DNA of 64,000 bases from Dipteris shenzhenensis (taxonomy: Eukaryota), in NCBI GenBank assembly GCA_047967505.1, contig CM106538.1. The stretch is one strand, 5' to 3'. This document shows positions 1 to 64,000 of this stretch, piece by piece (within the stretch, counting starts at the first letter, position 1; the number at the start of each line of letters is the position of its first letter). The position numbers and the translations under genes are program-made. The notes beneath the pieces were generated by a model, which was not told the DNA's origin, searched no databases, and saw nothing but the letters and a program-made list of their open reading frames with translations.

Positions 1-3000
1 TCTTGGCATAGCAATAAATCTACAATAATAGCCTGTATGATCAATAAATATATGTACATTGTTTGCATTTATAGGGGACGGTGGCTTCAGGATGAGCTTG
101 ATCTTGTTGTAATCCCTAGAAATCTTGTTCTTGGATACAACATGACCTAATATTACCTCGTGCTTAACCCAAAATTGACACTTAAGAGGATTCAAGGAAA
201 TCCTGTAGACATGGCACCTCTTAAAGACTACTCTAAGGTATTTGAGGTGGTCCCATGTGGAATGCATGCATACGTCATCCAAGAACACCTCTAGGAAGTC
301 TCTCAAATACTCCTCAAAGGATGTGATCATCGAGAAGATTTGGAATGTGGTGGGAGCAAAGAGCATCACCTTGGAAGAGTAGACTCCCCATTCCATGGTG
401 AATGATGTCTTATGATGATGTGCTGGAGCTATGGTTACTTGGTTGTGCCTAGAGAATCTGTCAAGAAAGATGTAGGCTTCTTTTCTTGTGACTCTCCACA
501 ACTAACGAATTATTAAAAGTGTAATTTCATGAAACTAGGCAAGCAATAACATTTACAAAAACACCTGTCATTGCTGCTTGATTAGCTCCCTTAGCTTTGG
601 TTCCTTGGCTTGCATGGAGCTTTGGTCCCGGCGCTTGCATCTGGTTCTTGCGCATAGGACAAGCGTTCCGTGTGTGGTCCCGCTCCTCACAAATAAAACA
701 TCGTCCTTCTTTCTTTAACTTGAGGGTGTGTAAGAAATGGACTCTACCATTCTTTGTCTGAGTCAAGTTCTTCTTGGAGGCATTGTCAACTGACTTCGAC
801 TCCCCTGTACCAGTTGGTGACTGGAAAAAGAACTTCCTCTTGTTCTTCCCACTCGTGTCGGCAAGAGTGGCTCCCTTTGCGCTGGCCATGATATCATCAT
901 AGATGCGCTCATAGTTCATGGCCTCTTGCAAAGTGGTACATTTGTTGTTCTTGCTCTGAAGTTTATACGAATCAGGCAAGCCATCCACAAAGAAGCCCAA
1001 TAAAGTGACAGGGTCCATATTTGTAGCTCTCATTTGCAAATCACGAAACTTCTGAAGATAAACTTTAAAAGTCAAATTCTATTTGGACATATCGAGGCCT
1101 TAAGCTTGCCTACGATGTCATAATCCTCCTCTTTCTTCAAAAATTATTTCTTGAAGACCTCTTCAAATTCTAAACAGGTGGAGGGCTTTGGCCGCAGTTC
1201 CTTCCTCCAAAGTAATGCTTTTCTACATAAATACCCTGCTGCAAGTTGCATCTTCTTTTCACGAGGATAGGGGTGAAATGGAAGTGTACTTGCCACTTGT
1301 GTAACCAAGTGTCGACCACTTCCTTGGTCTTGGACTCTTGATCTCTGGGATAGGGATCTAGTGTAATATTCGGACCCAACACTGAAGCTAAAGCATCAAC
1401 ATGTGTAAGTGCTTGGACAATGCTGGTCAAGAGCGTGATAGAAGTCTGAATCCCGTGTCAACCCCCTATGATTCGTATTAACCAGTTCAAACTTTGCGTC
1501 AAGACCAGATGTGAATTCACTGAAAGCAGTCTTTGTAACTAGGTCGTCATAAAGACCCTAGTCGTCCCCTCCTTGGTAATCCATGCCATGATCACCTTTT
1601 CAAAGCCTAGGTTTCGTCGAATCAGCCATGAGTGAATCGTGGCAAAGAGAGCACTGAAAACTGAATTCGGAGGAGAAAAGTCTAGGAAAGAGGAAGCAAT
1701 AGATGGATTCGAGAGTAGGAGTGAGCAGCAAACGAGGGACTGCCACGGGAATAAGAGAAGGGGGGAAAAACGGCAAGGCTAGATGGAGAAGGGACGGCTG
1801 ATCCGAACTGTCAAACAGTAGCAAACCAGCCCTGGCTGACGTGATTCGGTAGAGAAGGCGGTTGAGGAGAATATTTGGCCCGCAATTCTTCGGGCTGGTG
1901 GAGGGAAGGGATCTGCTATGTCATAGGCTAGGTGAACCCTGGCTTTTAGAAAGCCAAGCTTTTGAGAAAAGCCCATCCGCCTAACTTGGAAGGCCTTGTG
2001 CTTTTTTTTAGCTTCCAAGCCTCGAACCCTGCTCAGCCCAATCCTGATCCGACAAGCTCCTATGGCGCACCTCCTCTTGCCCTCTTCTATCAGCGCTAAC
2101 CTTATTACACTCAGCCAAGTGGGTGCCCGTGGTCTCCCAAATTCCGCCATAGCCTAGCGCTTCACTTTGGTAGCCCTACCCCATGCAATCCTCTCGCCAT
2201 GAGATTCTCTCCACTCCGATTTCCTAGCTGCGAATCTTTCTCTTCTTGATCTTTTAGCAACTCTTCTTGACTGACCCTACTTCACAACGGCTCCCTGGGC
2301 TCTCTCACGCATCCCTTCTATCCCAATCCAGACAAGCAATAACCTGTACTGATGAATCCACAAGCCTTTGCAGGATATCCCAAGAAATTTCAAATTTGAA
2401 TCATACCTGGAGGAGATCACGTCCACGCTTTTTCGCAACAGAGATTCATACCTCAGGAGTTGGCTCTGATACCAATTGACACGACCCCAGCACCCCTGAA
2501 ACCTCTGATCTGCAAGCAAACACAAGAACACACAAAACATGAGGAATCCAAGCAAGCTGCTCACCACCCAACCATGACATCTGCGGGATAAGACCCCGAA
2601 TCGTGAGATGTCCCCTCCGAGCCACGAGCTGAGCTACTGGCACAAACTCCTAACCAGATCTTGACCAGCCTCGTGTCCCATACCACTAGGTGGCACCTTG
2701 GAACTGCTACTGGACCTTGGTCTACGCTAGGATGCAAGCGCGCATCCGCGACTCGATCCAAGATCAAACCTAGCACTAGGGAACTAGACTTGTTTCCCTC
2801 CGCTCCTGAAGACTGAACCTTTGGGCCCCTTTTATAGACTCGGGCCCAATGCGCCAAAAATAGCGGAGACCTCGATCTGGCTCGTACCCTTGCCACTCAA
2901 CCCGAGAATCAAGCCTGCCTAGCCCTAAGCCTTCCCAGGCTACCTGAGCTAGTCTTGTGTACCACAATACACATCAGAGACCAATCCATGCACATGACAG

Positions 3001-3214
3001 CTAGCCTAGTCATTTCGAAATCCATCTTCTTGCATAGTCTTGGATACGAAGATCCCAACTATGTGATCTTCTTCTGCCACACCTCTATTGGAGTTCCATC
3101 TGCCATCTTACCCATATTGGCATAATCAGATGGGCAAGTTTTCAGTTTCAACCTTCTCAATAACTTGAATTTAAAACATTGTGTCTTGACCTAGGGTCGA
3201 ACAATACAGTTACA
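1..3214 (-). mobile_element. Decayed Ty3/Gypsy LTR retrotransposon, 5' part (LTR, PBS, gag, RT fragment), continuing off the window start
   Basis: On the minus strand: PBS TGGTATCAGAGC at 2463-2474 next to an LTR end (...CA at 2477); gag with a CCHC knuckle (CFICEERDHTRNAC, ORF 527-1075); RT remnant with VFLDDV at ~271-288 and LNPLKCQF...ILGHVVS. No protease is seen between gag and RT, implying an internal deletion. The distal LTR end (TGTAAC at 3214) is tentative. Confidence 0.8.
2463..2474 (-). promoter_or_regulatory. Primer-binding site (tRNA-iMet) of the Gypsy remnant
   Basis: gctctgatacca on + is TGGTATCAGAGC on -, 2 nt from the LTR terminal CA. Confidence 0.85.
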
Positions 3215-3912
3215 CTATAATCCCTTTCATCTTTATTAATACATTTTCAGTAAAGGCTGAATACCCTGTACCTACAAGTTTTTAAAAGAGGAGAACGAGT
3301 TTACAAGTGGAAACACTCTGCATATCATACTACTTTATGCATATTGGAATTCCTATATGTGTCGAGCAATTTACAAATATTCAGAAACAGAAGGATGCTT
3401 CTTTTGCATGGCTGACCACAATTGTTTTATATCCTGCATAGCAAAGACTGGCTGGGCACTATTATTTTTTGTTTGTGTTTTAGAGGTTTCTCAGTTTTGA
3501 AATGTCATTTTCTGGTAGAGCTTTCGCATTAGTTTTGCAAATGGATTTCAGATCAGACCTGTTTTTTCTTGTAGAAGGGACAATGTATGGAGATATATGA
3601 ATATTCTTCAGGATGGCCTGCTATCTGTTCAGAAGAATGGAACCAATGGTCCAATGTGAACTATTATCTGGTTTTGAGATCTACTTACTCTGTTAGCTTT
3701 TTGCCTAGGAACATTGCATACTTAATTCTTGGCTAATTACAGTAATAGGCAAGCATATATCTAGAAGATTTTTGCAATTTTATTATTTCCTGTGTATATT
3801 GTTTATACATTTTGTTGCAAAGAAAAGCTGGTTTTTCTCACATATTTGCACAATTGATACATTTTGCAGAATGACTGGTCTTACTGTGTTAGACTTGCAC
3901 ATGTATCTCCAG

Positions 3913-4128
3913 GTCTCATGGATAAGGAATGAAGCAGACATGAATCAATTTGTCTGGGGGACACATAGGCCTTGGGTGCCTCGACCTTTAGTAAACATTC
4001 ATGTGAGACAAGGAGATAAAGCTCGTGAGATGAAGGTTGTTGGTTTCAAAGACTACATGAAACTCGCTCAGCAATTACGCAATCAGTTTCCTCATGCACG
4101 GAATATATGGCTTTCCACAGAAATGCAG
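3913..4128 (+). CDS. Penultimate exon of host gene: plant alpha-1,6-fucosyltransferase-like (GT23-like) protein
   Basis: cag|GTC ... CAG|gt boundaries, 216 nt, phase 0. Encodes VSWIRNEAD...PRPLVNIHVRQGDKAREM...IWLSTEMQ; HVRxGDK is the fucosyltransferase GDP-fucose-binding motif. Joins in frame to exon 24855-25136. Upstream exons were not found in the window. Confidence 0.85.
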
Positions 4129-4299
4129 GTCTCCTTATTTTGTCTTTCCTCCTTCTTCAGATGTATATTTTGTCTTTCCTCCTCTTTCAATGGGTTGTGG
4201 AACAATTCTATTCCTTGTCTTGAAGAGAATTCAGTAAGCAGGTCATTAAGAAAGAGTAGATTGCATAGGTGTAGTTGCTGAAAGTTGCCACGTTAATAA

Positions 4300-6300
4300 A
4301 TACGAGCATGTGTGGGTCCCAGTTTGTGGTGCGCTGGAGATTGCTTACATGTGACAGATCATATTTCCATTGTACACAGGAGATTTTACCCCAATGACAA
4401 AGTTAGTTTCTATTGTAAAATGGCTAATTCATGAACTTGTTGCATTCAGACGACCATGCTCAACTAATGATCAAATGAGGCTGGCTTAAACTACTGCAGA
4501 AGTTGAATATCCTGTATATTTCAATAAAGACGCTGCAGTTAAATTGCAACGCCTCTGCTGCTGATGCTGTAAACATACGGTAATGCAGTCCTCCCAGAGT
4601 GCTGCTGGAGTGGATGCTATGAGTGCACTGGGTGTTAAAGTTGGCCTGTATTAAAGACTTGCTAAGCAACCTACGTGCCTGATCCCCTACTATGCATTTA
4701 GTATGGACTGGTTGACTAGGCTCACCTAGTCTAAATGAATTGAAAAGGTCTGTCGAGTTCCCTAGAGCTCTTTTTGAGAATTCACCATGAGTAGAGTGCT
4801 CAAGTGTTGTGGAAGTGATGAAATGATCAACAAGACGACCAAATGTATGCTCGAACAAACCCAATATAAGCGGTAAGTTGGATGGCTGCATGAAAATGTC
4901 AGCTAGATTGGCACTCCTGGTGGTGTAATCTCCCTGAAACATCTTATTGTATGTCCCTTTTTACCTAGTTGGCCAGCTATGGTTTGCTAGTGGCGATTGG
5001 TGAAATGGGTAGGCAAACAAGGGATGATTAGAATAGGAACGTTAATGGATCGTACCAAGGCCAAACACTTCACTCCTTTGGAAACCTTCTTCTTACAGCT
5101 TGTGGAAGACCTTGAGAGGGCGCTTCCCTCTTGCTATCCACACCTCACAAAGAAGTAGACTATTAGTAATACCAAATGCTTAAGAAAACCCATTCAAGAT
5201 GTAGGTTATAGCACCGGGCATGCTTCCTAACCACTTGTTTCAAGCTTTATGAAAAGAGCCTCTATCCTTTTGAGCTGACTCCCTAAGTAACTTTGGTGCA
5301 TCGACATGTTGGGGTGATGACAAGCACATACAATCGATATTGGTATAGTCCCCAAGGTTTCAAGCTGCAATAAGTGATCCTCTTAGCACACTAATTGTGA
5401 AAATGGTAACATTTTATTATGCTATGCCTCCAATCAGCATATGTCTTGAAGTCAATGAAAGTGGTTCTGATACCAATTGGGAATTCAGAATGTGTGTTCA
5501 GCACTTGCGTAATTGTCTACCGCAAGGAGGCGTTCAACCCCTCTATCTGAGTGAGATGCGGGTATAGAGAGAGACTATATTGAGACAGATCGGACAGCAA
5601 GATGCCACAGTGCCATAGTAGACAGAGAGATTGGACACATTGAGATCTCACAGATTTCTACGCATTTGAGTCAGCCCCAGGACACGATGGACTAGAGGAG
5701 GAGGTAGCTGATATGAGGGCAGAGTGAATTAGCGGGAAGAGACAACGTGGAGCTGCGAAGCCAGAGACATAGAGACCACACATGATGCAGCGGGTGATCA
5801 GAGCACGCACAATAGAGGTCGAATCCATCTCAGCCTTACTCAACGGGGAGCCCCAGAGTCAAGGTCTCACTCTTAATATGGCTACCTGGATACGCAGATC
5901 ACCCCTCCTCACCCACCCGCCCCCTTGCAGCGTTAGACAACACAATAGAGGGAGATGTACGATATCTTTGCATCCCACTGGAGAGCTACCATGGCACAGG
6001 ATTAAATGACATTTGATCCGATCTCTTGGATTTCTGAGTTTTTTTGCATTCTTTTGTGTTTCGAGTAGTAGTTTTGAGTTTCCTAGTATAGCACTCAGCA
6101 AGGGCCTTAGCGAGCCCTTTGCCTCAGCCCATAGTGGCTTGTATGAGTTACTTCTCTTGATTGCACCTTTTCTCATAGGCCCATGAGGCCTCCCGAAGAT
6201 GTATATACATCTTTGTGTGTGTGTGGTGGGGTAGACACAGGGCCCTCTCATCCCATTTGAGGCAACCTCATAGTATCATGGCTCTAGGCCACATCATGAC
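4300..6300 (-). mobile_element. Decayed LTR retrotransposon remnant (LTR + PBS + degraded internal sequence)
   Basis: PBS-like TGGTATCAGAAC on - at 5464-5475, preceded by ...CA-AT as in the first element. The internal region is too degraded to classify, and the boundaries are approximate. Confidence 0.5.
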
Positions 6301-7515
6301 GCTCTTGTGTCCATCATCTTGAGGTAAACAAAGTACGATATTGGTAGATCTTTGATATTTCACCACGATTTTTGATGGAACCCCAATTGAGCCCACGTTG
6401 AATTCAGTTCATATGCAGTGCCATTTGATGGTCAGTAACGAATTACAGACTTAAGGCCAAAGGACAAGCTGCAAATTGAATTGCATGGGAAAATTTGACA
6501 CACAAAGAGCATTTCAGTGGCCAGTTATGTGATAAGAGAGGGAGGATCAAATCAGCTGAAGGACAATAGGTGGCCGATCCAGAGCCAGAGTCTTGGAAAG
6601 TTAAAGTTGCTACAGACTAGAACTACTGAAGAAACCCTATTTTTGTCAAAGGGTGACATAGGCTAAAATTAATGCAACATCATCTTGCAGAGCTGAGATG
6701 CCTGCACTCCTATCTTGGCTAGAAAAGCAGAGATGGGAGGATTTGGCAGAGATAGAGACCATTGGAAGGGCACATGTCTTGGAGAGGGAGTCGTGTTATT
6801 TCACACAATGAGATAACAAAAATATCCAACACCACTCTGATGCAGCTGTATCAGAACCGAGTGTGCAAACTAAAAGATAAATTCAAGACTATGTGCACAC
6901 AATGAGACAAACAGAAACATGCAGCACCACCAGGGGAAACTGCCAAGACTCTTGCAATTACAGGTGAACATTTCAAGTAGACAGCAGCAGAACAATCTCA
7001 TAAATTGAAGTCATATGACGCAGAAGACATGTATCTCATGATGCTACTAGGGCCTAGAAATAAGGGCTCGACCCTTGTAGGATTGTATTACTTGCTAGAG
7101 AAGAATTTGATACAAGGAAGCTGCAGTAGAAGTTAGGATATGATATTGAGTGGTCTCTAATAGCACGCTTTTATAGACTGGTGCTTGGGTGCTTCTGCTT
7201 TTTCCAAAAGCACTTTTCCCAAGTTTTATTATAAAGCTCTTTCCTAACTTGAGTTTTTTTGCTAAAGATGGGCTCCCAAAATTGGGCCTTCTCCATAAAA
7301 AACTAGGTGCCCAACTTTAATTGTTTTCCCCCTTAAAATAGGGATGAATCTACCACTCTCCAGCGCAATGCAAAGAAAAAAACTATTGGAGCAACAATAA
7401 CCCATTAATTGTTAGCTAATGCATGTATACTTGTACTCTTGACTAATCCTAGGTCTCTATGTGCATCCCCACCAAGTGTCTCTTGTTGACCAAGGTTAAC
7501 TCTCTTTGACCGTAG

Positions 7516-9155
7516 TTAAAATAAAATATTTCTCTTTATTTTCTTGGAATAAAATACAATTCCGTGATAGTGTACTCCACCTATGATGGCTATCTTCTTC
7601 TCCCTTGATCTTCCTCTACCTCCCCCTCTCCCTTCCCTCTTGTTCCCTACATCAAACAAGAGCACATTGAACATGTCAAACAACCGTTGTGGGACTTCTA
7701 TGTAGTATGGCCAGGTGGTCACACTTGTAAGATCCATTATGATGGACATGTATCAAAACAAAGGTGCATATCAACAGATTTTGTGAAGACCATTTTTGAA
7801 CAGTTGGTTGTCTTCTAGAGATGATATTGAAAACTCAAAGATAAGTATTTGTAGCTTTACAACATTATGAAGGGAATGAGGATTAGCGGACATATTTGTT
7901 AGTGGAGCAGCTTGGCCATCAGTGACTATTGGAGCCATGGACGGCCCAAGAACATCGGGTATGCCCCTTTTATTTCTTTCATCCATAGCATGACTACTGT
8001 GGTTATAAATGTAAACTCCGTTGCGAAGGTTGTCAATCCGCAGATAAGGCCCATAAGCTAGCTGCACTTTCAGTTGATCCACCGTCGGTTCCCAATTGTC
8101 TACACGTACCTAAGCCCCAATCGAGCCGGAGCTGACTGGCCCTAGTGAAGGTGGTATGAGTGCCCCACCACATGTCCATGGTTCTAGCATTGGTTGGAGA
8201 TGTTATGTGGCACCCGTACCATCTTCGAAACTGCGAGCTCTAGCGACGGACTCCTCCTTAGTCAACGTCTCTGCTGTCTTGCTTGATTTGCTCATGGCAC
8301 TTTGCCTCTTCGTCTTCCGAATCACTATCATGCGAATCGAAGGATCCGGATTCGTCATTGGATTTTGTTGGCTTTGAGTTTGACTTGCCCGAACGTTTCA
8401 CTTTATGCACTAGTACTTGTTTGGCCCGAATCACCATTGCTCCAAGGTCAATTTCGCAATGGCTGTAGATGCCACATAACCTTTTAGATGTTGAGATAAA
8501 CCATGAACAAAATATGAATTTAAAACCTTAGAATCTGGTTCATTGGCTACTGGTAGCCGCCACAAGAGATGCCGGGACTTGGTTGCATATTCGTCGCGAT
8601 TGATAGGTCCTTTTGGTCCATCTAGCCTAACTTTTCCAGGACGTGGACGGCAGTCTTTTTCCCTGATATTGCACCAAGAAGGCGTCGCAGAGCATCATAG
8701 GTGTTGAAATGTTCATTGCCCAAACCACCACCACTTTTTGAAGTGTAGAAACGAGTGCCGGCTTCTGTATTGCAGCCATAGCATTGTTTGACCTGCCATG
8801 CATTCTCAAACAAAATAACACAACATTATCATCATCCCATAACTGCCTGGAAAACTTTGGGTACTTTATCGTCATGACTGTTTGCTGAGGCTACACGTGT
8901 GGGCAACGTAGCGATGGAATTGTATCGGTGAAGGATAAGGCTGTGATGGGACTGGGATTTTATAGACGCATGCGTAGAACGGAAACGATGTAAGAGGGTC
9001 GTCAGTGGAATGGTTTTGGGACGAAGTGTTGCTGCTTGTATCACCGCTCGATTGGAGTGCAAGGGCACGTTGCTCAACCCAATGGTTATAGTGCTCGTCA
9101 CACGCAAACATCCATTCGAGTTCTGTTTGCTATCATGTGGTTGCGAAGGTGTCAA
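7516..9155 (-). pseudogene. Decayed gene of unknown function (possible element cargo)
   Basis: ORFs 7771-8082 and 7516-7749 share a frame and are separated only by TGA codons. The frame extends upstream through further stops and a frameshift into an acidic stretch (SFDSHDSDSEDEE). More fragments lie at 8622-9155. No recognisable domain. Confidence 0.4.
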
Positions 9156-10169
9156 CGGGGTTTTATGCCGCTAACAAGGTTGTGCTTTCGTCCGAACATC
9201 AAAATCGTTCGGGAAACAAGGGTCACATTGCAGGAAAGAAGATTGACACAGAATTTCATAGAAAAAGACAAGCGAATAGAATGCACAGTGAAATACTCAA
9301 TATCTACACAAAAAAAGTCCTCTGATCACACACACTATTTCAGTTTCGAAATCAACAGAGACAATAGAATATTGTTTATGACTTGATGCGAGCGATGGAC
9401 AATCGACTAATATAGTAGGTGATCGCTTGCAAAATAGGAATAGATAACCCTTATAATTGAGCATCAAGCTCCTTTAAAAGCTATCCTCTCACGCTCAGCC
9501 AATGGCCAACCTTTTGAATTAGGATGCCAGGCGTACAAGGATTAAAGCTAAAACACTTAATTACATTGTTGAAGATTACAAATGGTAATCCCTCTTAATG
9601 ACCCGTGCAATTGGGTCCTTCAAAAATGCACTCTATTGCACTTTGAAATACCCGATGATCCGTCGGACGGTCAGCTGTGTACGTATCCGCCCAACAGCGA
9701 CCCATTACTTGGGTATAGAACGTGACATTGGACACTCGTAGTCAGGGTGGTCTGTGCCATACTCGTGTAGCATCCTCTTTTATTGAAACAATGAGAGAGA
9801 GATCATTTATTGAAAGAGAGAGAGAGAGAGAGAAAGAGAGAGACTAGGATATCATGTTCAGTAGGATAGTGAATTTTTTGCGACAAAGGAAAATCTAGAA
9901 AAGGTATGGTAACAACAGTGAAGCAGAAGTAAGGGAATTGGCTCAATATCGAGCTAGATAGTTGAGAAGTGGCTTGGCAGTGATCCAATTGGCTGCAACG
10001 TGGCTTGGCAATGAGAAAGAAAGAAAGAAAGAAAGTTTATTAAAGTCTTCGGAAGACCGATGGGTCTATGAGACTGTGAAAATCCTGATACAACAAGCTG
10101 TGGTAGTGGAGCTACTAAAAGAGCGTCCATACCAATGCAAAATGCAAAAATGCAGAATGGCAGTACTAA

Positions 10170-11130
10170 GTCCTAAGTACAACATAGTCATGTCGATGGT
10201 CGACTATATATCAGTCTCAGCATCGTCATCAATATCCTCATCATCATCGGCAACAGCAAGATATCAAGATGGATGAGGCAGTGGAGGCATGAAGTCGGCA
10301 ATAGAGTGTTGTCAGTCACTCAGAGGTGCGGTCCTGGCACGTCTCCTGGTCATAGCTCCGCGTCTGACCAGGGCTACTGTGACCCCCGTCGGTATCACAG
10401 GCTCCGGGTCACGGTCATGCCGAGGCCTCGTCTTGTGGAGGTCCACGTGATCAAGCTGAAAGAACTCCGTGATAGAGCCCTGAGAGGGATCAGTCAAGGA
10501 AGAAGTCTGCTCCTGTCTCCGTGCTCGAAGTATCCTCTCACGGTGTCTTAAGTGCCTCATGAATGAAACCTACCAAACACTGCTGGTCAGGGTAGGAGAG
10601 GAAACAGGCCAAAACCCCATAACTGTCTCTGAAGAGGCAGTGGAAACGCCCTCGGATCTCATAGTACATAGGACACCTGAAGATGAAATGCTCCTCTGTC
10701 TCAACTTCCTGCATGTCACATAGTATGCATATGCGCCTCTCCCTAGGTAGTCGCTCTGCTCTACCACTCTCGATGCGAAGTCTGTGTGAAGAGACCCGGA
10801 ACTACCCACCACCCCAAGAGATATCCTCGGCGAGTGGGATAGGTGAATCTACGTGTATCCTGGTGGGTCAATGAAACCCTCCGCTGTCACATGTAAGAAG
10901 TGATCTCTGTAAAAGCTAAGCTTCACTGGGAGTTCACTCGGTCCCAACGAGGTCCGAAATATGTGTAGCTGTAATAGATCCTCACGGATAACCTGGTTGA
11001 CCTTGTGTGATAAGAGGGGAGAAAATGGAGCATCCATGTTGTACTGGAAGGGAGGTAGTCTATCCATGTCGAGCCCCAATCGCTCAAACCATCTCTTTGT
11101 ACGTGCATATCAGCACCTCCGGTCTCCTTC
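10170..11130 (-). pseudogene. Decayed ORF of ~300 codons, unknown function (possible element cargo)
   Basis: ORFs 10849-11079, 10570-10812 and 10312-10560 are in one frame, separated by single stops. It has an acidic C-terminus (DDEEDIDDDAETD) and a plausible cttgcag acceptor near 11130. Confidence 0.45.
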
Positions 11131-11400
11131 TGCTGCAAGGTTGTCAGAAATGATGCAGAAGATTGATGTTCGATTGCATTGTAAGCAAATCTATTGTCAT
11201 TCCACTTCGAGCGAACGACGAGGAGATGTATTTCAGAAATGTATAAATAATAAATCAAAACGCAATTGAGCCAGAAGCATGCAACTGTGACAGGAAAAAT
11301 CCAAACCCAAAGCTGCATTGCATGTACGACAAAAGTTCCAGCACCATTTGCAACTTCATTGGATCCCTTTTTTCGAAGGCACAAATGTTTATTTTTTGGG

Positions 11401-12688
11401 TCAAATTATGTTCCTACGCTTTAGGAAATAGTACTTCCGCGCTCTGGCCAGATGGCCCTCAAGCGTGTTGTAACCTAATGGACCTACTGTGTTGTGGCTC
11501 CTTATGTAGTACTGCTCTAAAGTTCGTGCTTTGTCTACAGTGTCTGTTGTTTCCAAAACTTTGATTTCGAAATTTTCTTCGAAGGGCTTGTAATGTTGCA
11601 AGTCCTCTTTCATTTTCGCCGGTGGTTTTTTATTGTGCTGTTTGATCCTCCGCGGTAGGTCCGTCGTGCTCCCTATGTACTTTCTGTTGTTGGGCTTGCA
11701 CGTGATGCAGTAGACGACGAGGCTCGCGCGATTCCCTTGCGCGGGTGCTTCAGTGGAGGCTCCTCCTTCATCTCGAGGCTCGCGTCTTTCAATGTCGTAC
11801 CTGCGTAAACATTGACAATTACGTTAGTCATCGAGGTTTTCGGTCTTTTTTTTTTCGTTTGACGTCCATAATAGAATGCATTTATTTACTTGCCCTGGTT
11901 TTTCTGTGTTGCCGTGAAAGGATCGTTTCCAATACCGAAGCGCTCCTCGTATAAGTCCCTGTCGAAAATATACGTAAGCTTCTCCATTGTCGTCACCGGG
12001 TGCGTCGCGTCGTGTGTCCCTCCAAATTGTTCCATGAATTGTTCGAGTATAGCCGTTGCTTGATTGCGCGTCGTGTCCCTCAGCAACTCCAAGGATACGT
12101 TGTACCCGTAATGCAGCAACTCGCACGCATACGCTGCGATCCCTTTCGTCTTCGTGTCTAGTAGCTTCTGCCCCTCCAAACTTTCCATCATCCTATCGGT
12201 CTCATCGAACTCAATGTCAAGCTCGACAAGGATCTCTTTGAAGAGTCCTGCAGGAGAAGTGCAATCCAGGATGAGTATGTTGTTCTTGCAACTCGTTAAT
12301 TCTGTTTCTCAACTGTTGCGGTTTTTTTTAATTTTCGGAAGCATTACGCACCATTTGCGAATCTCAAGCCTCCCGGCTCTCTTTTAGCTGGCAAACGCCT
12401 ATTGCAGTTGTCAATGAAGTCGCGTAGTTCCGCATACGTGTTGAAGCCGTTGATGTAAGCTCCCGGACGTTCTCCTGCATTGTTTGCTAGCCGGAATTGC
12501 TTTGTGGTTAGGAAGAACCTCCTCTTTGCTGGTGGAGGTTTTGTTGCCTTCGCGTTGCTTTTGTATAGCGCAAATAGCTGCTTGCAGGCACGACTTATTA
12601 CACTGTCTTTTCAAATGAGCCGTCTTTTTAAATCTTCAAGAAAAAAAGATTCTTTCATGCTGGTGGAATTTACCTTGTCTGCGTCCAT
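11401..12688 (-). CDS. Spliced 332-aa protein with C-terminal GIY-YIG endonuclease domain (exons 12688-12674, 12577-12352, 12247-11890, 11800-11401)
   Basis: Three GT-AG introns (12673-12578, 12351-12248, 11889-11801; 96, 104 and 89 nt; GACTAAC branch site in the last) have compatible phases (0, 1, 2) and give a 999-nt stop-free CDS. The last exon encodes LVVYCITCKPNNRKYIGSTTDLPRRIKQH...ARTLEQYYIRSHNTVGPLGYN, containing the GIY/YIG, Arg, His, Glu and GYN-Asn elements. Confidence 0.75.
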
Positions 12689-12839
12689 GTCTTATGCTGC
12701 AATGTCCCGAGCTTTATGATTCTCTGCACCTGTTCTCGACAACAGACAAGATATTAAAACCATTTTCCTTGCACGCATGTTTGACACAACATATTCATGA
12801 CTTGCCTCTGCCTTTTTCAATCTCTGGTAGTGAATACCT

Positions 12840-15800
12840 TTATGCGCGTGGTTGTGTTGTCGGCTGTGAGAACTCTCGTGGAATTGGTCTGAATATGTCT
12901 GGATGTGGGTAATGTAGTATGCGCAGTCTCGTTCTCTCAGTCACTCTGGACAACATCACGTATGCCAGGCCAGGGGCAAACACTCCTCGGAATATGAGCA
13001 GCGCTTTGTTGGATATGGTTGCGCCTTGGGATTTGTGTCCCGTGATAGCGTATGCTAGGGTCAGTGGAAATGTGGACTTGTGGAACCATTTTTCATTTAT
13101 TGCCTTTCGTTGATGCTTCGAGCGTCGTAATGTGAGCACGGCTGCTGTTGTGTCCACGACGACAGTGATACTGTTGATTTCCCCCCTGCTAGTTGCATTG
13201 ATGCTCTTGATTTTGCACATTGCTCCATTTGCGGCACCTATTGCGAGGTCGATGTTTTCCGTTATCATTGCCTTCGCCCCCACGCAAATTTTTCCTATCT
13301 CGTTGAAGCTTTTGTCCTCCAACCATTCTTTGAGAGCTGGTTCGCTCGCGGCGTTACTGTGTATTTGAACATGCACAATCGTCTCGGGAGTGTTGAATTT
13401 CTCCACAAGCTCATCGTTGAAGGTAGCGACATCGACTCTGTGTGTGCAAATGATGGTTGTTTCGGCATCGATGAAGTGGCATGCACCTTCCTTGTCGACA
13501 ATGCACTGCCCCAAACAGTCGGAAATCTCGTCAGTTGTGGGCGTCCTGAGTCTTATGGTATGCAAGAATGCGAGGAACGGCATGTCGCATGTCGCACCGA
13601 GAATTGCATGTGGTACATTTTCGCTGCAGGCCAGTGCGCGGAGGGCGTGATGTGGCACGGTTCGCAGAGATCCTCGCGGTGTTTGCAGACTGGCGGTAAT
13701 TGTGCCAGGTCTCCAAAAATTATCAGCATTTTGTGTCTGAATGGCTCATGCAATGTGCCATTAGTGACATTGACGATTTGTCTTACCACGAGATCGAAAG
13801 TCATCCTTGTTAGCATGGACATCTCGTCAATGATGATCGCGTTGGCTTCCTTGATTGCGAGGTGTCGCTCATCCGTCTCATGGATGTTCAGTGGGTATTG
13901 ACTGCTGCGCACAGGGATCTTGAATTGGTAGTGTACAGTGGTTGCAATCCCGCTCAGCCGCGTCGCAGCCGCCCCTGTTGATGCACAGAGTATTGCCGTT
14001 TTGTTTTGCGCTACCAGATGCGAAACATAGTATCGTATCAAGAAGCTTTTGCCGCTACCTAGTGTTCCACAGACAACGTGTAGCCCCGAGCTTGTTGAAG
14101 CCAGGCTTTCGAAGACTCTTTGTTGTTCTACTGTCAATGCGGCATTGGCGACGGTGCGAAACTCGGCCATTTTTTGCAACATCCTCGTGCGTGTTGGCCC
14201 TTCGACGGTTTGCTGGCCGATGTTAGGCGCTTCCATCGGGCAGTCTCGGATGATCGCAACCTTTTGCAATATCATATTGATCAACTAGTCCGTGTGGTCA
14301 GTCGCTAGCAAGTTCCTTTGCGTGTATTCGGTCACATACATCTCGAGGTCCTCGTTGCTCAATATGAGGCCGCGCATTTGGCATTCGACAAAGTAGGATC
14401 CAGCTGTGTTGGCAGGTGATATGAGCTCGGTTTCATTCCTGAAGCTGAGTTTTCGCAAGAGCACGTTGTAGAAGTACCCCTCTGGTTGATGTCCAGGGTG
14501 GTAGTCAGTGAATCTGACTACTCGCTCACATTTTGCGATCCTGTTGCCGAAGAGGTCAAGACCGACGGTTCCACGTTGCGTTTCCTTGGGCTTTCGTATC
14601 ACATATTGCCTATGGTAATCGTAGAACGTGCTTTCCTCGATGACGCTCGGTCTCCCGTAGTATATGTCGACCGGGTGCAGGGTGACGTTGTTGTTTCGCG
14701 AGACGATGCGTTGTCTTAGAGATGGTGGCGAGGAGTCGACATAGTGAACGGTCTCGCTCCTTGTGATTGTTGGTATCTGCATGCAGTTTAGCGCGGCCTC
14801 TGTTGGAGAGGTTGGTTTTGATAGGAAGCTCGCGGCGATGAGTTTCAGCTTTACTTCGTCGAGATGTTGCAACCCCAAACGTGAGGCGTCTTCTGAACGG
14901 ATGTTCAGTTTGCCCATTGGTTCAGATTTCATCGCGTACTTGAGGAGGTAGTGAGAGATTGAAGAGTTTGTCACCCGCTGTATGTTCATGTGCGCACCCC
15001 ACAACAGTAACACGGAAGGGTGGTAGGGGACGACGTTTCGGTGCTCATGTCCCGGCCGGTAATAGAACCAACGTTGCGTCAGAGGGTCGAGGATGGGTTC
15101 ATATTCTGGCTGTGTTGCGAAAGGGAAGCCGTGCTTGCAACTGTGGTGTGACGGTCCGACGTAGCACGCTTTCCTGCATACGTGCGATTGCTTCCTGAGA
15201 ACTAGTTCTCGCAGCCTTGTGTTTCGAGGATCCAAGGCCTCGTCCCTGGGGACGTAAGCTGCAATCTCATTTGCAATTCGCTGACGGTCATCATGGTGGA
15301 CCCACAATATGACATGGGCGTGTAGGGAGCCCCTGTTTTGTATCTCATAACGAACGACATGGTGTTGTATTCGGCCAAGCAGACCGTCGGATGAAAGCAA
15401 ATGCTTGCGCATGAACATGTGGAAGCGTGCGTGGAAAAGTGCCACGCATTCAACAGGACAGTCCTTCCAAGTGAATTGCGCATTATAATGCGTTGCGATG
15501 CTCTCGATCACATTAATTTCTTGCCACCGTGTATCGGTGACCTCGTCTGCAGTGAATGTCAGAAAGAAATCTGGGAGGCCCCAAGCATCGACCATCGTTA
15601 TGAGGTCCTTCAGTTGCCGTCGATGCCACGATGGGGACCCCGGCATTGTTGATGGCATGCTGTAGCGAAGCACGTGTCTCATTGCGTCTTCATCGGTCGT
15701 GGCAGGGTTGGCTTTTCTATATTGGTCGATGTCTCGTTGCAAGCATGTAGAGTTGCTTGAATTGGCAATCATCACTGCCTGTTTTAACTGGAACATGATC

Positions 15801-16900
15801 AACAGGTACGGCTTGTAGAGCGTGTAGATAGAGAATAAGGTGCATATTCTCATTTTCACATAGTTGCTGAACTGTATGCAGCCATCATAGTAGCCCCGTC
15901 CGAAAGGGAACAGGAATGGGAACACTGCTGACTCCATGGTTATGTCAATGCACGCACTGCCAGCTGCTGCTACTCCATCGACGTGGAATGAAGCGACCCT
16001 CTCTGAAAGCATTTCTGTACCCCGTAGCTGTATGGAGGCAAACTCATGCTTGTCCCTTGCATCAAAGGCGCGACGGTTCGCGGGGTCCACCATGTTTTGC
16101 AAAAGCAGGAGCTCAGGCTGAGATTCCGCTATTGACATTAACTCGAAGGGAGCTGTCTCATCGTGTAGTTCCAAGATACCTGCAATGGTTTGAGGACTCA
16201 AGATGCACATACCCATCTTGATGTCCGCACGCTCTGCTAAAGAATTGTACTTGCGCAATATTGGATTGTTCTCGATGTTGTATGCGAGCACACCTGACAG
16301 CTCGTTCGTCACGATTTCTTGAGCCGAGCTTAGTGGGACGTTTCGCCAAGATATCAGAGGATTGTCTAGAAGTGACCTTCGATCGAGTGTGCCACGAGCA
16401 ATCGCATTTGCAGTCGTGGTAACTGAAATGGATACATCTATGATGCTTAGCAGTTGCGTGTGAAGGTGGTTTGTTTTAAGCAACTGCCGAGAGTACTGTG
16501 GCATCAACCGCACAATGTATCTGCTCCGCTGGGCATCTCGTGTGCAGCTTTGGCATTTCCAGTAAGTCACTTGCATGCCCATATTCTGGCAGGCATCCAA
16601 AAGTATCATGTTTCCGAGTGCGGCGCTGTGGCTTGAGATCCCTATGCCTTGCGAAGAAACGATCCTTTGGTTTGCAGACACTAGCGTGGTTATGCCACAG
16701 ACACCGCAGATTTGAAGGCTAGAGAAAATAGCCGCGCAATTACTAACCCATTGCTTGTATCTATCTGCGATGGTCAACCACGATGACGTAGCTGGCCTCA
16801 AGGACATCTTTCTTGATGTTATATCAAGTTGAATAGCTCGATCTCTGGCTGCTCTGAGCGTTGACGAATGGTCATGTTCGAAGGAGTTTCCGGTGGTCAT
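12840..16900 (-). pseudogene. Helitron-type RepHel transposase (HUH Rep + PIF1/SF1B helicase), broken by one in-frame stop and one frameshift
   Basis: Rep: FPFLFPFGRG, PGSPSWH, motif 1 PDFFLTFTA, motif 2 RYEIQNRGSLHAHVILW, motif 3 YLLKYAMK. TAG at 14285-14287 is in frame with the helicase N-half (GTLGSGKS, IIDEMSM, GDLAQLPPV). A frameshift at ~13585-13590 (SVRHA/DMPFLAFLHTIR) leads to the C-half (FPLTLAYAITGHKSQGAT, GLAYVMLSRV). Confidence 0.93.
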
Positions 16901-17099
16901 TTCTACATCGTGACATGAATCGATGTCTTATGTTCGGGTTTAAACACCTACAGGGATTAATAATAAAAACCATCCGAAACTTTGCTACAATTTCACTCTC
17001 GTGGTTTTGTCTAAACGCAACAGGAAAAACAAAATGGACTGAACCTCTATCTTTAGAAATTGAAAGAATTGATAAAATAACTTGAATCAAGCAAATACA

Positions 17100-19400
<2,301 letters not shown>

Positions 19401-19592
19401 CTGCTGACTAAGCGGAGGTATAAAGCAGCATGCAAAAACATGGGAACAACAGAACAATGGAAGTGAGGATATTAGGGAAGCTCCCGTTTGACACTCGCCA
19501 AAACTGCCCACGAAAGACACTCTCCATCATATCTAGACTGCGAGTATATCATGCTTTCTAAGAATTAAGATTGTTTTACAGTGCTACTGCGC

Positions 19593-19748
19593 ATATAAGC
19601 TTCCAAAAGCTAACGGCAACAGATTCAGTGATAATTGAAGTACGCAAGCTTGCAAACACCAAGGCCAGCAATATAAGCTTCCAAAGGCTAACGGCAACAG
19701 ATTCAGTGATAATTGAAGTACGCAAGCTTGCAAACACCAAGGCCAGCA
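19593..19748. repeat. Tandem duplication, 2 x 78 bp
   Basis: ATATAAGCTTCCAAA...CAAGGCCAGCA at 19593-19670 and 19671-19748, with one mismatch. Confidence 0.95.
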
Positions 19749-20014
19749 TTGTTGATGAGCTATGTGGTTGCCCGACTTCTGCATCTTAGGAGAAGAGTCT
19801 TGGGATGTATACGAATACAAGCTCCAAGCAGTAATGTTTTTAAAATACATGGATTGGCAAGTAAGGAAGTAGAAGCAAACCTGATGGTGATGATGAATGA
19901 TGAACAAACAGCAACACACTTGAATTACACACTTGAAATTACAATGTTTTTTTATGTTTCGCCTATATTTAAAGGTTTTGCCATGGCTTTTTACGCAGCT
20001 TTTCAAAAGCTTTC

Positions 20015-20097
20015 AAAGCTTTTGGGCTTTCAGAATTTAAAAAAAAAGCTTTTGGGCTTTCAGAATTAAAAAAAAAGCTTTTGGGCTTTCAAAATTA
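20015..20097. repeat. Tandem repeat, 3 x ~30 bp (AAAGCTTTTGGGCTTTCAGAATT + A-tract)
   Basis: Three near-identical copies about 70 bp inside the junction with the Gypsy fragment. Confidence 0.9.
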
Positions 20098-21295
20098 GAA
20101 AAATCTAAGGGTGTATATTGTGCCATGTGGAAGCACAGGATTTCAGAATTTGAAAAAACGTCCTAGTGCTGGCCAAGTAAAGAGATGGTTGGCTTCAGTG
20201 CAGTCTATGATTTTGACATTGAGTACATGAAAGGGAAAGAAAATGTGGTTGTAGATGCCTTGTCCAGGATGTGGGCTTGCACATTGTTTGCTGTCTCTAC
20301 CATTCATCAAGATTGGATCATGGCATTCAGGAAGAGTACATGCAGAATTCAAAGGCAACTGCCATTTTTTCAAAGTTGCAGGATCCCTCGTGCCAAAGTC
20401 TTCCTAACTTTAAATTGCATAGTGGTGGAAGGACAGAATTTACCTAGTGCAGACTCACAATATAGGCAGCTGGTCTTGCAAGAAATGCATTCCTCTCCAA
20501 TGGTTGGACATACATGTGTCACCAAGACGTATGAGAGAGCCAGATAGAGCTTCTTCTTGGAAGGCATGTAGCAAGGTGTGGTCAAATATGTTGCGGAATG
20601 CTTGCCTTGCCAACAAAATAAAGTGGACAGCAAACTACCAGCTGGTCTATTGCAACCATTACTTATTCTAGAGGGCAAATGGACACATATAGCAATGGAT
20701 TTCATCATAGGCTTGCCATCTATAGAGGGGATGGGACAACATTTATGTCATGGTGGATAGATTGACAAAACATGCCCATTTCATACCCACTAAGACCCGA
20801 TATTCAGCATCACAGGTTGCTTGGCAGTTCATTGACCAGTGTTTAAGCACCATGGCTTGCCTGAGGAAATTGTCAGTGATTGCGATCCAAAATTTATGGG
20901 TCACTTTTGGCAAGAATAATTTACAGCAGTGTGCCTTTACTCTCACCTAGCATTGCACACCATCGTGAGTTTGACAGACAGGCAGAAAGGGTGAACAAAT
21001 GGGTGGAGGAATACTTGAGCCATTTGGATGACTGGCTGGCACTTGCTGAATTTTGCTACAACAATACCAAGCATCTCTCTAATTGCATGAGCCCGTTTGA
21101 GGTAATGTATGGGTGTAAAGTGGGAATGCCTTCCTCAATTGCTGACATTGCTGTGAAAAATCAGCAAGCACGAGATGACTTGGAAAGGATGGAGGCCCTT
21201 GTGCAATTGGCTAAAAAGCATATGCAGGATGCCCAAGCCAAGCAGAAGAAATATGCAGATGAACACATGAATATTTGGTCTTCAAAGAAGGAGAT

Positions 21296-21741
21296 CATAG
21301 TTGCAATGAAACACGTTTTTTTTTTTTGGGAAATGTTTTCAAACGTTGCCAAACGTTTGGAAATAAAAACACGTTCTTTTGGTAGTGGTTTTTGGGGCAA
21401 AAGGCCCTAAGGTCAAATTTTTGCCCTTTTTTTAATCAAACAGTCCAAGGAGCTGTCGCCATCACGCTTTGTTGGAAAATGCCTTCTTGGGCTCACTTCT
21501 GAGTGTATGAACATATTAGATTGCTGAAATGTTTTTCTCTATGTTCCTCAACGTCTGGGTGCCATTAGTGCATGAAATAATGCATTTTAGGTCCCAAGAA
21601 TGTGTACTTATATAGTAGACGTATAATTTTTGGTAAAACAGGCACTTGGGGAAAATTTTGAATCGAAACACGTTTGGAAAATTTTCCAAACGTTTGGGAA
21701 CGCGTTTTTAAACGTGGGTTTCCAAATGTTTGGCAGCTATG
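21296..21741. mobile_element. hAT-type MITE (446 bp) with 8-bp TSD
   Basis: TSD AAGGAGAT at 21288-21295 and 21742-21749; TIRs CATAGTTGC / GCAGCTATG (8/9 match); internal AAACGTTT motifs. Removing it restores the integrase reading FKEGDYVHL. Confidence 0.85.
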
Positions 21742-22376
21742 AAGGAGATTATGTGCATTTACATCTCCACAAAAGTCGTTATGCTTCATTGAGGAATAAT
21801 ACCAACACAATGTTTGCTCATCGGTATTATGGCCCTCACAGGATCATCTGGGGAGGTAGCATATCAATTGGAGCTACCAAGCACCTCCAAGATTCACAAT
21901 GTGTTTCATGTGTCTTTGCTGAAACCACATGTAGGTCAGCATGTGAACATACTTCTAGAGCTGCCATCTAGGGATGAGGAGGGTCATATGTTCCCAAGCG
22001 CATTGTGGATTTTAGAGATCGAGTACTCTGCAACAAGGTATATATTGAGTACCTCATAAGATGGAAAGTGCTTCCAAAGGATGAAAAGTCATGGCAACCA
22101 TAGAGTATTGTCTAGGAGCACCCCTATCTTTTACCAGGCTGATCAGCATCACTAGAAGCTGCAGCACCCTTGTGTAGCAGCTGGTACATGTAATTTTGAG
22201 GGCAAAATTCTAGGGGAAAGGATGGCTGTAATGAAGGGGGGAAATTGGCTATGATAGTGGCCCTTCAGATGGGAATTGTGGAGAAACTATGTAAGTCTCC
22301 ATCCACCATTCATTGTGCACTTTTGATGTGACATCTAATCTATCTACTCCCCCTCCACCTTCCTCCTACCTGCAGC

Positions 22377-22379
<3 letters not shown>

Positions 22380-22428
<49 letters not shown>

Positions 22429-22431
22429 TCT
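22380..22431. repeat. (CT)n microsatellite within the Gypsy LTR
   Basis: Read directly from the sequence. Confidence 0.95.
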
Positions 22432-23189
22432 CCTACCCCTTCTCCTTCTCTTACTCCTCTCTCTCCCTTCCTCTCACCCCTTTCTCTAATCTGTCCCCTA
22501 GCCCCTTTTCTACACAGAGGCACTATTTTGATGAAGCTACGAGCTCACCAACATTATTGGTTGTTGCATGTGTGCAGAGCTTTTGGAATTTCTATCTTCC
22601 ACCACATTTCTTGACCATTTCTATGTTTGGTTTAGGCAGCATCTCCTGTGTTTCTGCTTTCAGTTGTCCATGAAGGTGAACTTTTTGTGCACTATCGTTA
22701 GTGTTGTCTACTCTCCTTTTTGCTTTCGCTTAGATCATCTAGGCACATAAGCCTGGGTGAAGCATCTCATGGTATGTGGTTGCTCTGCTTATGTGCATGT
22801 GCCTCGTGTCAAGAAGAAATTAGTTGCAGAGTCCGTTAAATGCTTCCTTATGATTTTGCGGAGGATAATGAGGGAACCGAGCAGCCAAAGGAGACAGGTA
22901 ATTGTGTATTTGTGGTGAAGCTTAACACAATCAGCATTGTGTTTTCCATAGCTGCACATAAGCACTGTTCCATCTTCTAGATGAAAGCCAAACCAGTATT
23001 GTCCAATGGGTATAAGGAAGAGGAACTATGTGGAACAGTTAGAGGCATTTGTCTAGAAAGGGACAGGAACATGCTGGGTTCAGACTAAAAAAAGCATCTT
23101 GTAACCTCAATAGGCATTAAGGGCTTGATATGCTAGAATAAATCAGCACTGTTTTTGATGCATAAAAGGGAACAATGCATTTGGGTATA

Positions 23190-23355
23190 GTATCCGAAGC
23201 AGCACTATCACTCATTGGTTTGCACTTGGGACCAAACATAATTCATCATATTGACTCCAAGGATCATGCCAAAGATGCATGGGATGAGTTGAACACAGTG
23301 TCTGGTGCAAAAGCCAAAAACCATGAAATTCATCTGAAGATTGAATTCTATGGAC
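23190..23355 (+). mobile_element. Ty1/Copia gag fragment
   Basis: AALSLIGLHLGPNIIHHIDSKDHAKDAWDELNTV resembles the Copia gag (UBN2-type) AKxxWxxL segment. Confidence 0.6.
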
Positions 23356-23363
23356 CACTGGCG

Positions 23364-23588
23364 AGGATGAATGCCCAGATTTACCAGGTAAGAATTTGAT
23401 GAAGGAACAACATGTAAAAGAAAATAAAGCATGGGTTGAAAATTCCTGAAAGGTATTGCATTGGATTTCCATTAGGAACACTATAGGATGAATGCCCAGA
23501 TTTACCAGGTAAGAATTTGATGAAGGAACATGTAAAAGAAAATAAAGCATGGGTTGAAAAATCCTGAAAGGTATTGCATTGGATTTCA
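23364..23588. repeat. Direct duplication of ~105 bp (period 121)
   Basis: AGGATGAATGCCCAGATTTACCAGG...GCATTGGATTTC starts at 23364 and at 23485. Confidence 0.9.
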
Positions 23589-24854
23589 ATTAGTGTCTCA
23601 AAAACTTTGATCCCCCACATCAAGAAAGCTACAAATCCAAAATAAGCCTAGGACATTATTGTTGAAATGTATGGCACAAGTGCAGATTTATGGGAGGTGG
23701 TCAACGTCTAGGACCTAGGTGCATGTTTTCTTATGGTTTGGGAGCAGTAACCTAGTGCAGTAACAGGCATCGTAAAGTGGATTTGACAGCAATGGTAGCA
23801 TAGCTGTGTTTTGTGACAACAGAAGCTATATATGCCCTCCCAAAAATCTCTTTTCCATGCTACCGATAGCCATGTGCAGGTGGAGTTTGCTAATCATCAT
23901 GTGGCAGCCCAGAATATGGATCTGATCTTTTGCACCACAAATCAAGGAATATTTTCAGTATTAGAAGTTTATAGTTAGTTTTCAATGCTTTTGATGCACT
24001 GAATCATAGTTGTTTTTGGAATCTGACATCATTTGTGCAACCAGGGCAGCTTATGAATGTAAGGGGCAAATAAAATTTTTGGCCTTCCATGTGGACTGCC
24101 ACATCATCTAGGGTTTCCAAAACTCTAATGTGAGTCTACATAGGTCTGTGTACACATACTTGTGCATGTTGTTCCTTTCCAATTCTGAGAGTTCAATCAA
24201 TGCAAGCTGGCTGTTTTCTCCCTCTTTATGCGTTTATTTACTCACAATTCAATTCAACATTTTTCAACTTATCGATTGATCATTGGAAATTCTAGTTGCT
24301 ACTTACAGGTGTTGAACTTCAAGAATAGCTTGACTTAAACAAGTGCATGCCCATGCCCTTTTGTTGCAGTTGCAATGTTTTAATCAGCACACACATCACT
24401 GGGAGATCCGGTAGGATGTTTTTGAAGTTTCACAGCTCAGCTTAGTTTTGCAAGAGACTATCTTGTGGATTAATGTGCACATTGTCACGATGCATTGCTG
24501 TTGAGGCCTCTATAATAGCTGGATGCAAGATTATAGCTTCACAAACTGATTTTTCACTGTCTGAAATACAATCTTAACGCTTGTAAGTACAGCAATTCAA
24601 TGACCTACATAGACCTATGCACACAGATTGATGGTGTCTCAAAGAGATGTCGAAGCAATACAGTAAGAAACTGTCATGTTAGACTTTTTCTGAACTTCTT
24701 AATTCTAAGGGGACAGGACCTTTCTGTTTGTTTGGATAGTACACTGGAATATTAGCATCAAGGTCGTTTTTGAGATTTTGGCTTTCCTTTTGCTCTCTCT
24801 TTGGCACTGAGATGTTATGTGTAAGAACCACTACGTCACATTGCTTTTTTGCAG

Positions 24855-25136
24855 GATGTGATCGAGGAATCTCAGTTGTACTCAAGCTGGTGGGACTTCT
24901 ATTTTACCAATGTTACTCGTCAAATTGGGAATATGAGCATGCCAGAATATGAAGCCAGCCTTGGCAGAGAGCTTAGTACCAACTATCCATTGGTGAATTT
25001 TTTGATAGCTGCTGATGCAGATTTTTTTATTGGTGCTCTTGGATCCACATGGTGCTACTTGATAGATGGTATGCGGTCTACAAGTGGAAGAGTAATGTCA
25101 GGCTATTTGAGTGTAAACAAATACAGATTCTGGTAG
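24855..25136 (+). CDS. Last exon of host alpha-1,6-fucosyltransferase-like gene
   Basis: gcag|GAT acceptor; encodes DVIEES...YEASLGRELSTNYPLVNFLIAADADFFIGALGSTWCYLIDGMR...GYLSVNKYRFW-stop, the conserved C-terminus of this plant family. Confidence 0.9.
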   Translation, partial: DVIEESQLYSSWWDFYFTNVTRQIGNMSMPEYEASLGRELSTNYPLVNFLIAADADFFIGALGSTWCYLIDGMRSTSGRVMSGYLSVNKYRFW

Positions 25137-28100
25137 CTCATATAAGGCTAAGATTCATGAAAATTTCGATTCCCACTATTTTTGCCTATTTTGTGTCAGA
25201 CTATTGCTTTTCCAAATCTTAAATTTGTGATGGAAGGTCAGGTTCTGAATCATTCGCTGCCACAACGCAAACCACAAGTCGCAGCTTTAATCTACTGATC
25301 ACGCATGCAAATAGACATTACATGTAAGCGTGTATATGAACTATTATGTGGAAAGTGCGATACTAATTCTTTGGAAAAAAAAAAGTGTGATACTAATGTG
25401 GGAGTTACAGCACCTCGTATGGGGGCGCTATTGGCACTTTCAATTTCAATACAATGCCAAAAAAAGAAAACTAGATTTGCGGTAGGCAACCTTTTCATCA
25501 TGGAGACGTAACTACTAACTCAAAATTGAAGCTGAATCCTACTATTTTATCAAATTTTTAAGGAAAAATGCGAATGAGTAAAATAGTGGATATGAGACGC
25601 GACACAAGGTCCGTTAAGACTCGATCCTTCTTGCAAATGTCAGGGGTGGTGATTTATTATTGATTTTATGATGTCCATATTTTGAAAGTTGAAGTCTAAC
25701 AAATACATGAATAAGGCAATACAATAACTAATCCTCGTTGCAGTTTATACAATATTGTCACATGGACCACAACCATATGAATAAAGGTGTAGCCATCCTT
25801 CAATCTTGCATCCATCTTGGATTTTCTTGCTTCCTCGCATCAATGGCATGCATTAAATGAGAGGATTGTTGTAAGAATTCAGATTGAAAACAAGAAATTT
25901 AGAATGGTCGAGTAATTTAAAATATTTATATTATAATATACAATATATAATTATTTTAACCACACATAGTAGGAGTGGGAAGGCGGCGCACTTCTTTCCC
26001 AAAGAGTGATAATTCGAGGAGACGGGTCCTTTCTTAGGTGGTGAGATAACGTCAAAAATATTAGTGTTAAGATAACGTTGAGAATATTAGTACAAATGGA
26101 TAAGAAACTAGCATATTACCTGAATGTCAATGGTCGTAAGTATAGTCGAATATCGAGAGAATATCTCTCGAAAACTTGTCAATATGAGCTTGAGAGAATC
26201 TACGTGTGTCCTTGAGCGGGATGATTTCAACATTCTCAAATTGTTTAGTATACTCTAGACGGCACAAACAAATAAGTATCATTAGAGGAAGTTCAAAGTA
26301 GAGCACGTAACATTCTCACTCTCCACTTAGCCAACATTACGTGCCTCTACAACCTCAAAAAAATGGGAGTTTGAACATTGTAGTAAGTTGAGCTTTTAGG
26401 CTTGTGAGAGTAGGTCATTGCGAGGCTCTTCAAAGGTTTCCATGCCAAGGTTATGCCACGTTGGTCTTCATCTCTTCAAGACCCTTGCTACGCTTATGTG
26501 CTAGCACGTGCTCAAACACAAAGCCATCTTGGTGACTTGCAGATGCTTAATCCCAAATCCATCTTGGTTGCTTGCAGTTGCTTAACCCCAAATCCTGGAG
26601 GTTGGTCGGCTTTCAACAACCTCACTGCAATGTCTCCACTATAGGTAATGTGATGCGAGGAGTGATAGACAGACAGATAGATCGATCAGCATCATTTCCA
26701 TAGAGCTCTAATCATTCAATTGTCTTGCAACCTCAAATCTATAAACAAAAAATATTGAACGTACATTGATTGGGAAAGAATCTTACCTCGAAATCTTGGT
26801 TGAAGACACTGCAAGCAACCAGGCCTCTCCACTGTTGCTTGAAGATACAAACAATGCTGATAATCATGTGCTTGTAACACATTATATAGATTTATGATAA
26901 ATGCACTTCTATGCTTTTTTCCCATCATTTTGATATGCTTTTGTATCTTGCTTTTCAACCCGTTAGATTTGCTTGAAATTAATGCTCAAGATTATGACAA
27001 GTGGTTTAAGGAGAGCTCAAGAAACCCAAACTTCCCCTTGGGCTACCTGCAGTAAAAAAAATATGGGAGTTAGAGAGAGTTCACACACATACGCCCATGT
27101 CCAGCTCCCTGTTTGCACTACCAGTAACGAGTTGGTAGCTTCAAATGGGTTCTTGCTGTGCTTTTCACAAACTCGTGGACGAGGCGCTTCCGTGGCAGTG
27201 AGTTCGGGTCGCCTATGTTCTTGTCCACCTAATTCCTACCAATGGGAATGCAGAGAATAATGGCAGGAAGAAGAGCAAATAACCTCTTCTCCCGCTTGTG
27301 TGTGAATTGCTCATGCTCAAAAGCCATAGAAAGTGCTGCCCAAGCACTTTTGGAAGCAAAATGTTCGGAGGACGTTTGTGAACTCACCCTGAGAAATGCC
27401 CATTAGGAGGGCTTCTCTCCACAATCATTGCGTGATTAAATTGATGGTAAGACAACCTTAAAAACACGTGGCTTAGCCACAGTGATTCGAAGGAGTCAAG
27501 GTTGTCATGTTGTGCCAAGATAGGTCCAACCCTTTTCGTAGTGGTGGACTTCGTGGCAAGATGGGATGGTTTCAAATGTTCCTATCAAGTGGCTGAGGGT
27601 TGGATCACTCTCATGCCTTGAATATTAGATGTTGTTAAAGAAGTCGCATGACAAGCTTCAAGAAATGTATATGAAGCACAATTACTTGCCTGCAAAAATT
27701 TGGAATGCATGTGAGAATAGAATGCAAGCAAGTAGGGACAATGGGATGAGTCACTAGGAAGACACATTATGGTTTGATGTTAGGAGCACTGCACTATCCT
27801 TGTGTAATTGCAATTGGACAAACCCTCTAGAGATGGAAATTTTTAATAGTATGATGACAATGCTATGTTCATGTAGAGAAAATCATGCATGATAGGGGAA
27901 TTGTTCCCAAATTGGTCAAAGCACTTCAAGAAATATTACCCCAATTCAATCTCGTTGATGGATGAACACTTGCACATTCTCGATCGTCATAGCTCTCATG
28001 TGTAGGTGGAGCTTGTGTTTTAAGGCAATGGATATTGACATTGACACCGACATCAACATCGACATCATTACCTTGCTTGTCCATACATCTCATAAGTTGT

Positions 28101-29070
28101 AGCCCTTCGATGCTTGCATATTTCCTTCCTTGAAGAAGACATTCTAGGTTGAGAGAGCAATATGGCAAACCACTCATCTATAAGGGACTATGGAAAAGGA
28201 AGGTCTAATGTAGGATGGCATGTAAGGTTGCCACATTGGGTAGCATGTAAGGCTACTATGGTAGGCAATATAGACAACAAAAGTTCTCATAAGATTGTTA
28301 CAGAGGAAGCCGCAGTGTGGAGCAAGAACATATTACATGGACAACCAAACTAGGCTATCGAGACCAAGTCAGAGAGCTATAGATAGACCCATAAACTTGC
28401 GTAGGTTCCAAGAGTAGGTTGGACCAAAAGATTGGTCAAGGCAGAGGCAAGAATCCTGCAGACAACAGGAAACATGCGTATGATGTACGGCTATCATGTG
28501 GGAGCAGGTCACAAATTTTGAGCAAACTTATGTTTGTAGGACTTGCCGTTGGTCAGGTAGTTTTTAGGGGCCTCTAGCCTCTATATAAAGGTCCCCAAGG
28601 GGGCATCCCCCCTTATTCACTGCTCGAGGTCTTCGGTGCCTTAGTTTGGGTTGCCTAATGTGGTAGTAAGGAGGTCCATAACACCTACATAGGGTCTTGC
28701 TGCCTACATAGTAGCAAGGAGGTTAGGAATAAAGGGAGATCTATGCCTCATTATTGGCTACGGATGAAAGCATTAAGGAGGTCAAGGATCATGAAGCAAA
28801 CAATGCCTCACCATTGGTTGTCCATCAAAGCAGTAGCAAAGCATGTTTATAGAGCATCACTACACAACCCACTATGCTCTAGGGGAGTAGGCATGGTGAT
28901 AGTGTTTTGAAGGTGCCACAAGGAGGTAGAAGAGCAGTTTGGAAGTGGCATGGGTCCAAATTTGGGTAGCACCTTGTTGCTAGATGGTGGCACACTATGC
29001 ATATCTTTTGTATGAGGTTTTGGTCCATAATATATATTTATTATTTCTACTCTCTTGAGCATAGCTCAAT

Positions 29071-29072
<2 letters not shown>

Positions 29073-29118
<46 letters not shown>
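29073..29118. repeat. (CT)n microsatellite
   Basis: Read directly from the sequence. Confidence 0.95.
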
Positions 29119-29121
<3 letters not shown>

Positions 29122-32100
29122 ATTTTAGCTCTCAGCTTCCCGTCTAGATTTGTTCTCCCAACTCTCTCAACTTTTGTCTAGCTCTATTCTCCCGATTGCC
29201 TGTCATCTATTCGTCCGTCGCCTGGAGTTCAATTCGTCACAGTTGTTCGTTATCGTCGTCGCAGCTCAGTTTGTTGCCACAGTTCTTTGTAGGTCTCCAC
29301 CTGCAAGCCTCCAAAGTCCTTCCAAAGTTCGCTTTCACCAAGTCTACATGTCACCGCCTTTCTCCATCTAAGCTTAGTTTAGTTCACAGCCACCTTTCTC
29401 AGTTCAATTTACAAATAGCTAGTTTACGTCACCCAGGTTGGGGCTGGACCCCTAGCCCAAACCTGGAGGTTAGGTTCAGCATAGGGGCACTCAAATCTAT
29501 GCAGGATACTATGGAGCTCCCCAAGTCTAAGTCACTTGTTTTCTTGACATTAGTACACAAGCCCTTGTAATCAACCATTGCAGGCCTTTCAACACCCACC
29601 CCCTATGCCAAGACATACAGACAATGGATCTTTTCAGAACCACAAGAGCAAATCTATTATTTGCAATAAGAAATTAGAGGCTCAAATTTCAAGCTGTAGC
29701 CCTCGTGAGGAAAGTATAGGACTCGAAGAGTAACGAAAGTGCCGAACATTGAAGAATACCCAACCAAAGGTGATGAATAGGGACAAAAGAAAGTAGAAAC
29801 CACTTGAGTAAAATAATTTCTCATATTCTTTTCTTCATCTTTCATAGTAACTAAGGATCAAAGAGCCCTCAGGGCCTCCATCAATCATGTATGAATGGAA
29901 AACAATGCGAGAGAAAAAGGGAATAGAAAAGGGCCCACACCTCGTCGACGGCAGACCCCGATCGACTAATGGAGATAAAAATGAGGATATGGAGGGTAAC
30001 GAAAAATAGGAAATTATTACAGAGGTCATACACAAATGTAATGCATCTCCACCAGCGTTGACACTTGTCTCCACTGTTAAGGATACAATCAAGTGAGCTC
30101 AATCAAGTAAGAAATGGTTGCTCATGCTAGCAACAACAAAGTCAATAGAGCAAATCTCTATATGGAAGTAACAAAGTAGGAAACTAGAGCACAAAATAGG
30201 GCGATCTTGTGCACTTGGGCATTTGCTGCCTTCAAGCTAATGAGGAGAAAGACATTGATGATATAATCATATGTCTTAAGAAGGAAGTACCACAAGTTGA
30301 ATGGGATAAAATTAATGTATACAATATCAGTCAAAATGGCACATAGGCATAGGTCTACTTCAAAGGGAGATAGAAGGAGTTAGGATCCTCAAACAAACAC
30401 ATAAGTTGAAGGGTACAAAAATTTGAATATCTAAGGAGTTCACTCCAATCTAGCTCAAACAAAGAAACAATGAACTCACCAAAGTAAAGGCAGCACGTAA
30501 GGCAGGCAAATGGGTGGTATATCAAGATGGGAAAGCATTGACTAGGGACTTTAAACCCAAACCCAAAGATTCTTAGTCTTAAATTGATGTTGCAAAGGCC
30601 AACTTATGATAGTATTAGAATGTAGCTAGAGAGGATCTAGCTTGCACTCCCCGATTCACTGCTTATTCAGATATAGGAAGTAACTTTTTAGTGTTTGTAT
30701 TGTCTCTGTATAAATTTCTTTAACACATTTTAATGCAAGTTGTAAGATCCATCTTCTTAATAATCTTCATTCTAGACATCATGTTCTATTAATTTATAGG
30801 AGTATGAGAAGCTTCAGTTAGACACTTGCTTTTTATAGTCTAGTATAGATCCTCCTAATATTAACTACTCACAAACACCATTTTATAGTTAGTAAAAATG
30901 GAGAAGAAAATTGTTTGCGAGAAGGGAATTATCTAGAGCCATGTGTAGAGATAAGTTGTTTCTAGGTGCCTCTTTGAAGCTTGGACATCGATAGAAGTTT
31001 TAACATAGCTTACTCTTCCCATTGGAAGGAATTGTGAAATGCTTGCAATGATCGTGCCACAAAAGGCTTAGGGAGTTAGGGAATCAACAATCAACAAAGA
31101 TGCCTGTAAAATTGATCATCCTCAACTATAGTAGAAGTTAGTCTTGCATAGTTGGGATTCTTACTTTTGTCAACTCAGTGCATATCTTATGTATGAGTTG
31201 CCTCTTATAATATCTCACATCTTTCTAGGACTTGGAGCTTTTGAGTTTCCTTTTTATTGCATCCAACTCATAAAAGAAGAGCATGCATTTGTCTCCTTAT
31301 CTAATGTAACGTATTTAAGTGAAAGATCAAATAGGACTTCTTTCTTTAACCTTCTTATCATACTTGTGGACTTCATCAAAGCATGTAGCTCCTATTCTAG
31401 ATAATTCCCTTCTCGCCACAAAATTCTTCTCTCAATTTCTGGTACAGGGGACGTTGGTCCTATGAAGCTCCATGACCAAACGGAATAATGGAGAGGAAGC
31501 CTAGTAATGTTCATGCAATAGGTTTGGGGAAACCAAGACTAGGAGGCTGCTCGCTGTGAACTATTGATGGATGCATCACCTGATGCTTTGCCTTCTTCAA
31601 TCTGGGTCAATTGTTCAATTGGCTTCAATCTAGGTTGGCTATGATACTCTGATAATGTCCTCTTAGAACTCCATGAAATATAATTGGGTGACCGTAAACA
31701 TGAGAAAACTTCATGGATATGTCGAGATGTAAATGAAATTATTTATGTCGCTCTATTACCGCAGTTAGATCTACAGGCTAGGCGCTTGGTTGTAAAAATT
31801 TGCAAGCGTTTTGTGAAAAGGGAACACAGGTTGAGACAATGTTCTGCATTCAAAGAGACAGAAGGATCCGTTGATGACCACTCTTGACAAAAACAATGGT
31901 GGTCTATCTTAACTGGACATAGCAACAAATTCAACTAAATGATTGTGAAAATGGGCTTACGCAGGTTCTTCATGTGGGAAGCTAAAGGTTGCGATGAAAC
32001 TCCCAACCTTGAAATCCTCCCCTTTCGGGCGATTGGAAATATACCGAGATGGGTGGTGGGGAATGCACCTAGAATTGGAGCCTCGATGTTAATCTCTTGC

Positions 32101-33029
32101 TAAGGGAAGCAAATGCTCACAAGACTGGTATCCCTGCTTCCATCTGAAACCCACCTCGAATAAGTTTTGTTGCACTAAAATGCTAACACAATGATGCAAG
32201 ACAAAATTGGCAAGGGTGGCTTCGGCGGGGTGGCCGGAGTAAAAGGAAAGCATTTGAGGATTTGCGTAGGAGGAGACAAAGAAGCAGAGAATGAAGTTAA
32301 GATCCAACGTGTGTGTGTTGTTTGTCAAGCTTGCATCACTCATCTTCACAAAATGCTAGTCAAGAGACCGAAATGTATGTAGAATTTTTTATTCTAAAAA
32401 GGTTGGAATATTCAATATAGAATGGAAGTTTCCATGCCCCTTTAATGCGCACATGCATGCGGGATAATTCCCTCTAACATGCTAAATGGGGTTTGCTCAT
32501 GCATGAGTACAAAATTCATTACAGGCTGCAAAACCCAACTGTTAGCATTGGGTTGTCGACTTACATTGATGGTATTAAAGCATGATGTTTAAGAATGGAT
32601 AGTACAATCATGTATTGTGCTCTTTTCTAAGAAAATTTTCAAAATTTGCATACTACTCTTTCATGGTCTTGCATTCATGATTCATGTTTCCTCCTAAGCT
32701 AGGTGATTTCCTACTTCATGTTCGTTGCTATGTGAGTGTGTTGTGTTTCTTGCCTATATGCTTACATTTGGGTGTGTGTGTTTCATGGTTCATTATGACT
32801 AAAGATTTTTGGGATAAGTATGGTCAAGGGCTTGCTCTAAGGCGCATGTGTGCATCTAGGGGAGTCACATGTGTGTGTGTGTTGTAGAAGCACACCTAGT
32901 GCTATGAGGTGTCCAATGTTGTGTGTGTTGTAGAAGCACACCTAGTGCTATGAGGTGTCTAGTGTGTGACCTAAGTGATGATGTAAGCAGAAAGGCCCCC
33001 ACATGGGAGGTTCCTTTGATTTAGCCAGT

Positions 33030-33903
33030 CCCACTGATGTAGGGGCTAATTGCCACTGATGTAGGGAAGGTGCCTTTGATCTAGGCCACCCTCTCCCCAT
33101 TTCTATAAGAGAGAGTCACCTCTTTCACAATCTATGAGAACAACACTTTTGGTTTACATTTTGTGCTCTCAATCCCTCTTCCAAGATGCATCTCTTCTAT
33201 CCCATGTGTTTCTACATTTGGTATCAGAGCTTTAGGTTCTAGATCTAGCCTAGCCTAGCATTAGATGCTCTCTCTAGCATGAATTACTAGTTTTTCAAAA
33301 ATTCTTCATCATCTCCATTTTTTCCCCTCTTCTTCCCCAAATTTGTGAGAGCTTGTTCTCTGAGTACAATCCACCATTTGCAAAATCCTTTGAATTGAGG
33401 CTTCTACAGCCTAGGGCGCACCTCGGGCTCGGAGCATTCTTCAAGTTGTAATCCCTGTTGCCCATGCCGCTCGAACTTTGCGTCAACTATTAAGCTAATT
33501 TCGCCCAATGTTGTGACTATCTACTAATCCCTTCTAGCCACAGGTGGGCAACATTATGACAAATCTTCTACTGAAATTTGATGACAAATGGTCCACAAAA
33601 TCAACCGAAATCGTAAAAAACATAGTCAAAGTTGAAGGGCTTCTCTATGGCGACCTGGCGCAACATTGTACTCTTCCTTGGTTGAGGACCTTCTCTGATA
33701 TACGGCCTTTATTTTTGCATAAAAATCCCCTTGGATAGAGCTACGAGCTATGCAAATTTTGGCCTTCAACTTCCCCACTGATGTGAGGGCTGATTGCCAC
33801 TAATGTAGGGAAGATGCCTTTGATCTAGGCCACCCTCTCCCCATTTCTATAAGAGAGAGTCACCTCTCTCACAATCTATGAGAACAACACTTTTGGTTTA
33901 CAT
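33030..33903 (+). mobile_element. Small non-coding LTR-type element (TRIM-like or internally deleted)
   Basis: ~130-bp direct repeats at 33030-33159 and 33774-33903; perfect PBS TGGTATCAGAGC at 33219-33230 after ...TACA; no gag/pol between the repeats. Confidence 0.6.
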
Positions 33904-35733
33904 CTTCATTAACTTGAAGAGTTTATAAATCCCATGGCTAAGCTCACACATTTGAGAGCATTATTGATCTTTGATGTCTCTACTGTGCTGAGCTAAGTGT
34001 GTATTACAACTTCAGTTGTGACTCTCTTCATTGACTAGGTATGTAGAGAGTTGAAAAATAATGAAAAATGTTCCTTTGAAGTCATAGTGTGTCTTAAATA
34101 TTCAACTTTCACTTTTACCAAATTCTCAGGCATGTACTTTTATTTATTTTGATGAAAATTTTAGGTATTCTAAGAAGCTTGTCTTCTCCATGATCAAGTA
34201 TTGGTAGAGCATTTTGGCCAAAACAAATATCCCATGTGTGCACATCTATAAGGTTTCCAAACTGAGGGGAGGCTACCATCAATTTGAGTTTTAAATATAT
34301 AATCATGAGGATTCCGCAATGATGGTCAAACTCTAGGAAAACTCTAGGATGGCCGGTCAGACAAGTGAAGTATACATGCTTTTTGGATACGTTTTGGAAT
34401 TGATTTCAATTGACTAGTGAATGGTAGGAGGTGCAAAAGCTAGCATGAGGCATCTATATTATATGTTCTTTGTATGGCTTGACAAGAACGTGGGAGACTC
34501 TTGTACGATTGGGTAAAGGCTCTTCATCCAAGAGGGGCTTGACAAAGTGTACTCAATTGAGTGAGTGAGCTAGTGTATGACTAGACTAGAATATTAATAG
34601 GTGTGAAAATGGAAACCTTTGAAGAGATTAATAGGCTTGATGACTAGGGAAAACAAAGCATCTTCAAGAGAATTTAAAATTGAACTAGGCATGGGAATGG
34701 TATGCAGTGGCATGAATTATATAGAATAAGAGGACTATGAGCCCATGGTTGAGGTGCGCGCGCATATGTGTGTGTAGATTTAATAATCTCATCAATGAAT
34801 GAACCATCAATCAATTCACTCATTTGGATAATTATAAAAAGTTGCATATGAAACAAAATTGACGTAACTTTTGACAATATTGCAAACCAAACATTTACTT
34901 GGTAAGGATCTAAGCACCAAGATTGGCTGTAGTATTTTTCTTTATATTGAGTTTGCAAATTTAAACAAATAATTAGTACAAAATAGTCAAATCCATTAGG
35001 GAGTCCAGGCTCCAAGGTTAGGGTCCACTTACCTGCCACCATCCAAACCAACCAATTGTTAGAAAATGAAGTTGAATTTGGGTAGACAAATAATGTATGT
35101 ATCATGTGGCTTATTATCACTTTACCAAAGAACATGAACACACCTTTCAAAATTCTAAGATAAAAATGAGCTTTAAAGGAATGTACGAAAACAACAGGGG
35201 TTTACATTCTAAATAATTTTGAGAAAGTGAAAAGACATCCTAAGGGGGGTAATCCTCATCCCTCAGTGGTAATTAAGGGCCAACTAATTTAATTCGATTA
35301 AAGATAAGGGGGGAATCTACTCCCATGAAAGTTTAATGGAGTAGAGAGGTAAAAAATTGGAAGCTTTAATTACAAAGAGAATCCACAAGGGGGTACCCTT
35401 CATTAAAACTGGGTGGTATTCCTCACCCATGGGAATTCAACAACAAAATTAAAACCCATGTTTACAAGAGTCTAAGAAATGAGGGTGTTAGTAAAAAGAA
35501 ACCAAGGTTCTTGCTCTACAAATTAATGTATTTAAGAACTTAATTGTGTGACACAATTGAAGAAAATATAAGCAAAGTTTTGTAGGAATAGACCAACAAC
35601 CTTGAGGGAAATTACAAAAACCAACAAATGATGACCCAAAAAAAGAAAGTAGGGTAAGAAGAGCTTGGTGCATAAGGGAAGAAGTGTATATAAAGTGCAA
35701 TCAATAAAAATATAGGTTGGAAAAACGGTTAAT

Positions 35734-35736
<3 letters not shown>

Positions 35737-35767
<31 letters not shown>

Positions 35768-36451
35768 TAAAAAGGTGCTGGGGGGGTTGTAAAATTATTA
35801 AATTACAAATAAACTTTATGAAGAGAAAAAAATGGAGAAAAGTGGAAACAATAAAATTAAAACTTTAATTAAAAAATGGGCCAATTAATAATTTTAGGGA
35901 GGAGGGGTTTTGGAAAATATGTATAAGTGTAAAAGTGTGTGTGTGTGTGTGTGTGTGTGTGTTGAAGTTCACTTCGGAGTGTGTTAGAGTGCCAATAAGA
36001 TGCTAACACATAAAAATATTGAAAATAATACCAAATTAAAGAAACACACACACACACACACACTTAAAGGAGTGCCAAATTAAAGAAATATTAAGACGTT
36101 CTATAGTGTTTAAAGGAGTGGAGAAATGGAAATATTAAAAGATGGGGGGAATGTGTAAGTGAATGGTGGGGGGCTCCAAGATCTAACCACTGCTTAATAA
36201 ATATTAATAATAAAATTTAATAAAGAAAGAATTGTAAAAAACCAAATTTGTGTGAGTGTAAGGAGAGGGGTTAAGGGACAAGTATGTACGTGTGTGTGTG
36301 TGTGTGTGTATAAGTTAGTGTAAGAGTGAATAATTAATGTGTGTGTGTGTGCACGTGCATGTGCATGCACATGTGTTTGTGTGTACCTCTGTGTGTGTGT
36401 GTGTACACACACACATATGTATATATCTATATTTGTCTATATATGCATGTA

Positions 36452-36502
<51 letters not shown>

Positions 36503-36573
36503 TTGTTTAATGAGCATATATTTGGAAAAGAACACACACACACACACACACACACGTGGAGGCACACATGCGC

Positions 36574-36618
<45 letters not shown>

Positions 36619-36619
36619 C
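35737..36619. repeat. Microsatellite cluster: (AT)n, alternating (GT)n and (AC)n tracts, (GA)n
   Basis: Read directly from the sequence; source of the spurious CV/TH-repeat ORFs. Confidence 0.95.
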
Positions 36620-39600
36620 ATGAACAAAATCTCTTTCTTGGCTATCTATGCAAACATATTTCCTTCCACAAAGATTGAAGATCAGCCTTTGGAGAGTTTA
36701 ACAAGAACATTTTAGGCTTTCCATTCAACGATTGTGGAGTTGATGTTCCCATGGAATAGTTCGGTCTCCTTAATCAATTTAGGTTTTTTTTATATAATGC
36801 ATGTTATCAAGTTCCTTGAAGAGATTGAGAATTTGGAAGCATTTGTGCCCTCTACCTCTTCTCGCCTTTGATAGTATAGAATGGCCGATTCCTGATCCAT
36901 TCACTATAGAGGAATTTAGGATGAATAATAGAAAAGATATTCAAGCATCCATGAAATTCACTTTTAGTTCTAAGTTCATTGATGTGAGTTGGCTCATTCC
37001 CTCTTCGGTGTTTGTCCATTACTTCAAATTGGCCTTCATTCATAGAAAAAGATGATGTGGGCTTGCAAAAAAAAGGCACAATAGTTCTTGGATAATATCC
37101 TCTATCCTGGTTAGGATATTAAGGAAGGTATTCAAAAGGGGGATCACTTTATATGTGTAGTTTCCAATGAAACACTAGTCACAAGGTACCAAGTTTTGCG
37201 AGAGAGTTGTCACAATGCTTGGATTGCATTGGATTGTTTTGTAAAAGAAGAGACAAGAGAGACAAATTTGTATGTCACATGGTGTGATCGAGTGTCTCGA
37301 AGTAACAGATAGTTGGACCTTGAAGCACATTTGAGAGACCTTGTTATAATGTTTGATGAGTATGAACTTTTCTTTACTTTGTATGGGAAGAAAGTAAGAA
37401 GACAACTTGAATCTAAGTCATTTTACAATCATTGGAACCTCCATGTGAAACTAATGTCCACATATTGATTGACTAAATATATGGATATTTTGATCTTTAT
37501 TTCTCATGAAAAATGTCGATATTTTGATCTTGTTTAATTGTAACCATGTTCCTCTTATATGTTTTAATAAAACCTTTATTTGATTTTTTAAATTTAAACT
37601 TTATAAAAGGTGGGCTCTACAAAGGTATAATAATTTTGTCATTGTTTCCTCACTCTGTGTTTTCTTTCACCTCCTCATGCTACTCATGGCCACCCCATGC
37701 CTTGCCAGTTTAGTGCAATAAGTCCACCTTACTTTAGAGATTGATGCACTAGCTGAGTACTTAAGGGCCTTTCCAGGGAATGTCAGTGTCAACATGGAGC
37801 AGTTGGGCTCGCTCCTGGAGGCTCTTCAAGGAGATGTGTGAGCAAAATGGGATAGATAGATTGCATGATGGAGTGTGGCTGTTGTTCTGCAAACATGTCG
37901 GGAGCTAGTTTCATTACAATGCCAACCCAAAACAGATGGAGATGTAGGGGCTGGTGCAGAGGTTCCGGTCCACAAAAGGGTTCATAAGTATAGACAAATT
38001 TTGGACCAAGGGGGTCTTATACATCTTTCGGTGGTGGTGGTGATGGTGTAGATAAGGGGAAAGGAGTTGTCGTGGAGTCGGTGCAGATTGTGGAGGATTG
38101 GCAAGCAAAGTATGAAGAGTTAGCGGATGGCATTGTGGAAGCCAGTGTTCGCAATAGCAAATGATTGGATGTGCTGAAGTGGCAAAGGCATTCCCTATGT
38201 TTGTGGTTAGAATTGTGCACCCACTCCTTCAGTCTGTCATTGCCTCCTCATCCTCCTTAGTGGAAAGAAGCGGATAAGCTTTTAAAGAAGTTTTATAATA
38301 AGCACACACCTTTCCCTGGATTACCAGATCCTCCTTCTTATGAACTGATGGTGATTCAAAGACCAGTAACAGCACATGAATGATGGCAGTAGCAATTGCC
38401 ACTGGGTGCTTAGATAGATGAGGTGCTGCCCATGGAGAAGTGGCCTGAATAGCAAGTGGTGGTGGAGAGATCCAAGCCACATCCTCTGCAGTGGTGGCGG
38501 ATGAATCTGGAGTAGGATCGCAAGCTAAAAAATGTGGTTTGAGTGGAGCGATGACCTAGTTGCAGAGACAGAGTTACCTGAAAGCGATGATGCGAGACTG
38601 AGCAAGGTGGGTGTCATTGATGCACCTATTCAGTATATTTCTAGTTCGGATGAAGAGTCGAACTCTGGTGATGGCTATTGGTAGGTCTCGCATAATAAAG
38701 ATAGGAGATGTTCGAAATGTGGGTTGCTTTTGGACAGGCAAGATCAAAGATGTTTGAAATGTGGGGATGATTTTGGAGAAGTAGGAGAAACAACAAAGGA
38801 TGTTCAGATAGGCATTTCGACTTATGACAGTGGATGTTTTTTTTAGTGTTTTCGGAAATGAGATGTTTTGTAATTCATGTGTATTGAGTGAAGGGTAGTA
38901 CGTCGGCATAACAACTCATGCTCAATGCCTGAAACATACTCCGAATGCAACCGCTAAGTGGCCTCTGAGTGCGCTTCTGCCACTTGCACTTGGGCTTCAA
39001 GAACTACCACCTTGTCCTCTAGTTGCTGCACCTTGGCTCTGCTGACTCCGTAAAGTGTCATTTTCCATCTGCAACTGCATGACTTCCACTTCCAAACTAG
39101 TCACTCTCACAGAATCACCTCCCGCACCATATTGTGAGGCAAGCCACACGAGCAACTGGGAACAAAACTACAACTAAACATCCAGAGGCTGCACTTGAAA
39201 AGAAAACCTGGTTGAGGACACCAGAGAAGCAATCGCAGACTTAGAGATCCCTGTGTAAGCTTTTGGTGTCGACACCCACACCGCCTCGAATACTGCTGCC
39301 ACCATTGGAGAAGCATCCACAGTTATCAATGCTGAACACTGCTGAAGCTACCTTTAAGGGACCCTTCTACTAGCAGAGTACCCTCACAAATCCCTAATGC
39401 AATGGTCATTGGAGTCACCATCATGGTCACTCTTTCCGCCATGACCAGTGATGCCAGTGGTGTAGCTATAGTAATTTGCATGGATGCCACCCCACTGGTG
39501 AAGACACCCCCCATTCCACCTACATGAGAAGGAGTCAAGGGTGCAAGGGTAGAGACCACCCCCTGACTAAGGCCTCTTCGCTGCTTCTTAGCCACTCATC

Positions 39601-39941
39601 CAGTAGACCCCTCAGCTTCTTCCTATGCAGGCCCCTCAGGCTCTAGAGTGAGTATCAAAGCAGTAGTCCATCGAGGCACCGTAGACTCCAAATGCAAGGG
39701 GAACAGTATCTCTAGAATTTACCCAATATTTGAATTCACCACGTGCTTCTTCTCTATTGATGTTGCCGCACGTAAAGCTTCTACATGAATCCGCTCCTTT
39801 AGAATCCGGCCCCATGGCGCCACCCACTGCTCAGCAACCACAATCATCCCTTGAGTTCGAGGAGTGATTGTATAAGTTTTAGCTTGCAAGAACACAGACT
39901 CCAGAATACACAGATAGAGATCCCTCATCTGCACGTCTGGG

Positions 39942-40294
39942 TGTGAAGATTGTGGGAGAGAGGGAAGGAGTCTCACTTGAGGCTTTCTCACATGCACAAT
40001 GGGGGAATACACACGAAGGTGGAGGCTGAAAAACAGTTTTCCTCTTCTTAGTTGTGTAAGCCAAAAGAACTCTAGTACAAAGAAATAGAAGAACCCTATA
40101 TGTCGGTCTCAAACCAAACTCAACTAACTAAGGTGGCATACTAACTGAGCCACAAACTATAGTAGATAAGGATAGCTGTCATCCAGCTATTATTCGTGGG
40201 CGGTGTACCAACCGCATCTCCAGCTAACAAGTCGGTGACATAAGTACACAACGGTCACCCTGGCATATCTCGAGTGGAGCTCGATATCTCAACA
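39942..40294 (-). repeat. 3' LTR of Copia element (353 bp)
   Basis: Matches 45100-45453 with 6 substitutions and 1 indel by manual alignment. Confidence 0.95.
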
Positions 40295-43200
40295 CTCCCC
40301 CTCGAGCTCAATCCCAAATCCTGCACACCAAGCAGGTCTCTGAACTTGCGCAGCTTCTCTGCGCCCAATGCTTTCGTGAATATGTCAGCTACCTGATCCT
40401 CTGTGCTGACATAAACTAGATCAATAAGACCTAGTAAAACCTTCTCCCGCACATAGTGATAATGCACCTCAATGTGCTTTGTTCTGGCATGAAAGACTGG
40501 GTTCTTTGCCAAGTGTATACTGCTCATGTTGTCACAATAAATGACAACCGGCCCATCTGTAGACTGATGCATATCATAGAGTAGCTTATGCAACCAAGCT
40601 ACCTCACATGTAGCCATTGCTGCACCCCTGTACTCAGCCTCTGTGCTCGACAAGGCAACTGTAGGCTGTTTCTTACTGCTCCAAGTGACTGCAACACTCC
40701 CAAAAGAGAACACATATCCACTGGTAGATCGTCTATCAGAAATGCTACCAGCCCAATCAGCATCAGTGTATCCATGCAACTGTATCTGAACCCCAGCCTC
40801 ATAAAATAGTCCATACTGCAATGTGGACTTCACATACCTGAGTATGCGTCTAGCCGCATCCAAATGCGGTTTCCTTGGAGCCTGCATAAACTGACTTACC
40901 AACCCAACAGCATAGCTCAAATCTGGCCTGGTAATAGTCATGTAAATCAAACTTCCTACTATGCGTCTGTACATAGTAGGGTCTTCCAGAAGCTCACCTG
41001 CATCTGTGCTCAGCTTCACATTCTGCTCCAAAGGAACTGAAATAGGCTTACAGCCTGTCATCCCATATTTGGACAGCATGTCCAATCCATACTGCCTCTG
41101 CAAGAGCTGTATCCCACTTGGTGATCTAATCACCTCAATGCCCAAGAAATAACGCAGCTCTCCCAAATCCTTCATCTCAAACTTCTGTCTCAATAGCATT
41201 TTCACATGAAGGATATCTTCATCACTATCACCTGTGATGATCAAATCATCAACATAAATGACCAGCAGCATAATCCCTTTCTCTGTTTTTCTCACATAGA
41301 GTGAGAAATCTACCTTGGAAATCTGAAAGCCAATAGTGACAAGATACTGTCCTATCTTGTCAGACCATGCTCTAGGTGCTTGCTTCAAGCCATACAAGGC
41401 TTTCTTCAACCTGCAAACAAACTCAGGATGAGTAGCATGAACATAACCTACTGGCTGCTCCATAAAGACCTCTTCTTGCAAATCACCATGCAAGAAGGCA
41501 TTCTTTACATCCATCTGATGTAAAGACCATCCCTTTGATGCAGCCATAGCAATGGCTGCTCTTACGGTTGCCATCCTTGCAACCGGGCTGAAAGTTTCTT
41601 CATAATCAATGCCATATGTCTGTGCATACCCCTTGACAACTAATCTTGCCTTGTATCTATTCACAGAACCATCTGCATTGTGCTTGATCTTATAAACCCA
41701 CTTACAACCAATTGCATTCTTGCCTTTAGGCAAAGGCACCAATTCCCATGTAGCATTAGCATCCAAGGCATCCATTTCTTCATCCATGGCTTTCTCCCAT
41801 TTTTCATTTCCCATGGCTTGCTCAAAAGAAGTGGGTTCTGGTTCCTGTATCACTTTGACCATATAGGCATAGTGAATGGCTGTAAATCCATCATATTTCA
41901 GCCTATCCACAGGATACCTAACCCTGGTAGACCTGCGCAAAATAGGCTCACTTCCAGGTGCTCTCAAAACATCCCTGGTCTTCCTTACTCCAGGTGTAAC
42001 AACAGAAAGAATACCCAACTCATCATCAATGCTCTGTTCTGAGCCACTGGATTCACCATCCACATAAGAGTGACCTGCATTCACATCAAACATGGGCTGA
42101 TCTACCTTCTCTTTTCCTTTTCGTGATACCTGCGTACCACTATCTGCATTGCTTTGAGGAGATTCTCCTGATCTCAATCTACCTGTCCATGGTGAAGTAT
42201 GTGAACCACTGCTAGAGGACACTGCAGGTCCACTGATATTTTGTGATTGCTGCTGTGAATTCTGTGCAGCAATACCATTTTGTGCATCTACATCAATCAT
42301 CACATTTACTGGTTTATACCAGCTGCTCATCTCATCAAAAACAACATCTCTACTCACTGTGAACTTACGTGTAGAAGGGTTATAGCATCTATACCCTTTC
42401 TGCTGCAGAGAATAACCAATAAAGATGCACTTCTCAGCTTTTGGATCCAACTTGGACCTCAACTCATCTGGCACATGGACATAGGCAATGCAACCAAAAA
42501 TCTTCAAATGAGAAATATCTGGTTTCCTACCAGTATACATCTCCTCTGGCGTCATGCCATGTATTGCTGCAGTGGGAGTCCTGTTCATTATATAGACTGC
42601 TGTAGCAACTGCTTCAGCCCAATAATAATCTGGTAGATCTTTTTCATTTAGCATAGCCCGAGATACCTCTCCAATATGCCTGTTTTTTCTTTCTGCAATT
42701 CCATTTTGCTGTGGGGTATGACTGCATGAATATTGCTGCTTTATACCATGCTCCTGCAAGAACCTTGCAAACTCATTTGAGAGGTACTCTCCCCCTCCAT
42801 CTGACCTTAGGCATTTTATTTGCAGGCCTATTTCTTTTTCAACCATAGCTTTGAAAGCTTTGAAGTGCCCAAACACTTCACTTTTCTTTTTCATAAAATA
42901 CACCCACAGTTTTCTGCTGAAGTCATCAATAAATGTGACAAAATAGTGACAGCCTCCAACAGATGCAGCTTTTGTAGTCCACACATCAGAGTGGATTAAT
43001 TCCAATGGCCTTTTACTCTCTTGAACATGCCTAGGAAAAGGTTTCCTTGCCTGTTTCCCAAATTGACAGGCTTCACAAACCTTGTGCATTTCTGCAACTT
43101 TGAATTTAGGCAATCCTGCAACAATATTTTGGGCTTGCATTGATTTTAGTCGCTGTATATTAACATGACCAATGCGTTTGTGCCAGATATCAATATCTGC

Positions 43201-44622
43201 AACTACACCGGTCCCATGTGCAAACATTGCTGCACTCAATTCAGGCATGTCTGCATCCAACGTAAACATCCTGCCCTTCTTCTTTCCTTTTGCTATCAAG
43301 CGACCGTTATTTTTCATATCCTCAACAAAGCATCCATGAGGATTAAATCTAACCTGCAAGCCCTGCTCAACCATTTGACCAACAGAAACCAGGTTCTTGG
43401 TGATGTTCGGGACATGAAATACATCAGACAAGTATTTCTTTTTCCCATCCTGCATAGACAAAGGAATTTTGCCAATCTGCACAATAGGATGTGCAGTATC
43501 ATCACCAGTCTCCACAAATCCTGGTTTTTCCATTTTTCTTGCATCCTGCATCCATTCAGCGTGACCTGTCATGTGGTTTGACGCACCCGAGTCAACATAC
43601 CACACATCATTGCTTTCTTCTGCACTTGTTACAGAATTTGTCATATGCTGCACCATAAACAAATGCTCATTTCTGTCATCGCCCTGTCTACTAGAGGATG
43701 CATAATTGCCTTGCTGCAATTTTCCACTCATAATGTCATTCTGCTTTTTGTAGCAGTCTTTAGCCATATGACCCATTTTGCCACAATAGTAGCATTCAAC
43801 ATTGCTGTTTGCATTTTGGCTTCTCTGCCATCCACCACGGCCTCTTTGGCTCCCCCTGCCTCTAGAGTTACCACGTCCTCCTGCATAGGACTGGTTTTCT
43901 TGTGTTTGCTGCATATTCTGATTTCTACCACGGCCTGCAGATCGGCCTCCTCTACCTCTGCCAGCATTTGAGTAGAAGACAGTTTCTTTTGAAGTTCCTG
44001 CTGAAGAAGATGCACCCCCATTTCTCTGCTCTTCAGAAATTAGAAGAGCAATCAACTCCTCAAAATCAGGAAAGTTTTCACGGACGGCAATGGATGTCCG
44101 GAACTGTGTATAATCCTTTCCTAGACCATTCAAGGTCACAGAAACCAAATCATCATCATCCACTGGCGACCCAATGGAAGCAAGTGCATCTGCAATTTTC
44201 TTCACTTTCATGTGGTAGTCATTTATGCTCAAATTTTCTCTCTGCACATTGTGCAACTCCTGTTTGAGTTGCATTTTCCTGGCTTGCGTATTTGTGCTAT
44301 ACATTTTTGCCAAAGTATCCCATGCCTCCTTTGGCGTATTTGCATCCTGAATATGCACAATCATGGAGTCCGAAATACTGATAGACAGCCAGTACATAAC
44401 TTTCCTGGCTCTCTCATGCCATCCTTTGAATGCCTGCATTTCCTGTTGACTGGGAACATTAGGAAGAACAGGTTCTTCTTCATTTCCTGTAATGAATTCC
44501 CAATAGCCTTTTCCCATCAAGAAATTCGTCATTCTAAACTTCCATGCCTGGAAATTGTTCTTGTCAAGCTTTTCAGTGACAATCTGTGAAAGAGAATCAG
44601 ATGCCATTACAGAACACTGCAA
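40255..44622 (-). CDS. Copia gag-pol polyprotein, 1455 aa
   Basis: Domains in Copia order: gag (KLDKNNFQAWK), CCHC knuckle CYYCGKMGHMAKDC, protease WYVDSGASNHM, integrase (HKRIGH...CEAC; D-D-E in HSDVW, RSDGGGEY, AERKNR), RT (QMDVKNAFLHG, YVDD), RNase H (DADWAG, STEAEY, DN). Confidence 0.97.
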   Translation of the reverse strand: MQCSVMASDSLSQIVTEKLDKNNFQAWKFRMTNFLMGKGYWEFITGNEEEPVLPNVPSQQEMQAFKGWHERARKVMYWLSISISDSMIVHIQDANTPKEAWDTLAKMYSTNTQARKMQLKQELHNVQRENLSINDYHMKVKKIADALASIGSPVDDDDLVSVTLNGLGKDYTQFRTSIAVRENFPDFEELIALLISEEQRNGGASSSAGTSKETVFYSNAGRGRGGRSAGRGRNQNMQQTQENQSYAGGRGNSRGRGSQRGRGGWQRSQNANSNVECYYCGKMGHMAKDCYKKQNDIMSGKLQQGNYASSSRQGDDRNEHLFMVQHMTNSVTSAEESNDVWYVDSGASNHMTGHAEWMQDARKMEKPGFVETGDDTAHPIVQIGKIPLSMQDGKKKYLSDVFHVPNITKNLVSVGQMVEQGLQVRFNPHGCFVEDMKNNGRLIAKGKKKGRMFTLDADMPELSAAMFAHGTGVVADIDIWHKRIGHVNIQRLKSMQAQNIVAGLPKFKVAEMHKVCEACQFGKQARKPFPRHVQESKRPLELIHSDVWTTKAASVGGCHYFVTFIDDFSRKLWVYFMKKKSEVFGHFKAFKAMVEKEIGLQIKCLRSDGGGEYLSNEFARFLQEHGIKQQYSCSHTPQQNGIAERKNRHIGEVSRAMLNEKDLPDYYWAEAVATAVYIMNRTPTAAIHGMTPEEMYTGRKPDISHLKIFGCIAYVHVPDELRSKLDPKAEKCIFIGYSLQQKGYRCYNPSTRKFTVSRDVVFDEMSSWYKPVNVMIDVDAQNGIAAQNSQQQSQNISGPAVSSSSGSHTSPWTGRLRSGESPQSNADSGTQVSRKGKEKVDQPMFDVNAGHSYVDGESSGSEQSIDDELGILSVVTPGVRKTRDVLRAPGSEPILRRSTRVRYPVDRLKYDGFTAIHYAYMVKVIQEPEPTSFEQAMGNEKWEKAMDEEMDALDANATWELVPLPKGKNAIGCKWVYKIKHNADGSVNRYKARLVVKGYAQTYGIDYEETFSPVARMATVRAAIAMAASKGWSLHQMDVKNAFLHGDLQEEVFMEQPVGYVHATHPEFVCRLKKALYGLKQAPRAWSDKIGQYLVTIGFQISKVDFSLYVRKTEKGIMLLVIYVDDLIITGDSDEDILHVKMLLRQKFEMKDLGELRYFLGIEVIRSPSGIQLLQRQYGLDMLSKYGMTGCKPISVPLEQNVKLSTDAGELLEDPTMYRRIVGSLIYMTITRPDLSYAVGLVSQFMQAPRKPHLDAARRILRYVKSTLQYGLFYEAGVQIQLHGYTDADWAGSISDRRSTSGYVFSFGSVAVTWSSKKQPTVALSSTEAEYRGAAMATCEVAWLHKLLYDMHQSTDGPVVIYCDNMSSIHLAKNPVFHARTKHIEVHYHYVREKVLLGLIDLVYVSTEDQVADIFTKALGAEKLRKFRDLLGVQDLGLSSRGSVEISSSTRDMPG

Positions 44623-45087
44623 AATATTCTGTCACTGCAAAAAACACAGCTTTTGCCTCACACGGGCAGATCTGCAAAACCGACGAGAGTGGTATTTCAC
44701 CACACAGTCACTTCCTAGTGATGATTTTGCATCAACAGGCAATAGGCATGAATCTGCAACTCCCAATATCTCTGCACACAGGCATACGATGCAATTTCTG
44801 CGGCACCTTTCCACCGACTAGCCGTGCAGTGGTCGCACAGCAAAAAATAGGGCCTTTTTCTGAGTGCCTGCGAAGAACTTCTGCCTTCGAAACGGGCCCC
44901 GCAGCATATACTGCACTCTCGCCACACCGCGAAGGGCGTCTCAATCTGAAACAGTGCACTCCTGCACTTCTGGCTGTGCTACCTGCAGAGATTTGCTCCC
45001 AAACTCGAAATAGGAAAGCAACACTGGTCCTCTTACCAGGACACCACGAACTTGGCTTGTTTTCTTGAGCTCCTTACCACGAACAAG

Positions 45088-45099
45088 GCTCTGATACCA
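45088..45099 (-). promoter_or_regulatory. Primer-binding site (tRNA-iMet) of the Copia element
   Basis: TGGTATCAGAGC on - directly after the 5' LTR. Confidence 0.95.
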
Positions 45100-45453
45100 T
45101 GTGAAGATTGTGGGAGAGAGGGAAGGAGTCTCACTTGAGGCTTTCTCACATGCACAATGGGGGAATACACACGAAGGTGGAGGCTGAAAAATAGTTTTCC
45201 TCTTCTTAGTTGTGTAAGCCAAAAGAACTCTAGTACAAAGAAATAGAAGAACCCTATATGTGGGTCTCAAACCAAACTCAACTAACTAAGGTGGCATACT
45301 AACTGAGCCACAAACTATAGTAGATAAGGATAGCTGTCATCCAGCTATTATTTGTGGGGCGGTGTACCAACCACATCTCCAGCTAACAAGTCAGTGACAT
45401 AAGTACACAACGGTCACCCTGGCATATCTTGAGTGGAGCTCGATATCTCAACA
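45100..45453 (-). repeat. 5' LTR of Copia element (354 bp)
   Basis: TG...CA ends, flanked by the PBS and the TSD. Confidence 0.95.
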
Positions 45454-45458
45454 CTGGG

Positions 45459-48400
45459 CACCCCCTCAGCTTGTATTCTCCCCGAGCATGATCTCCAAAC
45501 TCTGCCTCCATCACCTCCGCTGAACACATTGGTTGCACGATCACTCCTCGATCCATAGGCAAGAATAGGCGCTGATAAATAAATTGAACCGTCAGCTCTC
45601 GATGCTCTTCCAAAAATTCCACAGCAGATCCTACCACCAACTGCTAGCAAAGCGCCGATGTTGCTAGATGAACCCTTTTGCCACATGTCCTCATGCGATA
45701 GATCTACAGCCTCCACCTCAACCCAAGAAATCTGTGCCTCATTAGAAATCGAAAATGGGCATTGAAGATTGCCGTCATGATGGTATGGACGAAGCCGAAA
45801 ACCATTAACTGGATGTGGAAGTACGTGCCCTTGCAAATCCACAAGATAAAACGATGTCAATCCGCAATCATGAAAAATCTAGAATGGACCCGACCATCGC
45901 AATTTCAACTTCCTCGGCATCCTTCCAAGAAAGTGTTGAATAGAAGAACCAGTTGGCTACACTCAAAAGATTTTTCTTCGAGGCCAAATCCACCCTCCGC
46001 TTACACCGTGCTTGAACCTCCAGGGTGAGATAATAGCTCTGTAGCTACATATCATCCAACTAATCTAGAACATCCAATCGGGATACCATAGAGTCCTACA
46101 AAAGAAGCCTATCCTCTACCACAATCCTCACACTCAGAACAATATGCTCGATCGGCGTAATTGCTTCCAGCCCAAATGCCAATTTGAAAGGAGTCAACCC
46201 TGTGGCCACCTTGAATGATGTGCGGTAAGCCCATAGTGCTGCCAGTAACTTCTCATCCCAATCCATGCTATGCTCATTCACCAGCAACAACATAATCCAC
46301 TTGAACGTATGATTTCTAGACTATGCCAATCCATTAGCCTGTGGATAATAGGGGGAAGACTTCTTGTGAATCACCATATAAAAAGAATTCATCCACATGA
46401 TGACCTTATTGACAAAGTGAGTCCCCCCATCATCGCTGACAATCTCAATTGGGTAATTGAACCAAGTGAACACATCGTGGTATAGGCATTTTGTGATTGA
46501 CTTTCCGGTATTGTCCCACAAAGCCCAAGCTTCCACCCATTTGGTACAATGATCAGTGGCTACAAGAGTGTAATAATTTCTTGTGCAGGCAACTGCTGGC
46601 TTGAATGGACCCATGAAATTCCAAACCCCACTTCTGAAATGGCTCTAGAGGCGATATGGGGTTAAGTGGCATGCGATCTCGATCAGTGGGCTAGCCCAAC
46701 TATTGGCAAAGGTTACAACTTTTGCAAACTATCTGGCATCCTTTTGCATGGTTGGCCACCATAAACCCACCTGCAAAATTTTCTTTACAGTGACTTTTCC
46801 CACAAAATGGCCACCTGAAACCCCGCAATGGGCTTCCATTAGCACTGCCTCCTACTCATGAGGTGGAACACACCACAGCAGCAACGCCTATGTTAGGTAT
46901 CGTTGGTACAACTGGCCCAGTACTACTTCAAAGGATTGGCTCTGCAATGCCAAGCATTTCCTCTGGTCTCTATTCATGTACTTGGGCATGATGTCGGTAG
47001 ATAGGAATGAGAGCATCTTGTCATACCATGAGAATGGTCCCTCTGGAATGACTTCGGCCTTTGTTGTAATCGTATCCACCCGAAAAATTGATGCTAGCTC
47101 TGCATCAGCAAACTCATCCTCTACTCCCATTGGTAGTTCTCCAGACTCCAGTCGAGATAGGTAATCTACCACCGCATGCTACAAGCCCGACCGATGAATC
47201 ACATAAAAATCATATTCTTGTAATAGCAACTCCCATCATGCCAATCGGCCCATAAGACTTTGCTATTTTACCAAATACAACAATGCAGAATGATCAACAT
47301 GGAATACAAAAGGTCGGCCCAACAAATAATTCTAGATGATTTCTTGACGGAATAGATCATGCCCAGTCCTTCTCACTCCATGACAAAGTAATTCTTTTCA
47401 GCTGTTGAGAACCGTCAGCTTGCGTAGTAGATTGGGCGATACCATTTATCTGCATCTTCCTACATCGACACTCCCAATAGCTCTATCCAAGGCATCCACA
47501 AATACATGAAAATTCTTCTCCCAATCCATAGACAACAGCACTGGTGCTCTGGAAAGCTTAATCTTGAGTTGCAGGTATGCTTGGTTGCACTCTGTGGTCC
47601 ACACAAATGCCTTCGGTTCCACATGAGCCAATGCATTCAAGGGAATTGCCATGTGAGCTAGGAACCGCAGATGTCTGCCATGCCATCAAATTTGGCCCAA
47701 GAACCGCAAGCACTCCTTAGGTGGTGTTGGCATCGGGGCTTGCATAATTATTGACACTTTGCCTAGATCCACTGCAATTCCTTATGTCGAGATCACATGC
47801 CCTAGGAGTCGGCTACTACAGACTGTGAACGCGCATTTCATAGGATTCAAACTGAAGGAGACTTCCTTGCATCATTGGAAACCCTTTCGCAAATGCTCCA
47901 AGTACTCAGTGAATGTGCCGAACACACTGAGGTCATCCAAGAAAATCCGCATGAAATTTGTCAAATAAGAGCCGAAAATCTCTTGCATTGCTTGCTGAAA
48001 AGTCAAGGGAGCATTTCGCAATCCAAACCACGTGACTATGCAGACATAGATGTTATGAATGCTATTTTGGGATGGTCTTCCAAAGCCATTCGTATTTGGT
48101 TGTACCTACTATATCCATCCAAGAAGGAGTACTCATCATGCCCCGCCACTTCATCCAGCATAGAATCCATGTATAGTAAGGGAAATGGATCAGGTATAGT
48201 CACCACATTCAACTTGCAGTAGTCAACACAACTCCGCAATTTCTTATTTTTCTTTGGCACAATGACAATCGGGGAAATCCACTCTGGATTCTCAATTGAT
48301 GCGATGAATCCCACGCACGGCAAGCGCTCTAGTTCTTCACACACTTGCTTGGCCACATGCGGATTCATATGGTACCTCTGTATCTTTGTCAGTGTCATGA

Positions 48401-50760
48401 CCCGATGCTGGCAAAATTTTGGATCCAGACCCTTCATATCCTCATAATTCCAGGTGAACACATTGGGAAAATCCCGCAAGAGGGCAATCAATTCACTGCG
48501 GAATTCAGCCATCAACAATGTGCTGATTTTGATTGGTTTGGATGCTCCATCCTGCATCTTCTTGAACTCATGTGACTCAACTCATATGTTCTTCGAATTC
48601 TCTCTCCTATTGCAGGAGATCTCATAGATCCATATCCACTGCTACGTGCTGGGGCTCAGTCGCCTACTCTGAAACTATGCTGGCAACACCTGCCAGAAGA
48701 CTTTGATGCCTGTAACTTTCTGTAATGCCTTCCATATCGATGGTGAAGATAGGAACTAACTCCATATTTGCTTTGAGAAAGGCTTCCTCCTCATCATCCT
48801 CTAATTTGTCGACCATGTTCACCATCTCGGCCAACATAGGTCATACTACATTTGCCAAAGGTGATGGCACTCCCATTGTGACCCGCGCTTTCGTCTTTCC
48901 TCTTCGCATTGAAATGACATTCTACTCCCAATTTTGCTTGACTTTTGCTTGCCCTAACCAAGGCCTATCCAAGAGGACACTATACTCTGGTATTGTGGCA
49001 AAAATGTTGAGCACCATGAAGGACACCACAAATGATATGCCTGCAACCTCCAGAACAATGGCCCGTAGGACCCCAAGTGGTTGAACTCGACGTTGATCAA
49101 CCATGTGGACTAAGAATGGCATCAGCTCCCAAGGCATCTATCCCATTTCATGGCAGGTCTTCAAAGTGATGATATTGACCCCTGAACCGCCATCTACCAA
49201 CAACTTAGCAAAAGTCTCCCCTTGTGCCTTTGTGGATAAAACCGAAAATCTTATGTCAATCAAAGGGACTACTGGAACTAGGCATGAATCAGCTTGTCAT
49301 AGCTCCACCTCTTTTAGTTCAGACTCCGTATGTAGGGAATGCAACAATTGCCAGTGGAATCCTAGAACCAAGTTAAGCAATCTTCCCAATGAAATCTAGA
49401 TCGGTGCCTCTAGAATGCACTCCAACTCTGGCTCCCTTTGTGGAGAATTTGCCCTCTTGGCTTGGTTTGTGACTAACAATGGAGTTGCTTCGACCACCTT
49501 CGGATCATTCCCTAGTAAGTGTAGCTTGAACTTGGCTTGAGTTTCCACCTCTGATTAGACAACTAGCTCCACGAATTGCACCTTCCATGTTTCACTGGGC
49601 ATTGCGGAATCTGCTAAGTGCATCAATGGTGGCTCCTTCATCACCAACTCATAGACTTGGCATCGGATGTGTTCCTAGGCTAGCCAATCCAGCATAGTAA
49701 CGCTTGATGTTGTGGCTCTTCTTGCACAATAGAAGCAACCGCATCTTGCGGCTCACCAACCGCTCTCTGGCTATGCCCATTATAGTGGCATCCCACTATG
49801 TTATGTGTATCAGTCAAGCAAATCGTGCACCAATTCACGTTAAGAGCACACTCAACTGTGGAGTGACCAGGATTGTGGCAGTGAGTGAACCAGATACCCT
49901 TCAAGCCTTTAGGCACTGATCCTTCTCCGGAAGCCACTGGTATGCCCTTGCCCCCTTAAGAGGCTCTTCAGGTCTTCGTCTCCACTTCCGAGTCAGATTC
50001 CTCTGAATTAGTACCTTCAGAGCTTTCTTCTGAGCTGGTCACATCCATGTCTTTGTCACTATCATCTGGCTTCTTAGATTTTGGCATCTTCTTCTTAGCT
50101 TTACTCTTCGCAGATTTGTGGTTCTTGGATGTCCTCCTGCGCAACGAATCCCTCGCCTACACTGCTTGTGCCATGACTGCCTCGAGCATTGTCTGTGTCC
50201 GATCCACTATGGTCAATGCCATCCGCAAATCCTATGACAGCCTCGAAATGAAGTAGTCATTGAGTACCTCCTGAGCAGGCATTCCCTCATAGACACACGT
50301 TACATGAGTAAGTTGAATTTGGATGCATGACTTTCCACATCCTGATCTCCTTGATCCAAGCGATGCAATCTATCCAGAGTTTGCAGAGTCATTTTTTCTT
50401 GACAAAACCATCTCAAGAATGCATCACGGGCCTCATCGTATGTGGCAAAATGGTCCACTGCGTACTCTGCCAACCATCGTGCTACCTTGCCTACTAAAGT
50501 TGACTCAAAAACCTTCTCCTATCAGAGCGGTGCGACAGGTGCCGGATTGTTGATCCCATACACCTTCTCAAACTGTCGGACATGTGCATCAAGGTCGTTC
50601 AACTTTCGCCCCACAAACTTGGCATACCTGACTTGTCCTGCGGTAGCCATCAGAGGGCCTCCAATGTTTGTTGCTCCTCCAGACAGCCTTCCTTGACCGA
50701 AGAAATTGCGAGAAGCTGCCGAAACTGCAGTTGGAGATGAAGATGCACTCAACACCTAGC
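45459..50760 (-). mobile_element. Decayed Ty3/Gypsy gag-pol (non-chromoviral type), interrupted by the Copia insertion
   Basis: Gypsy order, with many stops and frameshifts: gag (~50050-50755), Zn knuckles (49680-49937), protease LVDGGSGVNI (~49170-49205), RT (WISPIVIVPKKNKKLRSCVDY, FLDGYSRYNQI, RIFLDDL), RNase H (FHVFVDA), integrase (VATDHCTKWVEA, SDDGGTHF, YYPQANGLA, ALWAYRT). The element probably continues below 39937. Confidence 0.9.
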
Positions 50761-53099
50761 GTGCATCAAGTGATACCCACACCCATAGCCTTGGCGGTGA
50801 AATTGACTGAGCAGGTGGACTCTAATACTAATCGACCTCTCCCAGAGCTCCTTGCGGAATGGCATCTCCATGCTTGGGATCACTATTATGCCGCCACAAC
50901 TGCATCGGTGTCAAGGGATCAAGAGGTCCTTGCAAGCGTGTGTGCATGCATGCCTACTGGGAAGATAACAACTATAGAATTCGCTACCACATGACCACTG
51001 GATAAGGTTCTTCACTGGAATTTCCGCACTCACTCTACCATAAGCAGGGTGCTAGGGATTGAATTGCATCCGATGGAGTTCATCTTGAAATCCACAGATG
51101 TGCCTCCTTACTGCACCAATCTCCTCTCGAATCTCCATCAAAGTGAGTGCAACTACATGCAAACCTCCATGTGAAGTGCCTCTGCAATGATGGCAAGGAG
51201 CGGATGACATGAGCGTGTCCCAAACACTTTGTTGAAAGACAATTAATTGCCAGATTGTGTATTCCTTGCATGATGGTAAGAATGTGCATCGTGATCGCTA
51301 ATGTGTAGCATCATAAATACATGCACACGCTATGGGAATGCATAGCCATTGCAACTTTGTATGGCTTTTACATGTCTCTTGTACATTTCTTCAAACATAT
51401 ATGTCTTGTATATTTATGTTTACTTGTATCATTAAACACTTAAATATAATTCCTCATGGTGTGAGAAATTTTTCAACAAGGGTAAAATTTTATGGCAATC
51501 TTGATTTTAAGGGCATTTAAAAGCAATCTCTTGAAAATCAATGCTGAATCAGTAATCGTCTTTGGAATACCAGTTAATATTGTCTAAGGACTTTATAATT
51601 ATTTACATAAGTTAATATGATAAAAGTTTATTTATTTATATGTATTATTAATATTATTGTACTAAAATGTTAAACAAAGATCATCATCTTCCATCAAATG
51701 AATCACCTTCAAATTTGTTGCCCTATCTTTGAAGATACTCCTCTCTCACAACTCGAACTCTAGCATTAGCTCCTTACTTCTAAAGCATGGGCGTTACTTG
51801 AGCCTTTGTGAGTCTTCACTCCTATTTCCTTCATCAAAGCTTGAAAGCAATACTTCAAAGTTGAAGATCCGATTCACAAATTACCACTGCCCCATGCCAT
51901 AGCCGTCAGCGTCAAACAAAGGACCCAACCTTCAGGTACTTTGAAGCTTTGAAGTTTGGAAGATGGTGTATTGAAAGATGTTGTCTTTGCATTCTATAAC
52001 GCAACATATGCATCAAATGGAGAAAAGGTAAGAATTTGTGTGGGAGAGACATTCAAGGTGTGGTAGCTTCTGGCAATGGAAAGAGGAAAGGGCAGGCAAG
52101 CTCGTTCCCAGATGATTCACTATGGTTTTGCGATTAGGAGAGGGCCTTCTTAAGAGAGCTACAATAGAAGATCTGGAGAGGGATCTCTGCTTGTCTCACA
52201 CTTGAGCTAGATTGTTACCTATTGATGATGGTCCCTATGTGATCATATTATATCGACCTACCAAAAGGTCATAGCAGAAACAACTAAATCTTTTGAGGCA
52301 TAGCAAAGTATATGAGCCAAACCACGATGCATCATGCCTTCCCCTAAACATTTTTTTTGTTACAACACCTGCCAAGTCATTTTATAGTCCAAGTATATTC
52401 CATGATCCATTTTGTGTGGCAAGTATTCAATGTGATTATCATTGCTTGTCAATTATCATCTCTAACTTTGTCTCTTTGTCTCTCACTCTCTCAGTGTTCC
52501 CCTAATTCGATTTTTTTCTACTCTGTTTCATTCCAAGCCCTCAAAATTCATCATGATCCACTCTTAGGCTGTCGATATTTCTTCTTAGATGATGTCTAGA
52601 TAGACAGGGAAGAATGAACTCTATGTTTACATTGAAAAATCTCTATTGTGGATTGAAAATCCATTAACAGCTTGAATCTTATACATCATGATAGTAGAGA
52701 CTCAAGAGTTGCTTTTATTACAAGATCTTGTCAAGAAAAATGCTAATAATCAGCTGAAATTTACAGATATAGATACCAAAATACACAACAGTGTGTACTT
52801 TGCACTTAAATTCCAAAAAACAAAAAACATGACATGGCTTAAAAAATGTGATTCATCACACTACTCAAGCTATAAGGGATGATTTACTAGTAATGACATA
52901 TGTTGGAAGATGGAACAATAAGCTATAGTGATGAGTCTCGACCGTGGTCCATAGAACTTGGTTTAAGGACTTCGTTAAAGAAGCTTATCAACACCCACTA
53001 CCAATTGTGCAGATCTATGTGTGGTTCCTATTATAGAACTAACTTGCTAAGCATGGATCAATTAGTTGCAACACCTTCTTGACAAGTTCAAGTTCTTTG

Positions 53100-56000
53100 C
53101 AATACAAGTCTATGAGGCCAAATCGGGTAATTGTAAGACTAAACCTTTGATGCACCTAGACTTGTTTGTGGGTGTGCTTGCCTAGTGGTTGAGGCTAGGG
53201 TAGATGCTTGGAGGGTGCACTACTAAGAAACCCTATGTATCACATGCATTCAAGGGGTATTAAAAAAACCACTCAGCTAAAATTTTCTTCCCAATAAAAA
53301 TACCCTTCTTTACTTATGAACTAAGTGATTTTTTTCTAAAGTTGAATTAAAAAACCCCTCTTGTTATTGTAACTCTGTTAAATTTTTTCAAAAAATAGAA
53401 TTAAAATACCCCTCCTTTTGAATGCACCTGGTAGACTAAAATTTTGTGAGGTGAACCCCCCGAGGGTAGATGAGTGAGGGCTAGTGTCATGGGTGTGCCC
53501 ACCCCTCTTGTGAGGCTTAGGTAGAGTCGAGTTTGGCATGGCTCATGGCATAGGTTGGGGCCCTCTGGGTCTATTGGCATGATACCCTATGCTAGAGGGT
53601 TGTTGGTCATGTATGGAGATGTTTAGGGCCTTCCAAAGGCCTTCTTTGCTGCCATGGGGAAGCCTCTTCTAAGGCACCATGGATGGGCTTGTGTAGGGGC
53701 AAAGTTGGCCACCCTTTTGGGGCAAATAGCCCAACCTGCAGATTGGCTATCTAGCAGAGGTGGGCTGACTTCTTGGTTAGCCACCTAGGCTAGAGTGCAT
53801 CCCCTTATAGGGCAAGTGGAGGCCAAACCCTAGTGGGCCTGATATAGGGGCCAAGAGGAGTAGTCGACCATGTAGCAAATAGGGGTCGGCCCCCCCAAGG
53901 GCTGGGTTGATTTTTCTAGGGTAGGGGGTCGGCTATATGCCCCCCTGCTGGTCGGTTGGTTGAGGTTGGGTATGACCCTATAGATAGGTCCCACTCCCCT
54001 CATTTGTTATCATCTCCTCAAGTGGTTTTTGCCCAATGATATAGAGGTCTTTTTACAGGAGATCACTTGTGCAATCTCTCTCCCTCTTTTTGCTTGTGTG
54101 CATTTCTTTGCTGAGTGCTCTCTCACCCATATTGTGTCCATTCCGCTGTGCACTCTCACATGGTGTTAGAGCATGATTGGATCAGGATCATAGAGGGATG
54201 GCAAGGTCGTAGAGCTAGCAAGCTATGCAAAGCTATAGGCTAGGAGTACAAGGTGTTTTTAAGGTGGATCTTGGGGAGGATTTGTGAGGGAGACATGGGG
54301 TGTTTTAGGTTAAAAGGGGGTGGTAAAGAGGCTGCTATTTTTGTCTAGAAACCTCTTCTTTTTCCATCCTATATCCTCCATCATCTTATAGATCTATGCA
54401 GATCAGTAGAGTGTGATGTTTAAGGCAAGATTAATTGAGCAATGAACTATTTGGGAGTGTTAGAGATTGAGACGCCTAGTGATTCAGAGGATCTTAGTTT
54501 GAGGAGATCCAGAGGTGGGACAAGAGGTTGGAGTTGCTGTAGATTTCCCTCTCCAACAACCTTGACAGCCCCTTCACTTCTCTTCTTGCCTATATCTCTT
54601 TCTCTCAGTATTCTTCCCATCCCCTCTCCATATTCTCTCCTATGTTTTCCACATGGCTACCCTAGAAGAGATGGTAGAGAACAACATGAGAATTCCAATG
54701 TTGCCCACATTCTTAGTTGATTAGCAGTTGGATGAGCTCAATTATAGTGTCTGGCAGGTGATGATGGGGTCTGTGTTATAGTCATATCACATGGAATATT
54801 TCATCTTGATAGGTGTTGCCCGACCAAACCCCCTGATAAAAGACCTTGGCATCCTGGAGCAAAAGGAGGCCGAGACCCTGTCTCAGCTTTGGGACTGTGT
54901 TGATGCCAAGGTAAGATCATTTATATTTCTTAAGTGTACTCCTCAGGTGATTAATCATGTGAAGCACATGACAATGGCCAAAAGTATATGGGACCATTTG
55001 GCATCCATGTATAACCAAACCTCTCTTGTGAAGAGGGTTTCATTGGAGGTCGAGATGAGGTTGTTGGATCCCAAGAAGTCTTCATTGATGCGAGACCACA
55101 TTAACAAGTTACAGGAACTTTAGGAGGAGATCCTCTAGCTGGGGAATCAAATTTCATAATAGGACATGGCCATAACTCTTTTGTCCTAGTTATCCTCTTA
55201 GTACAAGGCCTTCTATTCATCCTTGGTCACTAGTGGTAGGGTGAATGAGCTGACTTGGGAGGAATTGGTCCCCATGGTCTTGACTAGGAGGAGCACTTCG
55301 TTGATCATACCTATGAAAATCAGCTTGAGGCTTTGATAGTTGATCAAAAAGGTAGAAAGTAGTTGACAATTGACAACTAAGGAACGAGAAGCTCTGAAGG
55401 CATCCCATATATGTAACTGATGTCGCCAGAGAGGTCATTATTGGCATCAATGTCCCCAATGGAACATAGAGGGATCCAATAACCAATTGGCCAATAGTGT
55501 TATTACTACAATGATGTATACTCATGCCTTCTAGTAGCATGGGAAGGCGCTACTAGTAGGCTTTCTGGCTCCAAATGGAGGATTTTTTACTTGTTTGTGG
55601 CAACATGACCTACCAATCAAGCACAACAGGAGGGGAGCCCTTTATTGAGGCAAGCTTTCAGGCATAGAACCTCGAGCCACACAGATTTGTTCCCACTGAC
55701 TCAGGTGGTAGTATGTTATTTATATGTATTTCGTTTAGACGTTATGACCTAGTAGATCCAGAGGGGGTCTCCTAGTGTTCTACTATAGGTATTATCTGAT
55801 GCTACTAGAGATCCAGATGGGTCAGTAGATCGCCAGTGCAGGAACCCAAACATAGTTGATTGATCATTGTGAGCTGTTACATACCCATTGATAAGAGGGT
55901 GCTATATAGCTTTGAGATACATGTGCCCATGCAGGGAAGAAGATCTTGGATTGGAGGTAGTATCAGTTGGATTATTGCTCTAGGATCCTTTATTGAAGTC

Positions 56001-56280
56001 ATGTACTAGGACCAATAGTTGGATCGTTGTACCAGATGACCCAGTGTACCATTACCAAATTAGAGGAGTGTACCTAGCATCTATGGCCTAGGAGAAATAG
56101 TTCCAGGTTTCCAGTAATTGTGCTGAGGTGGCTCATGCCCTGAGGGGGCTTCTTAGATAGTACTTGTGGCAATCTTCAGTGGTGGAGAATCACAAAATAG
56201 GTTCCTCTAGTTGTTCCAATGGCACACCCAGATCCTTGGCATCTCTGTTCCATCCAAGAGCTAAGAGGGGTTGTTAGAGG
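53100..56280 (+). mobile_element. Decayed Ty1/Copia remnant (LTR-like region, PBS, gag)
   Basis: Degenerate PBS TGGTGTTAGAGC at 54161-54172 after ...CACA; gag NYSVW...AKSIWDHLASMY...MRDHINKL at 54700-55290; knuckle CN*CRQRGHYWHQC at ~55413-55455; PPT-like AAGAGGGGG then TGTTAG at ~56260-56276. Outer limits are approximate. Confidence 0.7.
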
Positions 56281-56319
56281 TTAGCATCTCCTAATGTCAC
56301 CTAGAGAGAGGGCCTTGTT

Positions 56320-56880
56320 TGTGGTGGAAAGAATTAACTTCTTTTGTGCCAATGTGCATCATTTAATCCATGCTCTTTTAGCTAGAGTAGCACACTTGCA
56401 TGAGGCCCAATAGTTCCATAGAGACTTGTACCCTGATAACATCTTGCTTGATTTTACTCCAAATGGTGCATGTTGAGTTGGAATCATTGATTAGGGAATG
56501 GCACAAGACTTTTTAGAGGATCATAGAAAGGCCTTCAAAAATTGAATTAGTTGCAGGATGAGAGTGATAAAGAATGGGCGTTATTGTTTCGCCATCACGA
56601 GCAAGACCATGCTCGAAAACACTGGCTTGCACTAGAGTTATAAGTTTTTGCAAAACAAGGGAGATACGGTCCACAATTTGATGTGTTTCCCCTTGGTTGG
56701 ATTATCACTGAAATTGTGAGGTGTCCAGTTTTTATTTTACTCTAGGTATTGTCATGCCTCATGGTGCACTTTTGTGTGCCATGTCAACACACCTTGATCA
56801 TAAGACGATGGCAAAAAATCCATCGAGGAGGCTTACACCTCATGAGGCAATGCGGCAACTTAAGGTATTTGGTTGTAATA
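56320..56880 (+). pseudogene. Protein kinase pseudogene (C-lobe)
   Basis: VAHLHEAQ*FHRDLYPDNILL (HRD at 56417-56425) and IID*GMA; after a frameshift, WLALEL (APE-like), DVFPLGWII and NPSRRLTPHEAM. These are subdomains VIb, VII, VIII, IX and XI in order. Confidence 0.75.
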
Positions 56881-58023
56881 GAGAGTTGTCTATGCGGATC
56901 ATTGAAGGGATGGACCTTACTCTAAGCCTTATGAAGTAGTTAATTGTAATAGAAGGCAAATCATTTTAATTCATCTTTTGTTGCAATGATGAAACCGCCA
57001 TAAAGAAGAGGATAAGGTACTCATGAGTCCTAAGCCACTAATAGTACATGCAACCTTCTATGGAAAGGCCTTCTATGAATGCGGCAAAGCACCATGGTGT
57101 TTTTCAATTCTTATAATGACAAATACATGGAAGCAACTTATAAGTTTGGTACATATATAATTCATAAAGTTTCCAATCTTTAACATATAAAACCTCGAGA
57201 TGTGTGTATTTGGCAATAAATAATTGCTATATATTGTCATCAAATATTTTGTCAACTTGATTATCAAAAATTTATCTAGCTTGAACATCCATAGATATGG
57301 TTTTTGTAACATTTTGAAGGATATATGTCATTTATAAAAGCTCCCAATCTTTGATGAAGAAGCTCTATAAATGTTGTTCATTTTGGCTTGAACAAGCTCT
57401 TTGCATATTTTAAGTTACTTTGTTCACTGTTAGTCTTAAAACTTCGTGTGTAATGGCACACATGCTTTATCTTGTTTGCTATTTCTTTCCCTTACTTTTG
57501 GTATATATGCTTTGTCTTGTATACTCTTTGTTTCTGTTAGTCTTTTAGCACTATCACTAGGGCTCAAACGTTCATGTTGCCCAATAGTGCAAATGGTACC
57601 TCTCTTTCAAGTTCATAGATTTAAATAACACACACGATGCAGATATCTTATATTCTAAATCTCTCAGAGTTGCTCCAAAATGAATCTAAGACTCTCCATG
57701 CTAGATATAGTTGGTGGCCTCTCACCCTCGGTCATATTGCAGACTCTCATAAAGAATTCATCTATAATGCTTCTAATTTTACCAATTTGTGTTGGGACCT
57801 ACTCAACCCTTCCCTTGCTTTTTGCTTGGCCCCTACCACAGAAGCCATGCTCACTAGAAATCCTTACTACACATGTGTATAGAGAGCTTGAACATCTAAC
57901 TCTTCACTATTGAAGACAAAGAGCTGCCTTTGCCACAAGAGTATACACACATTAGTGTATGTTGCCTACCTACCCTACTTTCTATCCTACCAACTGCCTC
58001 TACTTTCTTACCTATCCACTCTA

Positions 58024-58278
58024 TGCATTTTTCATTTTTCAACTTACATGGAATGCAAATCATGCATGCATGGATGCTTCAGATCAACAAATGTCAACAT
58101 GTATGAATGCATTTTTCATTTTTCAATTTATATGGAATAAAAATATGCATGGATGCAACAAATCAATATCTTCTCAACATGTAGAATGCATTTTTCATTT
58201 TTCAATTTACATGGAATGCATGTAAATCATGCATATGCATGGATGCAACATATCAACAATTATCGAAATGTACGAATG
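58024..58278. repeat. Tandem repeat, 3 diverged copies of ~80 bp
   Basis: TGCATTTTTCATTTTTCAA..TACATGGAAT...GCATGGATGC units at ~58024, ~58108 and ~58187. Confidence 0.85.
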
Positions 58279-59159
58279 AAATAAACGCTAAATAAATCCT
58301 TTTGAAAAAGACCCTCTCAGTGAGGAGATCTAAGGGGAACTGGGTCTAGGACATGGTTCCATCTAGCCCCTTGTTCTATTCAGGAAACAAGACTAGGAAC
58401 CACTTCTTGAACCAATCCGCTCAATTAAGCTAACTCCTTAAAAAGAATCGAAAAGTAATACCCTCTTGTAAGGTCGTGGTACCATCTAACCCCTTTTCCT
58501 CAAAGCAAAGGCAACCTCCAGAACGGCTACCCCACGGCACTAAATAATGTTCTACCAATGAGTTGCTCCTCTACCAGAATCCAGATCCACCTACGCTCAG
58601 CTACAATGCTCAAACAGCTCCCACAGGCTCCAAACGAGCTATACAACTAGCCAGCTTCCAAAAGAAGATGCTGCAATACAGACAACGGACTACGAGCAGC
58701 AGACAACGTGCTTCATCAATGCCTTCATCTCATGGACTCCTAAAGGCCACAACAGCCTCGCATTCGATGCCCCAGAAACGACACAGCCTCAATGGCTGGC
58801 AGCAGACAACCTAGGATAACAGCACAGAGCCGACAACAACAAGGCTCCTCCAATGACACTCAACTAATTTCTCCATCAACCGGGTTTGACTGCCCGTGTG
58901 TTTCATGAAAAGCACAAGGACATGATGAAATCATTAACAAGGGATGACCTATTAGGTCATTAATAGCTTTAAAACAAAGCGGGTCTTCCAAACTCTGAGC
59001 CAAAACTTGAATCTAAACACTAGAGACCCTCTATTGAAAGCCTCTTTTCTCTATGTAATGTGCCCTGCATCGTGCTATGTTTTGAATTCAAGTGGCATTT
59101 TGTATGTTGTTGTATTAGGCTTCCCACATGCATCGTGTCAAAATTCCACTGCATCAATC

Positions 59160-60340
59160 AATGATGTAGGCATTCCTCGATCAATGCCACGAGAGGCTCA
59201 TTTGCATGGTTGAAGGAAAACTTTGTCCACGGCTCAGCAAAATAGGGATGAACAGAATCACCTGAAGTGAAGGAAGTTGATTTTTGGAGCTATTGAAGGT
59301 GCCCCTTGCCTCCACTTTTAAGCTCCAAACGTGGATGGAGGCAATATATGGGATTTGTCAAATGGTTTGCAAAACGTTTGTAGGTTAGTGATCCACACAA
59401 ATTTAGCTTTGTTTTGCTACTCCATTTTGCAGCAATCATCTTCCTGCATAAACAATAACATGTTGCTACTTGTAGAGCTCCAATGGAGGTATTTTTGCAA
59501 GAAATGAAAGCACTGGCATAGGAGCTCATGAGGCGATGATAAAGATGCTAGGACTGGGATATGAAGATAGCCAATGTTTCAAAGATGGGGCTTAGTGTAC
59601 ACATATTCGACATGGCCAAAGCCAAGACATCACAATGTTTACGATCATGCGAGAGACATAGGAGGTGAGAGGCCTACAATTATTTAAGGATGGGCAATGG
59701 GCAGAGTAGAGTTGCAAATCATAAGAAAGCTATCATGTAAGTGGATGAATTCCTTCCGCATTTGTGAAACCAAGCTAAACCTTTATGAGGATTTTTACAT
59801 CACATGTAGCTTTGATTTCTACTTCATTCATAGATGAGTTTCATTGGTAAAGGTGTCCTCTAACATGGTTCATCGAATTAGGACATTTTCCAAAACATTT
59901 TAGCAAGCCCGTGCTAGGAGTGCTGCGTATAATTCTGGTCGAATAGAACAATAACAGGTTGCTACTTGGATCTTGCCACACTGATAGAGTTCAAAGCTTC
60001 CTTGGCACCTATGAATTGGATTTGAGCCTCCAAACGATTGCTTTGCTTTTGACATAAACTTATTGGTTTCTTTTCGATCGGACATGTGGGGAATGGTTTT
60101 CCTTAAGCTTAAATATTCCCAGATAGAGCTATTGACCAGCCAGAAGCGTAGGGCCAGGATAATCAAAAGATTGCCACAGTATGGTTTTTCACATCGAGGA
60201 GAACAACATTAGCGGTTTCCTTTAGCTCCTAGAGGTGTTCCGGGTCCATACCGCAAGACTTGGTTTCATGAAGGCCTGCACAATACAATGGTGCTTCGAG
60301 ATTATAGAGCTCATAGGCCAATGATGGAGCCTCAACCAAT
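59160..60340 (+). pseudogene. Probable 2-oxoglutarate/Fe(II) dioxygenase pseudogene
   Basis: MEVFLQEMKALA*ELM, then QDITMFTIMRET*EVRGLQLFKDGQW (~59625-59700, resembling the GGLQV.KDG.W motif), a gtaagt donor at ~59737, and a later IELLT / KIATVWFF segment. Heavily degraded. Confidence 0.45.
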
Positions 60341-63300
60341 TGCAACATTGCTTCTTCTTACTATATATTAAGGAGGGAGGGAGGTTCTAATAATCAACGC
60401 GTCATGTGGAGGGAGGCAAAAGATTGCCACATGTCGTGTAGCTAGGATGCAAGCGGGGTGCATCTGCTGAGCACTGCTCTTCCCCAGGCGATTATACTCC
60501 AGCGCATGAAATTTGAATCCTCCTCTCCCCTGCCTATCAACTCCTACACTTCCCTGTGTTTGCCAGTCATCTCTTCGGCCTTTTTGCTCATTTGAATCCT
60601 CTAAGCACCCGTGCACTCAGGCTCCTTAGACGTCCTCCTCCAGTCAGGCTAGGCTCCAGAGTATGGACAGCCATCCCAAGCATTACAATGTGGGTCGTCA
60701 TCGCTACATCGGGCTTCTTTGCTTGTCTTTATTTCTTTGACCTCGCATAACTCTGTGTTCTTTTATGGAATCGGTTGTAATTTCTATGTGTAATGTGAAA
60801 GAGTCTCCTTGAGGCTCCCTCACCATTCGGGATGTTTCTCTACAGGAAAGATGTTGCTTTGTGGGTGCATTTTGTAGTGATGGCCAATGATTAGAGAGCT
60901 TTTTTTAATCTAAATTTTTTGGGTATTTTTGCACACCATCCCAAAGCATGCTTGCGTAGGAAGCTTTGGAGATACTGAATGTGGGAGGTACATACCTTTA
61001 TAATCTGTGATTAGAGAAGTCTAGGAATAGTCTTTCCGATCAACCAACGTATTGACAACTTGCCGATCATCAAAAACCTGCAGCCAACCTCCACGAATCA
61101 TTAGGTACTTCATAGATTTTTCTGTGTTTTGCACTTGAACAAGCTATAAGTTTGCAACCAAAGGTGCGGATGAGCAAGTTTTCAACCGATGTGTCGAGTG
61201 TTGTTGAACCTTTGCTAAATTGCGAGTGATTCTTTGTGGAGGGAGAGATAATTCATTTACCATTTTGAAGTGAGTGAACTTTGGAATTGAGTGAAAGAGT
61301 GATGGAGAGAAAGGGCTTTGTAATTCATCTACCATCGAAAGAGTCCTTTTTGGGCACGGATCCTATTTCTAGATCTGCAGAGGTAGGGAAGTATTGTGAG
61401 AGGCTACGCATGGATGGACTTCAAGATGGCCGGTTGCAAGGAGTTGTTGGGCGGCAAACACCTAAGTTGTTGGGCATTTACCATTTATTAAGCATTTGGC
61501 CTCGACCATGCTCTTAACAATTTACCACTGCTTTAGCATCTAGCCTCGGCCATGCTCTCAACAGCCTTCATGTGATTGGATCTCTATGTTTAGAACCCAA
61601 GTGGCCACCAAGGGTTTAAAGTACTCAGATCTCAGAGATGACTAGCTTTACTTCACAGGCCACATAGGGCCCGAAACTTTGAGTGTGGCGGCAATGTTTT
61701 TTGAAGCCACCGGATTCAGTCTAGCACATTTGTTCACCTCTTGCCTAGTTGGAGTGCCCATAGGGATTGCACTATATTGATATGAAATGCAATATAGAAA
61801 GTCCTATGGCCACCCTTTGCATCCATTTTTGGCCCTTCATCATCTCGAGTCATTTTGTGCAGGAGTGTTTTGCGGGACCTTGACAATTCTCATGTTAGAA
61901 CACATAAAAAATTAGGCGCTGCCCATTCTTAGGAGCTTCTTTCTTGAGGCTGAGGTCACCAAGAGGTATCTGTCTACCTTCGTCCTCCATATCAAAGCTT
62001 TTGAAGCATATGTGTTTGCCCACAAATGTACTTTTGGACAGATAGTGAATTGAAGAAGCTTGATGAAGTAAGAAGAAGATAAGTGCTCTTGCAAAGAGAG
62101 AGAGAGATTTGGCTAGAAATGAAGGCTGAAATAGGCCTAGGCAGATGGTGAACAAATGCAGCATGGAAGCAACTATCAGGTCAACAAGATTTGGGGCAAA
62201 AATGCTCAGCAAGTCATTGGTGAATTATAGATAGAAGTGCAAGAAAGCAATTCTGAAACCAAGACCTTGGTGTCTTGGTGAGGATGTTTGACCTTGAGAT
62301 GTGGTTGGATGAGGAGTCGAAAACTTTTGTGAAAGTGAAGGATATTGATGAGTGCTTGGAGTCATCCAGGTGCTAGCTAGTATGGCTAACATAGAGGAGG
62401 ATTCTTTGCCAGAACCTGTAGATTCCTTGACGTAGGAGGGGGCTACACATGGAAGCTGGGAGCTCAGTGCAAGCTCATGGTCTAGGTAATCTAGATTTAT
62501 TCTTAGGATTTGATTTCTCGAGTATGTTGTTTAGTTGTGGACTTGATAGACCCTAAGAGCATGGTGTTTGGAGAAACTCAAGCAGTTATCCTTTTAAGGG
62601 GACATTTGGAGGATGCTGGTGCCTAGAGTGCTAAAGTTCAAAGGTGGGTACGTGATTGAAGGATGTGGTGCCATCGGGTCCTACCAAAGATGGACTTGTG
62701 TACCAAGTTGGTTCGCTTCCACGGGACTAGACCTGCTGGAGCAGAAGCCATTGGTTAAAAGAGCAAGAAGTAATATAGACACCGCATTGTTCCAAGGGGC
62801 TACAACATGGGCACTGCGTTAGCATCTTCATCGATGAGTTGGGATATGAATGAGATGTGTCAGTAAGTGGGGGTGTTGGGAAATTCCTCCCCATCTATAA
62901 GCCTCCATATGAGGAGAGCATGGGGGAGGTGGACCTAGGGTTAGGGCTACCACATGGGCAGCTTATCGACGGCTATCATGTGGGTAGCAAACTCAAAGGG
63001 AATACAAAGAAGAGGGGGCTGCCACATCGGCAACATCTAGGCTGCCAGGTGGGAAGCATACAAGCAATCAAGAAAAGGAATATGGGGCTGTCCCATGGGT
63101 AGCACATAGGCTTCCATATGGACAACACAATCATAGACTTACCTGGCCATGAGTGGAGCTCTTGGTGGAGAGATTCTGTATGGAGCAAACATGTGACAAG
63201 GTGGAACTATTCACAATAATTCTGGGCAAGATCTGGAGCTTGGAACATGTTGACTAGAGAATGGAGGCCTATGCAAGACTGTGTGGACATCCTGGAGTAG

Positions 63301-64000
63301 TCAAGTTGAGATTGGATGGATTGGAAGAGCTGGTACAGCCCAGAAGTGCATGGATCTGTAGTTGCCTTCATGACAAGTGTCTGCAGCAGCATGTATGAGG
63401 CTGGTACAGTAGATCTAGGGCAAGATGTAGCACTGGTACAGATGTGAAATAGTAGGTAGAAGGCTGGAGCTGATAGGCGATTGGCAGGACTAGACCATGG
63501 GCTAGAGATCAGGGCTAAACAGATGCAACATGGGGGCGACTATCAGGTCGGCAGGATCTTTGGCAAAAATGCCTTGCAACAGGGCATTGGTGAATTATAG
63601 ATAGAAGTTCAAGTAAGTAATTGTGGCAAAGCAAAAATTCAAGTCACTTATATCATATAGATGGTCTTGCAGATGAAGAACCAGTACTGCGTGGTCATAG
63701 GCAAATACAACGTTGTCTTCTATGTCCCTTTGCCATGAGTAGTCTTTCTCTGTATGCATTTGAGGGTTGTAGTAGGTTAAGGACTAGATTCGAGATTGAG
63801 AGTAGTCGAAAAGAGGGTTGGACATGTGGGTATTATATGGGCTATCTTCACAAGGTGTACAGAGCTGTTGGAGGCTGAAAAGGCTAGGGAAATAGTTAGA
63901 ATAGGAGTGGATTGGCCAGGGTAGATGTGTGTCTCCATGGAGTAAAAGGTTGACTAGATTCAGGGATAGAATATGCTCTAGAAGAAGGTGACTAGGCTGC

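What the first reader, a model, noticed from the sequence alone, without database searches (positions are those of the whole stretch)
11401..16900. Helitron-like element coupling HUH-Rep/PIF1 helicase to a GIY-YIG endonuclease
Seen: Rep, then PIF1 helicase, then ~150 bp later on the same strand a spliced gene ending in a complete GIY-YIG domain (VVY at 11718-11710, YIG at 11679-11671, R..QH, E..YI, GYN). Known: canonical plant Helitrons encode RepHel with or without RPA, and Helentrons add an apurinic/apyrimidinic endonuclease downstream of the helicase. Inference: GIY-YIG occupies the same position and may nick target DNA for insertion, an independent nuclease acquisition by a rolling-circle element in a land plant. 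GIY-YIG-bearing Helitrons may already be reported from green algae; I cannot verify novelty here.
Basis: partly seen in the sequence, partly recalled or inferred. Interest (0 to 1): 0.88.

Follow-up and report, generated by a model that had tools for sequence, protein, structure and literature searches.

The report
Decayed Helitron copy carrying GIY-YIG gene
This is one broken copy of a many-copy rolling-circle transposon (Helitron-like element) of a land plant that carries, besides its usual Rep-helicase gene, a second spliced gene for a homing-endonuclease-type GIY-YIG nuclease; this combination has so far been noted only briefly in a peat moss.

Summary
On the minus strand lie a Rep/HUH domain (Pfam Helitron_like_N, E 2.9e-24), a PIF1 helicase (1.6e-27) and, 151 nt further on, a three-exon gene ending in a GIY-YIG domain (3.5e-15). 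That domain has all catalytic residues and an I-TevI-like fold.

Contigs of four public runs show that about 11141-17660 is one repeat family that includes the GIY-YIG gene. Two of those runs hold contigs with both of its introns removed. Chance adjacency is therefore excluded.

The window's copy is dead:
- an in-frame TAG sits between Rep and helicase;
- 4 letters are missing in the helicase;
- the nuclease gene has a TGA at codon 26;
- the 3' end is cut off at 11141 against a different repeat.

The intron-2 junction seen in spliced contigs puts the GIY-YIG domain out of frame. An unobserved junction 4 nt away would keep it in frame.

A role in transposition is inferred, not shown. Capture as a passenger gene remains a serious rival.

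The HELIANO paper (2024) already reports a GIY-YIG domain in the Helitron-like family HelenSM92 of Sphagnum. I therefore rate this a new member of a known kind, of moderate interest.

The parts
11141..17660 (-). Span of the repeat family (Helitron-like element) as far as this copy keeps it. The 5' end lies somewhere in about 17580-17660 and is imprecise. The 3' end is cut off at 11141.
   Evidence: X1 contig depth is 3700-19000 in every bin from 11203 to 17441, 7281 in 17442-17808, and 0 in 17809-19643 and 9001-9734. Loose ends lie at 11140/11141 (12 X1 contigs, 2 X18 contigs) and at 17660 (2 X1 contigs).
17468..17536 (-). Leader exon A of the RepHel transcript. Its donor follows 17468; its upstream limit is uncertain.
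   Evidence: joint 17141->17468 (skips 326, CT..AC on the + strand) in X18 and X19. Splice sites checked. Loose ends at 17535-17540 in X18 and X19.
17115..17141 (-). Leader exon B, 27 nt.
   Evidence: joints 17141->17468 and 16902->17115 (skips 212, CT..AC; X19). Splice sites checked.
14288..16900 (-). Rep part of RepHel, 871 codons from the ATG at 16900. The Helitron_like_N domain is at 15305-15793, the HUH motif (HAHVIL) at 15305-15322, the two-tyrosine motif (YLLKYAMK) at 14927-14950, and CxxC pairs at 16694-16708 and 16544-16555.
   Evidence: Aligned to the Helraiser transposase 7lcc, E 3.5e-7, across both motifs.
14285..14287 (-). In-frame TAG between Rep and helicase.
   Evidence: Relatives P0152 and the Adiantum protein P0151 read a sense residue here, and homology continues across it.
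12840..14284 (-). PIF1-like helicase in two frames (14284-13556 and 13745-12843), with its stop at 12842-12840. Walker A (GSGKS) is at 14045-14059, Walker B (IIIDE) at 13823-13837, and QLPPV at 13688-13702. The frame breaks at 13586/13587.
   Evidence: The second piece matches the C-terminal 230 residues of P0152 and P0153. Four extra letters behind 13586 are present in other copies.
12352..12688 (-). Nuclease gene exon 1, from the ATG at 12688. An in-frame TGA lies at 12613-12611.
   Evidence: X4 contig 26 covers 12351-12703 without a gap.
12248..12351 (-). Intron 1, 104 nt, GT..AG. It keeps the reading frame.
   Evidence: joint 12246->12351 in X4 and X18..
11894..12247 (-). Nuclease gene exon 2. 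It encodes a helical region of about 118 aa with no known family.
   Evidence: No Pfam or NCBIfam match. The Atlas search and a single-sequence fold were uninformative.
11801..11893 (-). Intron 2 as seen in spliced contigs: 93 nt, GC..AG in this copy. A GT at 11889 would give an in-frame 89-nt intron, which was not observed.
   Evidence: joints 11799->11893 (X4) and 11798->11893 (X18)..
11401..11800 (-). Nuclease gene exon 3. The GIY-YIG domain is at 11488-11718, followed by a conserved basic tail; the stop is at 11403-11401.
   Evidence: Pfam GIY-YIG. Profile match to I-TevI 1mk0, E 2.1e-9. Model pLDDT 87; Foldseek 1mk0 with target-normalised TM 0.80 and rmsd 1.8.
11141..11400 (-). Untranslated 3' part of the element, broken off at 11141.
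   Evidence: The loose-end consensus of 10 X1 contigs at 11141 agrees at 0.82, so other copies continue with family sequence that this copy lacks. That continuation was not found anywhere in the window.
9735..11139 (-). A different repeat abutting the break, LINE-like. Not part of the element.
   Evidence: X4 depth is 140-337 here against about 7-11 on the element, with an X4 loose end at 11139. Weak zf-RVT match, E 0.0023, below the cut-off.

Best explanation
The window holds one decayed, 3'-truncated copy of a multi-copy Helitron-like rolling-circle transposon.

SHOWN
- The family's unit contains two transcription units on one strand.
- The first is RepHel. It has two short leader exons, then an HUH/two-tyrosine Rep joined to a PIF1 helicase.
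- The second starts 151 nt downstream. It is a three-exon gene whose last exon encodes an I-TevI-type GIY-YIG nuclease domain with every catalytic residue in place.
- The nuclease gene is amplified and transcribed with the element.
- Its domain belongs to a distinct clade of small GIY-YIG proteins. The only organism-named members I found are from green algae.

INFERRED
I take the nuclease to be an accessory enzyme of the element, working as follows.
- RepHel does the rolling-circle chemistry: it nicks at the 5' terminus, unwinds 5'->3', and transfers the strand with its HUH and tyrosines.
- The GIY-YIG protein opens double-stranded DNA by nicking the donor or the target. This gives the single-strand-specific HUH site a substrate.
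- This matches the role proposed for the apurinic endonuclease of Helentrons and the role recalled for the GIY-YIG domain of Penelope-like elements.

In this copy neither gene can make its full protein.
For: - Domains and motifs.
- One repeat unit: 15702 X1 contigs were laid. Every bin from 11203 to 17441 is covered, at about 3700-5400 over the nuclease gene against 5700-7600 over the body of RepHel (13038-15973). Depth is zero outside the unit.
- All 4 of 4 runs laid cover both genes.
- Family sequence continues beyond 11141 in other copies: 12 X1 loose ends, consensus agreement 0.82.
- One deletion derivative links Rep (14818) to intron 2 of the nuclease gene (11809); a weaker one (shorter side 21 letters) links 16267 to the 3' tail at 11166.
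- Splicing: X4 contig 26 (1095 nt) lies on 12703-12351, 12246-11893 and 11799-11407. X18 shows both joints as well.
- Catalytic competence of the domain: Y38, Y49, G51, R59, H63, E103 and N119 are present. All but Y38 are invariant or at least 90% conserved in the 32-row alignment. They align with I-TevI (E 2.1e-9). The confident model matches 1mk0.
- Not an ordinary plant host gene. I looked up names for 30 of the 150 best representatives. The only organism names were Volvox carteri (3 of the 30, with a fourth Volvox protein as a cluster member) and Raphidocelis subcapitata (1). None was a land plant.
- Relatives down to 37-47% identity keep the catalytic residues and the basic tail.
Against: - No functional test exists.
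- The nuclease gene of this copy has a TGA at codon 26.
- The only intron-2 junction seen in spliced contigs (net 93 nt; X4 and X18) puts the GIY-YIG domain out of frame with exon 2 in the window's sequence. The X4 contig also lacks 8 letters inside the domain. So no transcript that encodes the whole protein was seen.
- Depth over the nuclease gene is only about half to two thirds of that over RepHel, so many copies may lack it.
- The full-length RepHel relatives P0152 and P0153 show no fused nuclease. Their neighbourhoods could not be fetched.
- Retained introns and a position at the 3' side are exactly what DNA-level gene capture by a Helitron produces. The HELIANO authors describe their GIY-YIG domain as captured.
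- X4 and X18 are labelled RNA only by a guess.
Confidence: 0.5

Rival explanations
1. Passenger gene. A nuclear GIY-YIG gene, with its introns, was picked up at the DNA level by 3'-end bypass of a Helitron-like element. It has since been copied along with the element without contributing to transposition.
For: - The gene sits between the helicase and the 3' terminus and keeps spliceosomal introns. That is the usual picture of Helitron gene capture (established knowledge).
- PMC11417382 calls its GIY-YIG domain 'captured and transposed' and lists 20 other captured domains (passages).
- The spliced contigs seen do not encode an in-frame nuclease.
- Depth is lower over the gene than over RepHel.
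Against: - No land-plant host homologue turned up among the 30 of 150 best representatives whose names I looked up.
- The two close relatives found in the clustered protein collection are unnamed short contigs.
- The gene looks whole, from ATG to stop, not a fragment.
- The domain keeps every catalytic residue even in this dead copy.
Confidence: 0.38
2. Nested selfish unit. The GIY-YIG gene is a mobile element of its own, a homing-endonuclease-like or other transposon gene. It landed inside an ancestral Helitron copy and is amplified with that subfamily.
For: - The domain is of the homing-endonuclease type. TIGR01453 'group I intron endonuclease' scores 53.6 bits, just under its cut-off of 56.05, and the best fold match is I-TevI.
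- The clade is multi-copy in Volvox: 4 proteins found.
Against: - Among the loose ends shown, none lies at the edges of the gene (12690-12840 or 11400). However, 406 further loose ends were not shown.
- Depth does not fall to zero or jump there.
- Free-standing nuclear GIY-YIG homing genes with spliceosomal introns are not known to me (recalled).
Confidence: 0.07
3. Chance neighbours. A Helitron remnant and an unrelated GIY-YIG gene merely lie side by side at this locus.
For: Only that a single copy is present in the window.
Against: The two parts are covered together in 4 of 4 runs from four studies. Family homology runs through and beyond the gene.
Confidence: 0.02

Closest known systems
HelenSM92, an HLE2 family of Sphagnum magellanicum (HELIANO paper, PMC11417382)
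   Same: A Helitron-like element of a land plant whose copies carry a GIY-YIG domain besides RepHel (passage read; preprint passage).
   Different: I could not compare sequences. The figure with the details (Supplementary Figure S8) is not among the files I could read, and the one supplementary file held as text has no entry for the family or the domain. HelenSM92 is classed HLE2, with terminal inverted repeats and T-T targets. Here the termini cannot be read, and Pfam's HLE2 marker DUF6570 does not match. The window's organism is unknown to me, so it could even be the same family.
Helentrons (HLE2 with apurinic/apyrimidinic endonuclease)
   Same: A RepHel element with an extra nuclease placed after the helicase. 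The extra nuclease is proposed to open the target.
   Different: The nuclease here is GIY-YIG, not Exo_endo_phos. No such match appeared in any ORF scanned. It is a separate spliced gene. That the Helentron endonuclease is a fused domain is my recollection.
I-TevI catalytic domain (PDB 1mk0, 1ln0)
   Same: Same fold (target-normalised TM 0.80, rmsd 1.8 over 98 columns). Same catalytic set, aligned over residues 4-92.
   Different: - Only 23-24% identity.
- The domain is C-terminal here, and no I-TevI-type DNA-binding domain follows it.
- It has a clade-specific insert (PPxKM..D...YxPF) and a basic tail.
- It is a nuclear gene with spliceosomal introns, not one inside a group I intron.
- It scores below the TIGR01453 cut-off.
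GIY-YIG endonuclease of Penelope-like retroelements
   Same: A GIY-YIG nuclease serving (there) the integration of a eukaryotic mobile element, at the C-terminal end of the protein (review passages).
   Different: There is no reverse transcriptase in this element. The only RT-related hit nearby belongs to the neighbouring repeat.
Helraiser (bat Helitron transposase, PDB 7lcc)
   Same: The HUH and two-tyrosine motifs align.
   Different: A distant relative: E 3.5e-7, over the Rep core only. Helraiser has no accessory nuclease (recalled).

Membership tests
Helitron-like elements (RepHel transposons) | Rep domain with an HUH motif and two catalytic tyrosines | tested here: met
   Helitron_like_N, E 2.9e-24. 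HAHVIL and YLLKYAMK align with the corresponding motifs of Helraiser 7lcc.
Helitron-like elements (RepHel transposons) | PIF1-type helicase following Rep in one reading frame | tested here: met
   PIF1, E 1.6e-27, with Walker A and B motifs. Homology to the 1346- and 1340-aa RepHel proteins P0152 and P0153 runs through both parts. In this copy the frame is interrupted by a TAG and a missing 4 letters.
Helitron-like elements (RepHel transposons) | Family termini and target. HLE1: 5'-TC ... hairpin-CTRR-3' between A and T. HLE2: short terminal inverted repeats between T and T. | tested here: inconclusive
   The 3' end is missing from this copy. The 5' end is located only to about 17580-17660, by 2 contigs. 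No convincing terminal inverted repeat was found.
Helitron-like elements (RepHel transposons) | Dispersed in many copies | tested here: met
   15702 contigs of run X1 lie on it at 85-100% likeness, and three further runs hold it.
HLE2 / Helentron | DUF6570 upstream of the Rep domain (marker proposed in PMC11417382) | tested here: not met
   No DUF6570 match at E <= 1 in residues 1-376, nor in relatives P0151-P0153. As a lead only: 18 of the 30 nearest Atlas clusters carry DUF6570 with Helitron_like_N.
HLE2 / Helentron | Apurinic/apyrimidinic (Exo_endo_phos) endonuclease | tested here: not met
   No such match in any ORF of the element.
HelenSM92 (Sphagnum HLE2 with GIY-YIG) | Sequence similarity of the element and its termini to the family consensus | not testable with these tools
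   The consensus is not in the text or in the supplement held as text. No plant genome can be searched here.
GIY-YIG nuclease superfamily | Domain model above threshold, with the catalytic Tyr, Tyr-x-Gly, Arg, His, Glu and Asn | tested here: met
   PF01541, 56.5 bits against a cut-off of 22.6. Residues Y38, Y49, G51, R59, H63, E103 and N119. Fold match to I-TevI.
Group I intron GIY-YIG homing endonucleases (TIGR01453) | Score above the curated cut-off; N-terminal catalytic domain followed by a DNA-binding domain; gene inside a group I intron | tested here: not met
   53.6 bits against a cut-off of 56.05. The domain is C-terminal, and the gene is nuclear with spliceosomal introns.
Penelope-like elements | Reverse transcriptase linked to the GIY-YIG domain | tested here: not met
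   No RT domain between 11141 and 17660.

The most novel reading that the evidence does not exclude
The GIY-YIG gene is not a passenger. It is the defining accessory nuclease of a separate lineage of Helitron-like elements in the green lineage, a counterpart of Helentrons that recruited a homing-endonuclease-type nuclease in place of an apurinic endonuclease. On this reading the widespread clade of about 100-aa GIY-YIG proteins with the PPxRM...YxPF insert and basic tail marks such elements. That clade is multi-copy in Volvox, present in Raphidocelis, and abundant in unnamed environmental contigs. The nuclease would nick or cut the target, or an empty allele, to feed rolling-circle insertion or a homing-like spread.
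Probability: 0.18. Interest if true: 0.75.

Novelty: new member of a known kind. Interest (0 to 1): 0.42.

Why it matters
Helitrons integrate through a single-strand-specific HUH enzyme. How they gain access to double-stranded targets is unsettled. Helentrons carry an apurinic endonuclease that is thought to help.

A second, unrelated nuclease type held at the same place in another lineage would be convergent evidence that target or donor nicking limits rolling-circle transposition. It would also give a small, tractable protein to test this with.

The finding also ties an otherwise unannotated clade of small eukaryotic GIY-YIG proteins to a mobile element. As it stands, it extends a one-sentence published note with three things: a gene structure, evidence of transcription, and a structural assignment of the nuclease.

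Tried and rejected
- Own genome: none is held, so copies could not be counted or aligned directly.
- Earlier findings of this scan: three look-ups, nothing returned.
- Other copies inside the window: none by tblastn or blastn.
- The search for homologous proteins with the GIY-YIG exon. Longer proteins: none among 139 candidates. Near lengths: 2 of 9 candidates, both unnamed short contigs.
- JGI metagenome scan: 1 locus out of 156 pattern matches. It proved to be a bacterial aminotransferase sharing a short word, with no Rep or helicase. I dropped it as false.
- Viral contigs. The single protein found no relative among 8 pattern matches.
- N-terminal two exons of the nuclease gene:
  - no Pfam or NCBIfam family;
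  - no similarity to the Volvox protein P0078;
  - Atlas recognition score 1957, below the level that counts;
  - single-sequence fold with pLDDT 45, unusable.
- A 55-nt GT..AG intron over the TAG at 14285-14287: rejected, because it breaks the frame (my count). The 2451-nt X4 contig also runs straight through the site.
- The missing 3' continuation: a 19-letter word taken from the loose-end consensus was not found in the window with up to 3 mismatches.
- Terminal inverted repeats: 68 short inverted pairs lie in 9500-20500, none at plausible ends.
- HLE1 versus HLE2 could not be settled.
- Habitat: 16 of the 24 runs listed are air metagenomes holding 0.25-0.36 of the sampled words. None was laid, so I draw nothing from them.
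- Complex prediction was not run, because no binding claim is made.

Full report
WHAT IS THERE

On the minus strand of 11401-16927 the stop-to-stop frames give three Pfam matches above their curated cut-offs:
- Helitron_like_N, E 2.9e-24, in the 880-codon frame 14288-16927.
- PIF1, E 1.6e-27, in 13556-14284.
- GIY-YIG, E 3.5e-15, in 11404-11823.

The Rep core aligns with the Helraiser transposase (PDB 7lcc, E 3.5e-7). The alignment includes the HUH motif (HAHVIL, 15305-15322) and the two-tyrosine motif (YLLKYAMK, 14927-14950). The helicase has Walker A and Walker B motifs.

STATE OF THIS COPY

The Rep frame starts at the ATG at 16900 and runs 871 codons to an in-frame TAG at 14287-14285. Homology to two full-length RepHel proteins (P0152, 1346 aa; P0153, 1340 aa; 35-37% identity) continues straight across that TAG. 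So does homology to a hypothetical protein of the fern Adiantum nelumboides (P0151, 54-55% identity). All three have a sense residue there. RepHel was therefore one frame ancestrally.

A second break lies near 13586. The helicase continues in another frame (13745-12843). That piece matches the last 230 residues or so of P0152 and P0153. Other copies carry four more letters behind 13586, which by my reading restores the frame. Their presence per run:

| Run | Contigs with the 4 letters | Depth with them / total |
|---|---|---|
| X1 | 7 | 469 / 1465 |
| X18 | 1 (the only contig there) | 6.54 / 6.54 |
| X19 | 3 (as CCGT or CCAT) | 17.2 / 17.2 |
| X4 | 0 | 0 / 7.49 |

Both intact-frame and shifted forms of the family therefore exist.

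IT IS ONE REPEATED ELEMENT

No genome is held for this window, and the window has only this one copy. I therefore laid the contigs of four public runs from four studies on 9001-20000 at 85% likeness.

In the DNA run X1, 15702 contigs lie on it. By likeness class (99+ / 95-99 / 90-95 / under 90) they number 2187 / 5181 / 6621 / 1713. X1 summed depth by region:

| Region | Depth |
|---|---|
| 9001-9734 | 0 |
| 9735-10835 | small (0.3-19) |
| 11203-12670 (nuclease gene) | about 3700-5400 |
| 13038-15973 (body of RepHel) | 5700-7600 |
| 16341-17441 | 12600-19200 |
| 17442-17808 | 7281 |
| 17809-19643 | 0 |

The other three runs cover both genes as well. Summed depths are not copy numbers. What they show is that family homology runs without a break from the Rep leader through the nuclease gene.

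At 11140/11141, 12 X1 contigs and 2 X18 contigs run on into sequence that this copy lacks. The ten at 11141 agree with each other at 0.82. The family unit therefore extends beyond the nuclease gene, and this copy is cut off there.

To the left of the break lies a different repeat. Its X4 depth is 140-337 against about 7-11 on the element, an X4 loose end lies at 11139, and it gives a weak zf-RVT match. The missing continuation is nowhere in the window.

Deletion derivatives in X1 join 14818 to 11809 and 16501 to 14307. A weaker one, with a shorter side of 21 letters, joins 16267 to 11166.

It finds no support in what was shown. I must add that 406 loose ends and 14 joints were not displayed.

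GENE STRUCTURES

Spliced contigs define two introns in the RepHel leader, both CT..AC on the + strand:
- 17467-17142, seen in X18 and X19.
- 17114-16903, seen in X19.

These place the ATG two bases into the third exon.

For the nuclease gene, X4 contig 26 (1095 nt) lies on 12703-12351, 12246-11893 and 11799-11407. X18 shows both joints too.

Intron 1 (12351-12248, 104 nt, GT..AG) keeps the frame from the ATG at 12688. That frame has a TGA at codon 26 (12613-12611) in this copy.

The intron-2 junction seen removes a net 93 nt (11893-11801, GC..AG in this copy). It joins exon 2 to a frame that stops at 11675-11673, so the GIY-YIG domain is out of frame. A GT four bases downstream (11889) would give an 89-nt intron and a continuous frame of 364 codons. 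I saw no contig using it.

The X4 contig also lacks 8 letters inside the domain. No transcript encoding the complete protein was therefore observed.

X4 and X18 are RNA only by the tool's guess. The removed introns are the argument that they are RNA.

THE NUCLEASE

A search of 1.84 billion representatives with the last exon found 1409 proteins at E <= 0.001 and 63 at E <= 1e-10. The best are mostly 90-220 aa.

I aligned 31 of the 150 listed with the window's exon. They share a signature beyond the GIY-YIG core: an insert of the form PPxRM..D...YxPF...F, and a basic tail. Residues D74, F85, Y118 and N119 are invariant. Y49, G51, R59, H63, E103 and G117 are at least 90% conserved.

A profile of this alignment matches the I-TevI catalytic domain over residues 4-92 (1mk0, E 2.1e-9), with the catalytic Arg, His, Glu and Asn aligned. 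An AlphaFold model built on the alignment has mean pLDDT 87, and 94-98 over the domain. Its best Foldseek match is 1mk0: probability 1.00, target-normalised TM 0.80, rmsd 1.8 over 98 columns. UvrC and SLX1 come far behind. NCBIfam's group I intron endonuclease model scores 53.6 bits, just under its cut-off of 56.05.

I looked up names for 30 of the 150 representatives. Organism names appeared only for Volvox carteri (3 of the 30, with a fourth Volvox protein as a cluster member) and Raphidocelis subcapitata (1). The rest are unnamed, or carry generic names from environmental assemblies.

The two close relatives of the window's exon, at 92% and 79% identity, are unnamed short contigs. The first two exons match nothing.

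WHICH KIND OF HELITRON

Pfam finds no DUF6570 in the first 376 residues at E <= 1, nor in relatives P0151-P0153. The HELIANO paper proposes DUF6570 as the HLE2 marker. There is also no apurinic endonuclease.

Against that, 18 of the 30 nearest Atlas clusters carry DUF6570 with Helitron_like_N. That is a lead only.

The termini cannot be read in this copy. I leave HLE1 versus HLE2 open.

WHAT IS KNOWN

Full-text searches for Helitron together with GIY-YIG found 32 papers, 29 of them since 2015. I read passages in six of them.

Only the HELIANO paper and its preprint link the two. [quoted passage not shown]

I could not see that figure. The supplementary file held as text does not mention the family or the domain. 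That file does list, per species:
- 555 HLE2 in Sphagnum;
- 223 HLE2 and 202 unclassified in the lycophyte Diphasiastrum;
- none in the one fern sampled.

In the other four papers GIY-YIG refers to Mariner-associated genes, Penelope-like elements or Terminons. The remaining papers I saw only as a listing. Searches for Helentron with fern, and for GIY-YIG with Volvox, gave nothing relevant.

HOW IT MOST LIKELY WORKS

Shown:
- an element with an HUH/two-tyrosine Rep joined to a PIF1 helicase;
- a co-amplified, spliced gene for a nuclease domain that looks catalytically complete.

Established for Helitrons (recalled from the Helraiser work, checked by no call): Rep nicks at the 5' end, the helicase peels off a strand, and the HUH tyrosines join it into a target, acting on single-stranded DNA.

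Inferred: the GIY-YIG protein nicks or cuts duplex donor or target DNA and so supplies that substrate. This is the role proposed for the Helentron endonuclease. I give this about even odds.

The main rival is a passenger gene captured by 3'-end bypass. It explains the position and the retained introns equally well. It is favoured by the absence of any in-frame transcript in what I saw. It is disfavoured by the lack of any land-plant homologue among the names looked up, and by the completeness of the gene.

VERDICT

The novelty is modest because of the Sphagnum precedent. The window's copy itself is a pseudogene.

Noticed in passing
window 40255-44631 (-): An uninterrupted 1458-codon Ty1/copia polyprotein frame. 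It has gag, zinc knuckle, protease-like barrel, integrase and RVT_2 (E 2.8e-79). It could be a young or active LTR retrotransposon.
   Followed up: partly
window 9735-11139 (-): A different repeat abuts the broken 3' end of the Helitron copy. It has very high contig depth in run X4 and a weak zf-RVT match, so it is probably the 3' part of a 5'-truncated LINE. Whether it inserted into the Helitron or the reverse was not settled.
   Followed up: partly
window 11894-12192 (-): Exon 2 of the nuclease gene is open in two frames for about 100 codons. One is the frame set by intron 1. The other would be in frame with the GIY-YIG domain across the 93-nt junction, but it has no start codon. This is unexplained. 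It could be chance or a trace of an old frameshift.
   Followed up: partly
window 17468-17551, 17115-17141 and 16896-16902 (-): After splicing of the two leader introns, an upstream ATG at 17551 opens a short frame of about 38 codons. It ends in a TGA overlapping the RepHel start codon, so it may be a regulatory upstream ORF. It depends on where transcription starts, which is unknown.
   Followed up: no
window 11401-16930 as query: 16 of the 24 public runs listed as holding part of the stretch are air metagenomes, with shares of 0.25-0.36. This would fit airborne spores or pollen of the host. None of these runs was laid, so it is only a remark.
   Followed up: no
proteins P0078, P0070, P0158, P0101 (Volvox carteri) and P0013 (Raphidocelis subcapitata): The same small GIY-YIG clade occurs in several copies in Volvox, at the C-terminal end of otherwise unrelated hypothetical proteins. 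This suggests a mobile-element gene in green algae too. Their genomic neighbourhoods could not be fetched.
   Followed up: partly
window 9001-20000, differences to run X1: Differences between this copy and the family contigs are dominated by C>T (131) and G>A (176), against A>G (50) and T>C (59). That is the pattern expected from deamination of methylated cytosines in silenced repeats.
   Followed up: no
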